Shown here: positions 1 through 64,000 of the stretch, piece after piece
Numbering within the stretch: the stretch's first letter is position 1
Layout of the letters: every line of letters begins with the position of its first letter
The notes under the pieces: generated by a model
Told to the model about the DNA's origin: nothing
What the model saw: only the letters and a program-made list of their open reading frames with translations
The model's database searches: none
Assembly: GCA_035331565.1 (NCBI GenBank)
Contig: DAOLKO010000004.1
Location: forward strand, 239,802-303,801
Source of the DNA: Blastocatellia bacterium
Lineage (GTDB): Bacteria > Acidobacteriota > Blastocatellia > RBC074
Direction: 5' to 3'
Length of the DNA: 64,000 nucleotides
Program-made: the position numbers and the translations under genes

Positions 1-420
1 CAATCATCAATCGCCTGCCGAACAGCGTCGGCTTTCTCGGCATTTTCCGTCGAATAGTAAGCGCGGCCTCCCGCCGGGCCGTAATGTTCCGAGATGAAGC
101 CCAACGCGCCTTCCAACCCATTGAGCAGCGCCAACACTTGTTCCGCCGGCGACGCGGCTTCGGCAATCACGGCGCTGTACACCTTTCGTAACCGCGTGAA
201 TCGCGGCGGTCGGTTGATTTCCAAATAAGCTTTGTTGAGCACGAAGGCGTAATGCTGAAAGTCGTTGGCGACGACGCGCAATCCCAGCCGCTTGAACATT
301 CGCCCGACCGCGCCGGTTCCGGCAAAGAGGTCACAAGCCGTCTGCTCGTCGCCTTCGCGGACTTCGCGCCAGACTTGTTCAATGAAAGGAAGCAGCGAAT
401 GTTTGGAGCCGATATAGTTC
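1..420 (-). CDS. N6-adenine DNA methyltransferase, D12 class (N-terminal ~140 aa; gene runs off window start)
   Basis: Reverse-strand translation from ATG at 420-418 reads MNYIGSKHSLLPFIEQVWREV...DLFAGTGAVGRMF. The YIGSK N-terminus and the FxGxG SAM-binding motif I are typical of Dam/D12-family type II m6A MTases. There is no stop before position 1. Confidence 0.5.
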
Positions 421-429
421 ATGCGGCTG

Positions 430-1542
430 CTACTCGTCTCCGAAAGAAATGCCCAAATCACGTGCCGCCTGAATAACATCGTAATCGGTGGGGACTTGTT
501 TGCGTTCTCTGACGGCGCTTTCCAGCGGAACGGTAATAATGGAAGAAGCCTGGTGAGCGACCATCACGTTGTATTCGCCGCGTTCGATGGCTTGGACGGC
601 AGCACAACCGAAACGGGTGGAGAGCAAACGATCCGCCGGCGTGGGCTGTCCGCCGCGCTGCAAGTGGCCAAGCATCAGCGAGCGCGTTTCGTAGCCGGTC
701 AATCGTCCCAGGTCTTTGGCCAGCAGTTCGGCGATGCCGCCCAGTCGCCGGGGTTCGCCTTCTACGTAAGGGTCTTGATAAGTCAACTCGCCACCGACCG
801 CATGCGCGCCTTCGGCGGCGACTATCACCGCGAACTTGCGTTTGTGCTGCCAGCGTTCGTGCAGCTTTTCGGCGATGGCTTCCAGGTTGAAAGGAATTTC
901 CGGGATCAGGATCACGTCCGCCGCACCGGCCACACCGGAATACAGCGCAATCCAGCCGGCATTGCGTCCCATCACTTCGACGATCATCACGCGCTCATGC
1001 GATTCGGCGGTGGCATGGACTTTATCAATCGCTTCGGTGGCGGTGGTGACGGCAGTGCTGAAACCGAAGGTCATCTCGGTCGCCATCAAATCGTTATCAA
1101 TGGTTTTGGGAACGCCGACAACGGGAATGCCTTTTTGCGCCAAGTCGTTGGCGATGGTCAGCGTGCCGTCGCCACCGATGACGATCAGCGCGTCGAGTTT
1201 TAGCTGGTGAAAGGCTTCGACGACTTGCGCTGAGATGTCCACCTCTTTCACTTTGCCGTTTTCGTTGATTTTCAGTCGGAAAGGATTGCCGCGATTGGAC
1301 GTGCCGAGAATGGTTCCACCGCGATAAATGATGCCACGAACATCGTGGGTATTGAGCCGGTGAATGCGTTCAGGATGCAGTAGTCCTTCAAAGCCCTTTT
1401 CGATGCCGCAAACTTCCCAGCCGCGATTGAGCGCACTGATGACTACAGCGCGAATAACCGCATTCAAGCCGGGACAATCGCCGCCCCCGGTGACTACGCC
1501 GATTTTTTTGAAGGAAGATACTTCGTTGGAGTTCTCTGCCAT
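430..1542 (-). CDS. pfkA: 6-phosphofructokinase (ATP- or PPi-dependent)
   Basis: 370 aa ORF. N-terminus IGVVTGGGDCPGLNAVIRAVV plus the GGDGS / MGR motifs are characteristic of the PFK-A family. Confidence 0.85.
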   Translation of the reverse strand: MAENSNEVSSFKKIGVVTGGGDCPGLNAVIRAVVISALNRGWEVCGIEKGFEGLLHPERIHRLNTHDVRGIIYRGGTILGTSNRGNPFRLKINENGKVKEVDISAQVVEAFHQLKLDALIVIGGDGTLTIANDLAQKGIPVVGVPKTIDNDLMATEMTFGFSTAVTTATEAIDKVHATAESHERVMIVEVMGRNAGWIALYSGVAGAADVILIPEIPFNLEAIAEKLHERWQHKRKFAVIVAAEGAHAVGGELTYQDPYVEGEPRRLGGIAELLAKDLGRLTGYETRSLMLGHLQRGGQPTPADRLLSTRFGCAAVQAIERGEYNVMVAHQASSIITVPLESAVRERKQVPTDYDVIQAARDLGISFGDE

Positions 1543-1681
1543 GCTTGAGCCAGTTTAACGATTCAGGCTCAAAGTGCAAATTCATAAAGGTAGGACAATT
1601 CAGGACGCGAGCACGAAAAATCACTTCCGTGCCCGCGTCTTCCCAGATGATTGCACCGCCTCCACAAATCACGTTTCCGCT

Positions 1682-2428
1682 TCAAGCTTCGCCTGACAGG
1701 ATGGCCATATCATTAATCACGATATGTCTTTCCTGAATGTCAATCAGTTCGCGGCGGCGAAGCTCATTCAGATGAGCGGTGACGGATTCACGCGTGCTGC
1801 CGACCAGATCGGCAATTTCCCGGTGCGGCAGTTTCAGATTGATAACCACAGAGCCGTTTTCCTGCACTGTCCCATAGCGAAATGCCATTTCGGACAGCAC
1901 TTTCGTCAGGCGTCCGGGAACGGCTTCAAGCGAAAGATTGAGCACGCGGTCTTCCGTGCGCTTGAGCCTTTCTCCAATGGTTCGGAAAACGTAATCGTAG
2001 AGCTTCGGATATTGAGTAATTAGTGCCTGAAAATCGCTTTTGTCGGTGTAAACGACAATCACGTCTTCATGCGCCTGAATGGAGCGGTCGCGTGGCCCGG
2101 TCAGATAAAGCGCGTCCTCGCCAAAAATCACTCCCGGAGCAAAGATGTCAATTAACGCCTGATTGCCCCGGCGATCCTGGCGCATCACTTTGACATAGCC
2201 TTGAATCAAACCGTAGATAGTGCTTCGGTCGTCTCCAACCTTGTAAATCCAGCTTCGATGAGGAAACCGTTTGAAGGAAAAATGGCTGGCGATGTCTTTC
2301 AATGACATATAGTCAAACAAATAGCCAAATTCCAATCCGGCTAAAGCCTCAATCAAATCCAGTCCAGAAAGAGACCGCCTTCTTTGTCTGGTGCTTCCCG
2401 TGGTGCGAGTGTCGTCAAGAATTTCCAT
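1682..2428 (-). CDS. Crp/Fnr family transcriptional regulator (cNMP-binding domain + C-terminal HTH)
   Basis: The ORF 1682..2620 contains a cNMP-binding-like core and a C-terminal HTH (REIADLVGSTRESVTAHLNEL). Start is placed at the internal Met (MEILDD...), because the upstream 190 nt are low-GC and non-coding-like. Confidence 0.6.
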   Translation of the reverse strand: MEILDDTRTTGSTRQRRRSLSGLDLIEALAGLEFGYLFDYMSLKDIASHFSFKRFPHRSWIYKVGDDRSTIYGLIQGYVKVMRQDRRGNQALIDIFAPGVIFGEDALYLTGPRDRSIQAHEDVIVVYTDKSDFQALITQYPKLYDYVFRTIGERLKRTEDRVLNLSLEAVPGRLTKVLSEMAFRYGTVQENGSVVINLKLPHREIADLVGSTRESVTAHLNELRRRELIDIQERHIVINDMAILSGEA

Positions 2429-2973
2429 ATCTTTAGTGTTGTGATCTTCTGTAATTGTCTTGAAGCATTTGTTCACCAATTTCCCCAAGAGTCCTGGTTC
2501 AAATGAACCTAGTTCCACCTCCGACCACTGAAAATTCTCGGGGCGAAAATCCTCTTTTCGTGGGTAACAAGTAGCTCCCGAAGAGTTTGTTGGATGTATA
2601 TGCCGCCGACGCTTAAGCAATGGGACGACGGCCTAAGATCGCGCCTAGTCTCGCTTCACATTCCTAATGCTTGTGCAATGCGCTAAGAGACTCTTGCGAG
2701 GTTGCCTATTGAATTTATAGGGGGAAAATCACCAACGTGGCCTAACATAACATAACTCTTCTTTTTGAAACAACCATTTCCCACAAGGCACTCTTACATT
2801 TTGTCATCTTTTATCTGACATCGCATTATTCCAATGACTAGAGCCTGTAAAAATTAGATGTAATCGCTTCTGATCTTAAGCTTTCCTACACTTGTAAAAG
2901 ACAATTAACCAACTTCTACGGCTTTGATATTTTGTTGCTTGTTGCGAAGTAGGAATTCCGCTAAGATTTCACG

Positions 2974-2993
2974 CTGAATGAGCGTTCATTCAG
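2974..2993. promoter_or_regulatory. 20-bp palindrome CTGAATGAGCGTTCATTCAG in the AT-rich promoter region upstream of the TetR/fad operon (candidate FadR operator)
   Basis: Near-perfect inverted repeat ending 26 nt before the TetR start. The surrounding 2.7-3.0 kb region is about 38% GC against about 60% elsewhere. TGAATGA half-sites resemble TetR-type FadR boxes. Confidence 0.4.
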
Positions 2994-3018
2994 TATTCCT
3001 TTCAATCCGTGTCACGTC

Positions 3019-3657
3019 ATGCGAACCAAACACAAAGCAGCAACTCGGACAGTTGAGTCGGCAGACGAGAAAACCCGCAACGGTAAGTCGGAGTTGATCT
3101 TGCGCGCGGCAGCGAAAGTCTTTGCGCAGTTCGGTTATTTCAACGCCAAAGTTTCCGATGTAGCGCGAGCAGCGGGAATTGCTGACGGCACTGTTTACCT
3201 GTACTTCAAAAACAAAGACGACTTGCTGACTTCAATTTTCAGTTGGGCGATGGGCCAATTTTTGAATCGCGCCCGCGTCGAACTGGCCGATCTGAAGGAG
3301 TCGCGCGAAAAATTGCGGCGTTTTGCCAATTTGCAGTTTTCCTTGCTTGAACAGGAGCGCGACATTGCCATTGTGTTCCAAATCGAACTTCGTCAGTCCG
3401 CCAAGTTCATGGAACAGTTTTCCACAACCTATTTGGCTGAGTACCTGCAAATGCTGCGTGAAATCATTGAGGAAGGACAACGAAGCGGAAGTTTTCGCAA
3501 AGGACTCAATTCCAAGCTGATGGCCAAACTGCTATTTGGAATGCTGGACGAAATGGCCACGAACTGGGTCTTGAGTCATGGCAATCACAGTCTGACCGCA
3601 ATGGCCGAACCGGTGCTTGACATTTTCTTCAACGGAGTTACCGCAAGCCATGCCTGA
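3019..3657 (+). CDS. TetR/AcrR family transcriptional regulator (FadR-like; fatty-acid degradation repressor)
   Basis: N-terminal TetR HTH (ILRAAAKVFAQFGYFNAKVSDVARAAGIADGTVYLYFKNKDDLL). It overlaps the start of the downstream acyl-CoA synthetase by 8 bp. Confidence 0.8.
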   Translation: MRTKHKAATRTVESADEKTRNGKSELILRAAAKVFAQFGYFNAKVSDVARAAGIADGTVYLYFKNKDDLLTSIFSWAMGQFLNRARVELADLKESREKLRRFANLQFSLLEQERDIAIVFQIELRQSAKFMEQFSTTYLAEYLQMLREIIEEGQRSGSFRKGLNSKLMAKLLFGMLDEMATNWVLSHGNHSLTAMAEPVLDIFFNGVTASHA

Positions 3658-5491
3658 TTCCAAACCGCCAATCAAAACTTTAATAGACTTGTTTGAACAC
3701 GTCGCCGCTAATCCCAAAGCCGACTTGCTGAATTACAAAAGCAATGGTCAATGGAAAGCGATGGCTACCGGCGAGTTGATCGAAAAAGTCCGCCTGACAA
3801 CCATGGGTTTATTTGCGCTGGGCGTGGAACCAGGCAATCACGTTGGTCTGCTTTCCGAAAACAGAGTGGAATGGACGATTGCCGATCTGGCGGCAATTCA
3901 TTGCGGCGCAGCGGACGTCCCTATTTATCCGACGCAATCTCCAAAACAGGTTGCCTACATTTTGAAAGACGCCGGCGTCGAAGTACTCTTCCTCTCCAAT
4001 CAAGCGCAATACGACCGCGTGCGCGATGCCCTGAATACCTGTCCTAAACTGCGTGTCATTATTTCCTTCGATCCGGTCAACGCCCCAAGCGGCAAAGTCA
4101 TGAATTTTGAAGAGCTAATAAATTGGGGGATCGCCGCCAACGACACCGATCCGCAAGCCTTTGACAGAATGCGGGCAACCGTCACGCCGGAAACCTTGGC
4201 GACTCTGATTTACACCTCCGGCACGACTGGGGATCCCAAAGGCGTGATGCTGACGCACCGCAACTTGATCGCCAATGCGCTGAGTACGTCACAAGTAACC
4301 GTCGTTCACGAAGACGATCCCGGTCTTTCCTTTCTCCCGTTCTCTCACATCTTCGAGCGCGCCGTGATCTACTTTTACTTCTATAACCGGGCGCGAATCT
4401 TTTACGCGCAAAGCATTGAAACCGTCGCCAGGGATTTGCTCGAAGTCAGGCCGTATTACATGACCAGCGTGCCGCGCCTGTTTGAAAAAATCTACGCGAA
4501 AGCCATGGACAAAGCCGAAGAAAAAGGCGCGGCGGCAACCAAGCTCGCTCGCTGGTCGGTGGAAGTCGCCAAACAATGGGCGGAAGTTGTGAGCAAAGGC
4601 GGCCAACCTTCTTTCGGATTGAGTCTCAAGCACAAGATCGCCGACGCGCTGGTGCTGTCAAAGTGGCGGGCGGCGATGGGCGGGCGTATCAAGTATTTCG
4701 TTTGCGGTGGCGCGGCGCTCGCGCCCGATTTGGCAAAAGTTTTTTACGCCGCTGGCATGCCCATTTTGCAAGGTTACGGTTTGACGGAAAGCTCACCCGG
4801 CATTTCCGCCAACAGCGCGAAGGAAAATCGTTTGGGTTCGGTGGGCCGTCCGATGCCCGGCGTGACGGTGAAAATTGCCGAAGACGGCGAAATCCTCTGT
4901 GCCGGTGCCAACGTCATGCGCGGTTATTACAACAAGCCAGAAGAAACCGACGCCGCGCTGGAAACTGACGCCGACGGTCGCGTCTGGCTTCACACCGGCG
5001 ATGTCGGTTATCTTGACGCCGACGGTTACCTATTCATCACCGACCGCAAAAAAGACCTGCTGAAAACCAGCGGCGGAAAATACATCGCCCCACAGCCAAT
5101 TGAAAACGCCATTAAACAAAGCCGTTTCGTCAATCAGGTGCTGGTCATCGGCGAAGGACGCAAGTTCCCTGCCGCCTTGATCGTGCCGCAAATGGACGTG
5201 CTGCTGACTTATGCCGCGCAGCAAGGCATCACCGCCAAAGACGCAACGGAGTTGATCCGGCATCCCCAAATCATCAGCCTGATGGAAAGCGAAGTAGACA
5301 GAAACTGCGGCGATCTGTCGAAGTACGAACGCATCAAAGCCGTGCTGCTGCTTGACCGCGAACTGACGATCGAAAGTGGCGAATTGACGCCGACGCTGAA
5401 AATTAAACGTCGTGTCGTCGTGGACAAAAACAAAAAGGCGATTGACCGGCTTTACGAAGAAAAACAAGCCGCGCACGCCGAAACTCACTAA
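3650..5491 (+). CDS. fadD: long-chain-fatty-acid--CoA ligase (AMP-dependent synthetase)
   Basis: AMP-binding motif LIYTSGTTGDPKGVMLTHRNL and the GYGLTE motif; about 600 aa. Start is taken at MPDSKPPIK, the ATG overlapping the TetR stop. Confidence 0.85.
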   Translation: MPDSKPPIKTLIDLFEHVAANPKADLLNYKSNGQWKAMATGELIEKVRLTTMGLFALGVEPGNHVGLLSENRVEWTIADLAAIHCGAADVPIYPTQSPKQVAYILKDAGVEVLFLSNQAQYDRVRDALNTCPKLRVIISFDPVNAPSGKVMNFEELINWGIAANDTDPQAFDRMRATVTPETLATLIYTSGTTGDPKGVMLTHRNLIANALSTSQVTVVHEDDPGLSFLPFSHIFERAVIYFYFYNRARIFYAQSIETVARDLLEVRPYYMTSVPRLFEKIYAKAMDKAEEKGAAATKLARWSVEVAKQWAEVVSKGGQPSFGLSLKHKIADALVLSKWRAAMGGRIKYFVCGGAALAPDLAKVFYAAGMPILQGYGLTESSPGISANSAKENRLGSVGRPMPGVTVKIAEDGEILCAGANVMRGYYNKPEETDAALETDADGRVWLHTGDVGYLDADGYLFITDRKKDLLKTSGGKYIAPQPIENAIKQSRFVNQVLVIGEGRKFPAALIVPQMDVLLTYAAQQGITAKDATELIRHPQIISLMESEVDRNCGDLSKYERIKAVLLLDRELTIESGELTPTLKIKRRVVVDKNKKAIDRLYEEKQAAHAETH

Positions 5492-5502
5492 AGTCCGGCA
5501 TT

Positions 5503-6195
5503 ATGTTTCCAATCAATCTAAGCATTACGCGCATTCTTAAGCACACGCCGACAACCTGGAGTTTCTTCATGATTCCGCAACACGCCGTGCGCCCGAACTT
5601 CATTGCCGGGCAGGTGGCAGTGCTGGAAATGGATAATTACGGCGATTCCTATTACGCCTTTGCTTCCGCGCCGGAAGAAAACGAATTCGAGTTTCTAATC
5701 AAACGCCGCGCGTCGGCCAACGTCACGGCGGCGCTGTTCGATCCGCACATCGCCAAACGCATCGTGCTGAAGGACATCATCGGCAGCGGTTTTCCGGTCG
5801 AAGCACACAAAGGCCACGATCTGGTTTTCGTCGCGATGGGAACCGGGCTTGCGCCGCTGCGTTCGGCGCTGCGGCATATTTTTCGGCAGCGAGAAGATTA
5901 CGGCCGTTTGTTCGTGCTTTACGGCGCGCGCACCGTGGAAGACTTTTGCTTTGAAGACGAAATGACCGTCGAATGGCGGCAGAAAGGCGTGGAACTTCGC
6001 CAGGTGCTGAGCCAGCCTGGCGACGCAGCCTGGGATGGGCCGACAGGTTATGTACAAAGCCTGCTCGATAACGTCGTGCCGGGAATGAACAATCCGCTGG
6101 CACTGGTTTGTGGCTCAGGCGAAATGATTCAGCAAACCAAAACCAGGCTGAGCGAACTGGGCTTCGCGCCCGAAAAGATTTTGACCAATTACTGA
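5503..6195 (+). CDS. FNR-like oxidoreductase (FAD-binding + NAD(P)-binding domains; PyrK / sulfite-reductase-B-like)
   Basis: A ferredoxin-reductase-type fold is suggested by the YYAFASAP...EFLIKRR segment, a GxGxAP NAD-binding motif (FVAMGTGLAPLRS) and a C-terminal LVCGSGEM segment. Confidence 0.5.
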   Translation: MFPINLSITRILKHTPTTWSFFMIPQHAVRPNFIAGQVAVLEMDNYGDSYYAFASAPEENEFEFLIKRRASANVTAALFDPHIAKRIVLKDIIGSGFPVEAHKGHDLVFVAMGTGLAPLRSALRHIFRQREDYGRLFVLYGARTVEDFCFEDEMTVEWRQKGVELRQVLSQPGDAAWDGPTGYVQSLLDNVVPGMNNPLALVCGSGEMIQQTKTRLSELGFAPEKILTNY

Positions 6196-6213
6196 CGAAC
6201 GACCGATCCCCGA

Positions 6214-7113
6214 ATGGCTGCTGAATACGACAATCTGCTGAAATACCTAGCTGAAAACCACGCCGAGGCGTTGGCTTCATGGCTGCTTGGCAGGCCGGTC
6301 AAAAATCGCGTGCGATTGTTGAAAACCGAACTGTCGCTGCAGCCGATCCGCTCGGACTTTTTGGCACAGTACGAAGTGGACGATGAAATCCTGCACGCCG
6401 AATTCGAGACCGATCCGGGCAATAGCGAACCGCCGCTGCCGCTGCGAATGATTGATTACTTCGTGCGCACCTACCGCCGCGAACGCAAGCCCGTGCGGCA
6501 AGTCGTCATAGTCCTGTCCGAAACCGGCGCGCCCATCCCGGACGAGTTTCGCGTCGGCGATACCTGCCATCGTTACCGCGTTATCAAAATGTGCGAACAA
6601 GATCCCGCACCACTCTTGGCCGATCCGGGTCTTGCGCCGCTGGCCGTACTGGCACAATCCGATCAGCCCGAACAACTGGTGCGACAAGTCGCCGAAGTGG
6701 TGCAGAATATTCCTGAACCCGGATTGCGCAGCGATTCCACCGCAGCGGCATTCATTCTGGGCGGATTGCGCTTCGACAAAACGCTGTTACGAAGCTTGTT
6801 TAAGGAGGAGATCATGAAACATTCGTCAACTTATCTGGACCTTGTGGAAAGAAGCGAACAACGCGGCGAACAACGCGGCGAACAACGCGGCGTTGTGCTT
6901 GGCGCGCTGAGCGTGTTGAAAGAATTGCTCAAACATCATTTCGGCCAATTGCCTGAAGTGATCGAAGAAAAGCTCGCCAATCTGGACGCGCCGACACTGA
7001 CGCAATTGGGTGTGGCACAGTCCGGTCTCACCTCGCTAGATGAAGTATCCGCCTGGATCGAGCAACACAGACCGCATTCCCATAACGGCACAGTTCAAAA
7101 CGGCGCGGCTTAA
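6214..7113 (+). CDS. Rpn (YhgA-like) family PD-(D/E)XK recombination-promoting nuclease/putative transposase, with DUF4351-like C-terminus
   Basis: N-terminal YDNLLKYL...ALASWLLG resembles the Rpn/Transposase_31 N-terminus. The C-terminal helical region has an EQRGEQRGEQRG repeat, as seen in DUF4351 tails. Confidence 0.45.
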   Translation: MAAEYDNLLKYLAENHAEALASWLLGRPVKNRVRLLKTELSLQPIRSDFLAQYEVDDEILHAEFETDPGNSEPPLPLRMIDYFVRTYRRERKPVRQVVIVLSETGAPIPDEFRVGDTCHRYRVIKMCEQDPAPLLADPGLAPLAVLAQSDQPEQLVRQVAEVVQNIPEPGLRSDSTAAAFILGGLRFDKTLLRSLFKEEIMKHSSTYLDLVERSEQRGEQRGEQRGVVLGALSVLKELLKHHFGQLPEVIEEKLANLDAPTLTQLGVAQSGLTSLDEVSAWIEQHRPHSHNGTVQNGAA

Positions 7114-7150
7114 AACGCGTCCGAATTCATTCAAGGAGACATTCATACTT

Positions 7151-9541
7151 ATGCAGATCAAAAAAGCAGCGGTGTTGGGCGCAGGAGTGATGGGCGCACA
7201 AATTGCCGCACACCTGGCCAACGCCGGCATCCCCTGTTTGCTGCTCGACATTGCGCCGAAAGAACTGACGCCCGAAGAAGCAGCCAAAGGCTTGACGCTC
7301 GACGCGCGCGCCGTGCGCAACCGCATCGCCCAAGCCGGTTTCGACGCCGCGCAAAAAGCCAAACCGGCAGCCTTCTTTGTCGGCGATGCCGCCAAGCTCG
7401 TCACGGTCGGCAACTTTGAAGACGATTTGCCGAAGCTCAAAGATTGCGACTGGATCATCGAAGCCATCGTCGAAAAGCTCGACATCAAACGCTCGCTCTA
7501 TGAACGCATCGAACCGCACCTGAAACCCGAAGCGATCATCACCTCGAACACTTCCGGCATTCCGCTCGCGAGCCTTGCCGAAGGCCGTTCGGACAACTTC
7601 CGCCGGTGTTTTCTGGGCACGCACTTTTTCAACCCGCCGCGTTATCTGCACTTGATGGAAATCATCACGCAGCCGGAAACCGACGCCGAAGTCACGAAGT
7701 TCATCGCCGATTTCACCGACCGTCAATTGGGCAAAGGCGTCGTTTACGCCAAAGACACGCCAGGTTTTGTCGCCAACCGTATCGGCAATTTTTCGATGCT
7801 CAATGCGTTTAACGTCATGGGCGAACTCGGCCTGAGCTTTGAAGAAGTGGACGCGCTGACCGGAACCGTTATCGGCCACGCCAAGAGCGCCAGTTTCCGC
7901 ACGTTGGATGTCGTAGGACTCGACACCGCCTACAACGTGGCCAAGAACCTTTACGCCGCGCTGCCCAACGACGAAAAGCGCGAATCTTTCAAAGTACCGG
8001 CGTTTATGGAAGCGATGGTCGAACGCCGTCTGCTCGGCGATAAGACCGGCGGCGGCTTTTACAAGAAAGTCGGCAAAGACATCGTCACGCTCGACACCAC
8101 GACCTTTGAATATCGCCCGCAGCAGAAAGCACAATTCGCTTCGCTGGGCGCAGCCAAACAAATCGAAAGCCTGCCCGAACGGCTGCGCTCGCTGGTTTAT
8201 GCGCAGGACAAAGCAGGCGAATTCCTCTGGCGCACGATGTCCGAAGCCGGGAGCTACGCCGCCAACCGCATCCCTGAAATCGCCGACAACATTGTCGAAA
8301 TTGACAACGCGATGAAATGGGGCTTCGCGCACGAAATGGGGCCGTTTGAAAAATGGGACGCCATCGGCGTGGAAAAATCCGTCGCACGTTTGAAAGAAGA
8401 AGGCCGCCCCATTCCCACAAACGTCGAAAAGATGCTCAGCACGGGAGCCAAAAGCTTTTACAAAACCGAAAATGGCACGCGCTATTACTTTGATTTTGCC
8501 GGCGGCGAATACAAACCTGTTCCCATTCCGGCGGGCATCACGATCCTGAAATCGCTGAAAGACCAAAGCAAAATCATCAAGAAAAACGCTGGAGCAAGCT
8601 TGATTGACCTGGGTGACGGCGTGGCCTGCGTCGAATTCCATTCCAAGATGAACGCTCTGGGCAGCGATCAACTGGGAATGATTCAGTGGGCGATCAAGGA
8701 AGTCGAAAAGAATCACGTCGGTCTGGTCATCGGCAATCAGGGCGAGAATTTTTCGGCGGGCGCAAACATCATGATGATGCTGATGGCCGCGCAGGAAGGC
8801 GAATGGGACGAAATCAACCTGGGCGTTCGCCAATTCCAAAACACGACAATGAGTTTGCGGTATTCAGCCAAACCGGTCGTCGTTGCGCCGCATCACCTGA
8901 CGCTAGGCGGCGGCTGCGAAATGGTTTTGCACTCCGACCGCGCTGTAGCTGCGGCGGAAACCTACATCGGCTTGGTTGAAGTCGGCGTTGGCTTGCTGCC
9001 GGGCGGCGGCGGCACAAAGGAAATGGCCGTTCGCGCTGCGGAAGCCGCTGAAGCCGCGCCGGGCGTGGATCATTTTGAAGTGCTGAAAAGCAATTTTGAA
9101 TTGACCGCGATGGGCAAGGTCGCCACTTCCGCTGTTGAAGCGCGCAAATGGGGATTGCTGCGCAAGGCCGACCGCGTGGCAATGAACGACAAACGTGTCA
9201 TCGAAGATGCCAAACAAACCGTGCTGACGCTGGTCGCCGAAGGCTACACGCCACCGCAACCGCGCCAGGATGTCTTGGTGTTGGGCGAAGCGGCGCTGAG
9301 CAAATTCAAACTGGGAATGCACATGATGCAACGCGGCGGGTACATCTCCGCGCACGACGCCTTGATCGGCTTGAAAATCGCGACAGTCATCAGCGGCGGT
9401 AATCTCTCTCGCCCAACACGCGTCAGTGAACAATACCTGCTCGATCTGGAACGCGAAGCCTTTGTCAGCCTGTGCGGAACCAGAGCAACGCAGGAACGCT
9501 TGGCGCACATGTTGAAGACGGGCAAACCGCTGAGGAATTAG
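7151..9541 (+). CDS. fadN: bifunctional 3-hydroxyacyl-CoA dehydrogenase / enoyl-CoA hydratase (FadN/FadB-like; dehydrogenase domain N-terminal)
   Basis: Start MQIKKAAVLGAGVMGAQIAAHLA (Rossmann GxGxxG) is preceded by a GGAG RBS. The 3HCDH domain is followed by a crotonase-fold C-terminal half; about 796 aa. Confidence 0.85.
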   Translation: MQIKKAAVLGAGVMGAQIAAHLANAGIPCLLLDIAPKELTPEEAAKGLTLDARAVRNRIAQAGFDAAQKAKPAAFFVGDAAKLVTVGNFEDDLPKLKDCDWIIEAIVEKLDIKRSLYERIEPHLKPEAIITSNTSGIPLASLAEGRSDNFRRCFLGTHFFNPPRYLHLMEIITQPETDAEVTKFIADFTDRQLGKGVVYAKDTPGFVANRIGNFSMLNAFNVMGELGLSFEEVDALTGTVIGHAKSASFRTLDVVGLDTAYNVAKNLYAALPNDEKRESFKVPAFMEAMVERRLLGDKTGGGFYKKVGKDIVTLDTTTFEYRPQQKAQFASLGAAKQIESLPERLRSLVYAQDKAGEFLWRTMSEAGSYAANRIPEIADNIVEIDNAMKWGFAHEMGPFEKWDAIGVEKSVARLKEEGRPIPTNVEKMLSTGAKSFYKTENGTRYYFDFAGGEYKPVPIPAGITILKSLKDQSKIIKKNAGASLIDLGDGVACVEFHSKMNALGSDQLGMIQWAIKEVEKNHVGLVIGNQGENFSAGANIMMMLMAAQEGEWDEINLGVRQFQNTTMSLRYSAKPVVVAPHHLTLGGGCEMVLHSDRAVAAAETYIGLVEVGVGLLPGGGGTKEMAVRAAEAAEAAPGVDHFEVLKSNFELTAMGKVATSAVEARKWGLLRKADRVAMNDKRVIEDAKQTVLTLVAEGYTPPQPRQDVLVLGEAALSKFKLGMHMMQRGGYISAHDALIGLKIATVISGGNLSRPTRVSEQYLLDLEREAFVSLCGTRATQERLAHMLKTGKPLRN

Positions 9542-9551
9542 TTAGGTCACG

Positions 9552-10328
9552 ATGAACGATCACCTAAAATCCAACGTTTACGAGCGATGCGTCGCAGCTT
9601 GGGCGATTGAGGAATTTGATTTCATCGATATCACGGTCACTGCGAATGCGAAGATTCGCGGCCAAATCAGTGGTAGATATCGCCAAGTCGATGTCCTGTT
9701 GGAAGACAGAACCAAAGGCAACCCAAAAGCCCGCGTAATTGTGGAAGCCAAGCTACATGGTCGTCCTATAGATATCGAGGTTGTAGAAGCTACGGAAGCC
9801 AAGCTTCGTGATGTGAATGCCGCCCATGCGGTAATCGTGTCATCAGGTGGTTTCACCAAATCAGCAATTCGCCGTAGCGAAGAGTTCATTGAGTTGACGC
9901 TATTGGGTTACGATCAACTGGTTAACGAATACTCGGATGCGTTCGATAACTGTCTTGCTGATAGTAACTGCGACTTAGAACTTTTATGGTCTGTCGAAAA
10001 GATAGATGGAGCCGGTCCCGGCTGGCTTATGTACAAATACGGCAAGTGCCTCCGCTGCCACACGTTTCACATCCTTTGTCGTGACTGCGATAGCGAATTC
10101 CCAGTTCCAGATGGCCACACTGTGAGGTGTGGATGTGACGACCGAGAATGGGGGGCAATTCCAGAATCAGAAGCGTCAGGCCACACGGGCACTCCAGAGT
10201 CGACATGGCTAATGCTGAGGCTTAATGATGAATTCTACGGATTGCAAAGAAAACCCATTAGCAAGGTCACTTCTCAGATTAACCGGCACGAGAACCACGG
10301 AGGTTGTAATGGTAACGGCGCAAGCTGA
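9552..10328 (+). CDS. Mrr-cat-like restriction endonuclease-fold protein with C-terminal Cys-rich zinc-finger region
   Basis: PD-(D/E)XK-like motif (QVDVLLED...ARVIVEAK). C-terminal CLRCH...CRDCD...CGCD cysteine cluster. Local GC is about 48%, against about 60% in the flanks. Confidence 0.5.
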   Translation: MNDHLKSNVYERCVAAWAIEEFDFIDITVTANAKIRGQISGRYRQVDVLLEDRTKGNPKARVIVEAKLHGRPIDIEVVEATEAKLRDVNAAHAVIVSSGGFTKSAIRRSEEFIELTLLGYDQLVNEYSDAFDNCLADSNCDLELLWSVEKIDGAGPGWLMYKYGKCLRCHTFHILCRDCDSEFPVPDGHTVRCGCDDREWGAIPESEASGHTGTPESTWLMLRLNDEFYGLQRKPISKVTSQINRHENHGGCNGNGAS

Positions 10329-10914
10329 AGCACTTGAACCGAAAGCTTATAAATTGACCGTCGAGGAGTATTCCCGGATGGCGAAAATAGGCATTTTCGA
10401 CGGCAAGCGCGTGGAATTGATCGAAGGGGAGGTGATCGAGATGAGCGCGATGGGCAGACCGCACGTGATTGCGTTGAATAAAACGGCGGATTTGCTGAAG
10501 CGGATTTTCGCCGACGGCTGGTTCGTGCAGACGCAAGCGCCCTTGCGATTCGGCAAACGTTCGGAGCCGGAACCCGACATCGCCGTCATCAAAGGCAAAA
10601 TGGAAGATTACCCAACCGATCACCCAACCACTGCGGACTTAATTATCGAGGTGTCGGACCAAACCCTGAATTACGACCGCAAACGAAAAGCGAGCTTGTA
10701 CGCAAAGGCCGGGATCCAAGATTACTGGGTACTCAATCTCAAAAAGCATCAACTCGAAATTTTTCGCCGCCCCGTTCCCGACGCCGAAGCCCGGCACGGT
10801 TTCAGCTATGAGGATCAACAGGTGGTGAAAGAGAGCGAATCCGTCTCGCCGCTCATCAAACCCGATGCGGCAATTGCCGTCGCCGACTTATTGCCGCCGA
10901 CAAATTACAGATAG
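10309..10914 (+). CDS. Uma2 family (DUF820) PD-(D/E)XK endonuclease
   Basis: YTVEEY / ELIEGE / EPDIAV / DYxxK signature segments typical of Uma2/DUF820. Start is set at the internal Met (MVTAQAEALEPKAY). Confidence 0.65.
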   Translation: MVTAQAEALEPKAYKLTVEEYSRMAKIGIFDGKRVELIEGEVIEMSAMGRPHVIALNKTADLLKRIFADGWFVQTQAPLRFGKRSEPEPDIAVIKGKMEDYPTDHPTTADLIIEVSDQTLNYDRKRKASLYAKAGIQDYWVLNLKKHQLEIFRRPVPDAEARHGFSYEDQQVVKESESVSPLIKPDAAIAVADLLPPTNYR

Positions 10915-10922
10915 GGGTAAGT

Positions 10923-11528
10923 ATGGGAACGACTGTGTCGAAAACGCTGAAAACGGTTGTGATGGGACCGACGCCTCATCGCTGGACGCGCGATGAGTAT
11001 TACAAGATCGGCGAGCTTGGCTTTTTCGACGGCAAGCGCGTCGAATTGATCGAGGGGGAGGTGCTTGAAATGAGTCCTGTTTACAGCCCGCACGTCACGT
11101 CGGTTGTCGTCACGGCGGACATCTTTCGACTGGCGTTCGGCAAAGGCTGGGTTATTCGGGAAGAAAAGCCGATTAGCTTGGGGGCCAGTTCAGACCCGGA
11201 ACCTGACATTGCCGTCGTGGCCGGCAAAGCGCGCGATTACAAAGACGCTCATCCGACAACTGCGGCACTGGTGGTCGAGGTTTCCGATTCATCCTTGGCT
11301 TACGACAGAAATGAAAAAGCCGGCCTGTATGCCAAATCAGGCATCAAGGATTACTGGATCATCAACTTGCCGGATCGGCAGGTTGAAGTTTATCGCCGCC
11401 CGATTGCGGATAACGCGGCGGAGTTTGGATTCAGTTATGCCAACAAAATGATTTTCAAAGAGGGCAAGTCCGTCGCGCCGCTGGCCAAACCCAAAACCAA
11501 AATCGCCGTGGCGGAGTTATTGCCATAA
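10923..11528 (+). CDS. Uma2 family (DUF820) PD-(D/E)XK endonuclease (tandem paralogue)
   Basis: Paralogous to the preceding gene ([11 protein letters not shown]...VELIEGEV...EPDIAVV...[16 protein letters not shown]). Confidence 0.65.
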
Positions 11529-11550
11529 TTTATTTTCAAGGAGAAACACA

Positions 11551-12747
<1,197 letters not shown>

Positions 12748-12754
12748 ACAACTA

Positions 12755-12850
12755 TCCACGAAGTCACACGAAGATTCACGAAGGAATTTGCAAAACTGGC
12801 TCTTCAAGTTTCCTGAAAAACCTTCGTGCCGCTTTGTGTAACTTCGTGGA
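12755..12850. repeat. MITE-like palindromic intergenic element, copy A (CACGAAG-motif family)
   Basis: Inverted arms TCCACGAAGTCACACGAAGATTCACGAAGG ... CCTTCGTGCCGCTTTGTGTAACTTCGTGGA sit in the fadA-ACAD spacer. Related copies lie at 25488-25610 and 55815-55952. Confidence 0.6.
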
Positions 12851-12872
12851 TGAATTTTATAGGAGAGTAACC

Positions 12873-14657
12873 ATGGCAGCAGCACTCGGAAAAGAAGTCA
12901 TCAAAGGCGGCGCGTTTCTGCTTCAGGAAACGTTGCCCATCAGCGTGTATTCCCCGGAAGATTTCAACGACGAACAGAAATTGATCGGGCAAACCACAAC
13001 CGAATTTTTCGACAAGGAAATCATTCCCAACAGCGACAAGATCGAAAGCAAGGATTACGAAATCCAGCGCGAACTCATCAAAAAAGGCGCGGACCTCGGC
13101 TTGATTAATGCCAGCATTCCCGAAGAGTACGAAGGCCTCGAACTCGATCACGTCTCGAACATGCTCATCGCCGAAAACATGTCCGGGCAGGCGTCGTTTT
13201 CCACTGGTTTCGGTGCGACCAGCAGCATCGGCCTCTTGCCGATTGTGTTGTTCGGCACGCACGAACAAAAGAAAAAGTATTTGCCGAAGATCGGCTCCGG
13301 CGAATGGATCGGCGCGTATTGCCTGAGCGAATCCGGTTCCGGTTCGGACGCGCTGGCGGCCAAATCCACTGCGCGTTTGAGCGAAGACGGTCAGCACTGG
13401 ATTCTGAACGGCGAAAAAATGTGGATCACCAATGGCGGCTTCGGCGATGTCTTCACGGTTTTTGCCAAAGTGGACGGCCAGCATTTCACGGGCTTCATTG
13501 TCGAACGCAACGATGCCGGCCTCAGCAACGGCAACGAAGAACACAAGCTCGGCCAGCGCGGCTCTTCGACTACGCCGATTCTGATGCAGGATTGCAAAAT
13601 CCCTAAAGATCGTTTGCTTGGCGAAATCGGCAAAGGCCATTTGATCGCCTTCAACGTGCTGAATTTTGGCCGCATCAAAATGGGCGCAGGAGCCATCGGC
13701 GGCGGCAAGCGCGTGTTGTCGCAAGCCGCGAAGTATGCCGCGCAACGCCATCAGTTCGGACGTTCAATCGCCACGTTCGGCGCGATCAAATATAAGCTGG
13801 CAGAAATGCTGGCGCGGTTGTATGCGGGCGAATCCGCCGTTTATCGCACCGCCGGCATGATCGAAACCAAGGAAGAAACGATTGATAAAAAGAATCCGGC
13901 AGAATTGATGAAAGCCATTGAGGAATACGCCATCGAGTGCGCCATCATCAAAGTCGCCGGCACCGAAACGCTGTTTTATTGCGCTGATGAAAACGTGCAG
14001 ATTCACGGCGGCAACGGCTTTACCGAAGATTACCCGGCTGAAGGCGTGTATCGCGATTGCCGCGTCAACCGCATTTACGAAGGCACGAACGAAATCAACC
14101 GCCTGTTGATTCCCGGCCAACTCATCAAACGCGCCATGAAAGGCGGCTTGCCGCTGTTCCAGGCCGCGATGAAGCTGCAAGAAGAATTGCTGGCCGGGCC
14201 GTCGTTCGATATGGACGAAGACGATTCGCCGCTGGCAAACGAACGCAAACTGGCCGCCAACGCCAAAAAAATCGCCCTGATGCTGATCGGTTCCGCCGCG
14301 CAGAAATTCCAGGCCGCGCTGACCGAACAGCAAATGATTTTGAGCTGGGCGGCAGATGTCATTATCGAAGCTTTCCAGATTGACAGCGCCATTGGCCGCA
14401 CCATCAAGCTGATTGACCGCGACGGCGCGGACAAACACAGCTACGCGATTGATGCGACCAGGCTCTACACGCACGACGCCATCCTCCGCATCGAAGTCGC
14501 CGCGAAAAACGCGCTGGCCGCGATTGCCGAAGGCGACGAACTGCGTGTGATGCTGGTGGCGTTGCGCCGCCTGACCAAACAAGACCCCATCAACACCGCT
14601 GCCATCCGCGAACGACTGGCCGACAAAGTCGTCGAAGCGGGCGGCTATATTTTCTAG
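12873..14657 (+). CDS. fadE: acyl-CoA dehydrogenase, large (about 594 aa) FadE/AcdA type with ACAD C-terminal domain
   Basis: ACAD motifs (YCLSESGSGSDA, ITNGG, GGNGFTEDYPAEGVYRDCRVNRIYEGTNEI). AGGAGAG RBS 6 nt upstream of the ATG at 12873. Confidence 0.85.
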   Translation: MAAALGKEVIKGGAFLLQETLPISVYSPEDFNDEQKLIGQTTTEFFDKEIIPNSDKIESKDYEIQRELIKKGADLGLINASIPEEYEGLELDHVSNMLIAENMSGQASFSTGFGATSSIGLLPIVLFGTHEQKKKYLPKIGSGEWIGAYCLSESGSGSDALAAKSTARLSEDGQHWILNGEKMWITNGGFGDVFTVFAKVDGQHFTGFIVERNDAGLSNGNEEHKLGQRGSSTTPILMQDCKIPKDRLLGEIGKGHLIAFNVLNFGRIKMGAGAIGGGKRVLSQAAKYAAQRHQFGRSIATFGAIKYKLAEMLARLYAGESAVYRTAGMIETKEETIDKKNPAELMKAIEEYAIECAIIKVAGTETLFYCADENVQIHGGNGFTEDYPAEGVYRDCRVNRIYEGTNEINRLLIPGQLIKRAMKGGLPLFQAAMKLQEELLAGPSFDMDEDDSPLANERKLAANAKKIALMLIGSAAQKFQAALTEQQMILSWAADVIIEAFQIDSAIGRTIKLIDRDGADKHSYAIDATRLYTHDAILRIEVAAKNALAAIAEGDELRVMLVALRRLTKQDPINTAAIRERLADKVVEAGGYIF

Positions 14658-14683
14658 AGCTTGTGACGCAATCGCTTTAACCA

Positions 14684-14731
14684 GAATTCGCCCATCAATC
14701 TTTCCGATTGAAAAGATTGATGGGCGAATTC
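14684..14731 (+). terminator. Rho-independent terminator-like hairpin closing the fad operon
   Basis: Perfect 20-bp stem GAATTCGCCCATCAATCTTT / AAAGATTGATGGGCGAATTC with a 7-8 nt loop, 27 nt after the ACAD stop, followed by a T-rich stretch. Confidence 0.6.
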
Positions 14732-14801
14732 TCTTCAAAACTCTATCCATCGAGCGACGACCCATGGTTGCAGTTATAATTGCGTATCGAAAAAGGAGGC
14801 A

Positions 14802-15179
14802 ATGAAGATGTCAACGCAAACAATGGAACTGACGGTTGAAAACATTCTCTCGCTGATTGAAAAACTTTCCCTGCCCGACAAACTCAGATTGCGTAGTGCG
14901 CTCAATCAAACCGTGAAAGCGCCTTCCGCCGTTAAAGCGCCACTCGACAAGCGAGTGCCGTGCGAGCCAATGCCGGACAGAGCGCGCGAAAGGCAATGGG
15001 TGAAAGATCATAAGCACGAATATGCTGGTCAGTGGGTGGCGCTGGATGGCGACCAGCTTATTGCTGCCAGTTTCACTCAGCAGGAAGTCTGGGACACAAT
15101 CAATGCCGATAGTCCAAATCCGCCGCTGGTTTTGCGCGTGGCGTCTCCCGATGATCTGCCTTATGTCGGCATTCTTTGA
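14802..15179 (+). CDS. DUF5678-domain protein (antitoxin-like small protein)
   Basis: C-terminal YAGQWVALDGDQLIAAS matches the DUF5678 core. N-terminal helical segment TVENILSLIEKLSLPDKLRL. GGAGG RBS upstream. The stop overlaps the start of the next gene. Confidence 0.45.
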   Translation: MKMSTQTMELTVENILSLIEKLSLPDKLRLRSALNQTVKAPSAVKAPLDKRVPCEPMPDRARERQWVKDHKHEYAGQWVALDGDQLIAASFTQQEVWDTINADSPNPPLVLRVASPDDLPYVGIL

Positions 15180-15592
15180 AGTTTATGAAACAACTCAATT
15201 TCGATCAGGAATACGCTTACCCGGATGATGAGGAAGGTATCTCCATCGCAGTAAAGCTGGCTTATGCCGGACGTCGCTTTGAGGTGTTAGCCAAAGTAGA
15301 CCCAGGCGCTGCCGTCTGTCTTTTCAGTCGTGAAGTTGGATTGAAACTCGGCATTCCGATTGAGCAAGGAGAGCTGATCCGCCTTGGCACGCTGGGCGGT
15401 TCTCTGGAAGCCTTCGGCCACGAAGTGACGCTGCAAACGGGCGACATCGCGTTTCAGAGTTTTGTCTATTTCGCCAAATATTCTGGCTTGCAACGCAATC
15501 TGCTTGGGCGGCGCGGCTGGTTGCGCAACTTGCGGTTGGGCCTGATTGATTACGACAACCTGCTTTATCTGAGCGCCTACGATTCCAATTGA
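15176..15592 (+). CDS. retropepsin-like (clan AA) aspartic protease-fold protein, non-canonical DPG active-site variant
   Basis: AKVDPGAAVCLFSREVGLKLGI follows the retropepsin hhhDTGAs...LGL pattern but has DPG instead of DTG/DSG. The ORF track begins at a TTG at 15176; the first ATG is at 15185. Confidence 0.4.
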   Translation: MKFMKQLNFDQEYAYPDDEEGISIAVKLAYAGRRFEVLAKVDPGAAVCLFSREVGLKLGIPIEQGELIRLGTLGGSLEAFGHEVTLQTGDIAFQSFVYFAKYSGLQRNLLGRRGWLRNLRLGLIDYDNLLYLSAYDSN

Positions 15593-15593
15593 G

Positions 15594-15830
15594 ATGACGA
15601 CAAATTTTCAAATCATTGATGCCTGGGTGCAGCCGGCGCAGCGCGAAGCTTTCGAGAAGCTGCCGGAAGTCACCGCCCCAAACGTGATGGCCACGATTGC
15701 CGAAGGCGACGAACTGCGCGTGATGCTGGTGGCCTTGCGCCGCCTGACCAAACAAGACCCAATCAACACCGCTGCCCTCCGCGAACGTCTGTCAGATAAA
15801 GTCGTCGAAGCGGGCGGCTATATTTTCTAA
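15594..15830 (+). pseudogene. relic of the acyl-CoA dehydrogenase C-terminal domain (mosaic fragment)
   Basis: The last about 150 nt (15683-15830) are about 90% identical to the 3' end of the resident ACAD gene (14510-14657), encoding IAEGDELRVMLVALRRLTKQDPINTAALRERLSDKVVEAGGYIF. The 5' part, AWVQPAQREAFEKLPEV, corresponds to a diverged ACAD SWAADVIIEAFQID segment and is about 96% identical to a second relic at 51720-51770. Confidence 0.55.
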
Positions 15831-15838
15831 ACCAGATC

Positions 15839-15879
15839 AAAGCCTCAAGCACATACGCTACTTGTGTGCTTGAGGCTTT
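15839..15879 (+). terminator. hairpin terminator (AAAGCCTCAAGCACA...TGTGCTTGAGGCTTT)
   Basis: 15-bp perfect stem, 11-nt loop, followed by CTGTTCC. Confidence 0.5.
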
Positions 15880-15909
15880 CTGTTCCCGCCAACTCTTGCC
15901 AATCAACCT

Positions 15910-15971
15910 GATGTTGGGACACTTTTGGAGTGCGGTTGCTTGAAACCGCACTCCAAAAGTGTCCCAACATC
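15910..15971. terminator. 27-bp-stem palindrome between convergent genes (bidirectional terminator candidate)
   Basis: GATGTTGGGACACTTTTGGAGTGCGGTT gcttgaa AACCGCACTCCAAAAGTGTCCCAACATC, immediately 3' of the minus-strand BNR protein gene. Confidence 0.5.
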
Positions 15972-15995
15972 AGCGGCGGTACTGATTCGGCTATT

Positions 15996-18900
15996 TTATT
16001 TGATTCGAATGCGAACCGTGTTTGCCGTCAGGCCGTCAACGACGACCGTAACATCCACTTCGCCGCGCCCGATCAGCGTGCGCGGCAACAGCACGTTGAT
16101 TTGATCCAGACCGGTAAAGCCCGGCGCTTCGCTTGCGTAATCAGCGGGCAACGCCACGCCGCCCACCGTCACACGCACTGCGGACAGATTCGACCTTCGC
16201 CGCACGCCGGAGCCATAAAGCGCCAGGACGACTTGATCGGTTGCCGGTCCCAAATCAATTTCCGCCGGGACGAATTGATTGCCGGTGCTGTCGAATTGCG
16301 CGACCGGAAAGTAAGTCAGCGTGCCATTGCGCACGCGCACGGCTTGCGCGGCGGGAACGCCGCGTCCGCTGGCGTTGGCGGTGAAAAGCGCAGGCGCAAC
16401 CCGGCTGACGGTTTCAAGTCCGAACGCCGTTGCGCCGTTGCCGCTGGTGATTTTCACACTGACGTTGCCCGGTGCGACGGCGGCCGGCATCAGATAATTG
16501 ACCTGCCCCGGCGAAACGAAAAACAGCGGCGCGAGATGTTCGACGCCGGCTGAATCCGTCAACCGCACTGTAGTTCCGGCCAGTTGCGTCGGCAGAGGTA
16601 AGGTGGTCGCGGCTTGTGTGGCCGTCGCCAGATTGTTGCCGAAGGCCGCGACTATGCTTTCCAAGGCCAGCGCAGAGCGGCTAAAACTGGCCGCCGAAAC
16701 GGTGGTTGTGGCGTCAGGCAAATTCAAACGGAACATTCCGCGTCCGTGAGTGGCGACCACTATGCTGCGTGTGGCCGCGTGGTAACGAACCATAAACGAC
16801 GCCACGCGCGGCATACCGTTGCTCAGCCGCACCCAGTTCGCGCCTCCGTTAGTGGTTTGAAACACGCCGATGTCAGTGCCGATGAACAGCGAATTCTCGA
16901 TCATCGGATCCACAGCCACCGAAGTGACCGGCACATCCGGCAAATCGCCGCTGATGTCGCGCCAGCTCGCGCCTTGATTGTCTGTGACAAAGACGTGGCC
17001 GGGCGTGGTTGGCGTGGCCAGATTGAAGCCGGAATAGACGACATAAGCGCGATTGGTGTTGGCGGGAGACATTGCGATGTCGGTGATGAAGCGATTGGGC
17101 AGCGGCGCTTTGGTGACGTTGGTGAACGCGGCTTCGGCGAGTTTGCCGGCGTTGGTCGTCACTTGCACGTTGCCGTCGCTGGTTCCCACCCAAACGATTT
17201 CGCCGGGCGGCGTCGTGCTGTTGTCCAGCTTCGGATGCGCAGTCATAACAGTCACAGTGCCCGCGCCTTTCGACAAATCCTGTCCGAAGCCGTCCGCGCT
17301 CGGCCCCAGTCCAGTCCAGGTCACTCCCAGATCGGGTGAGCGGTAAACTCGCTGCGTTCCCCAGTAAATGACATTATTCGGTTCGGCGAAGCCCGTGTGC
17401 AGATTCATCGGCGAATAAAACCGCACGCGATCGTTGACGTTCATTCGTCCGGGCGCGACGGCGCAATTACGGCAGCCGCGATCCACGAAACTGTCACCGC
17501 CGTTAGTTGACAGGCGTGGGCCGAAACTGGCTGTGGTCGTGCCGGCGGCAGCGTTGTTCTGTGTGGATTGCCAAACGATGTTCGGCTTCGATTGGTCAAC
17601 CAGCGCGAAGCCGCCGTCGCCGCCGAAAATGCGCGTCCAGGCCGCAGTGCCTGTGAAGCGGTTGGTCCCGTTGTCCTGCGTGCCGCCGACCAAAAAGTCA
17701 GGGTTGGTCGGATGCATAGCCACGCCCTGAAACTGCACCGTGTTGAGCGTCTGATTCAGGTTCACCCAGGGAATGGTCGCGGCTTTGGCGTTGTCCGTGC
17801 GCCAGATGCCGCCGTCATTGGCGAGGAAGAAAATGTTCGGATTGGCACGGCTGACCGTGCTGTCATGTTGATCCACGTGAACGCCGCCGTCGCCGGTGCC
17901 GTTGACTTGCGTCGTCCAGGTCGCGCCGCCGTCCAGGCTGCGATAAAAATTGACCGCCCCCAGATACATCACATTCGCGTCGGATGGATCCACCGAAAAC
18001 GTCCAGTTGTAGCCGGCCTGACCGATGTTCGGCGGATTGGTCGGCGTCGCCTGCCAGTTTTCGCCATTGTCCGTCGAACGGAAAATGCCGTTGATGCCGT
18101 CGCCGTTGGCGATGGCGGCGTAATAGGTCGCAAACGTCGAAGGCGCAATAGGCGGCCCCAGCGTCAAATCAATGCGCCCCACGTTGGCTGACGGCAGACC
18201 GCCCGCCAGCAATTGCCAGGTGTCGCCGCCGTTGCGCGAACGATAAATGCCGCGCCCGTTCAGTGCAGCGTAAATTACGCTTGAATTCTGCGGATCGAAA
18301 ATCAGATCGTTGGCCGTAACGACGGTGTTGTTGCCTGCGACATCCAGAAAGCGCCAGGTTTCGCCGCCGTCCGTTGACTTCCACACGCCGCGCTGTCCAG
18401 CGGCATAACCCGTGATGCCGCCTCCGCCCGAAGGCCCGTAAGTCGTCGCCGTGCGCGTGCAAAGATAGATCGTCTGCGTGTTCGACGGATCAATGCCGAC
18501 GCGCATAATCGCCACGCCCTGAAAGGCCGGCACTTGCGGCGCGATGGCCGAAAGCGGCCCGGAAATCAATCGCCAGTTGTTGCCGCCGTCAGTGCTTTTG
18601 AGCAGACCTGCGCCGTAATAACAATCGCCGCTGGCATTGCCTTCGCCGGTTCCGGCATAAATCACATTGGGATTGGTGGGATCAATCGCCAGCGAGCCTA
18701 TGGCCAGCGAGGCTTCGCCGTCGGCAATCGGCGTCCAGTTCGCGCCGTTGTCCGTGGTGCGCCAGATGCCGCCTTGCGCCGTGCCCAGATAAAGCGTCTG
18801 GTTGGTCGTGCCGTTGTAATTCGGATGCAGCGCGATGGCCGTCGCACGCCCTGACACAGGACGTTGCGGCGTGCCGGTGTTACCGTTGGAAATCGGTTGC

Positions 18901-19229
18901 GGCCCCAGCGGCTGCCATTTGGGCTGACTCTGTTCGATGATTTCGGCTGCTTCCGCGCCATAGAGCCTGCGTAATTCCGCCGCGCGCAAAGCTTCGGTTC
19001 GTTCCAACTGTTCGACGGCTTCGGCGCGCGCGCCGAGCGGGATGTCTTTCAAAGGATAAGCGCGTTGTTCGACGAACCATTCGTCGGCTTTGGCCTTTTC
19101 GTCACCGGTTTCGACTTCGGCTTCGACCCGTGGCGCGTGCCCGGTCAACGCGCTCGCCAGAAACGCCAGTACCAGAACGAAGGGAAGAACTCGCGAAAAG
19201 AAAGCGCAAAGATGCCTGGTTGAATTCAT
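15996..19229 (-). CDS. large secreted BNR/Asp-box beta-propeller repeat protein with Solibacter-type C-terminal domain (Soli_cterm-like)
   Basis: More than 8 S/T-x-D-x-G-x-T-W repeats (e.g. GIWRTTDNGANWTPI, VWKSTDGGETWRFL, IYRSRNGGDTWQLL). Signal peptide after the start MNSTRHLCAFFSRVLPFVLVLAFLASALTG; GGAGA RBS. The last about 215 aa (...APGFTGLDQINVLLP...VRIRIK) resemble TIGR03437. Confidence 0.7.
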   Translation of the reverse strand: MNSTRHLCAFFSRVLPFVLVLAFLASALTGHAPRVEAEVETGDEKAKADEWFVEQRAYPLKDIPLGARAEAVEQLERTEALRAAELRRLYGAEAAEIIEQSQPKWQPLGPQPISNGNTGTPQRPVSGRATAIALHPNYNGTTNQTLYLGTAQGGIWRTTDNGANWTPIADGEASLAIGSLAIDPTNPNVIYAGTGEGNASGDCYYGAGLLKSTDGGNNWRLISGPLSAIAPQVPAFQGVAIMRVGIDPSNTQTIYLCTRTATTYGPSGGGGITGYAAGQRGVWKSTDGGETWRFLDVAGNNTVVTANDLIFDPQNSSVIYAALNGRGIYRSRNGGDTWQLLAGGLPSANVGRIDLTLGPPIAPSTFATYYAAIANGDGINGIFRSTDNGENWQATPTNPPNIGQAGYNWTFSVDPSDANVMYLGAVNFYRSLDGGATWTTQVNGTGDGGVHVDQHDSTVSRANPNIFFLANDGGIWRTDNAKAATIPWVNLNQTLNTVQFQGVAMHPTNPDFLVGGTQDNGTNRFTGTAAWTRIFGGDGGFALVDQSKPNIVWQSTQNNAAAGTTTASFGPRLSTNGGDSFVDRGCRNCAVAPGRMNVNDRVRFYSPMNLHTGFAEPNNVIYWGTQRVYRSPDLGVTWTGLGPSADGFGQDLSKGAGTVTVMTAHPKLDNSTTPPGEIVWVGTSDGNVQVTTNAGKLAEAAFTNVTKAPLPNRFITDIAMSPANTNRAYVVYSGFNLATPTTPGHVFVTDNQGASWRDISGDLPDVPVTSVAVDPMIENSLFIGTDIGVFQTTNGGANWVRLSNGMPRVASFMVRYHAATRSIVVATHGRGMFRLNLPDATTTVSAASFSRSALALESIVAAFGNNLATATQAATTLPLPTQLAGTTVRLTDSAGVEHLAPLFFVSPGQVNYLMPAAVAPGNVSVKITSGNGATAFGLETVSRVAPALFTANASGRGVPAAQAVRVRNGTLTYFPVAQFDSTGNQFVPAEIDLGPATDQVVLALYGSGVRRRSNLSAVRVTVGGVALPADYASEAPGFTGLDQINVLLPRTLIGRGEVDVTVVVDGLTANTVRIRIK

Positions 19230-19828
19230 AGTGATTTCTCCTGAACAAGGCGCGGACTCGGCGTCGGCGCGGGGTTGGCAATGACCATTTGGTAACGATT
19301 GGATTGGAGGTGCGCCGGTCAAAGACGGCCAGACCGGCAATTTCCGCAATTCAGTGCAACGAAGGTGCGGCGCAGTCTAAAAAAACGGTGTGGGCTTTTC
19401 AACCTGGTGCTTACCGCCGGAAATACCTTTCCGGCGGTAAGCGAGCGCTTTGCCGGGATGCTGTTGGCTATGTTCTCTTGCCGCAAATGTAAGTAGTGAA
19501 CTGATGTCCGGACACCGTTTGGGGTGCGGCAGCTGGGGGGGGCGGTAGCTGAAGGATAACGTTGGGAAACTCATTGCCCTGAAACCGGATACCTAGGACC
19601 GGAAACCTGACTACCAAAAAACCTTTTGAATCACACGGCACAGTCCAGTGCCGTCGCTCCCAAAAACGGGCGACGGAACAGTGCCGCCGCCACGTTTTTC
19701 TTTCCAGTCAAAAGCGGGCCGATCAACCAGGCTGTGCCGTTCGGACAGCCGCGCCAGAGCAATGTAACCGTACCCATTCACTTGATAAATCGGCGTTTTG
19801 CGCGGCTGACGTTGCGCTACGCTGCCGA

Positions 19829-20713
19829 CTAAAACCTCATTGTGGCTTCAACCAATGGCGTTACGTACCCGCCGACTTCTATGCCGTCCGCGCCGCCTTC
19901 GCCGTGAAGTTGAACGTGCAGAAAGCTGCGGCGGCCCATTTTCGCGCCTTGTTCGCTGATGAAGCGCGTTCCATCGGCGCTCGGCACCAGGCCGTGCTGA
20001 AGCATATACGCCGCCAGCGGCCCGGTGGCGCTGCCAGTAGCAGGGTCTTCGACCACGCCGTGTTCGGGCGCAAACATTCGCGAGTAAGCGCCCGCATGAG
20101 TCGGCGTGAAAACGAAAACACAGACGGACTCGCCTCCGAGGTCAAGCGCGCGCACGCCCTGCATATCGAACCAAGCGCGATCCACCGCCGCTTGATCCTT
20201 GAGCGCGATGTAAAGCGTTGGATTGCCTGCGCTGAAAATTTGCGGCACCACGCCGAGCAAATCATCCGGCGTCAGTCCCAAAGCCTGCGCGCAGAGCTTC
20301 GGCTCGAACGTTTTGCCGGCGTGAATCGGCGGCGTGGTGAGCCAGATCAAGGGGCGTTCGCCGCGCTCGACGCGAATCGGAACCGGGCCGATTTTTTCTT
20401 CCAGCACGAAATGCTCGCTGTCTTTCGGCACAATGCCTTCGTCCAGCAAGACGAAGCTCGCACCGATGGTCGGATGTCCGGCGAAAATCATTTCACTCAT
20501 CGGCGTAAAGATGCGGACACTGACCGCGCAGTCCGCCCGCGTGGCCGGGCTGATGAAGACGGTTTCGGACAGATTCAGTTCGCGCGCGATTTTTTGCATC
20601 GTCGCGCCGTCAAGTCCCGCCGCATCGGTGAAGACAGCCAGTGCGTTTCCTTCCAGCGGCTGCCGGGTGAAAACGTCCACGACGCGATAGCGGTACGCGT
20701 TGGTTTTACTCAT
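19829..20713 (-). CDS. PhzF family phenazine-biosynthesis-like isomerase
   Basis: YRVVDVFT...GNALAVF N-terminus and the overall 294 aa PhzF/YddE pattern. Confidence 0.8.
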   Translation of the reverse strand: MSKTNAYRYRVVDVFTRQPLEGNALAVFTDAAGLDGATMQKIARELNLSETVFISPATRADCAVSVRIFTPMSEMIFAGHPTIGASFVLLDEGIVPKDSEHFVLEEKIGPVPIRVERGERPLIWLTTPPIHAGKTFEPKLCAQALGLTPDDLLGVVPQIFSAGNPTLYIALKDQAAVDRAWFDMQGVRALDLGGESVCVFVFTPTHAGAYSRMFAPEHGVVEDPATGSATGPLAAYMLQHGLVPSADGTRFISEQGAKMGRRSFLHVQLHGEGGADGIEVGGYVTPLVEATMRF

Positions 20714-20728
20714 CGTTTTTGTCGCTCC

Positions 20729-21187
20729 TTACTTTTTCCGGTGTTTCATTTCCCACAGTACATTGACGATTACCCAGCGTCCGTCGAATTTCGACACGTG
20801 AAGGTAATCAATCCAATCATTGGCCACGATTTTGACGCTGGCGGCGTTCTCGAACAGATCGAGAATGGTCACGTCTTTTTGCTGTTTGTCCTTCGGCACG
20901 GCTCTGCTTTTCATGTTTCCGGCGATTTGCACCAGTGTCGGTGCGGTCATGTGTTCGAGCCTGCTTTTGCTCGTACTCGGATTCGCGCGGACGATGCGCT
21001 TGGCCAAATCCGGGTGCAGGCTACGCTCCATGCGCTCGGCGTTGCCCTCGTAATAACCTTCTATGTAATCCAGCGCCGTTTGCTTGATCGCTTCGCGGTC
21101 GGCGTCGGACTGCGCGCGGACGGTTCCGGCGACCAACAGCAGCAGTGAAAGCGCCATCAACAATGATCCAAATGTTCTTTGCATCAT
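20729..21187 (-). CDS. secreted NTF2-like (SnoaL/DUF4440-type) protein
   Basis: Signal peptide, then the AIKQTALDYIEGYYEGNAERM...WVIVNVLWE pattern of the NTF2-like fold. Confidence 0.55.
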   Translation of the reverse strand: MMQRTFGSLLMALSLLLLVAGTVRAQSDADREAIKQTALDYIEGYYEGNAERMERSLHPDLAKRIVRANPSTSKSRLEHMTAPTLVQIAGNMKSRAVPKDKQQKDVTILDLFENAASVKIVANDWIDYLHVSKFDGRWVIVNVLWEMKHRKK

Positions 21188-21211
21188 GATCTCCTTTTGA
21201 AGTTTTGAAAT

Positions 21212-22729
21212 TCAAACCAGTGCTTTGCGCACCGGCGAGTTTTTCGGCGCGCGTGCGCCGGACGAGATTTGTTTTTTAACCAACTTGCCCAGAACTTTTA
21301 TTCCCGCGTCAATCTGTGAGGTTGTTGTCATTGTGAACGAAAGGCGCAGCGTATCGGCTTGCGCGCGGCTGGCGTAAAACTGCGGCCCCGGCGTGAAGTA
21401 AATGCCTTGTTGCTGTGCCTGCGCCAGCAATTCGTCGGCATTCACGCCTTCCGGCAACCGTAGCCACAAAGCCATGCCGCCTTCCGGCTGCGACCAACTC
21501 GTCTCCGGCGGAAAGTATTGCTGCAAGGCCGTCAGCATTGCGTCGCGCCGTTGCGCGTAGTGGCGGCGACAGCGTTGAAGGTGTTTTTGAAACTGTCCCT
21601 GCCGCGCAAAATCGGCCAACGCGGCTTGCGCCAGCAAATTGCCGTGAAAATCGCTGCGCTGCCGAAGCGCCTGCAAATGCGCGATCAATAATCGCGGCGC
21701 GATAACCCAACCGACGCGCAAACCCGGAAAACCCACTTTGGAAAAACTGTTCAGATAAATGACCACGCCGTAACGATCCAGCGATTTCAACGAAGGCAGT
21801 GCCGCGCCCTCGTAGCGCAGTTCGCGGTAAATTTCGTCTTCGACCACAGGCACGCGATGTTGCGCGGCCAATTCGATCAAACGCCTGCGCGCCGCCAAAT
21901 CCATCGTCGCGCCGGTCGGATTTTGAAACGTCGGCACAACGTAAATCAGCTTCGGCCTGCGCCGTCGCAAGACGTCTTCGAGCGCATCCAGGTCAAGCCC
22001 CTGCGCGCCGACCGGCACGCTGATGCATTGATACTGCGACCGGCTGAACAAACTGAGCGCGCCGGGATAAGTAGGATTTTCAATGACGACCTCATCGCCC
22101 GGCTGCAACAAAGTCTGGCGCAGCAAGTCCAGCGCCTGTTGGCAACCGCTGGTCAGCAAAATTTCGTCGGCTTCGGCGCGAATGCTCGCCAGCGCCATTT
22201 GCTGCAACAGATATTGCTGCAACGTTTCGTAGCCGCTGCCGGCACCGAGTTGCAGCAAGCTGCGCCCTTCGCGCCGCAATACACGTTCGACCGAACGGCG
22301 AAAAGCATCCAGCGGAAACAACTCCGCCGCCGGCAGCGCGTGCGTAAAGAGCAGATTGCCTTTGCTCCGCGCCGCCTCACGAGCAGCCAGCCATTCCTCG
22401 CCGCGCAGTTCGGGCAACAAAGCCTCCCAATTGAGCGGCGGCAGCGGCGGCGCGACAGGTTCCGCCGCCGTCGCACTCGTTTGCACGACGGGCGCGGCAG
22501 CGATGTATGTGCCGCTGCCCACGCGCGAAGCGATCAGTCCGTCCGCGAGCAATTCATCATAAGCCGTGGCCACCGTGCTGCGATTGACGCCGAGTGAAAC
22601 GGCCAGCACGCGGTTCGGCGGCAAACGGTCGCCGATTTTCAGCGTGCCCTGCCGAATCAAACGCCGCACTTCGGCGGCGATTTGCGCGTAAAGCGGCGCG
22701 TGACTTTGCCGGTCAAGTTCGAGAATCAC
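21212..22729 (-). CDS. MocR-type regulator: GntR-family HTH fused to PLP-dependent aminotransferase domain
   Basis: N-terminal GntR HTH (LYAQIAAEVRRLIRQGTLKIGDRLPPNRVLAVSLGVNRSTVATAYDEL) plus a class-I aminotransferase-like body with the conserved K region (SFSKVGFPGLRVGW). Confidence 0.85.
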   Translation of the reverse strand: MILELDRQSHAPLYAQIAAEVRRLIRQGTLKIGDRLPPNRVLAVSLGVNRSTVATAYDELLADGLIASRVGSGTYIAAAPVVQTSATAAEPVAPPLPPLNWEALLPELRGEEWLAAREAARSKGNLLFTHALPAAELFPLDAFRRSVERVLRREGRSLLQLGAGSGYETLQQYLLQQMALASIRAEADEILLTSGCQQALDLLRQTLLQPGDEVVIENPTYPGALSLFSRSQYQCISVPVGAQGLDLDALEDVLRRRRPKLIYVVPTFQNPTGATMDLAARRRLIELAAQHRVPVVEDEIYRELRYEGAALPSLKSLDRYGVVIYLNSFSKVGFPGLRVGWVIAPRLLIAHLQALRQRSDFHGNLLAQAALADFARQGQFQKHLQRCRRHYAQRRDAMLTALQQYFPPETSWSQPEGGMALWLRLPEGVNADELLAQAQQQGIYFTPGPQFYASRAQADTLRLSFTMTTTSQIDAGIKVLGKLVKKQISSGARAPKNSPVRKALV

Positions 22730-22857
22730 AATGCACCTTTTCCTCTCATCATAATTGGCCCAACGATGCAGGCCATTTTAGCGATTTCCATCGAAGCATA
22801 AACCGCCAATTGCGAGCCAATTTCGCCCAGCCAATTTTCAGCCGAAAAACGAATGCG

Positions 22858-22919
22858 GTAAGCGAGCGTGAGCAAGCGCCAACAGCTTGATGTTGATGCG
22901 CTCGCTCACGCTCGCTTAC
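22858..22919 (-). terminator. hairpin terminator downstream of ADOP permease 1
   Basis: 22-bp inverted repeat GTAAGCGAGCGTGAGCAAGCGC / GCGCTCGCTCACGCTCGCTTAC with an 18-nt loop, followed on the minus strand by a TTTTT run. Confidence 0.5.
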
Positions 22920-22954
22920 CGCATTGAGAAAAGGCTCCGGCTGCGTCAGAGCGA

Positions 22955-25405
22955 CTACTCGCAGCGCAAAGCAATCATCGGCTCGACCTTCGTTGCCCGG
23001 CGCGCGGGAATCCAACAGGCCAACAACGCAACCGTCAGGAGCACCAACGGCACGCTAATAAATGTCGGCGGGTCGGTCGGGCTGATGCCGTAAAGCAGGC
23101 TTTTCAGCACGCGGGTCGCGGCAAAGGCTCCAGCCAGACCAAGCGCAGCGCCTAGGGCAACCAGCTTGATTCCCTGCCCCACAACCAACCGCAACACGTC
23201 CCTGCCTTGCGCGCCCAACGCCATACGGATGCCGATTTCCCGCGTTCGCTGTGCAACGCTGAACGCCAACACGCCGTACAGTCCCAACGCCGCCAGCACC
23301 AACGCCAGCAAACCGAATCCGCCGATCAGGAATGTTTGCAGCCGTCTGGTAAACAGCGCATCGCGCCAATAAGCATCGAGCGTTTTGACCTGATAAATCG
23401 GCAGCCGAGCATCGAGCGAACGGATTTGCTGTTGCACAGCGGCAAGCAACGATTCCGGCCCGGCAGCCGCGCGTAAATGTAAAGTCATGCCGCTGTTGTA
23501 TTGCTGAGCGAACGGAAAGTAGGCGGTGACGGACGGCTCATCGAACAACGAATGACCTTTGGCATCGCGCACCACTCCGACGACTTCGACAGGCTCGTCT
23601 CCTTTGCGGTTTTTCCACCTGAAGACTTTGCCCAGCGGGTTTTCGTTCGGCCAGATGCGGCGCGCAAAGGTTTCGTTGATCAGCGCAACACGCGGAGCTT
23701 CGGCCTTGTCCTGTTCGGTAAAGCCTCGCCCGACCAGCAAAGGCAATCCAATCGTGTTCGGATAATCGGGCGTGACGACGTTGTATTTCACGTTGAAATT
23801 CGGATGCATTTCCGTCGCGGCGTTGTTACCGAAACTGTTGCCTTGCAACGGAACCGTCAGCGCCAGACTTGCGGATTCGACTCCGGGCAATCCGCCCAGG
23901 CGTTCCAGCAATTGTTGGTAAAACAGTTTCCCTTGCTGTTCGGAATAATTCTGCCGCCCCAAATCCAGTCTGGCGGTCAACACATTTTCCCTGCTAAAGC
24001 CGACGTTGATCGCCTGTGCTTTTTGCAGCGAACGCACGCACAAACCCGCGCTGACCAGCAGCATCAGCGACAAGGCGATTTGCGCGACCACCAACCCGGA
24101 ACGCAACCGAGTCCGCGTGTGACGACTGACGGCACTGCCGGAGTTTTTGAGCAACGGCAACAAATTCGTTCGCGTGGCCTGCAAGGCGGGAGCAAGCCCG
24201 AACAACAACCCCGTCAAAACCGAGATTCCGGCTGTAAATCCAAACACGCGCCGGTTCAACGCGAAACCGAGCGAAGCACGCATATCGCTTTGTTCGTCCG
24301 GCAATCCGATGCGCAACGCATCGGTCAGCCACCAGGCAACCATTAACGACAACATTCCGCCAAGCAACGCCAGCAAAGTGCTTTCGGTCAGCAACTGCCG
24401 CACAACGCGCCACCGACCTGCTCCCAGCGCCAATCGAACACCGATTTCTTTTTGCCGGGCCGCCGTGCGAGCCAACGTCAAGCCGGCGATGTTCGCGCAG
24501 GCAATCAACAACACCAGCGCGACAATGCCGAATTGAATGGTCACAAGCTGCCCGATTTCGGCGGAATCTCCGGGCGACATTCCCAATCCGGCAACGACGC
24601 GCGCACCGCGTTTCGCATTCGTTTTCGGATAGGCCAGCCCCAGACGCGCGGCAATGACATCCAAATCGGCTTGTGCCTGAGCCACTGTGACGCCGGGTTT
24701 CAATCGCCCAATGACGCCGGCGAAATCCGAACTGCGACTGTTCAGCCAATCCGCGCCGATTTGCACCATCCACGGATTGCCGTGTCGCCACATCGTAATG
24801 GGAATCCAGACATCAGTGTTCTCGTCCATTCGGCTCGTGCCTTTGAATTCGGCGGCAACGCCGACGATTGTGTACGAATGGGAATTCAAGCTGACGGCCG
24901 TGCCCGCAACGTTGGGCGAAGCGCCGAATTGATGTCGCCACAACCGTTCGCTGATGACGGCAACCGGGTTCGCGCCTTCGACAACCGATTCCGCCGGTTG
25001 CAGCAAGCGTCCAAGTTTGGGTTGCACGCCCAGCACGTCAAAGTAATTGCCCGTTACCAGCGAACCTTTGATGCGTTCGGCGGCTTTGTCCGTGCCGAAA
25101 TGAAATTGCTGCTCGCTTTCGGCGGCAATTGCCGCAAACGCCGTCGTTTGCGCCGCGTAATCGCGGTAATCGGGAAACGACACCGAATTGAATCCTTTGC
25201 CGCCGTAGGTTTGTCCCACCTGCACCAGTTGCGACGGCTCAGTCACTCCGGGCAAAGGCTTCAGCCAGAGTGCGTCCAGCACGCTGAAGATCGTCGCATT
25301 CGCTCCAATGCCGAGCGCCAGAATGACCACCGCAATCAGCGTGAAGCCCGGTTGTTTCGCCAACATACGCGCGCCGTAGCGCAAGTCTTGCCAAAGTGTC
25401 TGCAT
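22955..25405 (-). CDS. ADOP-family ABC transporter permease (duplicated MacB-like periplasmic domain + FtsX; TIGR03434-like)
   Basis: N-terminus [41 protein letters not shown]; 816 aa; AAGGAG RBS. Confidence 0.85.
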   Translation of the reverse strand: MQTLWQDLRYGARMLAKQPGFTLIAVVILALGIGANATIFSVLDALWLKPLPGVTEPSQLVQVGQTYGGKGFNSVSFPDYRDYAAQTTAFAAIAAESEQQFHFGTDKAAERIKGSLVTGNYFDVLGVQPKLGRLLQPAESVVEGANPVAVISERLWRHQFGASPNVAGTAVSLNSHSYTIVGVAAEFKGTSRMDENTDVWIPITMWRHGNPWMVQIGADWLNSRSSDFAGVIGRLKPGVTVAQAQADLDVIAARLGLAYPKTNAKRGARVVAGLGMSPGDSAEIGQLVTIQFGIVALVLLIACANIAGLTLARTAARQKEIGVRLALGAGRWRVVRQLLTESTLLALLGGMLSLMVAWWLTDALRIGLPDEQSDMRASLGFALNRRVFGFTAGISVLTGLLFGLAPALQATRTNLLPLLKNSGSAVSRHTRTRLRSGLVVAQIALSLMLLVSAGLCVRSLQKAQAINVGFSRENVLTARLDLGRQNYSEQQGKLFYQQLLERLGGLPGVESASLALTVPLQGNSFGNNAATEMHPNFNVKYNVVTPDYPNTIGLPLLVGRGFTEQDKAEAPRVALINETFARRIWPNENPLGKVFRWKNRKGDEPVEVVGVVRDAKGHSLFDEPSVTAYFPFAQQYNSGMTLHLRAAAGPESLLAAVQQQIRSLDARLPIYQVKTLDAYWRDALFTRRLQTFLIGGFGLLALVLAALGLYGVLAFSVAQRTREIGIRMALGAQGRDVLRLVVGQGIKLVALGAALGLAGAFAATRVLKSLLYGISPTDPPTFISVPLVLLTVALLACWIPARRATKVEPMIALRCE

Positions 25406-25433
25406 AAACTTTTCTCCTTAACAATCCGGCATT

Positions 25434-25667
25434 TAGACAGGATTGACAGGATTTTTTCGGGATTGACAGGATGCCTTTATAGCTTTCAAGAAAATGTTTT
25501 CCACGAAGTCACACGAAGCTTCACGAAGAAAAACCAAATTTCTCTGATTCCACTCTTCGTGGTTTCTTCGTGTGGCTTCGTGGAGGGAAACTCTTTTTCT
25601 TAGTGGCTGTCGGCGAGCTTTTTGCCGATCCCGTCAATCCTGTGACAAATCCTGTCAATCCTGTCTA
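25434..25667. repeat. composite palindromic element: about 40-bp inverted arms with GATTGACAGGAT repeats flanking MITE-like element copy B (25488-25610)
   Basis: Left arm TAGACAGGATTGACAGGATTTTTTCGGGATTGACAGGAT. The reverse complement of the right arm is TAGACAGGATTGACAGGATTTGTCACAGGATTGACGGGAT. The inner element is CAAGAAAATGTTTTCCACGAAGTCACACGAAGCTTCACGAAG...CTTCGTGTGGCTTCGTGGAGG. It lies between two ADOP genes, immediately upstream of the 25405 start. Confidence 0.65.
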
Positions 25668-25686
25668 TTCCGCCTTGCTTTTTGCA

Positions 25687-28107
25687 TTACTCACAACGCA
25701 AAGCGACCATCGGATCAACCTTTGTTGCGCGCCACGCCGGAATCCAGCAGGCCACAAAGGCCACGCCGATCAGCAAACCCGACGCCGCAAGAACACTGAG
25801 CGGGTCGGCGGCTTTGACGCCGTAAAGCAAACCGGCGATCAAGCGTGCAAGCCCGAATGCGCCGAACAATCCCAGCGCGACGCCGGCGGCAACCAGTTTC
25901 ATTCCCTGCCCGACAATCAGCCGCAAAACGTCACGCGAACCGGCCCCCAGCGCCACGCGAATGCCGATTTCGTGCGTGCGTTGCGAAACCATTTGCGACA
26001 TCACGGCGAACAGTCCCGCCGCCGACAACAACAGTGCAACAAGCGCAAACGTTCCCAACATGACCATCGGAAAACGACGACGCGCCACGGCGTCGGAAAG
26101 GTGCTGTTCCAGAGTCTTGAGATTGTAAAGCGGCTGATCGCGATCCAGTTCGGCCAGCGCCTGCCGTACGGCATTCGCCGACGCCGCCGGGTCGCCAGCG
26201 GTTTTCATCGCAACGCTGATGAAGGCCGCAGGCTGTTGCTGCGAGTGCAGGTAAAATTCCGGCAGAACTTCGCTTTCCAGTCCCAGCGTTTTGACATCGC
26301 CGACGACACCGACGACTTCGTAAACTTGCGGATTGCCGCGATCCAACAACACGCGTTTGCCGACGGGGTTGTCCTGTTGAAAGAGTTTCCGCGCCAGCGT
26401 CTGATTCAACATCAGAACTCGCGGCGCACCTCGGCGGTCTTGTTCGTTGAAAATGCGTCCGGCCAATAGGGGAATGCCCAGCGCGCGGAAGTAATCCGCG
26501 CCGGCCACTTGCGACAAACCGACGATGCCTTCTTTCTCCGCGCCGTCGCCTTCGCGTTTGATCGGCCAGCCGTTCAGTGCCGCGTTCGCCGCCATAGGCA
26601 AATGGCTGGCGGAACCGACTGCCTCGACGCCCGGCAATGCCTGCAAACGTTCGATCACGCTTTGATAAAAAGCCGCGCGCTGTTCGGGCGTACCGTATTT
26701 CAACGCGGTAGGCGCAAGCTCGAAGGTCAACACGCGCTCCGGGTTGAAGCCGGGTTGAAGCTGCATCACCGCATAAAAACTTCTGACCATCAGCCCTGCG
26801 CCCAGCAGCAAGACCAGCGCCAGCGCAACTTCGCCGACCGTGAAAATCCTGCGCAAACGCGGTGTCATTCCGATGGCGGTGCGGCTTCCGCTTTCTTTCA
26901 GCGCCTGCGCCAGATCGGGTTTCGACGCCTGCCAGGCCGGAATCAATCCGCAAAGCAAACCGGTCAGGAAGGTCACGCCCAGACAAAACAACAGCACACG
27001 CCAATGCAGCGTCACGGAGTTCAAGGAGGCAATCTGCGTCGGGCTGACGGCCGTCAGCGCGTCCACCAGCCAGATTGAAAGCAGCAATCCCAGCGCGCCG
27101 CCGACCGCTGCCAGCAACAGGCTCTCGGTCAGCCACAAACGCAGCAATCGCGCCCGGCTTGCGCCCAACGCCGCACGCAACGCCGTTTCCTTGCCGCGCG
27201 CCACGGATCGCGCCAGCAATAGATTGGCGACGTTGGCGCAAGCAATCAGCAACACGAAGGCCACCGCCGCCAATAACATCAACAACGGTTTTTGAATTTC
27301 GCCCGAAAACTTTTCGCTGAGCGGCGACAGCCTGACGCGCGGGTCATAGGTGAATTCGCCGAATGTTTTGACTTCGAGTTTGAGTCGTTGGTTGAGCAGC
27401 GTCAGTTCGGCTTGCGCCTGTTCAAGCGGCACGCCGACTTTGAGTTTACCGATGGCTTCCCAGTAATAAGTTTCTTTGGCCAGCACGTCATCGTTGGGCA
27501 GCAGCGGAATCCACAGCGCGGCGCGGCGGCCGTCGTGGGCGTATTGGAAACTCGGCGGCATCACGCCGACGACATCGAAACCGACGCCGTTGAGCCGGAT
27601 CGTTTGCCGCAAAATGTCCGGGGAACCGCCGTAGCGTCGCTGCCAAAGTTCATGGCTGAGCAAGGCGACGCGATTGCCGCCGCTGCGTTGTTCGTCCGCA
27701 GAAAACCAACGTCCCAGCAGCGGATTGACGCCCAGCAACGGAAAGAACTCCGCCGAAACGCGCATCACCTGCGCGCGTTCCGGCGTGTGTTCATCGGTCA
27801 GGTTGGCGCGCCCGGCGTCGTAAGCCGCCAGCGATTCCAGCGACTGCACAGGCTGTTTGCGCTGCATGAATTTGTCCGGCGCATCGAAAACGGCTTCGAG
27901 CAAGGTTCCGACGCCTTGTTTGACCAGCACCAGACGCTCCGGCGCGGTAAACGGCAACGGACGAAACAGCAAAGCGTCCGCAAAGCTGAACAGCGCGGTG
28001 TTCGCTCCAATCGCCAGCGCCAGCATGCCGACCACAACCAACACAAAGCTTTTTTGCCGGCTTAAAAATCGGATGATGTATTTCAAGTCTTGTCGCAGGG
28101 TTTGCAT
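25687..28107 (-). CDS. ADOP-family ABC transporter permease
   Basis: MQTLRQDLKYIIRFLSRQKSFVLVVVGMLALAIGANTALFS. The start at 28107 is preceded by a GAGGAGATA RBS; about 806 aa. Confidence 0.85.
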   Translation of the reverse strand: MQTLRQDLKYIIRFLSRQKSFVLVVVGMLALAIGANTALFSFADALLFRPLPFTAPERLVLVKQGVGTLLEAVFDAPDKFMQRKQPVQSLESLAAYDAGRANLTDEHTPERAQVMRVSAEFFPLLGVNPLLGRWFSADEQRSGGNRVALLSHELWQRRYGGSPDILRQTIRLNGVGFDVVGVMPPSFQYAHDGRRAALWIPLLPNDDVLAKETYYWEAIGKLKVGVPLEQAQAELTLLNQRLKLEVKTFGEFTYDPRVRLSPLSEKFSGEIQKPLLMLLAAVAFVLLIACANVANLLLARSVARGKETALRAALGASRARLLRLWLTESLLLAAVGGALGLLLSIWLVDALTAVSPTQIASLNSVTLHWRVLLFCLGVTFLTGLLCGLIPAWQASKPDLAQALKESGSRTAIGMTPRLRRIFTVGEVALALVLLLGAGLMVRSFYAVMQLQPGFNPERVLTFELAPTALKYGTPEQRAAFYQSVIERLQALPGVEAVGSASHLPMAANAALNGWPIKREGDGAEKEGIVGLSQVAGADYFRALGIPLLAGRIFNEQDRRGAPRVLMLNQTLARKLFQQDNPVGKRVLLDRGNPQVYEVVGVVGDVKTLGLESEVLPEFYLHSQQQPAAFISVAMKTAGDPAASANAVRQALAELDRDQPLYNLKTLEQHLSDAVARRRFPMVMLGTFALVALLLSAAGLFAVMSQMVSQRTHEIGIRVALGAGSRDVLRLIVGQGMKLVAAGVALGLFGAFGLARLIAGLLYGVKAADPLSVLAASGLLIGVAFVACWIPAWRATKVDPMVALRCE

Positions 28108-28141
28108 CTTTATCTCCTCAAGGTGAACCGCCGAAAAACTT

Positions 28142-30586
28142 CTACTGACAGCGCAACACAACCATCGGATCCACTTTCGTCGCGCGGCGCGCCGGAATCC
28201 AACAAGCCGTCAGTGACGCGGCGACAAGCAACAGCGAAACGCCCGCAAAAGTCACTGGCTCAATCGCCGGCACGCCGTAAAGCAATCCGCTCAACAACCG
28301 CGTCCCGGCAACGGCGGCGATCAGACCGACGGCAAAGCCCAGCAGCGTCAGCCGCAAACCGTAGCCGATAACTACTCGCGCAATCAGCGCCGCATCTGCG
28401 CCGAGCGCCATGCGGATGCCGATTTCGCGCGTGCGCGCCGTGACCGAATGCGACATCACGCCGAAAATGCCTATCACCGCCAGCAACAGCGCCAGCAAAC
28501 CGAACGCCGCCAGCAAACCCGCCGCCACGCGCGCCGGGAACAGTGGCACGTCCATGTGCTCGGTCAACGTCTTCACGTTGTAAATCGGCAACTGCGCGTC
28601 CAGCCGTTGAAACTCTTCGCGCAGGGCGGCAATCAGCGTTTGCGTATCGCCGGAGGTGCGCGCAACCAACGTTAAAAAGCCGCCGTGTTGCGAGCGCAGA
28701 TTGAGATAAGCAAAAGGCTGCGTCGCTTCGTTCAGGCTGAAATACTTGCCGTTTTCAATGACGCCTACGATTTCAATCCACGGCCCCTCCGCGCCGTTCA
28801 GGCTGAAGCGTTTGCCCAAGGCGGATTGTCCCGGCCAGAAACGGCGGGCCAAGCTATCGTTGACCAGCGCCAGCGCGCGGTCATTCATGATTTCCTGCCG
28901 TGTGAAATCGCGGCCTTCCAGCAGCCTTGTCCCCATCGCCGCAATCAAACCTTCAGTGCCGCGCGAAGTGACGGCCATGGGCGCATTGGCCCCCAATTGT
29001 TCGGGTTGCCCCTCGATGGCAAGGGATTCGGTGTTCAGGTTCAGACTGAGCGGCATGGAATTGGTCAGCCCGGCGGCTTGCACGCCCGGCAAAGAAAGTG
29101 CGCGGGTCAGAATTTGCTCTTTGAATTGCCGCGTGCGCCCTTCATCGTATCCTTGCAAAGCCAGATCGAACGACACCTCTACGGCGCGCTGCGTGACCAT
29201 CCCGTGACGGATGCGTTGTGCGTTTTGCAATCCGCGCAAAACCAGTCCGGCGCAAATCAACAGCACCAACGACAGCGCCACCTGCACGACGACCAACCCG
29301 CCGCGCAACCACGAACGACGATACCCGCCGATGGAAGTGTCGTCTTTCAACACCGGGACAAGTTCAGGCTTGGCGGCCTGCAAAGCGGGCAACAATCCAA
29401 ACACCAAGCCGGTCAACATCGAAGCCGCGCCGGTAAACAGCAGCACACGCAAATCCACGCGCAATTCCAGAGTCAACGGAATGTCCGCCGGCGGTTTGAA
29501 CGCCATTACCAAATCCATCAACCAATAGGCCAGCAGCAGCCCCAGCCCCCCACCCATCAGTGAAAGCAGAATGTTTTCGGTCAGCAATTGCCGCACGATA
29601 CTCCAGCGCCCGGCACCAAGCGCCAGACGAATGGCGATTTCCTTGCGCCGTTCCGCCGCGCGTGCCAGCAATAGATTGGCCAGATTGGTGCAGGCCAGCA
29701 GCAACACCATCCCGACCACGGCCATCAACACGCCCGCGAAGCCCAGCACAGGCCCGCGCATAAACGCGCCGAACAACCCCGGCGGCGAAAGCGCGATGGT
29801 CGCGCCTTCGTTTTCTTTCGGGTATTCGTGCGCCAATTGCGCGGCGATGTTTTTTAGCGCGACTTCAGCTTGCTCCCCGGTAACGCCGGGTTTGAGCCGC
29901 CCTTGGACAAAAAAATTCGATGTGTCGCGGTCGTTCAGGTAATCGCGCCCCGGCTCAATATTCTTCAACATCATCGAAGAAAACCACATCTCCGCACGGT
30001 AGCTGACTTCCGTGCCATGAAATCCTTGCGGAGTGACGCCGATGATCGAATAGCTGCTTCCGTTGACCAAAACGCCGCGTCCCACTATGTTCGGATCGCC
30101 GCCGAAACGCCGCTGCCAGCAGTCATAAGAAAGCACCGTCACCGGATGCGCGCCCGCCGTTTTGTCGTCTTCCGGCGTGAGCAAACGTCCCAGCGCCGGT
30201 TTCACGCCGAGCAACGGAAAGTAATTGCCCGTCGCCAGATAACTCCACACCCGCGCGTTGACGCCGTTTTCGCTTAAACCGACCGGCACAAAACGATAAG
30301 CCAGCAAACCTTCCAGCACGTCGTTGCGGTCGCGTATATCCCGATAATTGGGAACTGAAAACGTCGGAAAATTTCGTTTCCCATCCAACGAGACGCTGTT
30401 GAGCGCCACCAATCGTTCAGGCTCTGCCACGGGCAATGGCCGCAGCAGCACCGTGTTCACCAAACTGAAAATCGCCGTATTCGCGCCTATGCCCAGTGCC
30501 AGCGTCAGCAAAGCAATCAGCGTAAAGCCGGGTCGTTTCCTCAACATTCGCGCGCCGTAGCGCAGGTCTTGCAACAGGGTTTGCAT
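28142..30586 (-). CDS. ADOP-family ABC transporter permease
   Basis: [41 protein letters not shown]; 814 aa. There is a 34-nt gap to the downstream paralogue, so the two are likely co-transcribed. Confidence 0.85.
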   Translation of the reverse strand: MQTLLQDLRYGARMLRKRPGFTLIALLTLALGIGANTAIFSLVNTVLLRPLPVAEPERLVALNSVSLDGKRNFPTFSVPNYRDIRDRNDVLEGLLAYRFVPVGLSENGVNARVWSYLATGNYFPLLGVKPALGRLLTPEDDKTAGAHPVTVLSYDCWQRRFGGDPNIVGRGVLVNGSSYSIIGVTPQGFHGTEVSYRAEMWFSSMMLKNIEPGRDYLNDRDTSNFFVQGRLKPGVTGEQAEVALKNIAAQLAHEYPKENEGATIALSPPGLFGAFMRGPVLGFAGVLMAVVGMVLLLACTNLANLLLARAAERRKEIAIRLALGAGRWSIVRQLLTENILLSLMGGGLGLLLAYWLMDLVMAFKPPADIPLTLELRVDLRVLLFTGAASMLTGLVFGLLPALQAAKPELVPVLKDDTSIGGYRRSWLRGGLVVVQVALSLVLLICAGLVLRGLQNAQRIRHGMVTQRAVEVSFDLALQGYDEGRTRQFKEQILTRALSLPGVQAAGLTNSMPLSLNLNTESLAIEGQPEQLGANAPMAVTSRGTEGLIAAMGTRLLEGRDFTRQEIMNDRALALVNDSLARRFWPGQSALGKRFSLNGAEGPWIEIVGVIENGKYFSLNEATQPFAYLNLRSQHGGFLTLVARTSGDTQTLIAALREEFQRLDAQLPIYNVKTLTEHMDVPLFPARVAAGLLAAFGLLALLLAVIGIFGVMSHSVTARTREIGIRMALGADAALIARVVIGYGLRLTLLGFAVGLIAAVAGTRLLSGLLYGVPAIEPVTFAGVSLLLVAASLTACWIPARRATKVDPMVVLRCQ

Positions 30587-30924
30587 ATTCGACTCCCGTG
30601 AATGAAAAGGTTTAAGACAGGCAGTGGGAAGGTCTACTCAGCAAGCATCATTCCCTTCCAAATTCCAGGCCAAGTTGCTGAAAGTATTGTCGTTGGTCTC
30701 GGTCGTCGCCAAACGTCGGACTGTGGGGTGTTCAGTTCTGGGAAGTGGAAATGCCAAAACCGGGCGGGGCGGCAACGATCAAGGACTGTGGATTTCACGG
30801 TTTTGCGTCGTGGCGCGGACTGTTCTGCCGGCTCGCTCCTTTGCGTAGCATCCGCCCGTCGAAAAGGAAGTAAAAGGACGCCCTCGATGGGCGATGAACG
30901 GCAACCTGATTTTTTCAACTTGAG

Positions 30925-32913
30925 GTGATTATGCAAAGCATTTTGCGAAAACTTGGTCCGGCGTTGTTGCTGAGCGTGGCGTTTTCACTGGCCGGCACGG
31001 CGCAAACACAGCCACCGTCTGAAGACAAAACTCTCGCGCCGTATTTCTTCGTGCAAGGCGATCCGGCGGTGGATCATCTGCCGCTCAAAAACACTCGCGT
31101 GCAAATTGATGTTTCCGGCGTCATCGCCGATGTGAAAGTGCTGCAAACCTATCGCAACGAAGGTTCGCGTCCGATCAATGCGCGCTACGTCTTTCCGGCT
31201 TCGACGCGCGCCGCCGTCTACGCAATGCAGATGCGCATCGGCGAACAGGTGATAGTCGCCAAAATCAAAGAGCGCGAACAGGCCAAGCAGGAATTCGAGC
31301 AAGCCAAACGCGACGGCAAAAGCGCCTCGCTGCTGGAACAGCAGCGTCCTAACGTCTTTTCAATGAACCTCGCCAACGCCATGCCCGGCGAACAGATCGA
31401 AATCGAATTGCACTACACAGAATTGCTTGTTCCCACCGACGGCGTTTACGAAGTCGTCTTTCCCACCGTCGTCGGGCCGCGCTATTCCTCGCAACCGGAA
31501 GCTGCCGCGCCGTCGTCAGATCAATGGATCAAAAGCCCTTACCTGCGCGAAGGCAGGCCGTCCAGCAGCGCGTTTCATCTTTCCGCGCGGCTTTCCACGG
31601 GCGTGCCGCTGCGGGATTTGAGCTGCCCTTCGCACAACATCGCGCCGCAATGGCTGGGGCCGGCTTCGGCGCAATTTAGTTTGGAGCAAACCGGCCAATC
31701 GCAAGCCAATAAGGATTTCATCCTGCGCTACCGGTTGACGGGCGAACAACTCGCCGCCGGTTTGTTGCTCTACCAAGGCGCGGATGAAAACTTTTTCCTT
31801 TACATGGCGCAGCCGCCGGAGCGCGTGGCGACGGCGGCCATTCCCGCGCGCGAATACATTTTCGTGGTGGATGTTTCGGGTTCGATGAACGGCTTTCCGC
31901 TCGACACGGCCAAAGCATTGCTGAAAGACTTGATCGGTCAGTTGCGCCCGACGGATTTGTTCAATGTGGTGCTGTTTGCCGGAGACGCCGCCGCACTCGC
32001 GCCGCACTCGCTGCGCGCCGAACCGGAAAACCTAGCCAAAGCCATTCGCCTGATCGAACAGCAACGCGGCAACGGCGGAACCGAATTACTTGCCGCCATT
32101 CAACAGGCTATGGCGCTGCCTCGACAGTCCGGCATTTCGCGCAGCGTGGTGCTGGTGACGGACGGTTTCGTTTCCGGCGAACAGGGCGCGTTCGATTACA
32201 TCCGCGACCATCTGAATCAATGCAACGTGTTTTCGTTCGGCATAGGCTCTTCGGTCAATCGTTACCTGATCGAAGGCGTGGCCAAAGCCGGAATGGGCGA
32301 ACCGTTCATCGTCACCAAAGCGGAAGAAGCGCCCGCTGTCGCCGCCAAATTCCGCGAATACATTCAAACGCCGCTGCTGACGGACTTGCGCGTCACGGCC
32401 ACAGGCTTCGACATTTACGATGTAGCGCCGACGCACCTGCCGGATTTGTTCGCGCGGCGTCCGATCGTTCTGTTCGGCAAATGGCGGGGGCCGTTGACAG
32501 GCGCGTTTGAATTGCGCGGCAAGACGGGTGATGGCGATTACCTGGCGCGTATGGATGTCGCCGGCGTCAAACCGGAAGAAAGCAACCGCGCGCTGCGTTA
32601 CCTGTGGGCGCGTTCGCGCATCGCTGAGCTTTCCGATTACGGCGCGAGCGATCTGCCCAAAGAGCAAATCAACGAAATCACCGCGCTCGGATTGAAGTAC
32701 AACTTGCTGACTCGCTACACCTCTTTCATTGCCGTGCGCGAAGTCGTGACCAACAAACAGGGCGCGGCTGACGACGTGGAACAACCGCTGCCATTGCCCG
32801 AAGGCGTCAGCGAAATGGCCGTCGGCAGCGAACCTGAACTCGTCTGGCTGTTGGTTGTGATGGCGGCGTTCGCAATGTTGATGGTGTTTCGCGGACGGAG
32901 GACGTTGGCATGA
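30925..32913 (+). CDS. secreted VIT + von Willebrand factor A domain protein with C-terminal exosortase-type sorting signal
   Basis: Signal peptide. The vWA core is at VVDVSGSM (MIDAS motif). C-terminus: ...SEPELVWLLVVMAAFAMLMVFRGRRTLA, i.e. an acidic-Pro motif, a TM helix and an Arg-rich tail (PEP-CTERM-like). Confidence 0.65.
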   Translation: MIMQSILRKLGPALLLSVAFSLAGTAQTQPPSEDKTLAPYFFVQGDPAVDHLPLKNTRVQIDVSGVIADVKVLQTYRNEGSRPINARYVFPASTRAAVYAMQMRIGEQVIVAKIKEREQAKQEFEQAKRDGKSASLLEQQRPNVFSMNLANAMPGEQIEIELHYTELLVPTDGVYEVVFPTVVGPRYSSQPEAAAPSSDQWIKSPYLREGRPSSSAFHLSARLSTGVPLRDLSCPSHNIAPQWLGPASAQFSLEQTGQSQANKDFILRYRLTGEQLAAGLLLYQGADENFFLYMAQPPERVATAAIPAREYIFVVDVSGSMNGFPLDTAKALLKDLIGQLRPTDLFNVVLFAGDAAALAPHSLRAEPENLAKAIRLIEQQRGNGGTELLAAIQQAMALPRQSGISRSVVLVTDGFVSGEQGAFDYIRDHLNQCNVFSFGIGSSVNRYLIEGVAKAGMGEPFIVTKAEEAPAVAAKFREYIQTPLLTDLRVTATGFDIYDVAPTHLPDLFARRPIVLFGKWRGPLTGAFELRGKTGDGDYLARMDVAGVKPEESNRALRYLWARSRIAELSDYGASDLPKEQINEITALGLKYNLLTRYTSFIAVREVVTNKQGAADDVEQPLPLPEGVSEMAVGSEPELVWLLVVMAAFAMLMVFRGRRTLA

Positions 32914-33650
32914 AATGGCCGTTGACTCGCCGACAATGCTTGCAGGCCGTGGTCGTTTTGAGTTGCGCCTTCGCGCTTAAACTTCATTACGCCACGGCCA
33001 CGGCCAATCAGTTGCGCTGGATTCTGACGCCGACCACGGCGCTGGTCGAAGCGATGACCGGCCTTGCCTTCGAGTTTGAATCGCAGGCCGGTTACTTGAG
33101 CCGCGAGCGCGGATTTCTGATTGCGGTTTCCTGCGCGGGTGTCAATTTTCTGCTCACGGCCTTTTTGTTGCTGACGCTGAGCAGACTGTGGCGCGGGCGG
33201 CTGACCTGGCGCTTTCTGCCGGCGGCGGCGGCAATTGCCTACTCGGTTACGCTGGCGGCAAACTCTGTCCGCATCTGCCTGGCGCTATGGCTGCTGCGGC
33301 TACCCGCCAAAAGCTACGGTTGGCAGCCGGCGCAGCTTCACCGTTATGAAGGCATTCTCGTTTACTTCGGATTTCTGCTGCTGTTGTTCGTGGTCAGCGA
33401 ACTGCCGCGCGCGGAGAAGATGACAGGATGGCGACAACGGGTGTATGTTCCATTGCTGATTTATTACGCGACGACGTTAGGCATTCCGCTGGTCACTCGT
33501 GCCTGGCGGCAGGAAACGGCATTTACGGAACACGCGGTTGCGGTGCTGTTGCTGCCCCTGCTGCTATTGCTGCCGGCGTTGCCGCTCGCGGCGTTGCGCC
33601 GTCAAACGTTTTCCCGGTTTTCCCTTCCTGATTGGGGTAAACGATTATGA
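32910..33650 (+). CDS. exosortase family protein (small XrtN-like polytopic membrane transpeptidase)
   Basis: 246 aa, multi-TM. Candidate active-site Cys in IAVSCAGVNFLL and an N-x-x-R motif (LAANSVRICLALWLL), matching exosortase/archaeosortase conserved Cys/Asn/Arg. ATGA overlap with the VIT-vWA gene. Confidence 0.55.
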   Translation: MKWPLTRRQCLQAVVVLSCAFALKLHYATATANQLRWILTPTTALVEAMTGLAFEFESQAGYLSRERGFLIAVSCAGVNFLLTAFLLLTLSRLWRGRLTWRFLPAAAAIAYSVTLAANSVRICLALWLLRLPAKSYGWQPAQLHRYEGILVYFGFLLLLFVVSELPRAEKMTGWRQRVYVPLLIYYATTLGIPLVTRAWRQETAFTEHAVAVLLLPLLLLLPALPLAALRRQTFSRFSLPDWGKRL

Positions 33651-34345
33651 CCACATTGGTCGTCATTTTTTTCCTGTTGCTTGTGGCGACGACGCTCGCC
33701 GCAAGATTTTCAACCCGCCGCACGAATCTTCCAGAAATATCCCGCTCAGTGCCCGCTTCTCAATTCGACGGATTGTTCGCTGACAAACGCGCTGAAGAAA
33801 TGAAATTGCTGGCGGAAGAAGACGCCGGAGCGGTTCAATCAACAGCGCGACAGCAATTGCTGGAACGTGCGGCGGCGGGCGACCTGGAATCGCTCAACGA
33901 AGCGCAGGCGCTCAACCAACCGCAGTTTTACCAGCAGGCATTGCGGGCAATTCTCACACAAGCAGATGGCAACCCCAGACTTTTCCAATCAACAGTTGAA
34001 CACATCGTCAGCAGCCGGAAGCTGCGTTCCAGCCGCGAATTCGCCGAAGCGACCATCGCGCTGTGGGCGGAGTCTCCAGATCGGTTTTCGCTGGGAAGCG
34101 TTCTTTGCCTGGCGGCGCTGGCCGACGATGAAAATGTTTTCGTTCGCGCGCTCGACACTGCGCTCAGGCTGTGGCGCGAAGAGCGAATCGAGAAGATTTC
34201 CGCAGCGCACTTTCTCGCAACGGTTGAAAGCGCCTACTGGCTGGTGGCCGGTGACGTGAGAAGTTCCGGGGCAGGCTTTCTGCTGAAACAGGCCATTGCC
34301 GATGTTCGCCGTGCGCTAGCGGCGGCAGACCGGCGACCGGCTTGA
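33647..34345 (+). CDS. membrane-anchored hypothetical protein (EpsI-like partner of exosortase?)
   Basis: N-terminal TM helix (LVVIFFLLLVATTLAA). ATGA overlap with the exosortase gene. Size and position resemble EpsI-family partners; no motif was recognised. Confidence 0.35.
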   Translation: MTTLVVIFFLLLVATTLAARFSTRRTNLPEISRSVPASQFDGLFADKRAEEMKLLAEEDAGAVQSTARQQLLERAAAGDLESLNEAQALNQPQFYQQALRAILTQADGNPRLFQSTVEHIVSSRKLRSSREFAEATIALWAESPDRFSLGSVLCLAALADDENVFVRALDTALRLWREERIEKISAAHFLATVESAYWLVAGDVRSSGAGFLLKQAIADVRRALAAADRRPA

Positions 34346-34385
34346 GTTACACAAACCTCCTATTCGCTAGCAGCAAAGGAAACCT

Positions 34386-36590
34386 ATGGATTCCGTACTT
34401 GGATTTTCACCTTTCCCGCTCGTTGCGGGAGTCATTGGGCTGCTGATAGTGCTCTATGTGTTGAGCAAAATTTTCGTCAACGTCGGCCCGAAAGAAATCG
34501 CCATCAAGGAGCGCCGCTACTTTGGCCGCAAGATGCCGCCCGGTCGCGTTGTCGCTACCGAAGGCGAAGTCGGCATTCAGGCCGATGTACTCAAACCCGG
34601 CCTGCACTTGATCCGCTATCCGTTCGAGCAGGTAGTCAGCAAAGTTCCGCTAATTGAAATTGGCTCGGACGAAATGGGCGTGATCGAAGCGATTGATGGT
34701 GAACCGCTGCCGCCGGGGCGCATTTTCGCACCCGACCGCGCACAGAACGCGCACAACAACTTTCAAGACCCGATTGCCTTCATCAAGGAAGGCGGCGTCA
34801 AAGGCATTCAAATGCGCAGCCTGCCGCCGGGTTTGTGGCCGATTCATCCTTATCTGTTTCGCGTTTCGATTACCAAGGCAACGACGATTCCGCAAGGCAA
34901 GGTCGGCATCGTCAACGCTGCCGACGGCGCGTCGCTGGATCAAGGCCGTTTGATAGGCCGCAGCGTCGAAGGCCACAGCAACTTTCAAAACGCCGAACAA
35001 TTCATCGCCGCCAACGGACAGAAAGGCCCGCAGGTGGACATTTTGACACCCGGAACCTATCGCATTCTGTGCAATTCGATTTCGCTGGAAGACAACACGG
35101 TCAAGCCCGGCTTGTTTTCAATTCAACTGGCGGATGCCGCCGTCATCAATGAAAACCAGGTCGGTTTGGTCGAAGCTCTGGACGGTTCGCCGCTCAATCC
35201 GCGCGATTACGTCGCTCTGCCGGTCGAAGGCCATGGCAATTTTCAGAACGGCAATGAGTTCATCAAACGTGGCGGCCAGCGCGGGCCGCAAAAAGACCTG
35301 TTGTTGCCCGGCACTTATTACATCAACCCCATGCTCTTCAAGGTGATTCACGACACCGCCAAGGAGGTCAAACCGGGCGAGGTCGCGGTCATTGTCTCGA
35401 ACACCGGCAAAGATCCCGGCGAGGAAATTCGCCGCGCCATGGCTGAAAAAATCCGCGCCAAACTTGAACGCGAGGAAAAAGAGCAATTAGCAGCAGCTGC
35501 CGCTCATCTCGATCAGCTTGACGGAAAAAACGGCGACGACCTGCTGGAAATTCAGCAGGAGTTGAAACTGAGCGATCCGGCGGACAATCGTCTGGATCAA
35601 GGCGCGCACGAAGCTTACGTCGTGCCCGACGGCTTCAGAGGCATACAGGAAACAGTGGTTGGCCCCGGACGGTATTACGTCAACACGCTGGCCGTCACGC
35701 CGGTCGTTATTCCGACCACCAACCAAACCGTCGAATGGACTGCCGAACAAATCAAAGGTTCCTTCGATCCTTTTGAAGTGATTTCCAAAGACGGGTTCAC
35801 GATGCAGTTGGAAGTTCGGGTCGTGTTTCGCGTCAAACCGGAAGACGCGCCGTTTATGGTTGCCAAGATCGGTTCGATTGATCGGCTGATTCAAAACGTC
35901 ATGCATCCGCTGATTGATTCCATCTTCCGCAATCAAGCCAGCGAATCGTCGGCAATGGCTTATTTGCAGAACCGCCACGAAGAGCAGGAACGCGCCGAAG
36001 CCCGTGTCCGCGCACATCTGCTGAAATACCACGTGGACGTGGTCAACGTGCTGATCTGCCACATCCGTTTGCCGGAAGAATTGATGAAAACGCAGACCGA
36101 AAAAGTCCTGGCCGAACAACGCCAGACCATGTTCAACGCGCAACGCGAAGCAGAGGTCAATCGCATCGAACTCGAAAAAACCAAAGCTCACGCCGACAAC
36201 CAGAAATCGCTGATGGAAGCGACGGTCGGCGTTGAAATCTCCAGCCGTCGCGCCGAACAGCGCCGGTCTGAAGGCGAAGGCGAAGCGCACTACATACTGC
36301 AAACCGGCAAGGCCGAAGCCGAAAAGGTTCGCCTGATGGGCGAGGCGCAAGGCGTGGCTTACAAGGAACAGGTCAACGCGCTCGGCCCGCAAGGCGTTGC
36401 GCTGGTCGAAACGCTGAAAGTCATTGGCGAAAAAGGCGTCCGCATCACGCCAGACGTGCTGGCTTCCGGCGGGGGCGGCGAAGGCGGCGGAAATCTGGGG
36501 ACGCTGCTGCTGTTGAATCTGTTCCGCGACCAAATGAAACTAAACGGAACCAAACCCGAACCGGCTAACGGCACGGCTAAACAATGGTAA
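34386..36590 (+). CDS. flotillin-like SPFH/band-7 domain protein
   Basis: N-terminal TM helix and an SPFH-like region with internal duplicated modules (GHSNFQNAEQFIAANGQKGPQVDILTPGTY / GHGNFQNGNEFIKRGGQRGPQKDLLLPGTY). C-terminal flotillin-type EA-rich coiled coil (...KAEAEKVRLMGEAQGVAYKEQVNALGP...). Confidence 0.6.
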   Translation: MDSVLGFSPFPLVAGVIGLLIVLYVLSKIFVNVGPKEIAIKERRYFGRKMPPGRVVATEGEVGIQADVLKPGLHLIRYPFEQVVSKVPLIEIGSDEMGVIEAIDGEPLPPGRIFAPDRAQNAHNNFQDPIAFIKEGGVKGIQMRSLPPGLWPIHPYLFRVSITKATTIPQGKVGIVNAADGASLDQGRLIGRSVEGHSNFQNAEQFIAANGQKGPQVDILTPGTYRILCNSISLEDNTVKPGLFSIQLADAAVINENQVGLVEALDGSPLNPRDYVALPVEGHGNFQNGNEFIKRGGQRGPQKDLLLPGTYYINPMLFKVIHDTAKEVKPGEVAVIVSNTGKDPGEEIRRAMAEKIRAKLEREEKEQLAAAAAHLDQLDGKNGDDLLEIQQELKLSDPADNRLDQGAHEAYVVPDGFRGIQETVVGPGRYYVNTLAVTPVVIPTTNQTVEWTAEQIKGSFDPFEVISKDGFTMQLEVRVVFRVKPEDAPFMVAKIGSIDRLIQNVMHPLIDSIFRNQASESSAMAYLQNRHEEQERAEARVRAHLLKYHVDVVNVLICHIRLPEELMKTQTEKVLAEQRQTMFNAQREAEVNRIELEKTKAHADNQKSLMEATVGVEISSRRAEQRRSEGEGEAHYILQTGKAEAEKVRLMGEAQGVAYKEQVNALGPQGVALVETLKVIGEKGVRITPDVLASGGGGEGGGNLGTLLLLNLFRDQMKLNGTKPEPANGTAKQW

Positions 36591-36603
36591 CCGGCACAAA
36601 CAT

Positions 36604-36636
36604 CATCAGCCGCCGCATCACACGCGGCGGCTGATG
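36604..36636 (+). terminator. Rho-independent terminator after flotillin gene
   Basis: Perfect 13-bp stem CATCAGCCGCCGC / GCGGCGGCTGATG with a 7-nt loop, followed by AGCTTTATCTC. Confidence 0.6.
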
Positions 36637-36897
36637 AGCTTTATCTCAATGCCGGCGGGCGAAAACCTTATCCTTCCTCGTTTGCCTGATACTTTCCCAA
36701 ACTAAAATTTCCTGCCTTGCCACTTTCCTGCTGCCACGAATGGGACAGGCGCATCCCAAAAGTGGACAGGTTGTCACCAGCCATTCGCGATACCGCCTAA
36801 TTTTTACAGCCATTTAGCAATATTTTTTCTGGCACGCATCTGGCTACCGGGAACTCTCTTTTTTTGAATAGCGGAAACCACACAACCGGATAAAGAG

Positions 36898-39318
36898 GTG
36901 AAAATGAATTCGCTTTGGCAAGACTTGCGCTATGGCGCGCGAATGTTACTGAAACGACCCGGCTTCACGTTGATCGCCGTGTTGACGTTGGCATTGGGCA
37001 TCGGCGCGAACACTGCAATTTTCAGTGTCGTGAATGCCGTGTTGTTGCGCCCGCTGCCTTACCCGGAATCGGAGCGTCTGGTGATGGCGTATCTGTCCAA
37101 TCCGCAAGGGCAAAAGCGCGCCAATTTGGGAATGGCGGACTTTTTGGCCGTCCGCGAACGCAATCAGAGTTTCGAGAAAGTGGCGATGTTTACTTTCGGG
37201 CAATTCGCGTTCACGGGCGGCGAACAGCCGGAGCAAATTTCAGGTGCCTGGGTGAGCGCGGATTTTTTCGCCACGTTGGGCGTCGCGCCGGCACAGGGGC
37301 GCGCTTATCAGGCCGAAGACGAGCGACCGGAAAATGCGCGTATGGTCGTCATCAGCGACGGATTTTGGCGGCAGCGGCTGGCGGCGGATTCGCAGGTGAT
37401 CGGCAAAACGATCACGTTGAACAGCACGCCGCACACGGTCATCGGCGTGATGCCGAAGAACTTTCATTTCCCGCTGACGCCCGAAGCTGAATTGTGGCCG
37501 GTGCGGGCGATTCGTCCGGCGACGAACCGCCCGCCTTATTTCAATCGTTGTGTTGGACGGTTGAAACCGGGCGTGAGCGAAGAGCAGGCGCGGGCGGATT
37601 TGAGCGCCATCGCCGCGCAGGTGCATCAGCAGTTTCCCGAATCGCCTTTTGGTGCGATGACCACACGGCCATTGATCGCTTCGGTGGTGGGCGATGTGCG
37701 CCAGGCATTGCTGTTGATTTTGGGCGCGGTGGCGTTTGTGTTGTTGATCGCGTCGGCCAACGTTGCCAATTTGCAACTGGCGCGCGCGGCTTCGCGCGAA
37801 CGCGAGATGTCTGTGCGGTTGGCGTTGGGTGCGAATCGTTGGCGGATCGTGCGGCAATTGCTGACGGAAAGCCTGTTGCTGGCCGCGATAGGCGGTCTGG
37901 CGGGTTGGGGCCTGGCGTTCTGGGGAGTTGATCTTTTCCGCGCGCTCGGCCCTGTGGATTTGCCGCGCTTGCAGGAAGTCAGTCTGGATGGGCGCGCGCT
38001 TGGGTTCACCATGCTGGCGGCGCTCGTTAGCGGATTGCTGTTCGGACTTGCGCCGGCCTTGCAATCCTCGCGAATGGATTTGAACGAATCGCTCAAGGAA
38101 GGCGGTCGCGCGGGCAGCGAAGGTCGCGGACGCCGGCGTGTGCGCGGCTTGCTGGTGGTTGCTGAAATGGCGCTGACGCTGGTGCTGCTGGTCGGCGCGG
38201 GATTGTTGCTGCGCAGCTTCCTGCACTTGCAGGAAGTCAACCCGGGTTTCAATCCGAAGGGATTGCTGACCGCGCAGGTTTCGCTGCCGCAGGCGCGTTA
38301 CGGCGAAGAGCAAAAGATCATAGCCTTTCATCGCGAATTGATGACGCGCGCGAAAAGCCTGCCGGGCGTGCAGTCCGTCGGCATCAGCATGAGTTTGCCG
38401 CCGAACCTGCTGGAAATCAGCAATCCTTTCGCCGTCGAAGGCCGCCCGCCCGCGCCCGGACAAGCGCGTCCGCTGGCAGAGGAAATGACCATCAGCCCGG
38501 ACTATTTCACCGCGCTCGGCGTGCCGCTGCTGCGCGGACGCTTTTTCAACGACGCCGACAAAGAAAACATTTTGATTATCAACGAAGCCATGGCGCGCCG
38601 TTACTTTCCGAACGAAGACCCTGTCGGCAAGCGATTACAAACAGGCGACCCCAGTCCGAACAGTCCCTGGGAAACGATTGTCGGCGTGGTCGGCAACGTG
38701 AAATACACAGGGCTGGACGCTGACGACTCGCCGACAATGTACGTGCCTTACACGACGCCCGGCTGGGCTTCGTGGTCGCGTTCAATGTATCTGGTCGTGC
38801 GCACGACGGGCGCTCCATCGAGCTTGGCGTCCGCGTTGCGCCGCGAAGTCAACGCACTGGACGGCGACCTGCCGTTGACCAATGTCCGCGCGATGGAGCA
38901 GGTGATTCACGAATCGGTCGCCGAGCCGCGTTTTCGCACTTCGCTGCTGGGCTTGTTCGCGGCGGTGGCTTTGCTGTTGGCGGGCATAGGCATTTACGGT
39001 GTGATCTCGTATGCAGTCACCGAACGCAGGCACGAAATCGGCATTCGGATGGCGCTGGGCGCGCAACGTGGCGATGTGATGCGGCTGGTGGTCAAACAAG
39101 GAATGCTGCTCGCCGGCGTCGGCATCGCCATCGGTTTGGCTGCTTCGTTGGCGTTGACGCGGCTGATGAAGACTTTGCTTTTCGGCGTCAGTGCGACTGA
39201 TCCGCTGACCTTCGGCGGCATCGCGCTGTTGTTGGCGCTTGTGGCGTTGGCGGCTTGCTGGATTCCGGCGCGACGCGCGACGAAAGTTGATCCGATGATT
39301 GCGTTGCGATGCGACTGA
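36898..39318 (+). CDS. ADOP-family ABC transporter permease
   Basis: [43 protein letters not shown]; 806 aa; GAGGTG RBS. Confidence 0.85.
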
Positions 39319-39459
39319 TTGGGGCGAACGCGGCTGCTCGTCAGGCGGGTTGGTACTTTTTCGGTGGGTGTTTTTGAAAGTGCAACAACAGTTTGCGTTG
39401 ATTGATTGCGCCCTTTCGATTCAAGTCCAACTCCGCGACAGTGGCGCGTCCGGTCGGAG

Positions 39460-39780
39460 TCAGGCCGATGATGATTGCAAAGTCATCGCTCCAGGCAAAG
39501 TGTTCGTGCCAGTCGTGCCGGCGCGGATGTTAAAGCGGGACGGATTCCTGGCTAATCGGATCAATCGCGTAGTCTTGTTGTATTTGTGGTTGTTACACCG
39601 CTGGCAGGCTCGCGCGAGGTTTTCCGCAATGCTTTTGCCGCCGACTGAAAGCGGGTTGATGTGCTCGGTGGAGAAAGCGTCCGGGCCGTAATCTTCCTGA
39701 CAGATGCAATATTCACAGCATCCTCCCGCGCGTTCTTTAACCAACTGCCGGAGTTTGGTTGGAATTCGGTGTTTAGTCAT
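39460..39780 (-). CDS. HNH endonuclease
   Basis: HNH motif CEYCICQ...EHINPLSVGG...NLARACQRCNNHK. Start MTKHRIPTK at 39780; 8-bp overlap (ATGACTAA) with the upstream partner gene. Confidence 0.75.
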   Translation of the reverse strand: MTKHRIPTKLRQLVKERAGGCCEYCICQEDYGPDAFSTEHINPLSVGGKSIAENLARACQRCNNHKYNKTTRLIRLARNPSRFNIRAGTTGTNTLPGAMTLQSSSA

Positions 39781-40162
39781 GAGGCACTGGTTTGATGCCA
39801 AGCTGCCGCATCAATTCATCGAGTGTGACACTGCGCAACATCGCCAGTTGGGCCAGGCATTGCAACCGCTCGACGCCGATCTCTTCGGATTGATCCGTGA
39901 GTCGGATCAATTCTTCAAGTTCAGCAGGAGTAATGACGCCTTCTCCGCGCCTCTCGATCAATTTGTTCATTCGCCGGCGCGCCGGAGGCGGGAGGTCTTG
40001 ATTGATTTTGAGCAGCAGTCCGGTTTCAGCTTCGGATAGGTTGGGGGTTTCTTCTCGCGCCTTAAGAGCAAAGAGTTTGGCGGCGAATCGGTCAAACTCC
40101 TGACGCGGCAATTGCAACGCGGCGTTCAAGATTTGTTCGGGTTCAATTTGAATGGTTGGCAT
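39773..40162 (-). CDS. small helical protein translationally coupled to the HNH endonuclease (function unknown)
   Basis: MPTIQIEPEQILNAALQLPRQEFDRFAAKLFALKAREE... Its stop overlaps the HNH start. The start coordinate is approximate (about 40159-40162). Confidence 0.4.
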   Translation of the reverse strand: MPTIQIEPEQILNAALQLPRQEFDRFAAKLFALKAREETPNLSEAETGLLLKINQDLPPPARRRMNKLIERRGEGVITPAELEELIRLTDQSEEIGVERLQCLAQLAMLRSVTLDELMRQLGIKPVPHD

Positions 40163-40231
40163 AACGCTGACTCCTGATTTCGGTAACGCGCCAAATAATA
40201 AACTGCTCCGCGCGACATTGGCGAACAAAAC

Positions 40232-40310
40232 GAGGTGTGAAATGAGGAGATTGGCGCAAACTCTTTAGCAAGACTTGCGCTACGGCGAGCGAATGCTGAT
40301 AGCGGGATGA
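40232..40310 (+). pseudogene. relic 5' end of an ADOP permease gene (RBS + about 20 codons, in-frame stop)
   Basis: GAGGTGTGAAATGAGGAGATTGGCGCAAACTCTTTAGCAAGACTTGCGCTACGGCGAGCGAATGCTG aligns with the ADOP4 start region (GAGGTGAAAATGAATTCGCTTTGGCAAGACTTGCGCTATGGCGCGCGAATGTTACTG). It translates to MRRLAQTL*QDLRYGERMLIAG*. Confidence 0.6.
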
Positions 40311-40418
40311 TGCTGCTGCTGACTGCGCTCCGCAGGGAATGATGAAATCGTCGAACTGCAACGCGAGGGGACGATCATCAAAACGACAAAGATTGACAGC
40401 GAATGGGAGGATTTACAG

Positions 40419-42905
40419 ATGAACGGGTTTTGGCAGGATTGGCGATTCGGTTTGCGGATGTTGCTTAAACGTCCCGGCTTTACGTTTGTCGCCGCGTTGA
40501 CGCTGGCCATCGGCATTGGCGCGAACACGGCGATTTTCAGTTTGCTGGACAAACTGCTGTTGCGAACGTTGCCGGTCAAAGACGCCGAACAGTTGGTGTT
40601 GATTACGGCGGAAAGCGTCAATCCGAAGTTTCTCAACAACATTTTCTCTTACCCGGACTTCAACGATTACCGCGACCGGAGTCAGGAGTTGTCCGGGTTG
40701 TTTGCTTTCATTCAGGTGCAAACCAAATTCGGCACAGTGGACGATGCGCCGAACCTGCGAACGGAATTGGTTTCGGGAAATTACTTCGACGCGCTGGGCG
40801 TGACTGCCGCCAATGGCCGCGCCATCGGTATGGAAGATGAAAAGGAAGAAGGCGCACATCCAGTGGCGGTGCTCAGCCACGCCGCCTGGCAACGGCGATT
40901 CGGTTCCGCGCCGAACATCGTCGGGCAGCAGATTCAGCTCAACGGCGTGAAGCTGACCGTCATAGGCGTTGCGCCGCGCGAATTCGCCGGGATGAAGCTC
41001 GAAAATCCAACCGAAGTTTGGGTTCCGCTGATGATGCGACGCGACTTACTGGAAGCGACCGGTTCCATTCGCGAACGCCGTCTGTCCTGGCTGATGCTGG
41101 CCGGCAGGCTGAAACCCGGCGTGCCGCTGGAGCATGCGCGAGCCGGACTGGATTTGCTGGCGCGCAACATTCGCGACGCCAATACGTCGCCCGAACAACG
41201 CAACGTTCCTTTTTACGAAAAGCGCATGCTGATGGAACCGGGCGGCAGGGGAATTTCCTACCTGCGCAAGAATCTGGATCAACCGCTGATGTTGCTGATG
41301 GCGATTGTCGGTTTATTGCTGCTGATTGCCTGCGCCAATGTCGCCAATTTGCTGATGGCGCGCGCCACCACTCGGCACAGGGAAATCGCCGTTCGGTTAG
41401 CATTAGGCGCAAGCCGTTGGCAAATCGTCAGGCAGTTACTGGTAGAAAGCTGGTTGCTGGCCGGCATTGGAGCCGTGGCTGGAATGCTGTCTGCGCCGTG
41501 GCTTTATGAATTGCCGCTGCTGTTTCAACCCAATCTGGCCGTGACGCAAACGGTTTTTGAATCCAGTCTGGACAGACGTGTGCTGGCCTTCACGCTCTTG
41601 CTGACGGCGTTGACCGGAACGATTTCCGGTCTGGCTCCGGCCTGGCAAAGCGCGCGCTTCGATCTGGTCCCGGCGTTGAAAGACGCCGACGCGAATCTGC
41701 ATTCGCGCGAGCGCCGGTTCAACGTTCGCAATCTGCTGGTGGTCGGGCAAATCGCGCTTTCGCTGGTAATGGTCATCGGCGCGGGCTTGCTGGTGCGCAG
41801 CCTGCAACGGCTACTGGCCGTGGATACTGGCTTTCGGGCGGAAAACGTACTGGTTGTGCCGGTGGAATTGCCGCGCGAAAAGTTCAATGGCGTGGGCAGT
41901 CGGGAAGAGTTTCTGCGCGGGCAGGATGAAAAGAACAATGCTTTCTTTCGTCAGGCAGTGGAACGCGTTCGCGCGCTGCCCGGCGTCGAAGCCGTCAGCA
42001 CCGCAGGCATTACGCCGATGAGCGGATCGTTTATGTCCATGAGCGCGAAGATCGAAGGTTGGCAACCCAAGCCCGGCGAAAATCTGGCGATTGACGCCAA
42101 CAAAGTGGGGCCGGGCTATCACGAGTTGATGGGCACGCAAATCATCGAAGGACGCGGTTTCACTGAACAAGATCGCGCGGGCGCACTCGGCGTCATCATC
42201 ATCAACGAAACGATGGCGCGCACGTTTTTCCCGAATCAAAATCCGCTTGGCAAACGCATCAACGACCGCGAAATCGTCGGCGTGGTGCGCGACGCCAAAA
42301 TGCGCACACTGACCGACGCGCCCATTCCGCATTTCGATTTGCCCGCCTTGCAGGATACGTATGGAAGCTTCGCACGACTGGTCGTGCGCGCTAAAGGCCG
42401 GCCGGAAGCTTTGATTCCGGCGGTGCGCAGCCAATTACGCGCGTTGAATTCCAACGTCGCACTCGACGGCGTGACCACGCTTTCGCAAGAGCTGAACAAC
42501 TCCATCGCGGCGACGCGAATGGCCACAAGCTTGACCGGCTTGTACGGCTTGATGGCGCTGCTGCTGGCGGCGATTGGTTTATATGGCGTGATGACTTACG
42601 CCGTCAGCCGCCGCACGCGCGAAATCGGCGTGCGAATGGCGCTCGGCGCGCAAGGCCGCGACGTGCTGCGAATGGTCATCGGGCAAGGCATGTCGCTGGC
42701 GCTGATCGGCATTGCGGTTGGCGTTGCGGCTTCGCTGGCGCTGACGCGGCTGATTCAAAGCTTGCTGTTTCAGGTCAAAGCTACTGATCCGTTGACGTTC
42801 GCGGCGATTACCGGATTGCTCGTCGCCATCGCGGCGTTGGCGTGTTACCTGCCTGCGCGTCGTGCAACCAAAGTTGATCCGATGGTTGCCTTGAAATGTG
42901 AGTAA
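40419..42905 (+). CDS. ADOP-family ABC transporter permease
   Basis: [41 protein letters not shown]; 828 aa. Confidence 0.85.
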   Translation: MNGFWQDWRFGLRMLLKRPGFTFVAALTLAIGIGANTAIFSLLDKLLLRTLPVKDAEQLVLITAESVNPKFLNNIFSYPDFNDYRDRSQELSGLFAFIQVQTKFGTVDDAPNLRTELVSGNYFDALGVTAANGRAIGMEDEKEEGAHPVAVLSHAAWQRRFGSAPNIVGQQIQLNGVKLTVIGVAPREFAGMKLENPTEVWVPLMMRRDLLEATGSIRERRLSWLMLAGRLKPGVPLEHARAGLDLLARNIRDANTSPEQRNVPFYEKRMLMEPGGRGISYLRKNLDQPLMLLMAIVGLLLLIACANVANLLMARATTRHREIAVRLALGASRWQIVRQLLVESWLLAGIGAVAGMLSAPWLYELPLLFQPNLAVTQTVFESSLDRRVLAFTLLLTALTGTISGLAPAWQSARFDLVPALKDADANLHSRERRFNVRNLLVVGQIALSLVMVIGAGLLVRSLQRLLAVDTGFRAENVLVVPVELPREKFNGVGSREEFLRGQDEKNNAFFRQAVERVRALPGVEAVSTAGITPMSGSFMSMSAKIEGWQPKPGENLAIDANKVGPGYHELMGTQIIEGRGFTEQDRAGALGVIIINETMARTFFPNQNPLGKRINDREIVGVVRDAKMRTLTDAPIPHFDLPALQDTYGSFARLVVRAKGRPEALIPAVRSQLRALNSNVALDGVTTLSQELNNSIAATRMATSLTGLYGLMALLLAAIGLYGVMTYAVSRRTREIGVRMALGAQGRDVLRMVIGQGMSLALIGIAVGVAASLALTRLIQSLLFQVKATDPLTFAAITGLLVAIAALACYLPARRATKVDPMVALKCE

Positions 42906-42925
42906 CCGAAAGAAGGGGAATCTAC

Positions 42926-45328
42926 GTGCAAAACTTATTTCAAGACCTGCGTTACGCTTTACGGACTTTGTTGGGCAAGCCGGGGTTCAGCGTGATCGCC
43001 ATCATCACGCTGGCGTTGGGCATCGGTGCCAACACTGCAATTTTCAGCGTCATCAATACAGTGTTGCTGAAACCGCTGCCTTACAAGGACGCCGACCGGC
43101 TGGTGGCCGTGTGGGGCAAACTGTTGAGAACGGATCAGGTTGAATTGTCGCCGCGAGAGATGGCGGACTTTCGCGAACGTAGCCGCGTCTTCGCGCAATT
43201 CGCCGCTTCGGAACGGTCGAATCTGAATCTGACCGGCAACGGCGACCCAGTGCGATTGGAAGGACAGGCCGTCACCGCGAATATGTTTTCGATGCTGGGC
43301 GCATCGCCGCTGCTGGGACGGACGTTCACAGCGGAAGAGGATAAGGCCAATGCGCGCGTTGCGGTTTTGAGCTACGGTTTGTGGCAAAAACGGCTGGGCG
43401 GAAAAGCTGACGCCGTCGGCAAACCCATATTGCTGGACGGCAAAAGTTACGAAGTCATCGGCGTGATGCCGGGCGAATTTCAATTTCCGCCGCCGGGAAC
43501 GAACAACTTGCCGGGCGAAATCTGGGTTCCGCGTTCGCTGGAAACCGAAACGCGACTGGACGCTCACAACCTGTTTGCCATCGGTCAGCTCAATGCCGGC
43601 GCGACTTTTGCGCAGGCGCGCGCCGAAATGGACGGCATCGTTAGGCAGCGCGAACAGGAAGATTCCCGGCGGCAAGGAACAGGCTTCAATCTGGTTCCGT
43701 TGCAAGCGCAGGTGGGGCGACAGCTTCGCCCGGCGCTGTTGATTCTGGCCGGAGCCGTGGGTTTCGTGTTGCTGATTGCCTGCGCCAACGTCGCCAATTT
43801 ACTGCTGGCATCGGCTTCAGTGCGACAAAGGGAAATCACCATTCGACTGGCGCTCGGCGCAAGTCGCCTGCGCATTGTCCGGCAATTGTTGACGGAAAGC
43901 CTACTGCTGTCGTCGCTCGGCGGCGGCCTGGGATTGCTGCTGGCTGTGTGGAGCAGCGAAGCCATTCGCGCGCTGGGCGGCACACAGATTCCGCGCGCCG
44001 ACCAAATCGGCTTAGATGGCGTGGCGCTCGGCTTCACCTTTTTGCTTTCGATGCTGACGGGCGTTGTTTTCGGACTCGTTCCGGCGCTGCAGGCTTCGCG
44101 CGCCGATTTGAACGGAACCTTGAAAGAAGGCGGCAGAAGCGGTGCCGCCGGCGGACGCCATCGCTTGCGAAGCGCGCTGGTCGCGGTCGAAATCGCGCTG
44201 TCGCTGATGCTGCTGGTGGGCGCGGGACTGCTCATCAAAAACTTCCGGCAGTTGTTGAATACCGATCCGGGCTTCAACACGCGGAACCTGTTGTCGCTGG
44301 AAGTGGCTTTGACCGGCGAACGCTACGGCGACAGTCGGCAGCGGTCGGCCTTTTATCGGCAGGCGCTGGAACGCCTTTCAAGCCTGCCCGGCGTGCAAGC
44401 GGCAGCGGCCGTCAATCATCCGCCCTTTTCCGGTCGCCGAGGCATCAACGTGTTCAGAATCGAAGGCCGCCCGGAACCGACCGGAATGAGCGATACGCCG
44501 CTGGCCGATTTCCGCGTCATCAGTTCGGGCTATTTCCGTATGATGGACATTCCGGTGTTGCAAGGTCGCGCGTTCAATGAATCCGACGGAGCGGACGCGC
44601 CGCGCGTGGCAATTGTCAATCAGGCTTTCGTTCAGCGTTTTCTGCCGGGCGAAAATCCGCTGGGGCGACGGCTGAGCGGAGGCAACGAATGGGTGACGGT
44701 GGTCGGCGTGGTCGGCGATATTCGACAATCGGGATTGGATCAGGAAACCGCGCCGCACGTTTACGCGCCCTACCTGCAATTGCCCGCCGGACGCTCCGGG
44801 ATTTTACTGCGCACTTCGGTTGACCCGCTGAGTCTGGCGGCGACGGTTCAAAAACAAGTGAACGCGGTTGATCCTGACCTGCCGATTTATAACCTTCACG
44901 CAATGGACGAATTGATTGCCGATTCGATGGCCGGACGGCGGCTGAACCTGGTGCTGCTGACAGTGTTTGCCCTGACGGCGCTGGCGTTAGCCGCGGTGGG
45001 CATTTACGGAGTGATTTCGTATTCGGTGTCTCAACGCGCGCGGGAAATCGGCATTCGTCTGGCAATCGGCGCACAGCGCGCTGACGTGCTGAAACTGATT
45101 GTCCGGCAGGGAATGATTCCGGTGGCGATTGGAATGGCGGCGGGAATTGCCGGCGCGTTGGCATTGGCTCGCGTGGTCGCCACGCTGCTGGTCGGTATCA
45201 GTGCCAATGACCCGATCACCTTCGCGGCGATTGTGATCTTGCTTGCAACGGTGGCGCTGCCGGCCTGTTTCATTCCCGCGCGACGAGCGACCAAAGTGGA
45301 TCCCATCATCGTTTTGCGCGCTGAATGA
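42926..45328 (+). CDS. ADOP-family ABC transporter permease
   Basis: [41 protein letters not shown]; 800 aa. 20-nt gap from the previous paralogue. Confidence 0.85.
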   Translation: MQNLFQDLRYALRTLLGKPGFSVIAIITLALGIGANTAIFSVINTVLLKPLPYKDADRLVAVWGKLLRTDQVELSPREMADFRERSRVFAQFAASERSNLNLTGNGDPVRLEGQAVTANMFSMLGASPLLGRTFTAEEDKANARVAVLSYGLWQKRLGGKADAVGKPILLDGKSYEVIGVMPGEFQFPPPGTNNLPGEIWVPRSLETETRLDAHNLFAIGQLNAGATFAQARAEMDGIVRQREQEDSRRQGTGFNLVPLQAQVGRQLRPALLILAGAVGFVLLIACANVANLLLASASVRQREITIRLALGASRLRIVRQLLTESLLLSSLGGGLGLLLAVWSSEAIRALGGTQIPRADQIGLDGVALGFTFLLSMLTGVVFGLVPALQASRADLNGTLKEGGRSGAAGGRHRLRSALVAVEIALSLMLLVGAGLLIKNFRQLLNTDPGFNTRNLLSLEVALTGERYGDSRQRSAFYRQALERLSSLPGVQAAAAVNHPPFSGRRGINVFRIEGRPEPTGMSDTPLADFRVISSGYFRMMDIPVLQGRAFNESDGADAPRVAIVNQAFVQRFLPGENPLGRRLSGGNEWVTVVGVVGDIRQSGLDQETAPHVYAPYLQLPAGRSGILLRTSVDPLSLAATVQKQVNAVDPDLPIYNLHAMDELIADSMAGRRLNLVLLTVFALTALALAAVGIYGVISYSVSQRAREIGIRLAIGAQRADVLKLIVRQGMIPVAIGMAAGIAGALALARVVATLLVGISANDPITFAAIVILLATVALPACFIPARRATKVDPIIVLRAE

Positions 45329-45373
45329 CGCAACGCAGGAGTCCGGCGAGTTCCGCTTTGCGTCGGCTACGCC

Positions 45374-46636
45374 TCAATCTCTCAAAACAAATGTCAGGTC
45401 GTTGTAAAGATAATCCTTGCCATAACTGGCCGCGCCGCCCGTGACAATCAGTTTACCGTTCACGACTTCCGCCGCGCCCCAACTCAAAGGGCGCGGCAAG
45501 CGCGGCCCCTGTCGCCAGGTTTTGCTGCGCGGCGAAAAAATCAGGGTTTGATCTTCGCCGGCGGTATCGCGTCCGCCCAGCATCCAGATTTCGTTGCGGT
45601 AAGCCGTCATCTGACAGGAGCGTGGCTTAAATGCTGCATCCAATTCCCAACGTCGCGTCGCCGGATCGTAAATCGCCAGACCGCGATCCCGCACGGCGGC
45701 GTAAAGCTTGTTTTCAAGCGTTGCGCCGGCCAGCGGGCCCATTCCCGTCGGGCCGTCCGCTTCGCGCCGCCAAGCGGTTTCGCCAGCGCCTATGCTTTCC
45801 ATCTGGCCGGGTTGATCGTAGCGGTCGCGTTCGTTGCCCATCACGTAAAGCCTGCCGTTTGCGGCCAGCGCCATCGGCATCGGACGAGCAATCGTGTTCG
45901 GAACCCCTTCGGTGATTTTGCCGGTGCGCGGATCGTAAATCTGCACGGTCGTTACGGCGTGGCGTGTGCCGTCGGCTTCGATCACATCGCCGCCGATGAT
46001 CCAGATTTTGTTATCGAACGCCGCTGTTGCGCAGTAAATGCGCCCGCGCCCGAAATTGCCTGCCACGCGCCATTGCCAGGTTTTGGTGTCCAACTCCCAT
46101 AACTCGTCGAATGGATGCGAGCGCGTCGGGAAGCCCCATTCGGCGGTCAATCCGCCTGCGACATAAAACCTGTCGCCCAGTACCGCCGCCGTCAGATCGT
46201 GATTGCTGGCTGGCATTCTTGCGACGATTTGCCATTGGCTTTGCGCCGCAACGCTGGTTGCCGCAAATGCCGTTTCCTTTGCGCCTTCCTGCGGTTTGCG
46301 CGGATCGAAACGCACGGTGCGCGTTTTTTCAGCCAACCAGACAAAACCGATTTCATCCGCGCGAATCGAAGTCCAGGCGGCGGCTTCGGCCCCGCTGATG
46401 TTCGGCTCAATCCAGGCTGTCGGCGCTTGCGCGGGCAAGACCAGCAAACTCCGCCTCCTGCCGGTCGCGGCACTGACCGGCGCGAGCGTCCAGAAGTTGG
46501 CGCAGGTGTCGCGCACGGCGGGCAGCGATCCGGCGGGCGGTGCAAGCGGCGGTTTGGGCGTGCGCGAAGCAGGCTGAGACAAAACAAGCAGGCTTCCCAG
46601 GCAGATCAATATCAGCAACGCGAACGAACGCTTCAT
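45374..46636 (-). CDS. secreted Kelch-repeat beta-propeller protein
   Basis: Signal peptide MKRSFALLILICLGSLLVLSQPAS and GGAGG RBS. Kelch-type repeats (DRFYVAGG, KIWIIGG, RLYVMG, EIWMLGG, KLIVTGG). ATGA overlap with the upstream amidohydrolase. Confidence 0.7.
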   Translation of the reverse strand: MKRSFALLILICLGSLLVLSQPASRTPKPPLAPPAGSLPAVRDTCANFWTLAPVSAATGRRRSLLVLPAQAPTAWIEPNISGAEAAAWTSIRADEIGFVWLAEKTRTVRFDPRKPQEGAKETAFAATSVAAQSQWQIVARMPASNHDLTAAVLGDRFYVAGGLTAEWGFPTRSHPFDELWELDTKTWQWRVAGNFGRGRIYCATAAFDNKIWIIGGDVIEADGTRHAVTTVQIYDPRTGKITEGVPNTIARPMPMALAANGRLYVMGNERDRYDQPGQMESIGAGETAWRREADGPTGMGPLAGATLENKLYAAVRDRGLAIYDPATRRWELDAAFKPRSCQMTAYRNEIWMLGGRDTAGEDQTLIFSPRSKTWRQGPRLPRPLSWGAAEVVNGKLIVTGGAASYGKDYLYNDLTFVLRD

Positions 46637-47580
46637 TTTTTCAGCCTCCGCGCTTCGCCGCGCGCAATCCAGCCATAAGCGGCGAGCGAATTTTTCCAGA
46701 AGTATTTTTCCGCCGCCGATTGTCCTCGTGCGGCGAAATAATCGGCGACGATTTTGTGCAAGGCGGCGTAAGGCGCAACGCGATTGCTGACCGGCCAGTT
46801 GCTGCCGAAGATCAACCGTTCCGCGCCGAAAAGTTTCCACAACGCATCCAGCGCGGGCCTGTAACTTTCCGGCGCTTCGATCACTTTGCCGTCCAGGCGG
46901 CGCACGACGTTGGAAACCTTCGCGTAAACATTCGGCAGTTGCGCGGCCTCTGCCAGCACGCGCTGCATTGCGGGAACGTCCTTGTCCCATTCGCCGAAGG
47001 GCAGATGGTCAATGACTATGCGTAAGCCCGGCGCGAGTTTGGCGGCGCGCACAACGTTCGGCAGCATTGCGCCGTCGCCCACCACGTCCATAGCGTATTT
47101 CCGCTCGCCCAGAGCTTGCAGGTCTTTTTCAAAAGCCGATTGTCCCAACCCGTTGCCGAGCGCGCGTCCGTTCACACGCAAGCCGCGAAAGACAGGATTC
47201 GCACCAAAGCGATTCAGATTCGCGGCGAATTCCGGCTTGCCCAATTCCAGATTGCCTATGAAGCCGACAATAAACGGATTGTCTTTGGCCAGATTCAAAA
47301 TCCACTGATTGTCTTCCACCCACGGACTGGCTTCGACCACAACCGTGCCGACGACGCCGTGCGTTTTGGTCAGGGTTTGAAATTCCGGCGGAAAGTGTGG
47401 CTTGTACAGCACAGGCTCGCTCGGCGGCGGCCAGGGGACGCCTTGCGCGCGGGCGGTGTCGTAAAAATGCGTGTGAGTATCAATGACGGGAATCGGCCTG
47501 GCCGATGCAAACGCCGCTGTCGCCAGCGCTGCCGATTGAAACAAAAATGCGCGGCGCGCGAGAGAAGTGAAGGGAGTCAT
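46633..47580 (-). CDS. amidohydrolase-2 family (TIM-barrel metal-dependent hydrolase) with Tat signal
   Basis: RRAFLFQSAALATAAFASA twin-arginine signal, IDTHTHFYD metal-binding motif and DH..F patterns downstream. Confidence 0.7.
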   Translation of the reverse strand: MTPFTSLARRAFLFQSAALATAAFASARPIPVIDTHTHFYDTARAQGVPWPPPSEPVLYKPHFPPEFQTLTKTHGVVGTVVVEASPWVEDNQWILNLAKDNPFIVGFIGNLELGKPEFAANLNRFGANPVFRGLRVNGRALGNGLGQSAFEKDLQALGERKYAMDVVGDGAMLPNVVRAAKLAPGLRIVIDHLPFGEWDKDVPAMQRVLAEAAQLPNVYAKVSNVVRRLDGKVIEAPESYRPALDALWKLFGAERLIFGSNWPVSNRVAPYAALHKIVADYFAARGQSAAEKYFWKNSLAAYGWIARGEARRLKK

Positions 47581-47788
47581 TGTTGGTAAGGGTTTGGGAG
47601 TGTGATGGCGATGGCGAATTTAACGCCACTCTCGATACCCGATCCCCAAAACCTGGTACCTGACTAAAAAACACTTTCCAACATAGACCGCTGAGATTTT
47701 GTAGTCAGGTTTCGGGCGTCAGGTTTCAGGGATCAGGCGCGACCGACTACGCCGGCGGCAGCCACTCGCCGTCACACTCCAGGGTTCA

Positions 47789-49090
47789 CTAAACTTCCAA
47801 TTTCCACGGTGCGCGGTATTTGGCTTTCAGGTGCGGGCGGACATGACTTTGTTTGACCGTCCAGTTCTTTTCGTCCCAATCGAGCCAAGTTTTATGGCGC
47901 ATCGAAAGATTGGCCAGGATGCAGGCCGTTGAAGAGCGAACGCAGGTTTCGATGTCGCTGGTGGGCTTGGCGCGCGACTTGATGCATTCAACGAAGTTTT
48001 TCCAGTGCGGCATGTTCAGGTCGCGCATCGCATTGTTGTTTTCGTAGGTTTGCGCTTCGACTTTTGATTTGCCGTTCGGAACCAGCCAGCAACCGCCGCG
48101 CGTGACGATGACGGTGGCTTCCGTGCCGTGAATAGCCGTGCCCGCGCCCTGATTGCCGAACATAGGCATCGGATTGGCGGTGCGGCTTTCGTAAGTCAGC
48201 ATGAACTTCGGATAACGGAACGTAGCGATCATAGTGTCTGGCGTGTCCACGTTGTCCTGCACGTAAAGCTTGTCGCCCTGCGCGGAAATCGAAGTCGGCA
48301 TCGGTTCGCCGAAGCACTGATGTACCGGATCAATCAAGTGAACGCCCCAATCGGTCATCGCGCCACCGGCGTAATCCCAGAAATATCTGAAGGTCGGAAA
48401 CGTCGTCACTCCGACGCCCCAGCGGTTCAGATTGAATGGCACTTTCGGTGCCGGCCCCAGCCACATATCCCAATCCAACCCCGCCGGAACAGGGCCGTCG
48501 GCGGGTTTGCCCCAGCCCTCTTTTTTGACTGCGCCGGATTGCCAGGTATGAACGAAGGTCACGTCGCCCAGAATCCCGCTTTTCACCAGTTCGGCGGCTT
48601 TTTTGAAATATCCGCCGGAGCGTTGCATCGTGCCTGCCTGAACGACGCGATTGTATTTGCGCGCGGCCTGCACCATTTTCAAACCTTCCTCGACATAGAC
48701 CGACGCGGGCTTTTCGACGAACACATCTTTGCCCGCCTTGCAGCCTTCGACGGCCATGTAAGCGTGCCAGTGATCGGGCGTCGAAACGCAGATGGCGTCA
48801 ATGGATTTGTCGGCCAGAATTTCGCGAAAGTCCTTAACGGTTTTCGGCTTGACCTCGGCTTTGGCCGCCGTGGCGACGGCTCTTTCCAAATGCGGCTGGT
48901 AAACATCGCACAGCGTCGCAACCTGGACTTCGGGGATTTTCAAAGCGAAACCTAGATTGCTCGATCCCATCGCGCCCAGGCCGATGTGGCCGATGGCTAT
49001 GCGGTCGTTTGCGCCTTTGACTCGGCCCGTGAACAACGACGCGGTGAACGCCGCGCCGGCGCCTTTGAGTACGGTTCTTCGTTCGATCAT
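47789..49090 (-). CDS. Gfo/Idh/MocA family oxidoreductase with Tat signal
   Basis: MIERRTVLKGAGAAF Tat motif; Rossmann IGHIGLGAMG; EKP motif (VFVEKPAS). Confidence 0.8.
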   Translation of the reverse strand: MIERRTVLKGAGAAFTASLFTGRVKGANDRIAIGHIGLGAMGSSNLGFALKIPEVQVATLCDVYQPHLERAVATAAKAEVKPKTVKDFREILADKSIDAICVSTPDHWHAYMAVEGCKAGKDVFVEKPASVYVEEGLKMVQAARKYNRVVQAGTMQRSGGYFKKAAELVKSGILGDVTFVHTWQSGAVKKEGWGKPADGPVPAGLDWDMWLGPAPKVPFNLNRWGVGVTTFPTFRYFWDYAGGAMTDWGVHLIDPVHQCFGEPMPTSISAQGDKLYVQDNVDTPDTMIATFRYPKFMLTYESRTANPMPMFGNQGAGTAIHGTEATVIVTRGGCWLVPNGKSKVEAQTYENNNAMRDLNMPHWKNFVECIKSRAKPTSDIETCVRSSTACILANLSMRHKTWLDWDEKNWTVKQSHVRPHLKAKYRAPWKLEV

Positions 49091-49197
49091 TTTTGCTCCT
49101 ATGAGGGGTTTATGGGTTGAAGTGTGACGCGCGTTTGCGCGGCCAGAAAATACAGCAACCGTTTCTTGATGAGAAGACCTGCGAGCCTGGTTTCGTC

Positions 49198-49244
49198 CGG
49201 CGCAAATACAAAACCGCGCTCCAATTTGTGTTGAAGCGCGGTTT
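49198..49244 (-). terminator. Rho-independent terminator of atpC
   Basis: On the minus strand, stem AAACCGCGCTTCAACAC...GGAGCGCGGTTT is followed by TTTTGTATTTG, 24 nt after the atpC stop. Confidence 0.6.
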
Positions 49245-49267
49245 GGTGGTTGTGATTAAACTTCAGC

Positions 49268-49672
49268 CTAGCCTTTGCCGGCCAGTTGAATGCGCGTCAG
49301 TGCGCGTTGGAGTTTCTGTTCGGCGCTGCGGAAATCAACATCCTCGCCTTGCGACTTCAGCTCTCTTTCCGCTTGTTCTTTGGCCCGCTGCGCGCGTTCC
49401 AGATCAATCTCCTCCGGCTTTTCGGCGACATCGGAAAGAACGGAAACGCGATCCGGCTGGACTTCGACGAAGCCGCCGCTGACGTGCAACTGCTTGCGAT
49501 CCGCGCCCTGACGATAGACCAGCACGCCGGTTTGAAGCTGGGAAATCAGCGGCGTGTGTTCCGGCAAAATGCCCAGTTCGCCGCCCAGACCCGGCACGAC
49601 GACTTCGTCCACCGCTTCACTCAGCACGCGGCGTTCCGGCGTAATGACTTCAAGATTGAGTTTGTCTGCCAT
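49268..49672 (-). CDS. atpC: F0F1 ATP synthase subunit epsilon
   Basis: 134 aa; typical epsilon N-terminal beta-sandwich sequence (LNLEVITPERRVLSEAVDEVVVPGLGGELGILPEHTPLIS). Confidence 0.9.
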   Translation of the reverse strand: MADKLNLEVITPERRVLSEAVDEVVVPGLGGELGILPEHTPLISQLQTGVLVYRQGADRKQLHVSGGFVEVQPDRVSVLSDVAEKPEEIDLERAQRAKEQAERELKSQGEDVDFRSAEQKLQRALTRIQLAGKG

Positions 49673-49683
49673 ATTCAGTTATC

Positions 49684-49740
49684 CGTTGTCAGTTGTCCGT
49701 GGCCGTCATTGCAATCAGCAACCGACAACGGACAACTGAC
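49684..49740 (-). other. large stem-loop in the atpD-atpC intergenic spacer
   Basis: GTTGTCAGTTGTCCGT ... ACGGACAACTGACCAAC inverted repeat (about 17-bp stem, about 26-nt loop) between the atpD stop and the atpC start. Confidence 0.45.
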
Positions 49741-49744
49741 CAAC

Positions 49745-51280
<1,536 letters not shown>

Positions 51281-51477
51281 CTACGATATTCTCTGTGCCC
51301 CTCGGTGGCCAATTGTTTCCTCACAGTGTCGCTTGGTGAATTATATGAATGCTCAATTAAAGGTGGGGAGTATACACAAGCGATTGTGCTTTGCCAAACC
51401 ACGTCTGCAACCGGTTTGGTTGTCAAAAGTGGTGTCCATGAGGCCGCCGCCGCCTGAGTCCCACTTCTCATCACAAG

Positions 51478-51798
51478 CTTTGATTTAGAAGATGTAACCG
51501 CCCACTTCGACGACTTTGTCAGCCGGCCGTTCGCGCAGCGCAGCCGTGTTAATCAGGTCTTGCCTGGTCAGAGGGCGCAACGCCATCAGCATCACGTGCA
51601 GTTGTGCTTGTCCGCACCGTCAATGCCGGTGCGATCCATCTCAGCAATGATTTGCGCGGCGGTTAATCCGGTTTCCGGCAATTGCGCCAAGCCGGATTGT
51701 TTGAACAAGCGGACGACTTCCGGCAGCTTCTCGAAGGCTTCGCGCTGCGCCGGCTGCGCCCAGGCGTTGATGAAAGTTGAGTTTTTCATATTGGACAA
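51478..51798 (-). pseudogene. second, frameshifted relic of the acyl-CoA dehydrogenase C-terminal domain
   Basis: Minus-strand reading gives ...INAWAQPAQREAFEKLPEV...EMDRTGIDGADKHNCT*, then a shifted frame LHVMLMALRPLTRQDLINTAALRERPADKVVEVGGYIF*. It is collinear with the ACAD C-terminus (...SWAADVIIEAFQID...LIDRDGADKHSY...LRVMLVALRRLTKQDPINTAAIRERLADKVVEAGGYIF). Confidence 0.55.
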
Positions 51799-51882
51799 AC
51801 CGTGCCGACGTAAAGCAGGTCGTCAGGCGAAGGCATGCGATGAATGGTTGGGAGTTCCGCAACTTCCGATACTATCTCCGGC

Positions 51883-52473
51883 TTATTTCAGCGGCGGCGT
51901 AATCATGATGTGCGCGCCGGGCGTGCCTGCATCCATCAGCCAGGGTTCGCCGCGTTTCGGCGTTGTGGAAAGACCTGTGGATTGGGCTGTCGCATAAGGC
52001 ACGTAAATCACCCAACGCACGGAACCTTCAATCACTTTCTTGGTCGCCGTATCGAACCCCTTACCCGAAAGCACGTAAAGCATGCGCGGTTCTTTAGGCA
52101 TGCTCAGCTTCCCTTCCTTGATTTCTTTCCAGCGGTAATTGTCGTTGCGATTTCCACCGGTGATGCCTTGCGCCGTCAATTGGCGGCCTCGCGCCATGAA
52201 TGGTTCCAGGTCTTTGTGGTAACAGGCCGCACTGAAACGATTGTCTTTCGGATCGTCGGCCAGACAGATCAATTCGTTCGTGCCTTTGCGCAGTTCGATC
52301 AATTTGCCGTCCGCGCCATAACCAAGCACCGCCGCTCCCGCGCGCAGTTCTTCAGGCGCGGCCTGAACCGTGGCGGCGATTTGATCTTCCGCCGAAGGCA
52401 CAGCCGGAGCAGCGGTCTGCGCAGCGGCAGTCATTGAAAACAACACCAGAGCGAACAAAACAGAAGCTTTCAT
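51883..52473 (-). CDS. secreted hypothetical protein
   Basis: Signal peptide MKASVLFALVLFSMTAAAQ. No recognisable catalytic motif. Confidence 0.4.
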   Translation of the reverse strand: MKASVLFALVLFSMTAAAQTAAPAVPSAEDQIAATVQAAPEELRAGAAVLGYGADGKLIELRKGTNELICLADDPKDNRFSAACYHKDLEPFMARGRQLTAQGITGGNRNDNYRWKEIKEGKLSMPKEPRMLYVLSGKGFDTATKKVIEGSVRWVIYVPYATAQSTGLSTTPKRGEPWLMDAGTPGAHIMITPPLK

Positions 52474-52548
52474 TTTCTCGATCCTCCAAAAAAGTTTTTT
52501 TACCTGCAAACAACAACATCCTTTTCTCTTTGCGGCGAGCGCGAGCTT

Positions 52549-52594
52549 ACCGGCCTACCGGCCTACCGGCCTACCGGCCTACCGGCCTACCGGT
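52549..52594. repeat. octanucleotide microsatellite (CCGGCCTA) x5.5
   Basis: taccggcctaccggcctaccggcctaccggcctaccggcctaccgg. It overlaps the stop codon of the 52587..53045 gene and lies about 75 nt upstream of the next minus-strand gene. Confidence 0.8.
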
Positions 52595-53045
52595 TTGCTG
52601 CGGGCAGCATGTTGCGAATGGCCGTAATGCGCCAGCTTTTCCCTTCCCGCTTCAACACCAGCGTCGTCCACATGTTTCGATTCGCGCCGCCCGATTGGCC
52701 CGTCAATTCATACCGACCATCGGCGATGGCCACGTCGTTTGAAACGAAGCGAACGGATTCCAGCGTAATCGTGCGTTTGCCGCCGGAGTTGCGCGAACTG
52801 GCCATCGAACCGACGACGACGGCTTCGCGGCCTTTGCGCCATTCGCCGGACGAAACCAGTTGATCGGCGTCGGCGGTGAACAGTTCTTCAGTGGCTTTCG
52901 GATCAATGCGTTCCCGCGCCTCCACGTATTTGGCCACCACTTCGCGAATGGCTGCCTCGTCTTTGTCGCGCTTGCCGTTTTTGGTTTGCGCCGAACAAAC
53001 AGCCGTCAGCATCAGACAGCACAACATTGCCGATAGAATTCGCAT
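52587..53045 (-). CDS. secreted SgcJ/EcaC-type NTF2-like protein
   Basis: Signal peptide, then [12 protein letters not shown]...[21 protein letters not shown], a typical SgcJ/EcaC (DUF4440-like) pattern. Confidence 0.55.
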
Positions 53046-53069
53046 ATCCCCTCCGAATGATGTCTTTCG

Positions 53070-53921
53070 TTATTTGCGTGACGCGCGTTGTTGCTGAACG
53101 TATTTCGCAATCGTCGCCACCGGAGCGTTCCACAGTTTGTTTTCCGGCGCGCCGGCATACGCCGCCAGTTTTTCCAGAGTGTCCAGACGCGTGGTTTGCG
53201 CGCCGTCCTTGTTCATTTCGTGGCCCATCAGAATCAGCCAGCCGCCTTGTTTTTTGGTTTGTTCCAGAATCGGCAACAACTGATCGAATGATTTGGCGTC
53301 CATATCGAAACTGGCAAGTTGGGCGAAGTCGCAAAACAGCGGATCGTTCGGCGTTTCGTCGTAGGCGCTACGTCCGGTCAGAAACAGCGAGGCGACGACC
53401 GGAATGTAACTGCGCGCGTCCAGCCCGCGCCCGACAAAGGTTTGCCCGCAGGTATAGGCATATGAAACCGGCGTGATGCCGAGCAGCGCCTTGATCTGCC
53501 TGTTGGCTTCCAGAAGTTCGTCGTTCATTTTTTGCAGCGAGTAATCTTCCAGCGCCTTGTTGCGCGCCCAGGGAAAGTTCCCGCTGCACGGATGAACGAT
53601 GGTGTGGTTGGCGATTTCGTGCCCGGCGGCAGCCATTTTCTTCCAGCCGTCCAGACGTTTTTCGACGTTAGCGGGCTGCACATAAAACGTGGCGTTGGTT
53701 TGCAAGCGATCCAGCGCCGCCATACCAATGTCCACCTGACTGAGTCGCGCATCGTCAAACGTCAGACTGAGCGCCCCTCGCTGCCCGTCCGGCCAGACAA
53801 AGCCGCTGACTTGCTGTTGCGCGGACGGCGCGCCGGCCGGTCGTCCCAGGGCAAACAGCAACGCCGCAATCGCCAACATCAGTTTGTTTTTTGAACTTCT
53901 CTGCTTTGTTTCGGTTTTCAT
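53070..53921 (-). CDS. polysaccharide deacetylase (NodB-homology, CE4) family protein
   Basis: LTFDD and HTIVHP motifs; N-terminal signal peptide. Start taken at MKTETK. Confidence 0.7.
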   Translation of the reverse strand: MKTETKQRSSKNKLMLAIAALLFALGRPAGAPSAQQQVSGFVWPDGQRGALSLTFDDARLSQVDIGMAALDRLQTNATFYVQPANVEKRLDGWKKMAAAGHEIANHTIVHPCSGNFPWARNKALEDYSLQKMNDELLEANRQIKALLGITPVSYAYTCGQTFVGRGLDARSYIPVVASLFLTGRSAYDETPNDPLFCDFAQLASFDMDAKSFDQLLPILEQTKKQGGWLILMGHEMNKDGAQTTRLDTLEKLAAYAGAPENKLWNAPVATIAKYVQQQRASRK

Positions 53922-53948
53922 TAGACAGCCTCCGTCTCGCAATGAAGC

Positions 53949-54716
53949 CTATAGAGACTTCAGCACTGCCAGCATCTCGTCGTGAATCGGACCGTTCGTG
54001 CAAAGCAGGCTGGACGAATAACTATCGAACGGCGAGCCATCCAGTTTGGTCACGCGCCCCCCGGCTTCTTCGATGATGACCCAGCCGGCGGCCACGTCCC
54101 AGGCGTTCAAGCCTTTTTCCCAGAAACCGTCCATCCGCCCGTTGGCGATGCAGGCCATATCAATGGCGGCTGCGCCCAAGCGGCGAACGCCTTGCGCGTG
54201 GTTCAGGAATTCGCGCCAGGCCGGCAAATACTCTTCCATCTTTTCGCGCACATCGTAGGGAAAGCCGGACACGACCAGCGCGCGTTCGAGCGAATCAATC
54301 TCCGAAACGCGAATCTTCTGACCGTTGCAAGTCGCGCCCGCGCCACGTTCGGCGGCGAAAAGTTCGTCGCGGCTCGGATCGTAAATGACGCCGACGACCG
54401 AACGGCCTTTGTGTTCGACGCCAATGGACACGGCGTAACAGGGAAAGCCGTGCGAAAAATTCGTCGTGCCGTCCAGCGGATCAATGATCCAGGTGTATTC
54501 GTCCGTTTCGTGCGCGCTGATGCCGCTTTCTTCGGCCAGAATACGATGCGTTGGATAGCGCGAGGCGATCAATTCCTTGATGTGGCGTTCGCTGGCCAGA
54601 TCGGCTTCGGTGACGAGGTTGATGCGGCCTTTGTGTTCAATCTGGAATCCGCGCGCGGCGAACTCCTGCAAAATTGCGCCGGCTTCGCGTGCGGCTCGAA
54701 TCGCTAAATCAATCAT
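53949..54716 (-). CDS. suhB: inositol monophosphatase family protein
   Basis: WIIDPLDGTTNF and EESG motifs; 255 aa. Confidence 0.85.
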   Translation of the reverse strand: MIDLAIRAAREAGAILQEFAARGFQIEHKGRINLVTEADLASERHIKELIASRYPTHRILAEESGISAHETDEYTWIIDPLDGTTNFSHGFPCYAVSIGVEHKGRSVVGVIYDPSRDELFAAERGAGATCNGQKIRVSEIDSLERALVVSGFPYDVREKMEEYLPAWREFLNHAQGVRRLGAAAIDMACIANGRMDGFWEKGLNAWDVAAGWVIIEEAGGRVTKLDGSPFDSYSSSLLCTNGPIHDEMLAVLKSL

Positions 54717-54767
54717 TGTTCTTTGTCCGTTGCCCGTTGTTAGTTGTTGGTTGTTAGGCGCGGATTA

Positions 54768-55748
54768 TCAACCGGCTGCGGCTGGCTGACAATCCTGGCT
54801 GATGAGAGCGGCGGCCAGCAATGGGATCATCAATTCGTGATGTCCTGTGATGCCGTAGCCTTTCCCGGCTCCGTTGGCCACGGGGCGGCGCACGACATTG
54901 GTTTGCGGGCGGTAATGTTGCAGGAAGTCGAAATTCGCGGTGGTGAAATCCTGAAGCGAATGCCCCAGGTTGCGCACGACCGTGACGGCTTTCAAAAAGA
55001 TTTCCGGCAGCGTCACCGCCGAACCCAGGTTCAGATAAACGCCGCCGCCGTCCAATCCGCGAACCAGCGAAGTGAAAAGTTTGAAGTCGCGGTAACTGGC
55101 CGCGCCCAGCGCCGCGCCGTCGGCGTGCGGGTGAATGTGAATGATGTCAGTGCCGATGGTGATGTGCGCCGTCACAGGCACGCACAGTTTGTAAGCTTCG
55201 TGCAGCAGCGAGAATTCGCCGTGCGGGGGCTGCAGTTCAACCAAAAATTGGCCGACCGCTTCGCCGATGCCGCAATCTTCGGCAGCACCGCGTTTGATGG
55301 CCTGATTCAACAGGCGTCCGGTTTCTTCGGCCATTCCAAACGCGCCGGAACCGAGTGCGCTGTCCACGTCTTCCGAAGTCCAACCGGCCAGCGCAATCTC
55401 GAAATCGTGAATAACGCCGGAACCGTTGGTTGCCAGCGCCGTGACGAAACCGCGCCGCATCAAGTCAATCAGCACGGGAGCTAACCCGGTTTTGATGACG
55501 TGGCCGCCGAATCCCCAAATGATGGCGCGGCCTTTGGCTTTGGCTTCGATGATGGCAGCCACCACAGCGCGCAGGCTTTCCGCCGCCAATAGATTCGGCA
55601 GCGAATCCAGCAACGCGACGGCGGCGCGCGCCTGTTCGTCGGTCAGCGGTTTGGCAAAATCGCGCACGGTCACTTTGCTCGGTCTTTCGTGAAGCGAGTA
55701 AGTGGCGATGCGGGAAAACTCAATCGGGTCTTGGTTGTAAATGGACAT
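54768..55748 (-). CDS. deoxyhypusine synthase-like (DHS-like NAD-binding fold) protein
   Basis: IIWGFGGHVIKTGL...ATNGSGVIHDFEIA and LDGGGVYLNLGSAVTLPE resemble DHS/homospermidine-synthase family motifs. Start taken at MSIYNQDPIEF. Confidence 0.4.
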   Translation of the reverse strand: MSIYNQDPIEFSRIATYSLHERPSKVTVRDFAKPLTDEQARAAVALLDSLPNLLAAESLRAVVAAIIEAKAKGRAIIWGFGGHVIKTGLAPVLIDLMRRGFVTALATNGSGVIHDFEIALAGWTSEDVDSALGSGAFGMAEETGRLLNQAIKRGAAEDCGIGEAVGQFLVELQPPHGEFSLLHEAYKLCVPVTAHITIGTDIIHIHPHADGAALGAASYRDFKLFTSLVRGLDGGGVYLNLGSAVTLPEIFLKAVTVVRNLGHSLQDFTTANFDFLQHYRPQTNVVRRPVANGAGKGYGITGHHELMIPLLAAALISQDCQPAAAG

Positions 55749-55814
55749 TGCGCCGCTTGTTATCGCAGCGCCAAGTTGAAAGTCAAGACAGGAAAAATCC
55801 GGCAAGTCGAACGA

Positions 55815-55952
55815 TCTATAACCTTCAAGAAAATGTTTTCCACAAAGCCACACGAAGCTTCACGAAGAAAAACAACAATCATTTGAGTACTCCCTTCGTG
55901 TTTTCTTCGTGCGGCTTCGTGGAAGGAAAATGTTTTTCTTGATGTCTATAGA
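55815..55952. repeat. MITE-like palindromic element, copy C (CACGAAG-motif family)
   Basis: TCTATAACCTTCAAGAAAATGTTTTCCACAAAGCCACACGAAGCTTCACGAAG...CCCTTCGTGTTTTCTTCGTGCGGCTTCGTGGAAGGAAAATGTTTTTCTTGATGTCTATAGA: about 55-bp inverted arms. It sits at the left edge of the defence island. Confidence 0.65.
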
Positions 55953-56062
55953 ACGCCGCCGAATCGGTCAGTCTGACGAATTCGCCTTTCTCGATTTCGC
56001 GTGGTAGTCTCTGCCCCGTTTTGCTCACCCGCCAGTGATGGCAACTCCTTTTTGAAGGTTCA

Positions 56063-57262
56063 ATGATGGAAGATTTTTCGGCAAACGCATCCGCGCTTGG
56101 ATACTTTTATCAGTCTCGCTACGCCCTGTTTTTGCTGCTTTCGCGTGCAGAGGCGGATGCGGAACTCTGCGTCGAGCGGCTGGACGATATTTCTTTCGAG
56201 CGCGACGGCAGCGCCATCGAATTGCTGCAAACCAAACATCACATCAAAGCCACGGCCAGCCTGTCGGACGCCAGCACCGCGCTTTGGAAAACTTTGCGCG
56301 TGTGGAGCGCGGCATTGGTCGAAAACAAAATCCGTCCGGGCGAAACCATCCTGACGCTGGTCACCACTGGACGCGCGCCCAAAGATTCCGCCGCCGCCAA
56401 ATTGCGCCCGCACCCAACGCGCGACCGCGACCACCAAGCGGCGTTGAAGATTCTGCGCGAAGTCGCAGACCAATCCGACAGCCGAACGAACCGTCCGGCT
56501 TACGAAGCCTTTCGCAATCTTTCCGACCGCCAGCAAAGCGAACTGGTAATGAGCATTCAATTGCTGGATGCCTCGCCGAACATCCTGGACACGGGCGGGC
56601 GCATTCTGGATCAACTGCGTCTTAGCACTCGCCCACAGTTTCTGGAAGCTGTTTACGAGCGCATTGAAGGCTGGTGGTTCAATCGGCTGATTCAGCATCT
56701 TTCCGCCGATTCCACCGCGCCGATTCTTTACAGAGAGTTGCTGGATCAGATCAACGACCTTCAAGAGCAATACCACACGGACAATTTGCCGATTGAGTTT
56801 CTGCCGATTGAGTTTCTAGATGCCATCGCGCCGGACGAGCAAAAGCTAGGCGCGAAAGAACGGCTCTTCATCGAACAGCTTCGGCTGGTGGCAGTCGCCG
56901 CGCCGCGCATTCGCAAAGCGATCAACGATTATTACCGCGCGTTTCAACAACGCTCCAAATGGGTGCGCGAAGATTTACTGCTGGTGGGCGAACTGGAAAC
57001 TTACGAACGGCGGCTGGTGGACGAATGGGAAAGACTGTTTGAACGAATGAAAGAAAACCTCGGCGACCACGCGGAGGAAACCACGCTTCAACACGAAGGC
57101 CGCGCGCTGTTCAATGCCGTCGAAGACCTGGAACTGAACATTCGCCCGCGCTGCAACGAACCCTACATAATGCGCGGCAGCTTTCACCTGCTGGCCAATC
57201 AACTGCGCGTCGGCTGGCACGCGGACTTCGTTCAACGGCTCAATCAATTACTGACAACCTGA
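56063..57262 (+). CDS. lmuA: Lamassu/ABC-3C effector: Cap4-like (DUF4297-type) PD-(D/E)XK nuclease N-terminal domain + helical C-terminal domain
   Basis: N-terminus ...LGYFYQSRYALFLLL...VERLDDISFE...IELLQTKHH carries D/E-x-K nuclease residues in a DUF4297-like arrangement. 399 aa; first gene of a three-gene cluster. Confidence 0.5.
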   Translation: MMEDFSANASALGYFYQSRYALFLLLSRAEADAELCVERLDDISFERDGSAIELLQTKHHIKATASLSDASTALWKTLRVWSAALVENKIRPGETILTLVTTGRAPKDSAAAKLRPHPTRDRDHQAALKILREVADQSDSRTNRPAYEAFRNLSDRQQSELVMSIQLLDASPNILDTGGRILDQLRLSTRPQFLEAVYERIEGWWFNRLIQHLSADSTAPILYRELLDQINDLQEQYHTDNLPIEFLPIEFLDAIAPDEQKLGAKERLFIEQLRLVAVAAPRIRKAINDYYRAFQQRSKWVREDLLLVGELETYERRLVDEWERLFERMKENLGDHAEETTLQHEGRALFNAVEDLELNIRPRCNEPYIMRGSFHLLANQLRVGWHADFVQRLNQLLTT

Positions 57263-57267
57263 AGCAT

Positions 57268-57357
57268 CTTTGGAGTGCGACGGCGTCGGCGTCGCTTTGG
57301 TAGTCCTTCTTGTCGAACGACTATGAAAGCTACGCCAACGCCGTCGCACTCCAAAGG
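57268..57357 (+). other. 25-bp inverted repeat hairpin between lmuA and lmuC
   Basis: CTTTGGAGTGCGACGGCGTCGGCGT ... ACGCCAACGCCGTCGCACTCCAAAGG, within the operon spacer. Confidence 0.45.
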
Positions 57358-57374
57358 CTCAATCTGAAAACACC

Positions 57375-57860
57375 GTGAATTCCTGGGAAACAAGACCGAC
57401 TGAAATTGCGCATTTGCTGAACCCTGCGTTTTGCGGCGAATTGCTGCGCCGCGTCATTCGCACGCACAACGCCGTCAGCCCGCGACTGATTCCGTTTCCG
57501 CTGCTGTTTTTGGCGCTGCCGGTGGTGCTGCATCGCGAAACGCGCGAAAGCATTTCCGCTACGACCAAAGAGCAAATGCACGTCTGGCTGCAAGATCGTC
57601 AGCACCTGCGTTTGGGCTTTGCCGAACGGGCGAAGAATCTGGTTCCGATCACTCGCGAAGCCATTGCCTTTCTGCTGCAAATCGGCGCAATTGCCGTGGA
57701 CGAACGCGCGGGCGTGCGGTTGACGCGCTACGTGGCGCGGCAGGTTCCGGTCAGCGAGGAAATCACCGATTGCCAAAAGAAGGCTGAAATTCTGGGGCGC
57801 TGGTTCGCCCGCGCCGGTGCGCCGGCGGCGATTTATACGATGTGGGGAGTGAAACCTTAA
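57375..57860 (+). CDS. lmuC: Lamassu/ABC-3C middle component (small helical protein)
   Basis: 161 aa, alpha-helical, no enzymatic motif. It ends 5 nt before the ABC ATPase start. Confidence 0.4.
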   Translation: MNSWETRPTEIAHLLNPAFCGELLRRVIRTHNAVSPRLIPFPLLFLALPVVLHRETRESISATTKEQMHVWLQDRQHLRLGFAERAKNLVPITREAIAFLLQIGAIAVDERAGVRLTRYVARQVPVSEEITDCQKKAEILGRWFARAGAPAAIYTMWGVKP

Positions 57861-57864
57861 CGCG

Positions 57865-59817
57865 ATGCAAATTCTGGAAATTGTTCTTTACGGACGGCAA
57901 GGCCAAAAGCGCGTGCTGCCGCTCCAGGCCGGCAAGACCAACATCATCACGGGCGGTTCGGCAACGGGCAAATCCGCGCTGATTCAAATCGTTGATTACT
58001 GCCTGGGGCGCGGCGAATGCACCGTCCCCGAAGGCGTCATTCGCGAATCCGTCTCCTGGTTCGGGCTGCGTTTGCAGTTCGCGTCGGGACAGGTTTTCGT
58101 TGCGCGGCAAAATCCTCCCAAAGGCCGCACGACGACCAACCGCGCTTACTTTGAAGAAGGCACAATCGTTCCCAGCCCCGACGCGCCGCCCGCGCAGCCG
58201 AACACCGTTATCGAAGCTCTGGAAGATTTGCTGACCGACAAACTCGGCATTGCGCCGAACATGAACTTCCCCGCGCCCGGCCAAACACGTTCGCCGCTGG
58301 CGGCCAACATTCGCCACGCTTTGGTTTATTGTTTTCAACAGCAAAGCGAAATCGCCTCGAAAGACGTGCTTTTTCACGGCCAGTATGACGGCTGGGTCGC
58401 GCAAGCCATCAAAGACACCATCGCCTATTTCCTCGGTGCGATTCAGGAAGACCGTCTGGCGCTTGAACAGGAACTTGCCCGCGCACGCCGCGAACTCAAA
58501 CGCGCCGAACAATCCCTGCGCGAAGCCGAAGCCATCACCGGCGACGGCGTCAGCAAAGCCGGCAGCCTGTATCAGGAAGCCCGTCATGTCGGCCTGCTTC
58601 CGGATGAAACGATTCCCGAAAACCTGGAAGTCTTACGCACGAGATTGCAGGAAGTGCTGCGTTGGACGCCGGAGGCCGACAGCTTTCCCGGTTCGGAACG
58701 GCTGACGCAGTTTCAGGAAGAAGTCCGCACCTTGCAGATTCAGGCGCGCGAAAAAGCAGACGCCGCGAACGCCGCGCGCAGCTTCGCGCAGGAAGCCGAA
58801 GGTTACCTTGCCGAGGCCCGACAGCAGGAACTGCGACTGGAATCCATCGGCCTGTTCGACGCCGGCAAACAAAACGCCCACGCCTGCCCTGTTTGCACGC
58901 AGGAACTGGACGTGCCTGTTCCGACGGCGGAAGCCATGCGCCGTTCGCTGGAACAACTGAAAGCCAATCTGGAAAATACCGTCCGCGAACGCCCACGCTT
59001 GCGCCGGCACATCGAAAGTCTGGAAAAGGAACGCGAAGAAATCCGCCAACGCATTCGCGAAAAGAACGAAGACATACGCAGCCTGCTCGCGGAACAGCAA
59101 GCCGCCGCCCAATTGCGCGAACTGAACGTTCGCCGTGGCAGAGTGATTGGCCGCATCAGCCTGTGGCTGGAAAGCGTGGACACCGCCGACACCACTTCGC
59201 AACTGCGAGAAGACGTGCGCCAAAAACACGAACGCGTCGCCACACTGGAACAACAACTGGAAGACGGCGAGAAACAGGAGCGGCTGTTTTCCATCCTGAA
59301 CCGCATCGGCGTGCAGATGACCGATTGGGCGAACAATCTGGAATTGGAACACAGCCGCAATCCGGTGCGGCTGGATTTATCGAAGCTGACCGTGCTGGTG
59401 GATCGCGACGACCGCCCCATCCCGCTCAACCACATGGGCAGCGGCGCGAATTGGGTGGGCTTTCATTTGATTGCGCACTTGGCGTTGCACAGGCATTTCG
59501 TCCAACACGGACGGCCTGTTCCCGCGTTTCTGTTTCTCGATCAGCCTTCGCAGGTTTATTACCCGCCCGACAAAGACACGGAGTTGCAAGGTTCGCTGGC
59601 CGGCATCGGTGACGAAGATCAATTGGCCGTGTCGCGTATGTACAACCTAATTTTCGATGTGGTCGAAAACCTGTCGCCGAACTTTCAGGTGGTCGTCACG
59701 GATCACGCGGATTTGGCTGAGGCACGTTTTCAATCTGTGATTGCCGAACGCTGGCGCGGCGGTCAGGCGCTGGTTCCGCAGGACTGGATCAATGTCGCCG
59801 AACCGCCGGAAGCGTAG
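57865..59817 (+). CDS. lmuB: Lamassu/ABC-3C SMC-like ABC ATPase with coiled-coil and zinc hook (LmuB/DdmC-like)
   Basis: Walker A ITGGSATGKSALIQIVDYCL. Long coiled coil carrying CPVC (HACPVCTQ), a Rad50-like zinc hook. C-terminal FLFLDQPSQVYYP Walker B/D-loop, as in DUF3732. Confidence 0.6.
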   Translation: MQILEIVLYGRQGQKRVLPLQAGKTNIITGGSATGKSALIQIVDYCLGRGECTVPEGVIRESVSWFGLRLQFASGQVFVARQNPPKGRTTTNRAYFEEGTIVPSPDAPPAQPNTVIEALEDLLTDKLGIAPNMNFPAPGQTRSPLAANIRHALVYCFQQQSEIASKDVLFHGQYDGWVAQAIKDTIAYFLGAIQEDRLALEQELARARRELKRAEQSLREAEAITGDGVSKAGSLYQEARHVGLLPDETIPENLEVLRTRLQEVLRWTPEADSFPGSERLTQFQEEVRTLQIQAREKADAANAARSFAQEAEGYLAEARQQELRLESIGLFDAGKQNAHACPVCTQELDVPVPTAEAMRRSLEQLKANLENTVRERPRLRRHIESLEKEREEIRQRIREKNEDIRSLLAEQQAAAQLRELNVRRGRVIGRISLWLESVDTADTTSQLREDVRQKHERVATLEQQLEDGEKQERLFSILNRIGVQMTDWANNLELEHSRNPVRLDLSKLTVLVDRDDRPIPLNHMGSGANWVGFHLIAHLALHRHFVQHGRPVPAFLFLDQPSQVYYPPDKDTELQGSLAGIGDEDQLAVSRMYNLIFDVVENLSPNFQVVVTDHADLAEARFQSVIAERWRGGQALVPQDWINVAEPPEA

Positions 59818-59824
59818 CTAAGGT

Positions 59825-59974
59825 GAAGCCTGTGCAAATTGAAGTCTCACGCAAAGCCGCGAAGACGCAAAGACTGGAAGGGAAAAGGACTCACCTAAAC
59901 CTCTTTCTTCTTTTTCTCTTTGCGGCTTTGCGTGAACCTGTTGATTCCATTCAAGTTTAATTTGCACAGGCTTC
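59825..59974. repeat. nested palindromic element between convergent defence operons
   Basis: Outer inverted repeat GAAGCCTGTGCAAATTGAAGT / ACTTCAAGTTTAATTTGCACAGGCTTC and inner inverted repeat TCACGCAAAGCCGC / GCGGCTTTGCGTGA, separated by a CT-rich core. Confidence 0.5.
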
Positions 59975-59998
59975 AGTTATGGTGCTGAAGTTTCGGCT

Positions 59999-62173
59999 TT
60001 ACAGCACGATGTCTTCGAGGTCTTGCAGCGGATGATAGTCAAACATCTCAACCGGCAATATCGCTGCTTCGCCTGCCAAACGACGATTGGGACGACGGCG
60101 TCCGAGGTTCACTCTCATCAGGGGATCACATTCGCTTAAAGGTTTGGCATCGTCGCCGTAGGTGAATAGAAGCCCTGTCAGCCGCTCGATTTCGCCGATT
60201 TTGACTTGATAGTGCTGATAAGGGCCGAAAGGATCGGTCACGGCTTCGATTCCGAAGCGGGCAATCACTTCGTCCTGGCTGGCGATGTAAGCGGTCGCAA
60301 ACAAGTCGCCATTGGATTTCAGCGCGGCGACTACCTTCCAGTATTGCAACGGATACTGAATGCCTTTGTACACAGGATCGCCGGGATCAAGCACAGGGCC
60401 TGTAATCACCTGCGCGTCGAAGTTTCCTTCCAAAATGCTCGTCTCCAAAATGTACCTTTCGATGCCCTGCCAGATTTCTTTATTTTGATTGAACTTCTCG
60501 TGCTGCGGCGTGCAGTTGGTCCAATGACAGGTGTCTCCGGCGGATTGAAGCGCTTCTACCGGAGTCTTGCCGAATTCCAGGTCTTCGCGCCGCGTCAGAT
60601 GTCCCCGATCGAACTTGTTGTTCGTGTAATACCAATTTTGGATTTGGTATTCCCCCTTGATGCGCGGATCAACGCGCCATACATCGGCTGGGCGGCTCAT
60701 TTCGTAACGTTCGGCAAACCGCAGATTGGCGGCGCTGTAAATCGCGAACTTGCGTTTGGCGTGCATCACCACGCTGTAGTTGTTGTAATGCAGTAAGTAT
60801 TCGTCCGGCGCGGCGATCAGACTCACGGCTTCGGCTTCCAGCGCGTCCGTCAATGTCGGGAAGTTGACCTTCTTTGCGCCCGCTCCGAGGAACTCCGGGT
60901 TGTAGCCCTGGCGCTTGCTGTAATCCGAATCGAACGGCGCATCAAACCTGGGCGCACGAGCGGCGTCATTGCGTTCCAGCATGAACCCAGCCGACTCGCG
61001 CGCCGTCCGCGCCACCGAAGCGCCCACAGTGGAAACGACTCCAGCGGCGTCAAGATTGAGAGTGACTTCCACGGGAACTGTGATTGTTTGCGTGTTGCTC
61101 ATAACTTTGATCTCCGTTTTTACTGAGGGTTGAACTTTGTTGTTTCCGGCGCAAGCTCTGCGCGCTTCTCCAATGCGCGCGCCGGCCGGAGTCGCCGCAA
61201 ACAAGGGTTGCAGCAAAGGATGATCGGGAAGCGCCTGCTTCAACGTTTGCGCGATGCGGCTGGCGCGAATGCCTTCGTTGGCGATCCATTTAATGTCACG
61301 CTCGTCCATGGTGTCTGGATCGAAATCGCGCCCGTCCACAGTTTGAATAACGCCGTTGCGCCTTTCAGGCACGCCGCTGTGATGCAGCGCCACCACGTAC
61401 CAATCGTTGTCGAAAACCGGTGCCCCGGAAGAGCCTGGAAGCGTGTCGGTGGAGTACCAGAGCACATCATCTGCACGTTTGATCAGGCGGTTTTCGCGCA
61501 CACACAGTTGCTTTCGTTCACCTGAAGGATGCTGAACAATGGTCAGCCATTCGCCTTCCAATGCCTTGCCCGGCACGGCCAGCAAGGGCAAAACCCCATA
61601 CTCCGAAAGCAGGGTTTCGCCGTCGCGCGAACGCTCTTCGACGGCCACCACTGAAAAATCCAGTGCCGGAGAGGTGAAAAAAAGTCTTTGCGGTGCCAAC
61701 GCAAACCGAACCGGCCCGACGGGGTTGTCGTCCAAATCGGTTTCGTAATGAAACTGCGCTTCGGAAGCAATCGCGGCGGACGCATTGCCGAAGACATGGT
61801 TGTTGGTAATCAGCACGCCCGGCGCGATCAGAAACCCGGTTCCCCAACCCAGGTGCGCGCCGGACGGATTGCGAATCTCGATGCGGGCAACGGCTCTGAC
61901 GGCCACTTCGCCGCGCGCCAGATAGCTTGCGGGTTGCAATTCGTTCCCGTCCAGCAACCGTTCCAGCGTCTGATCGGCAAGCCGGCGATCTCCCAAAGCT
62001 TCCGTCAGGAAGAATTGCCGCGACCGCACCTGCTCGCCGGTAACAAATTCTTTCGGAAGCTTGTCTTTTCTTTCGGCAATCAGGTCATCAATTTCCAGAC
62101 CTGCCGCCCGCCGCATCGCTTTTCGGATTTGAGACTCGATGATGCTCATAAAACGGCCCACGGTATTAGACAA
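59999..62173 (-). CDS. fusion protein: trypsin-like serine protease domain + DNA/RNA non-specific (EndoG/Serratia-type) nuclease domain
   Basis: N-terminal half has chymotrypsin-fold motifs GWGTGFLIAPGVLITNNHVF (His) and TLPGSSGAPVF (GDSGGP-like Ser). C-terminal half has the NUC beta-beta-alpha-Me motif FDRGHLTRREDL and downstream Asn. 724 aa. Confidence 0.6.
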   Translation of the reverse strand: MSNTVGRFMSIIESQIRKAMRRAAGLEIDDLIAERKDKLPKEFVTGEQVRSRQFFLTEALGDRRLADQTLERLLDGNELQPASYLARGEVAVRAVARIEIRNPSGAHLGWGTGFLIAPGVLITNNHVFGNASAAIASEAQFHYETDLDDNPVGPVRFALAPQRLFFTSPALDFSVVAVEERSRDGETLLSEYGVLPLLAVPGKALEGEWLTIVQHPSGERKQLCVRENRLIKRADDVLWYSTDTLPGSSGAPVFDNDWYVVALHHSGVPERRNGVIQTVDGRDFDPDTMDERDIKWIANEGIRASRIAQTLKQALPDHPLLQPLFAATPAGARIGEARRACAGNNKVQPSVKTEIKVMSNTQTITVPVEVTLNLDAAGVVSTVGASVARTARESAGFMLERNDAARAPRFDAPFDSDYSKRQGYNPEFLGAGAKKVNFPTLTDALEAEAVSLIAAPDEYLLHYNNYSVVMHAKRKFAIYSAANLRFAERYEMSRPADVWRVDPRIKGEYQIQNWYYTNNKFDRGHLTRREDLEFGKTPVEALQSAGDTCHWTNCTPQHEKFNQNKEIWQGIERYILETSILEGNFDAQVITGPVLDPGDPVYKGIQYPLQYWKVVAALKSNGDLFATAYIASQDEVIARFGIEAVTDPFGPYQHYQVKIGEIERLTGLLFTYGDDAKPLSECDPLMRVNLGRRRPNRRLAGEAAILPVEMFDYHPLQDLEDIVL

Positions 62174-62179
62174 GATGAC

Positions 62180-62887
62180 TCAGCCTTTGCGGCTCTTGAC
62201 GGCTTTCTTGGCGCTTTTTTTCTTTGCAGGCGGAGTCGCGCCAAGAGGATTGCCGTTGTTGTCCGTCTTGAAGGTTTGCGATTGAAAGGCGAGGAAAAAC
62301 GCGCGCCATTTGTCGCCGGGGTATTGAATGAAAAGCGCGCCGTCCTGAAACGCGCCGTTGTCTTTCTTCCATTTCCCGGAATTCCCCTGGTTCATGTGGA
62401 TGTCGTGAATGCCGTTGCCCGGCTTGAACTTGAAGTATTTGTCGGCCTTGTTGTTTTCAGGCCCCCATTTTTCGCCGAAGGCATAAAGCATGGAGCCGGG
62501 TTCGGCCAAAGCTTTGATGATGGCGTCTTCGAGTTTGTCTTTGAGGTCATTGTCCGGGCCTTCGGATTCAGGCGGAACAGGTTTCATATTGGCGGGATTG
62601 ACCAACCCTCCGCGAACGTAATCCTGAGCTAGCCCGCCGGCTTTCGAGGCGAGCTTTTTATAACCGGCGTTCAGGGCGCTCAGCCCTGTTTTCAATTCGG
62701 CGGGAAGTGTCGTCGAGGTGGCATACAACAAATCGGACGGCGCGTTCTCGGCGGCGGACTTTACGTTCACCGCTATTCGGTACAACGTGTTGCCTGCTTT
62801 GATCAGAATTTGATAGTGGTCATCGTCGGCATTCCTCAAATGACCGATCACAGTTCCTTTGAGGACACCGTAGTTTTTGAGTGGCAT
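62180..62887 (-). CDS. YukJ-like (DUF2278) protein
   Basis: N-terminus MPLKNYGVLKGTVIGHLRNADDDHYQILIKAGNTLYRIAVNVKS...LLY resembles the DUF2278/YukJ pattern. Lys-rich C-terminal tail. 7 nt upstream of the protease-nuclease gene. Confidence 0.4.
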   Translation of the reverse strand: MPLKNYGVLKGTVIGHLRNADDDHYQILIKAGNTLYRIAVNVKSAAENAPSDLLYATSTTLPAELKTGLSALNAGYKKLASKAGGLAQDYVRGGLVNPANMKPVPPESEGPDNDLKDKLEDAIIKALAEPGSMLYAFGEKWGPENNKADKYFKFKPGNGIHDIHMNQGNSGKWKKDNGAFQDGALFIQYPGDKWRAFFLAFQSQTFKTDNNGNPLGATPPAKKKSAKKAVKSRKG

Positions 62888-63046
62888 GTTGAAATCCTCC
62901 TATGGCAATTAGCGCCTGACAGAGCGTGCTTGTTTGTGAATCTCGGCGGAGACAACTGAGCGAGAACAAAAAGAACGCCGGGAATATACTCAAACTTCCG
63001 GCAAAGACAATGAAAATCTTCGGATGCGCGCGGCCAAGCCCGAAAA

Positions 63047-64000
63047 TCATTCCGGCAATCGCAAACCGCGTCTTGCATCCTTGCGACGAACTCGAAGCAC
63101 GGCAATCTTGGTCGAATGATTGAACGGCGCTGGATCCGTCACGGCAGCCGCCACGCGCGTGTTTTCGTACCCGGTGAAGTCTTCGGCCACCGGGATCAAC
63201 TCCTCAATCGTCAGATAGCCGTCCGCGCAAACGTCTTCCAGCAAACGCAAATACTCCGCGCCGCCGACAAAGAGCGCATTGTTGACCGCCACCAGCCTGC
63301 CGCCATCGGCCACCAGCGGGCGGACTTTGTTAATCAACCGCACGTAATTCTTTTCGGCATCCACCAAGCCTTTGCCGGTGGCGGCGAAAAATGGCGGATC
63401 AAGCAACACGCAATCGAACAACTCTCCGGCGCGAATCATACGGCTGACCAACGGCCAGAAATCCCCGGCTTGAAAGTCCTGTTTGCGAATGGGAAAGCCG
63501 TTCAATGTGTAAGAAGTTTTCGCCACGTTCAGAAACGTGCGGTTCAAATCCAGATGCACGACTTGTGAAGCGCCTGCCGCCGTTGCCGCCACGCCCAGGC
63601 TGCCGGTGTAAGCAAAGGTATTGAGCACGCGCTTGCCGCTGAGGTTTTGCAAAATCCAGCCGCGTAAGCTTCGAGTGTCTAGGTAAAGGCTGGCATCGCG
63701 GTTCAGCAGCAATTCGACCGCGTACCAGACGCCGTGTTCGCGGATTTTGCGTGCATGGGCGTCGCCAGCCAGCAAAACGCCGTTGCGCGCACCGGCATCG
63801 GCGGCATGATGCGATTTCAAAAGCACCGCATTCAGCCACGACAATCGGGTTTGATAAAACGCCTGCGCGGCTATGACGGCGGCGCGGCGTTGTTCAGGCG
63901 TTTCGGCGTAATCGTGCAGCACCAGCGTTTGCGCATAAAGGTCAACCGCCAGCGTCGGCCAGCCTTCGGCAAAACCGTTGAACAATCGAAATGCCGCTTC
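63047..64000 (-). CDS. class I SAM-dependent rRNA methyltransferase (RlmI/RlmK-like), partial, runs off window end
   Basis: VLNTFAYTGSLGVAA (SAM motif I) and LLDPPFF (motif IV). The ORF is open to position 64000. Confidence 0.6.
   Translation of the reverse strand, partial: EAAFRLFNGFAEGWPTLAVDLYAQTLVLHDYAETPEQRRAAVIAAQAFYQTRLSWLNAVLLKSHHAADAGARNGVLLAGDAHARKIREHGVWYAVELLLNRDASLYLDTRSLRGWILQNLSGKRVLNTFAYTGSLGVAATAAGASQVVHLDLNRTFLNVAKTSYTLNGFPIRKQDFQAGDFWPLVSRMIRAGELFDCVLLDPPFFAATGKGLVDAEKNYVRLINKVRPLVADGGRLVAVNNALFVGGAEYLRLLEDVCADGYLTIEELIPVAEDFTGYENTRVAAAVTDPAPFNHSTKIAVLRVRRKDARRGLRLPE

Follow-up and report, generated by a model that had tools for sequence, protein, structure and literature searches.

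The three co-directional genes at 56063-59817 of the window (the whole 64,000-nt stretch of DNA that was analysed, from the genome of a soil bacterium of the Blastocatellia, Acidobacteriota) very probably encode a short, type II (three-gene) Lamassu/ABC-3C anti-phage system in the order lmuA-lmuC-lmuB, a reading based on sequence to which we assign a probability of about 0.93. The original prediction of an effector, a small protein and an ATPase in a DdmABC/LmuACB-like arrangement agrees with the ORFs in Table 1, with PADLOC (LmuA, LmuC and LmuB, one per gene) and with matches to solved structures. Profile searches additionally returned a strong Pfam DUF3732 match in LmuB (E=3.1e-52, aa 459-637) and the ABC-3C domains CTD7 in LmuA and MC3 in LmuC; NCBIfam gave no above-threshold name to any of the three proteins. 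The genes are tightly linked, their order is shared by the relatives L001-L007, L009, L131 and L132, which represent no fewer than three different genomic contexts, and all three are under purifying selection (dN/dS 0.04-0.17 relative to four relatives). A scan perhaps unsuited to Acidobacteria detected no sigma-70-like promoter ahead of lmuA, a tRNA scan of the whole 64-kb window found none and thus gave no hint of an integration site, and a literature search on DUF2278 gave nothing relevant.

Table 1. Features of the putative Lamassu operon, with positions counted from the first letter of the window.
Feature	Position	Strand	Basis
Three-gene Lamassu operon lmuA-lmuC-lmuB	56063-59817	+	Co-directional ORFs
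lmuA, effector, 399 aa, ATG start	56063-57262	+	PADLOC LmuA PDLC03848, E=5e-65, aa 4-393
Nuclease catalytic core E38-x2-D41-D42 ... Q56-x-K58	56174-56236	+	Alignment of 47 homologues
CTD7 domain of LmuA, aa 269-392	56867-57238	+	Pfam PF20283, E=1.9e-48, profile 1-125/126
Palindromic element, 89 nt, 42-nt arms, 5-nt loop	57268-57356	.	Repeat and fold computation
lmuC, middle component, 161 aa, GTG start	57375-57860	+	Pfam PF20131 MC3, E=8.1e-54, full length
lmuB, SMC/Rad50-like ABC ATPase, 650 aa, ATG start, short Lamassu class	57865-59817	+	PADLOC LmuB PDLC03859, E=4.2e-141
Walker A GGSATGKS (K36), aa 30-37	57952-57975	+	Sequence; fits Gx4GK[ST] consensus
CPVC zinc-hook motif, aa 341-344, single copy, coiled-coil apex	58885-58896	+	Aligned to Salmonella CPMC
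ABC signature-like GSGANW	59437-59454	+	Alignment to GSGSNW and GSGANW in solved LmuB
Deviant Walker B FLFLDQ (aa 555-560) followed by PSQVYYP; whole stretch FLFLDQPSQVYYP, aa 555-567	59527-59565	+	Sequence

LmuA combines an N-terminal Cap4-type PD-(D/E)xK nuclease domain (about aa 1-250) with a C-terminal CTD7 oligomerisation/docking domain, and is homologous over its full length to solved LmuA (9hqu_C, E=2.7e-14; 9nxx_A, E=8.6e-07). When its AlphaFold (AF2) model (pLDDT 85.8) was searched with Foldseek, solved LmuA chains made up the top 16 PDB matches (9hr5 LmuA, E=2.8e-18), followed by the Avs3 nuclease, Cap4, HerA-DUF4297 and Hachiman HamA; the Cap4/DUF4297 fold matches (7yia, 6vm5, 6wam, 8dgc, 9c1m and 8zue) had E-values of 1e-5 to 1e-3, with Cap4 (7yia, 6vm5, 6wam), Avs3 and HerA-DUF4297 at a probability of 1.00. 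Direct profile matches were weaker, at E=0.012 and 16.2 bits versus a cut-off of 26.2 for Pfam Cap4_nuclease (PF14130), 20 bits versus a cut-off of 300 for NCBIfam DUF4297_antiphage, and E=2e-4 for PADLOC DUF4297. The direct Pfam Cap4_nuclease and NCBIfam DUF4297 scores fall below their curated thresholds; the Cap4 assignment draws on the fold search and on the 47 full-length LmuA homologues, 15 of which reach PF14130 (best E=1.1e-6). The Cap4/DUF4297-like nuclease domain proposed in the original prediction is retained, but the D..E.K motif is not: among the 47 homologues E38, D41, D42 and Q56 never vary and K58 is conserved in at least 90%, whereas E53 is not conserved, so that the motif is better written E38..D41D42..Q56-x-K58 (D...QxK). 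K58 lines up with the lysine that was replaced by alanine in the Salmonella LmuA(KA) structure and, from its position and the full-length homology, is probably the counterpart of K57, which is essential in V. cholerae LmuA (PMC12663957).

The identity of the 161-aa middle component, likewise anticipated, is supported by its MC3 domain, by PADLOC LmuC (E=1.7e-15) and by PDB 9hqu_D LmuC (E=1.3e-5). Its gene lies between those for the effector and the ATPase, as expected of short type II Lamassu, begins with a GTG codon that is kept in relatives, and is followed by the lmuB start only 4 nt past its stop.

LmuB aligns over its full length with 9hqu_A (E=2.1e-72) and 9ny5_D (E=5.9e-61), and the ATPase motifs foreseen for it are in place. 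The Walker A motif, conserved in five relatives, follows the consensus described for LmuB (PMC12663957). The single CPVC motif lies in the coiled coil as predicted, at its apex, where it may form a zinc hook (a putative Zn site); CP[VI]C is kept in five relatives (L007, L131, L132, L008 and L009), and the zinc hook of Salmonella LmuB is required for defence (bioRxiv 10.1101/2025.03.14.643221). GSGANW is also conserved in relatives, and its position before Walker B suggests, in our reading, that it is the ABC signature motif. The "LDQPSQVYYP" motif reported earlier is present, and its identity can be refined: FLFLDQ is a deviant Walker B of the form hhhhD[Q/S/T/E], typical of short Lamassu (PMC12663957), and together with PSQVYYP it aligns with LILDQPSQVYFP of 9hqu_A.

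An ABC head, a coiled coil and a CxxC hook are also common to Rad50 and SbcC, and Lamassu has been proposed to descend from SbcCD (PMC12663957), which could favor reading the 650-aa ATPase as a housekeeping Rad50/SbcC/RecN-type repair protein with unrelated neighbors. This is almost certainly incorrect: a PDB search at E<=0.01 gave only LmuB and DdmC and no Rad50, SbcC or RecN, NCBIfam SMC-type matches fell far below their cut-offs, the C-terminal domain is DUF3732/LmuB_C, and there is no Mre11/SbcD partner. Furthermore, six other loci in differing genomic contexts also pair the lmuB-type gene with MC3 and CTD7 genes, arguing against chance neighbors, and the original expectation that the ATPase would not group with RecF, RecN or SbcC was borne out by its grouping with solved LmuB/DdmC structures. 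Equally negligible is the chance that the genes belong to another ABC/AAA-ATPase defence system (Gabija, Septu, PARIS, AbiL or AbiE-like). PADLOC did return AriA, AbiLi and GajA (E=1e-3 to 3e-3), but these matches cover only the Walker A (P-loop) region and fall short by more than 130 orders of magnitude of the match to LmuB, whose partners are LmuA and LmuC.

The spacer between lmuA and lmuC sets this operon apart from its relatives. The predicted hairpin is there, although with arms of 42 nt rather than 25 bp, the shorter figure describing its basal part only. The arms (57268-57309 and 57315-57356) are 88% complementary, and the minimum free energy of -70 kcal/mol compares with -33 +/- 3.7 for shuffled sequences (z = -9.9). 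The inserted block spans about 57264-57363 and is possibly flanked by a 5-bp duplication, CTGAA, at 57259-57263 and 57364-57368; it extends the spacer to 112 nt, versus 8-30 nt in L007, L131, L132 and L009. A conserved Lamassu element was considered and rejected, as the hairpin is absent from all relatives examined, L007, L131, L132 and L009 included; the relatives without it cover the four closest orthologous operons and one that is 59% identical. The stem is not followed by a run of T on either strand, and an intrinsic terminator was rejected on that ground. Rfam returned no match at gathering score in the whole 64-kb window; a search of 55500-60300 relaxed to E<=1 yielded nothing but miRNA-precursor matches far below threshold on both strands of the hairpins, and these are generic long-hairpin artefacts.

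Instead, the 89-nt element is a recently inserted copy, in this lineage only, of a dispersed palindromic (REP/MITE-like) repeat and not a conserved part of Lamassu. A first metagenome search with the pattern GGAGTGCGACGGCG-N40-70-CGCCGTCGCACTCC was too specific and found no match, whereas a looser terminal pattern yielded at least 120 unrelated metagenome contigs that share the termini CTTTGGAGTGCG...CGCACTCCAAAG, none of which carries lmu genes. The copies also share an inner consensus (...CGCTTT / AAAGCG...) that the search pattern did not require. Across 81 distinct inner arms, complementarity was 0.87 within an element's own arms versus 0.59 between elements; the hairpins of this family are thus kept by compensatory variation in many unrelated genomic contexts. 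The repeat is a genome-wide palindromic family common in soil bacteria. Its copy here probably does no more than disturb the co-translation of lmuC with lmuA, and by replacing the tight lmuA-lmuC junction of all relatives examined it could reduce expression of LmuC and LmuB.

Taken further, this would describe an operon that is Lamassu by descent but crippled or re-tuned, with the hairpin uncoupling LmuC and LmuB from the nuclease so that the system is silenced, mis-stoichiometric or decaying. The contrast between a -70 kcal/mol hairpin in a 112-nt junction here and the short junctions of all close relatives examined that have separate lmuA and lmuC favors such a scenario, as does a sister lineage (L008, P0091 and P0101) that has lost the CTD7 domain of LmuA by in-frame deletion and shows E38A or K58R where the nuclease residues are otherwise invariant, which indicates that decay or remodelling occurs in the clade. 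We nevertheless consider it unlikely. None of the three ORFs is disrupted, every motif is conserved, dN/dS relative to L007 is 0.08-0.17 for the three genes, six independent assemblies of the host species carry an identical, fixed insertion, and the stem lacks the U-tract of an intrinsic terminator. REP-type hairpins inside operons are, moreover, usually tolerated. The insertion took place recently (dS to L007 about 0.2-0.3), so purifying selection averaged over the whole branch is no proof that the operon remains fully functional.

Published work reports that palindromic DNA able to form hairpins triggers Lamassu/DdmABC (PMC11707656), and a palindrome within an operon whose relatives reportedly respond to such DNA offers a natural test case for the avoidance of self-activation. 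It is very doubtful that the palindrome is anything but neutral; if it is not, it might act in three non-exclusive ways. It could be a built-in regulator that, as an RNA hairpin, determines the LmuA:LmuC:LmuB ratio through uncoupled translation or a stabilised lmuA message. Alternatively, it may form a DNA structure in cis of which the system has become tolerant. Lastly, a palindrome-rich host that keeps Lamassu under purifying selection implies that this Lamassu may discriminate chromosomal palindromes from invader DNA.

For the preferred reading, an intact Lamassu system, the solved complexes of its homologues, Salmonella LmuACB and V. cholerae DdmABC, suggest how the operon might work. Two LmuB protomers, joined through the CPVC zinc hook, would bind one LmuC and, via CTD7, one LmuA, which would thereby be held as an inactive monomer. 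Binding of phage-derived DNA ends or replication intermediates by LmuB and LmuC would lead to ATP-driven head engagement and free LmuA, which would then tetramerise via its C-terminal domain; pairing of two Cap4-type nuclease domains (catalytic K58) would allow non-specific cutting of dsDNA and abort the infection. An LmuA1:LmuB2:LmuC1 complex, DNA-end sensing and abortive infection are accordingly only presumed for this host from its homologues. In the sister lineage, the nuclease domain is fused directly to LmuC and the tetramerisation domain is deleted, a variant that, if functional, would call the "release and tetramerise" model into question. Despite E38A and K58R, the idea that selection is relaxed on the fused nuclease domain of L008 was rejected, since its pairwise dN/dS (0.05-0.12) does not exceed that of intact relatives; decay is thus not demonstrated.

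The operon is a standard example of a well-characterised kind, callable automatically by standard annotation tools, and the mechanism of hook-bearing, Cap4-type short Lamassu was solved structurally in 2025 (PMC12663957; bioRxiv 10.1101/2025.03.14.643221; 10.1101/2025.06.23.660979). It adds an example from Acidobacteria (Blastocatellia) to that clade and leaves concepts unchanged. With Rad50-Mre11/SbcCD it shares an ABC head, an antiparallel coiled coil and a CxxC hook, but it has a much shorter coiled coil and a DUF3732 C-terminal domain, LmuC and a Cap4 nuclease are the partners in place of an Mre11/SbcD phosphoesterase, and there is no significant sequence match. Similarly, the N-terminal fold of LmuA is that of CBASS Cap4 and other DUF4297 nucleases (Avs3, HerA-DUF4297, Hachiman HamA), whereas no SAVED, STAND or HerA partner occurs here, and activation would depend on release from LmuBC and CTD tetramerisation rather than on the cyclic-oligonucleotide ligand of CBASS Cap4.

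The closest systems differ from this one in few respects. The ABC-3C classification, reportedly by the Aravind group, fits exactly, with full-length Pfam matches to MC3 and CTD7 and no difference detected. The names ABC-3C and type II Lamassu denote one and the same kind of system (bioRxiv 10.1101/2025.06.23.660979). V. cholerae DdmABC (Lamassu Vc-Cap4; PDB 9NY5, 9NYG, 9NXX and 9UXH-L; PMC12663957) is also a short type II system with a Cap4 effector and an hhhhDQ Walker B (E=5.9e-61 for LmuB and 8.6e-7 for LmuA), and its catalytic lysine probably occupies nearly the same place (K57, versus K58 here), but DdmC lacks a zinc hook, which LmuB has here and which is conserved in relatives. Salmonella enterica LmuACB (PDB 9HQU, 9HQX and 9HR5; bioRxiv 10.1101/2025.03.14.643221) differs in its LmuA (about 20% identity by Foldseek), in an LmuC matched only at E=1e-5, in the palindromic repeat inserted into the lmuA-lmuC spacer here and in the host, which here is a soil Acidobacterium. 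Nevertheless, all three proteins find their best PDB match in this system, and the two share gene order, a Cap4-type nuclease with a C-terminal oligomerisation domain, an LmuC of about 160 aa, and an LmuB of about 650-660 aa whose single CxxC lies at the aligned position (CPMC in Salmonella, CPVC in this operon).

The lmuA-lmuC-lmuB operon is a short type II Lamassu system (alias ABC-3C with MC3 and CTD7), and all of the testable defining features of such a system were found. The original prediction had assigned three plus-strand reading frames to a Lamassu/ABC-3C system; they lie at precisely the coordinates predicted, and their products match the PADLOC LmuA, LmuC, and LmuB profiles as well as Pfam CTD7, MC3, and DUF3732, the last of which had been named as a check on the ATPase (see table). 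PADLOC-type tools would annotate this system automatically; an NCBIfam search of the three proteins gave no match above threshold. Among PDB sequences, LmuB gives end-to-end alignments to two solved proteins, Salmonella enterica LmuB (9HQU/9HQX; E=2.1e-72) and V. cholerae LmuB/DdmC (9NY5, 9NYG, 9UXH, 9UXK; E=5.9e-61), and no Rad50, SbcC, or RecN chain was among its matches at E<=0.01. In the same comparison, LmuA matched 9hqu_C in two stretches (E=2.7e-14) and V. cholerae LmuA 9nxx_A over its full length (E=8.6e-07), and LmuC matched 9hqu_D (E=1.3e-5). The gap between lmuC and lmuB is 4 nt; that between lmuA and lmuC is 112 nt.

Features of the Lamassu operon and its surroundings (nucleotide positions in the window unless marked aa)
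Feature	Position	Strand	Description
lmuA	56063-57262	+	399 aa, ATG start; Pfam CTD7 of ABC-3C systems, aa 269-392, E=1.9e-48; PADLOC LmuA 5e-65, aa 4-393
lmuC	57375-57860	+	161 aa, GTG start; Pfam MC3, full length, E=8.1e-54; PADLOC LmuC 1.7e-15
lmuB	57865-59817	+	650 aa, ATG start; Pfam DUF3732/LmuB_C, aa 459-637, E=3.1e-52; PADLOC LmuB 4.2e-141
Walker A GGSATGKS	LmuB aa 30-37
CPVC	LmuB aa 341-344		single copy
FLFLDQPSQVYYP	LmuB aa 555-567
Hairpin arms	57268-57309 and 57315-57356		42 nt each, 88% complementary
TTGGAG[T/C]GCG palindrome	15908-15973		perfect, 30-nt arms
TTGGAG[T/C]GCG palindrome	49203-49252
CACGAAG-family palindromes	12754-12851, 25500-25584, 55812-55955 (also delimited as 55838-55924)
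Related nested palindrome	59824-59975
Trypsin_2 + Endonuclease_NS fusion	59999-62173	-	724 aa, no obvious signal peptide
DUF2278 gene	62180-62887	-	235 aa
Roughly 800-830-aa ORFs	22955-25405, 25687-28161, 28142-30586, 36898-39318, 40419-42905, 42926-45328	both

The motifs quoted for the 650-aa protein (GGSATGKS, CPVC, and an LDQPSQVYYP stretch) are all found in LmuB, the last being identifiable as the deviant Walker B hhhhD[Q/S/T/E] reported to be diagnostic of short Lamassu (PMC12663957). LmuB of the short class averages about 600 aa (PMC12663957), and by length this protein belongs to it. In the alignment, the CPVC falls on the CPMC of Salmonella LmuB, whose zinc hook is needed for phage protection. 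Five related Lamassu loci (LmuB identity 95% in L007, 89% in L131, 88% in L008, 83% in L132, and 59% in L009) keep CP[VI]C, Walker A, the hhhhDQP Walker B, and GSG[AE]NW.

The nuclease assignment is less direct. LmuA matches Pfam Cap4_nuclease (PF14130, formerly DUF4297) only below threshold (E=0.012; 16 bits versus a cut-off of 26), so the predicted Cap4/DUF4297-like N-terminal domain was tested through homologues and through the fold, both of which favor it. Among 47 full-length homologues (49-90% identical), all of which carry CTD7, 15 match PF14130 (best E=1.1e-6). For an AlphaFold2 model built on the alignment of these homologues (mean pLDDT 85.8), the first 16 Foldseek matches in the PDB were solved LmuA chains (best 9hr5_C, E=2.8e-18; also 9nxx, 9hqx, 9uxi, 9ny1, and others), followed by the Avs3 nuclease domain, CBASS Cap4 (7yia, 6vm5, 6wam, 6vm6), HerA-DUF4297, and Hachiman HamA. 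The predicted D..E.K motif did not hold: E38, D41, D42, and Q56 are invariant in the 47-homologue alignment and K58 is conserved in at least 90%, which gives D...QxK. In the Salmonella LmuA(KA) structures, the residue aligned with K58 is the lysine that was mutated; K58, judging from its position and the full-length homology, is probably the counterpart of K57 of V. cholerae LmuA, which is essential.

Homology with the Salmonella (bioRxiv 10.1101/2025.03.14.643221) and Vibrio (PMC12663957) systems, for which each step has been demonstrated, suggests how this system may work. An LmuB dimer joined at the hook, together with LmuC, would sequester one LmuA via its C-terminal domain, and the complex would recognize DNA ends or replication intermediates. 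ATP-dependent head engagement would then release LmuA, which would tetramerize via its C-terminal domain, two Cap4 domains putatively forming one active site for non-specific double-stranded DNA cleavage and abortive infection.

A sister lineage departs from this architecture. An in-frame deletion in L008 (3709-4998) and in two further proteins (P0101 and P0091) has removed the spacer and the LmuA CTD7 (from about residue 258 to 399), so that the Cap4 nuclease domain runs straight into LmuC (MC3) at a common junction, DAIAPAYNLIKNTVN. These fusions may mark a system in decay or, alternatively, a CTD-less architecture. Two of them (L008 and P0101) carry E38A and the third K58R, at catalytic positions that are otherwise conserved; LmuB is intact in L008, and the fused nuclease domain shows no rise in pairwise dN/dS (0.05-0.12). 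A CTD-less architecture, if true, does not fit the release-and-tetramerize model.

The hairpin predicted between lmuA and lmuC is real, but larger than the 25-bp arms described (see table), with a minimum free energy of -70 kcal/mol versus -33 +/- 3.7 for dinucleotide shuffles (z = -9.9). In L007 (LmuA 90% identical), the lmuA stop lies 10 nt from the conserved lmuC GTG start; in L131, L132, and L009 the two are 8, 12, and about 29 nt apart, respectively. Since the palindrome is absent from all four spacers, a roughly 100-nt block of the window (about 57264-57363) is a lineage-specific insertion, with weak evidence for a 5-bp duplication (CTGAA) on its two sides. Rfam returned only spurious, miRNA-like, sub-threshold matches for the hairpin, and an intrinsic terminator is ruled out because there is no U-tract. 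The insertion abolishes the tight lmuA-lmuC junction of the relatives and could thus alter subunit ratios. DdmABC is reportedly triggered by hairpin-forming palindromes on plasmids or phages (PMC11707656), which makes a palindrome inside the operon a curiosity, though a functional role for it there is very unlikely.

The hairpin does not belong to Lamassu; it is one copy of a dispersed palindromic repeat of the REP/MITE-like kind. At least 120 metagenome contigs (L011-L130) match the pattern CTTTGGAGTGCG-N50-80-CGCACTCCAAAG, and the copies listed have in common an inner consensus (...GCGGCGnCttGnCgcCGCTTT ... AAAGCG...) that the pattern does not impose and to which the window copy conforms. 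LmuA, LmuB, and LmuC are encoded in none of these 120 loci, which add up to 683 kb. Across the matches listed, elements measure 74-104 nt and show 81 distinct inner-arm sequences, and inner-arm complementarity is 87% within elements versus 59% between them; the hairpin is maintained while the repeat sequence varies. The flanks of many CTTTGGAGTGCG...CGCACTCCAAAG copies are also complementary, so the palindrome runs past the conserved termini. This family is extremely widespread in metagenome contigs, and we found no published name for it. The hairpin's terminal motif TTGGAGYGCG occurs five times in the window versus 0.8 expected, and the two further TTGGAG[T/C]GCG palindromes probably belong, as shorter members, to the hairpin's dispersed repeat superfamily.

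Nested intergenic palindromes of a second family consist of CACGAAG / CGCAAAG units (e.g., CACGAAGCTTCACGAAGAAA...TTTCTTCGTGNGGCTTCGTG, with a CACGAAG core). One copy occupies the divergent intergenic region immediately upstream of lmuA, and a related palindrome lies immediately downstream of lmuB. The operon is therefore both bracketed and split by repeat elements.

The three proteins are annotated in a Blastocatellia MAG, and an identical operon occurs in six assemblies. For all three genes, dN/dS between the window and its relatives is 0.04-0.17. Next to the operon in L131 and L008 stand an RlmI-like methyltransferase gene and a TonB-dependent receptor gene, the neighbors that it also has in the window. 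The gene context in L132 is wholly different, so the cassette moves from one context to another.

Between lmuB and the RlmI-like methyltransferase gene lies a DUF2278 gene paired with a Trypsin_2-Endonuclease_NS fusion, a pair absent from the corresponding position in L008 and L131. Proteins with this fusion form a large family (2193 matches). A DUF2278 gene stands directly upstream of the fusion in a cyanobacterium (L134), as in the window, and this order was not found in Mesorhizobium (L133), where the fusion gene adjoins a PDDEXK_GAPS4 gene, or in Roseateles (L135). PADLOC gave no match to the pair and we found no relevant literature on DUF2278; it is possible that the pair is an uncharacterized conflict or defense cassette. 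Elsewhere in the window, the run of ORFs of about 800-830 aa, on both strands, may reflect the expansion of a family of paralogues.

Among characterized systems, Salmonella LmuACB, with its Cap4 effector and hook, is the closest relative of this one. The main difference from DdmABC is that V. cholerae DdmC is without a zinc hook, whereas LmuB of the window retains it.

Follow-up and report, generated by a model that had tools for sequence, protein, structure and literature searches.

NucA, the Serratia nuclease and EndoG belong to one His-Me (beta-beta-alpha-metal) family of non-specific nucleases, Endonuclease_NS; NucA and the Serratia nuclease are secreted. Among serine proteases, the staphylococcal V8 and Spl enzymes have a chymotrypsin fold with an intact His-Asp-Ser triad, and HtrA2/Omi is another, 'apoptotic', protease of the Trypsin_2 family. 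In bacterial gasdermins and CalpL/Craspase-type systems a protease controls the release of a lethal effector; there, the protease and the effector are separate proteins, and activation proceeds via a defined sensor. ExeM of Shewanella, a secreted and membrane-anchored enzyme, places a lamin-tail domain (LTD) and an OB-fold beside a non-specific nuclease of the EEP type. Coupling of Endonuclease_NS to a peptidase domain was already noted by Jablonska et al. 2017 (PMC5714182), who read it as virulence-related; this is a single-sentence mention that does not cover localisation, gene neighbourhood, DUF2278 or experiments.

Here we analyse a locus of a Blastocatellia bacterium, a soil acidobacterium, lying within a 64,000-nucleotide stretch of contig DAOLKO010000004.1 (the window), where a gene of the DUF2278 family precedes a gene whose product fuses a serine protease to a nuclease; the family of such fusions is annotated only as 'DNA/RNA non-specific endonuclease'. 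The fusion shares DRGH, the metal-binding Asn and the Glu with the NucA group, and the chymotrypsin fold and intact triad with V8/Spl. Unlike NucA and the Serratia nuclease, it has no signal peptide (by a heuristic) and carries an N-terminal domain and a serine protease; unlike V8/Spl, its protease is, by the same heuristic, non-secreted and is covalently joined to a nuclease; unlike HtrA2/Omi, it has no PDZ domains. The likeness to gasdermin and CalpL/Craspase-type systems is conceptual; the only homology found with PADLOC models is a generic trypsin match. As in NucA/NuiA, a small gene product is linked to the nuclease, but in contrast to the dedicated NuiA the DUF2278 partner is missing from most members of the fusion family. 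The arrangement of ExeM is paralleled by DUF2278, which is weakly OB-like, together with LTD and Endonuclease_1 in cis, or with the Trypsin-Endonuclease_NS protein in trans, although DUF2278 is a different family with its own invariant polar cluster. An EndoG-like nuclease joined to a Trypsin_2 protease also echoes two mitochondrial death factors that have been discussed separately (PMC5982838).

Results

Domains of the fusion protein

The features of the locus are collected in Table 1. A first-pass annotation, made from the sequence alone, had described a 724-aa protease-nuclease fusion, and Pfam bore this out: Trypsin_2 (residues 111-263, E 6.5e-19, 69.5 bits against a cut-off of 27.6, full profile 1-144) and Endonuclease_NS (residues 456-671, E 6.3e-40, 137.6 bits against a cut-off of 23) both score above gathering. 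The motifs it had quoted, NNHVF, GSSGAP and DRGH, are present, and the residues H126 (NNHVF), D172 and S249 (GSSGAP) of the protease, as well as D522-R523-G524-H525 (DRGH 522-525), N562 and E572 of the nuclease, are invariant in 17 diverse homologues; across 73 sequences, conservation of the GSSGAP block is 90% or higher. By manual motif alignment, DRGH, N562 and E572 presumably correspond to H89, N119 and E127 of the Serratia nuclease (Serratia numbering). The closest solved relatives of the protease domain are Staphylococcus SplE/SplD and V8 glutamyl endopeptidases, and the best solved match of the nuclease domain is Anabaena NucA (2o3b/1zm8, E 1e-7; EndoG, ~3e-4). We take 2o3b to be the NucA-NuiA complex.

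Homologues of the fusion begin at ATG 62149 ('MSII...'), which gives 716 aa instead of 724, and comparison with them suggests that this ATG is probably the true start of the gene. The N-terminal domain has no Pfam match, and its conservation climbs from residue 52. We considered that this region might be a shared adaptor and ruled this out, because its 92 aa, searched against 1.84 billion representatives, matched 50 clusters, all of them full-length members of the fusion family or fragment-like shorter proteins. The linker is poorly conserved and gapped (conservation 0.26-0.41), with pLDDT below 50 at residues 334-416 in the AF2 model, and the C-terminal tail is shared with nuclease-only homologues. 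The full-length AF2 model (pLDDT 62, pTM 0.45) is too poor for inter-domain contacts or autoinhibition to be read from it.

The first-pass annotation had allowed that the fusion might be a routine secreted nuclease. None of 120 fusion homologues, however, has a Sec-like signal peptide, as judged by a heuristic that looks for an N-terminal run of 12 aa whose mean Kyte-Doolittle hydropathy is at least 2.0, which argues against routine secretion; on this hydropathy heuristic the protein is predicted to be cytoplasmic.

Table 1. Features of the DUF2278-fusion locus and of the adjoining Lamassu operon (positions in the window)
Feature	Position	Strand	Details
Hairpin	55812-55955		upstream of LmuA
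LmuA	56063-57262		PADLOC 5e-65, Pfam CTD7
Hairpin	57263-57361		between LmuA and LmuC
LmuC/MC3	57375-57860		PADLOC 1.7e-15, Pfam MC3
LmuB	57865-59817		PADLOC 4.2e-141; DUF3732 among Lamassu Pfam matches
Long nested hairpin	59824-59975	.	inverted repeats I1 + I2; MFE -72.7 kcal/mol, z = -7.3
Protease-nuclease fusion gene	59999..62173	-	724 aa from TTG 62173
C-terminal tail	60002..60118	-	residues 686-724; basic RRR patch, then semi-conserved Y..L..L[D/E]DI end
NucA/EndoG-type His-Me non-specific nuclease domain	60119..60946	-	residues ~410-685
Variable linker, predicted disordered	60947..61183	-	residues ~331-409
Chymotrypsin-fold serine protease domain	61184..61888	-	residues ~96-330; triad H126/D172/S249
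N-terminal helical domain, family-specific	61889..62149	-	residues ~9-95; helices 11-92 (AF2)
DUF2278/YukJ-family gene	62180..62887	-	235 aa; first gene of putative operon
Sigma-70-like promoter match	62983..63010	-	TTGTCT-16-TATATT, 9/12; ~95 nt 5' of DUF2278 start

The DUF2278 protein

The 235-aa product of the gene directly upstream, on the same strand, is indeed YukJ/DUF2278-like, as had been proposed: PF10042 matches residues 1-212 (E 2.2e-67, 227.4 bits against a cut-off of 25) over nearly the full profile (1-205 of 206). In the AF2 model (pLDDT 77) residues 218-235 are disordered and Lys-rich, and the N-terminal half of the protein is weakly OB-like. Conservation among the best 120 homologues, which are mostly unlabelled metagenome proteins with a few named ones from Blastocatellia/Acidobacteriota, is 63-82%, and 22 polar residues are invariant, including H24, D89, R92, H161, H164, N166, Q167, D182, Q202, Q204 and D209. 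A sequence search against the PDB returned insignificant matches only, and no likeness to solved inhibitor folds was detectable.

DUF2278 has thousands of members, among them B. subtilis YukJ, for which upregulation in stationary phase has been called likely (bioRxiv 10.64898/2026.04.20.719615). Members often carry an LTD, which the window protein does not, and the family is also found fused in cis to another non-specific nuclease, in the order Endonuclease_1 + DUF2278 + LTD. We found no functional study of DUF2278/PF10042/YukJ in the literature, and in the full texts searched DUF2278 is mentioned once, in one paper.

Layout of the locus

The DUF2278 gene and the fusion gene lie on the same strand, 6 nt apart when counted from the TTG and 30 nt from the ATG, with DUF2278 upstream, and form a putative two-gene operon. 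The single promoter match found compares with 1.3 expected by chance, so it is a mere consensus match and weak evidence. The neighbouring Lamassu system, correctly recognized in the first reading of the sequence, is complete (the effector LmuA, LmuC and the SMC-like ATPase LmuB all matched in PADLOC and Pfam) and makes up a separate operon convergent with the pair. The palindromes that were said to bracket the pair do not do so. One hairpin sits at its 3' side, between the convergent stop codons of LmuB and the fusion gene, and is possibly a bidirectional terminator or a REP/MITE-like element; at the 5' side (62850-63150) no inverted repeat was found, and the other two hairpins, placed around LmuA, flank or punctuate Lamassu rather than the pair. 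An Rfam scan of 55700-63200 gave no riboswitch or leader, only miRNA-precursor models that match the long hairpins. The other flanking genes checked, an rRNA methyltransferase-like gene and a GSU2086-family gene, are of the housekeeping type, and the 'defence island' claimed for the window is therefore Lamassu alone.

Distribution of the pair

The fusion family is large and spans at least 6 phyla, with a patchy distribution that includes plasmids. In unbiased genome and metagenome scans DUF2278 was found upstream of the fusion in only 3 of 115 evaluable loci, the remaining 112 being without it. The pair occurs in the same order on 3 acidobacterial and 5-6 cyanobacterial contigs, with gaps of 6-67 nt and different flanks. 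In a tree of the fusion, the paired members all group in a single clade, interspersed with solo ones; the DUF2278 proteins with which they pair represent two subfamilies that diverged deeply. The DUF2278 proteins closest to that of the window, at 73-79% identity, occur without the fusion, and the P0123 contigs, which end at the DUF2278 gene, are uninformative downstream. Plasmids carry both families, but not adjacent to each other: in Bacillus cereus-group megaplasmids they are more than 280 kb apart, and 4 annotated plasmid regions had no informative neighbours. In phage collections no homologue of the fusion or of DUF2278 was found.

Recurrence of the operonic pair in two phyla and amid differing flanks, together with the cis fusion to Endonuclease_1, supports a non-random link between DUF2278 and nucleases. 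An obligate two-gene module is not supported. The proposal of such a module thus survives in part: the pairing recurs in two phyla and co-occurrence elsewhere holds in one clade, but it is absent for most of the fusion family, an outcome that the first-pass annotation had itself named as refuting the module.

Gene neighbourhoods and defence context

All-versus-all ORF clustering of 80 genome loci revealed no conserved partner of the fusion; the recurrent neighbours were shadow ORFs or lineage-specific housekeeping genes (ABC transporter, TypA/BipA, short-chain dehydrogenases, acyl-CoA dehydrogenase, LysR). The 116 ORFs flanking 18 fusion loci were likewise mostly housekeeping genes, with few defence-model matches by raw count (SspH, mad3/mad8, a UvrD-like GajB model and PDC-S48). 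A Crp-type HTH was counted 5 times among these neighbours; on follow-up it was present among the ten immediate-neighbour ORFs only in L116, a locus with several similar-sized ORFs in a row, and is thus not a consistently adjacent regulator. An MBL-fold gene downstream of the acidobacterial DUF2278 in L083 proved to be a generic MBL hydrolase. At L081, the one related pair recovered with full surroundings, Lamassu adjacency is absent; this pair and that of Dendronalium sit among housekeeping genes. Some cyanobacterial-type loci lie amid conflict-type genes (EAD10, HNH, VMAP-C, YhaV toxin).

Against PADLOC-DB v2.0, DUF2278 had no match, and the fusion matched RT-Protease_XI alone, weakly and through its trypsin domain (E 1e-5, 22.8 bits). 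Literature searches on Trypsin_2 with Endonuclease_NS, and on non-specific endonucleases with trypsin-like domains in anti-phage defence, returned no functional study. We agree that, as far as PADLOC-DB v2.0 shows, the architecture is absent from described anti-phage systems. The conflict or defence role suggested for it fared worse, given the mostly housekeeping flanks at the 18 loci, the lack of phage homologues and the absence of Lamassu at L081. The genes are linked, yet nothing shows an anti-phage system, and that interpretation of the pair is not supported.

Discussion

We tentatively favour the view that the fusion is a self-contained nuclease that lies latent in the cytoplasm and is gated by the protease it carries, DUF2278 being an optional accessory associated with nucleases. 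Since most members of the fusion family have no partner gene, control of a potentially lethal nuclease must be intrinsic. The protein consists of an N-terminal helical domain, a V8/Spl-like protease, a disordered linker of ~75 aa, a NucA/EndoG-type nuclease and a conserved tail. The protease may gate the nuclease by cutting the linker or the tail, in cis or between copies, once set off by, for instance, infection, stress or stationary phase, and bulk degradation of nucleic acids would result. DUF2278, with its OB-like N-terminal half and invariant His/Asp/Asn/Gln cluster, would be a nuclease-associated module and a facultative accessory recruited by one clade of the fusion family. Nucleic acid or a small ligand is its most likely binding partner, and it would tune or target the nuclease; an obligatory function as immunity protein is unlikely.

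A more far-reaching version, which we regard as doubtful, makes DUF2278/YukJ a regulatory or sensor subunit of cytoplasmic non-specific His-Me nucleases and the fusion a single-protein, protease-gated suicide effector across many bacterial phyla. DUF2278 would then act in trans on the Trypsin-Endonuclease_NS protein and in cis on Endonuclease I, and the fusion, used in abortive infection or programmed cell death, would join the bacterial relatives of the mitochondrial death factors EndoG and HtrA2/Omi.

A possible, though not a likely, account is that the fusion breaks down nucleic acids and proteins in stationary phase or starvation, serving salvage or turnover, with DUF2278 co-operating as a nucleic-acid-processing enzyme or binder of the same pathway. 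The housekeeping surroundings, locally conserved within some lineages, are consistent with this, as are the reported stationary-phase behaviour of YukJ and the fact that LTD/OB modules accompany DNA-scavenging nucleases such as ExeM. The strong conservation of DUF2278 and its invariant polar residues are also more in keeping with an enzyme or a ligand site than with an immunity protein that evolves fast. Scavenging nucleases are, however, normally secreted, whereas the fusion proteins have no signal peptides; a non-specific nuclease left unrestrained in the cytoplasm would poison the cell and would still need strict regulation; and a patchy spread that extends to plasmids is unusual for core metabolism.

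It is rather unlikely that the pair is a two-gene abortive-infection system, in which DUF2278 would sense infection or restrain the effector and the protease-nuclease would kill the infected cell. Non-specific nucleases that are cytoplasmic and have their catalytic residues intact are typical abortive-infection effectors, the operonic pair recurs with different flanks and adjoins Lamassu in the window, conflict-type genes occur near some cyanobacterial-type loci, and the phyletic spread is patchy and includes plasmids. Against this stand the near-universal absence of DUF2278 from the unbiased fusion loci (112 of 115), the scarcity of defence-model matches around the 18 loci, the housekeeping setting of the Dendronalium and L081 pairs, the latter without Lamassu, and the lack of any PADLOC-DB v2 system match beyond the generic trypsin one.

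We consider improbable a toxin-immunity pair of the NucA/NuiA or polymorphic-toxin type, with DUF2278 as a dedicated inhibitor and the fusion perhaps exported non-classically as an interbacterial toxin. In its favour, Anabaena NucA, the nearest match of the nuclease, comes with a dedicated inhibitor, any nuclease in the cytoplasm has to be restrained, and DUF2278 is tightly linked upstream; yet DUF2278 has no detectable similarity to solved inhibitors, evolves slowly, unlike a fast-evolving small gene, and has close relatives that occur solo and so is not always linked to the fusion. That the two genes are unrelated and adjacent by chance in the window lineage is hardly credible: the families mostly occur apart, as in the megaplasmids, but two phyla and two DUF2278 subfamilies show the pair in one order, on one strand and with a short gap, amid different flanks, and DUF2278 is independently fused in cis to another nuclease.

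What is new here is what we infer about two little-studied families, DUF2278 and the protease-nuclease fusion. The gene order in two phyla and the domain fusion with non-specific nucleases provide a first functional lead for DUF2278, and the fusion offers a testable model of how cells can maintain a generic nuclease in the cytoplasm. Should the fusion be a starvation or turnover enzyme, the gain would be a modest one of annotation. If it is a protease-gated suicide nuclease, it would represent a compact, single-gene effector type for bacterial cell death or immunity, and would have implications for the bacterial origins of EndoG/HtrA-type death factors.

Domain organization of the protease-nuclease fusion

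The first-pass annotation read two adjacent genes of the window as a candidate undescribed conflict module, and its domain assignments held. Pfam recognized DUF2278 in the upstream gene (Table), and Trypsin_2 (residues 111-263, E 6.5e-19) and Endonuclease_NS (residues 456-671, E 6.3e-40) in the fusion. Invariant positions in an alignment of 17 homologues (53-76% identity) included H126 (NNHVF), D172 and S249 (GSSGAP) of the protease triad and, in the nuclease, D522-R523-G524-H525, N562 and E572, consistent with a serine protease joined to an EndoG/Serratia-type nuclease. Since homologues begin at the position of an internal ATG (62149, 'MSIIESQI...'), the protein is probably 716 aa long, leaving an intergenic gap of ~30 nt. 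The host is a Blastocatellia (Acidobacteriota) MAG.

Boundaries of the parts were drawn from the conservation profile of 73 family members and the secondary structure of an AF2 model, which at full length was of too poor quality for judging autoinhibition. By sequence, the protease is nearest to staphylococcal SplE/SplD/V8 enzymes, and the nuclease to Anabaena NucA, with EndoG next. A search of 1.84 billion representative proteins with the N-domain matched only 50 clusters, all of them full-length fusion-family members or shorter, fragment-like proteins. No Sec-like hydrophobic N-terminus was found in 120 fusion homologues by a hydropathy heuristic, and, within the limits of that heuristic, we rejected the reading of the fusion as a routine secreted nuclease. 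In its mode of action the nuclease is predicted to resemble NucA, Serratia nuclease and EndoG; the fusion nevertheless appears to lack the secreted character of the NucA/Serratia type. Nuclease-only homologues (about 318 aa, about 50% identical to fusion residues 409-724) keep the same C-terminal tail, and their existence indicates that the protease is dispensable for this nuclease lineage. At six of these loci a small ORF of ~100 aa, which could be a partner, lies 80-190 nt downstream.

Features of the window, the fusion protein and related loci
Feature	Location	Strand	Basis or remark
Long hairpin, upstream of LmuA	55812-55955		inverted-repeat search, Rfam scan
Lamassu / ABC-three-component system, complete	56063-59817	+	PADLOC-DB + Pfam
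Long hairpin, between LmuA and LmuC	57263-57361		inverted-repeat search, Rfam scan
Nested hairpin, 150 nt, between convergent stops, downstream of LmuB	59824-59975		RNA fold z = -7.3
Fusion gene	59999-62173	-	ORF, 724 aa, TTG start
DUF2278 gene	62180-62887	-	ORF, 235 aa, Pfam DUF2278 E 2.2e-67
Fusion: N-domain, helical, family-specific	residues about 9-95		conservation profile + AF2
Fusion: protease	residues about 96-330		conservation profile + AF2
Fusion: linker, variable, predicted disordered	residues about 331-409		conservation profile + AF2
Fusion: nuclease	residues about 410-685		conservation profile + AF2
Fusion: tail, basic patch then semi-conserved Y..L..L[D/E]DI end	residues 686-724		conservation profile + AF2
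Nuclease-only homologues	L139-L160, e.g. L142 5013-5969		soil metagenome loci
Endonuclease_1 + DUF2278 + LTD proteins	P0254-P0260, P0271; L180 6001-7764		
Conflict-type neighbours	L085 3543-5782; L086 7209-7981 and 11208-12142; L088 7444-7751		
Solo DUF2278 arrangement	L082, L173, L174, L176, L177		acidobacterial contigs, some labelled Blastocatellia
MBL hydrolase/TIR-CHAT-NB-ARC-TPR entry	L083 8748-9683 and 16365-16714		

Distribution and genomic surroundings

The family search gave 2227 matches, the best 120 of which all carry both domains, and a further 79 species-level genome loci encode the fusion, under the labels Pseudomonadota, Verrucomicrobiota, Planctomycetota, Cyanobacteriota, Acidobacteriota and Bacteroidota. 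Homologues (33-50% identity) on large plasmids of Sinorhizobium fredii NGR234 (symbiotic plasmid pNGR234a, NC_000914.2 484576-486507), Rhizobium, Nostoc and Bacillus are annotated solely as 'DNA/RNA non-specific endonuclease'. Clustering of all flanking ORFs revealed no conserved neighbour of the fusion; the neighbours that recur are lineage-specific housekeeping genes. Housekeeping also dominated a Pfam/PADLOC census of 116 ORFs round 18 fusion loci, with few matches to defence models. Cyanobacterial-type relatives, unlike proteobacterial loci, lie near conflict genes (EAD10 proteins, an HNH nuclease, VMAP-C proteins and a YhaV toxin preceded by a small ORF).

In the window, three plus-strand Lamassu genes, in the order LmuA (with a Pfam CTD7 C-terminal domain; 5e-65), LmuC (MC3; 1.7e-15) and LmuB (DUF3732; 4.2e-141), end at 59817 and are convergent with the pair, as had been noted. 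The system sits between housekeeping genes, and beyond it and the pair lie an rRNA methyltransferase-like and a GSU2086-family gene, both housekeeping-type. The claimed bracketing of the pair by palindromes did not hold up: a hairpin stands at its 3' side only, no inverted repeat was found in its 5' intergenic region, and the other two hairpins flank or interrupt Lamassu. All three are stable, about 100-150 nt long, share a related core CACG(C)AAAGCCGC... and matched only miRNA-precursor models in an Rfam E-value scan, marking them as long hairpins of a generic kind; their appearance suggests REP/MITE-like elements that accompany the Lamassu cassette. The only related pair recovered with its surroundings (contig L081) has wholly different flanks and no Lamassu. 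Lamassu and the palindromes look incidental to the pair.

Recurrence of the DUF2278-fusion pairing

Across recurring loci DUF2278 comes first, on the same strand, with a gap of 6-67 nt. Acidobacterial-type pairs are those of the window (L001), L002 (fusion 94% identical) and L081 (75%). In two cyanobacteria, Chamaesiphon (L054) and Dendronalium (L178/L179), as well as in metagenome contigs without a label (L085, L089 and probably L088), the partner is a 340-352-aa DUF2278 protein of cyanobacterial type with a lamin-tail domain (LTD). In L085 (107-1166) a frameshift splits it into ORFs of 137 and 207 aa, which may reflect a low-coverage assembly error (the contig name ends '3x') or a pseudogene. 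L002 (CAZRXE010000184.1) is labelled 'uncultured Heliomicrobium sp.' (Firmicutes), probably a binning or taxonomy error because its pair is 93-94% identical to that of the Blastocatellia MAG.

In two unbiased scans of genomes and metagenomes, DUF2278 lay directly upstream of the fusion in 3 of 115 evaluable loci (L002, L054, L089). Bacillus cereus-group megaplasmids carry both genes >280 kb apart. The near acidobacterial relatives of the window's DUF2278 (79% and 78% identity) are solo. They stand in a conserved arrangement that consists of a PQQ-dependent dehydrogenase (644 aa), DUF2278, a 308-312-aa protein, for which no Pfam/NCBIfam match was found, and Peptidase_A8 (signal peptidase II). 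Protein P0123 (80%) has the same upstream genes on contigs that stop at DUF2278; a relative at 75% has a different housekeeping context, and one at 73%, on contig L083, a generic MBL-fold hydrolase downstream. This hydrolase, 311 aa long and with Apyc1/RNase Z-like matches in Pfam that stay well under NCBIfam cut-offs, follows DUF2278 after 34 nt; a giant TIR-CHAT-NB-ARC-TPR protein is encoded 8 kb away.

A neighbour-joining tree of 73 fusion proteins places every paired fusion in a single clade, with solo members (L003, L004, L087, L090) scattered between them. On the partner side the branching differs from the fusion tree: the window's DUF2278 groups within solo acidobacterial proteins (73-79% identity), and its identity to the cyanobacterial partners is only 38-39%. 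The link therefore arose more than once or survived through partner replacement, and either scenario speaks for selection acting on the two together. We conclude that the pairing is not chance. Of the two-gene module, the recurrent same-order pairing in one clade stands, but with 112 of 115 loci lacking DUF2278 the pair is no obligate operon.

Possible role of DUF2278

Neither a solved-structure relative (by sequence search) nor a function (by literature search) was found for DUF2278. From Bacillus YukJ through to nuclease-fused DUF2278, 22 polar positions never vary, among them H24, N41, S44, D89, R92, N113, D114, H161, H164, N166, Q167, Q181, D182, Q202, Q204, T208 and D209, a set that would fit a catalytic or ligand/metal-binding site better than it would an immunity protein under rapid evolution. 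The strongest independent hint at function is a group of 583-593-aa proteins, sister to the cyanobacterial-type subfamily and without signal peptide, in which DUF2278 is fused to Endonuclease_1 (PF04231) and LTD, an architecture that appears undescribed. Endonuclease_1 is a non-specific His-Me nuclease different from Endonuclease_NS; its region here contains EHV.P, which we take to be the Endonuclease I catalytic motif. This ties DUF2278 to non-specific nucleases in cis as well as in trans. Many DUF2278 members carry LTD, which in bacteria goes with phosphoesterases and nucleases, as in ExeM, where it is combined with OB folds and a nuclease (PMC6085458).

Discussion

Our analysis establishes the fusion, at the level of sequence, as a predicted cytoplasmic protein whose protease and non-specific nuclease are both competent, and which is usually partnerless. 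Such a nuclease, we infer, must be latent, and, because the protease, linker, tail and N-domain are the family's sole common regulatory equipment, we propose protease-gated activation. After a trigger, the fusion's own protease would cleave the linker or tail, and the activated nuclease would degrade nucleic acids in bulk; in one clade DUF2278 would serve as a facultative helper, binding nucleic acid or a ligand and either tuning the nuclease or directing it to its target. We hold this picture tentatively.

As to outcome, turnover in stress or stationary phase seems rather unlikely; in its favour, B. subtilis YukJ is described as 'of unknown function' and 'likely upregulated in stationary phase' (bioRxiv 10.64898/2026.04.20.719615). 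Abortive infection we consider unlikely; no homologues of the fusion or DUF2278 were found in 50,697 phage records. Toxin-immunity, with DUF2278 as the suggested immunity partner, is improbable, as DUF2278 failed all feasible tests for a NuiA-like inhibitor.

The suggestion that the pair is undescribed among anti-phage systems stands in so far as PADLOC-DB v2 has no model for the fusion or DUF2278; the Endonuclease_NS and Trypsin_2 coupling itself was mentioned, in one sentence, and read as virulence-related by Jablonska et al. 2017 (PMC5714182). Our literature search found no experimental or neighbourhood study of it. What emerges is more ordinary than was proposed, being neither an obligate two-gene system nor set in a demonstrated defence context. 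It is most fairly described as known catalytic domains in an uncharacterised architecture, accompanied facultatively by a member of a family of unknown function. It still provides a concrete, testable new lead, in that DUF2278 would be a module associated with nucleases and the fusion a widespread protease-nuclease of the cytoplasm that has to stay latent.
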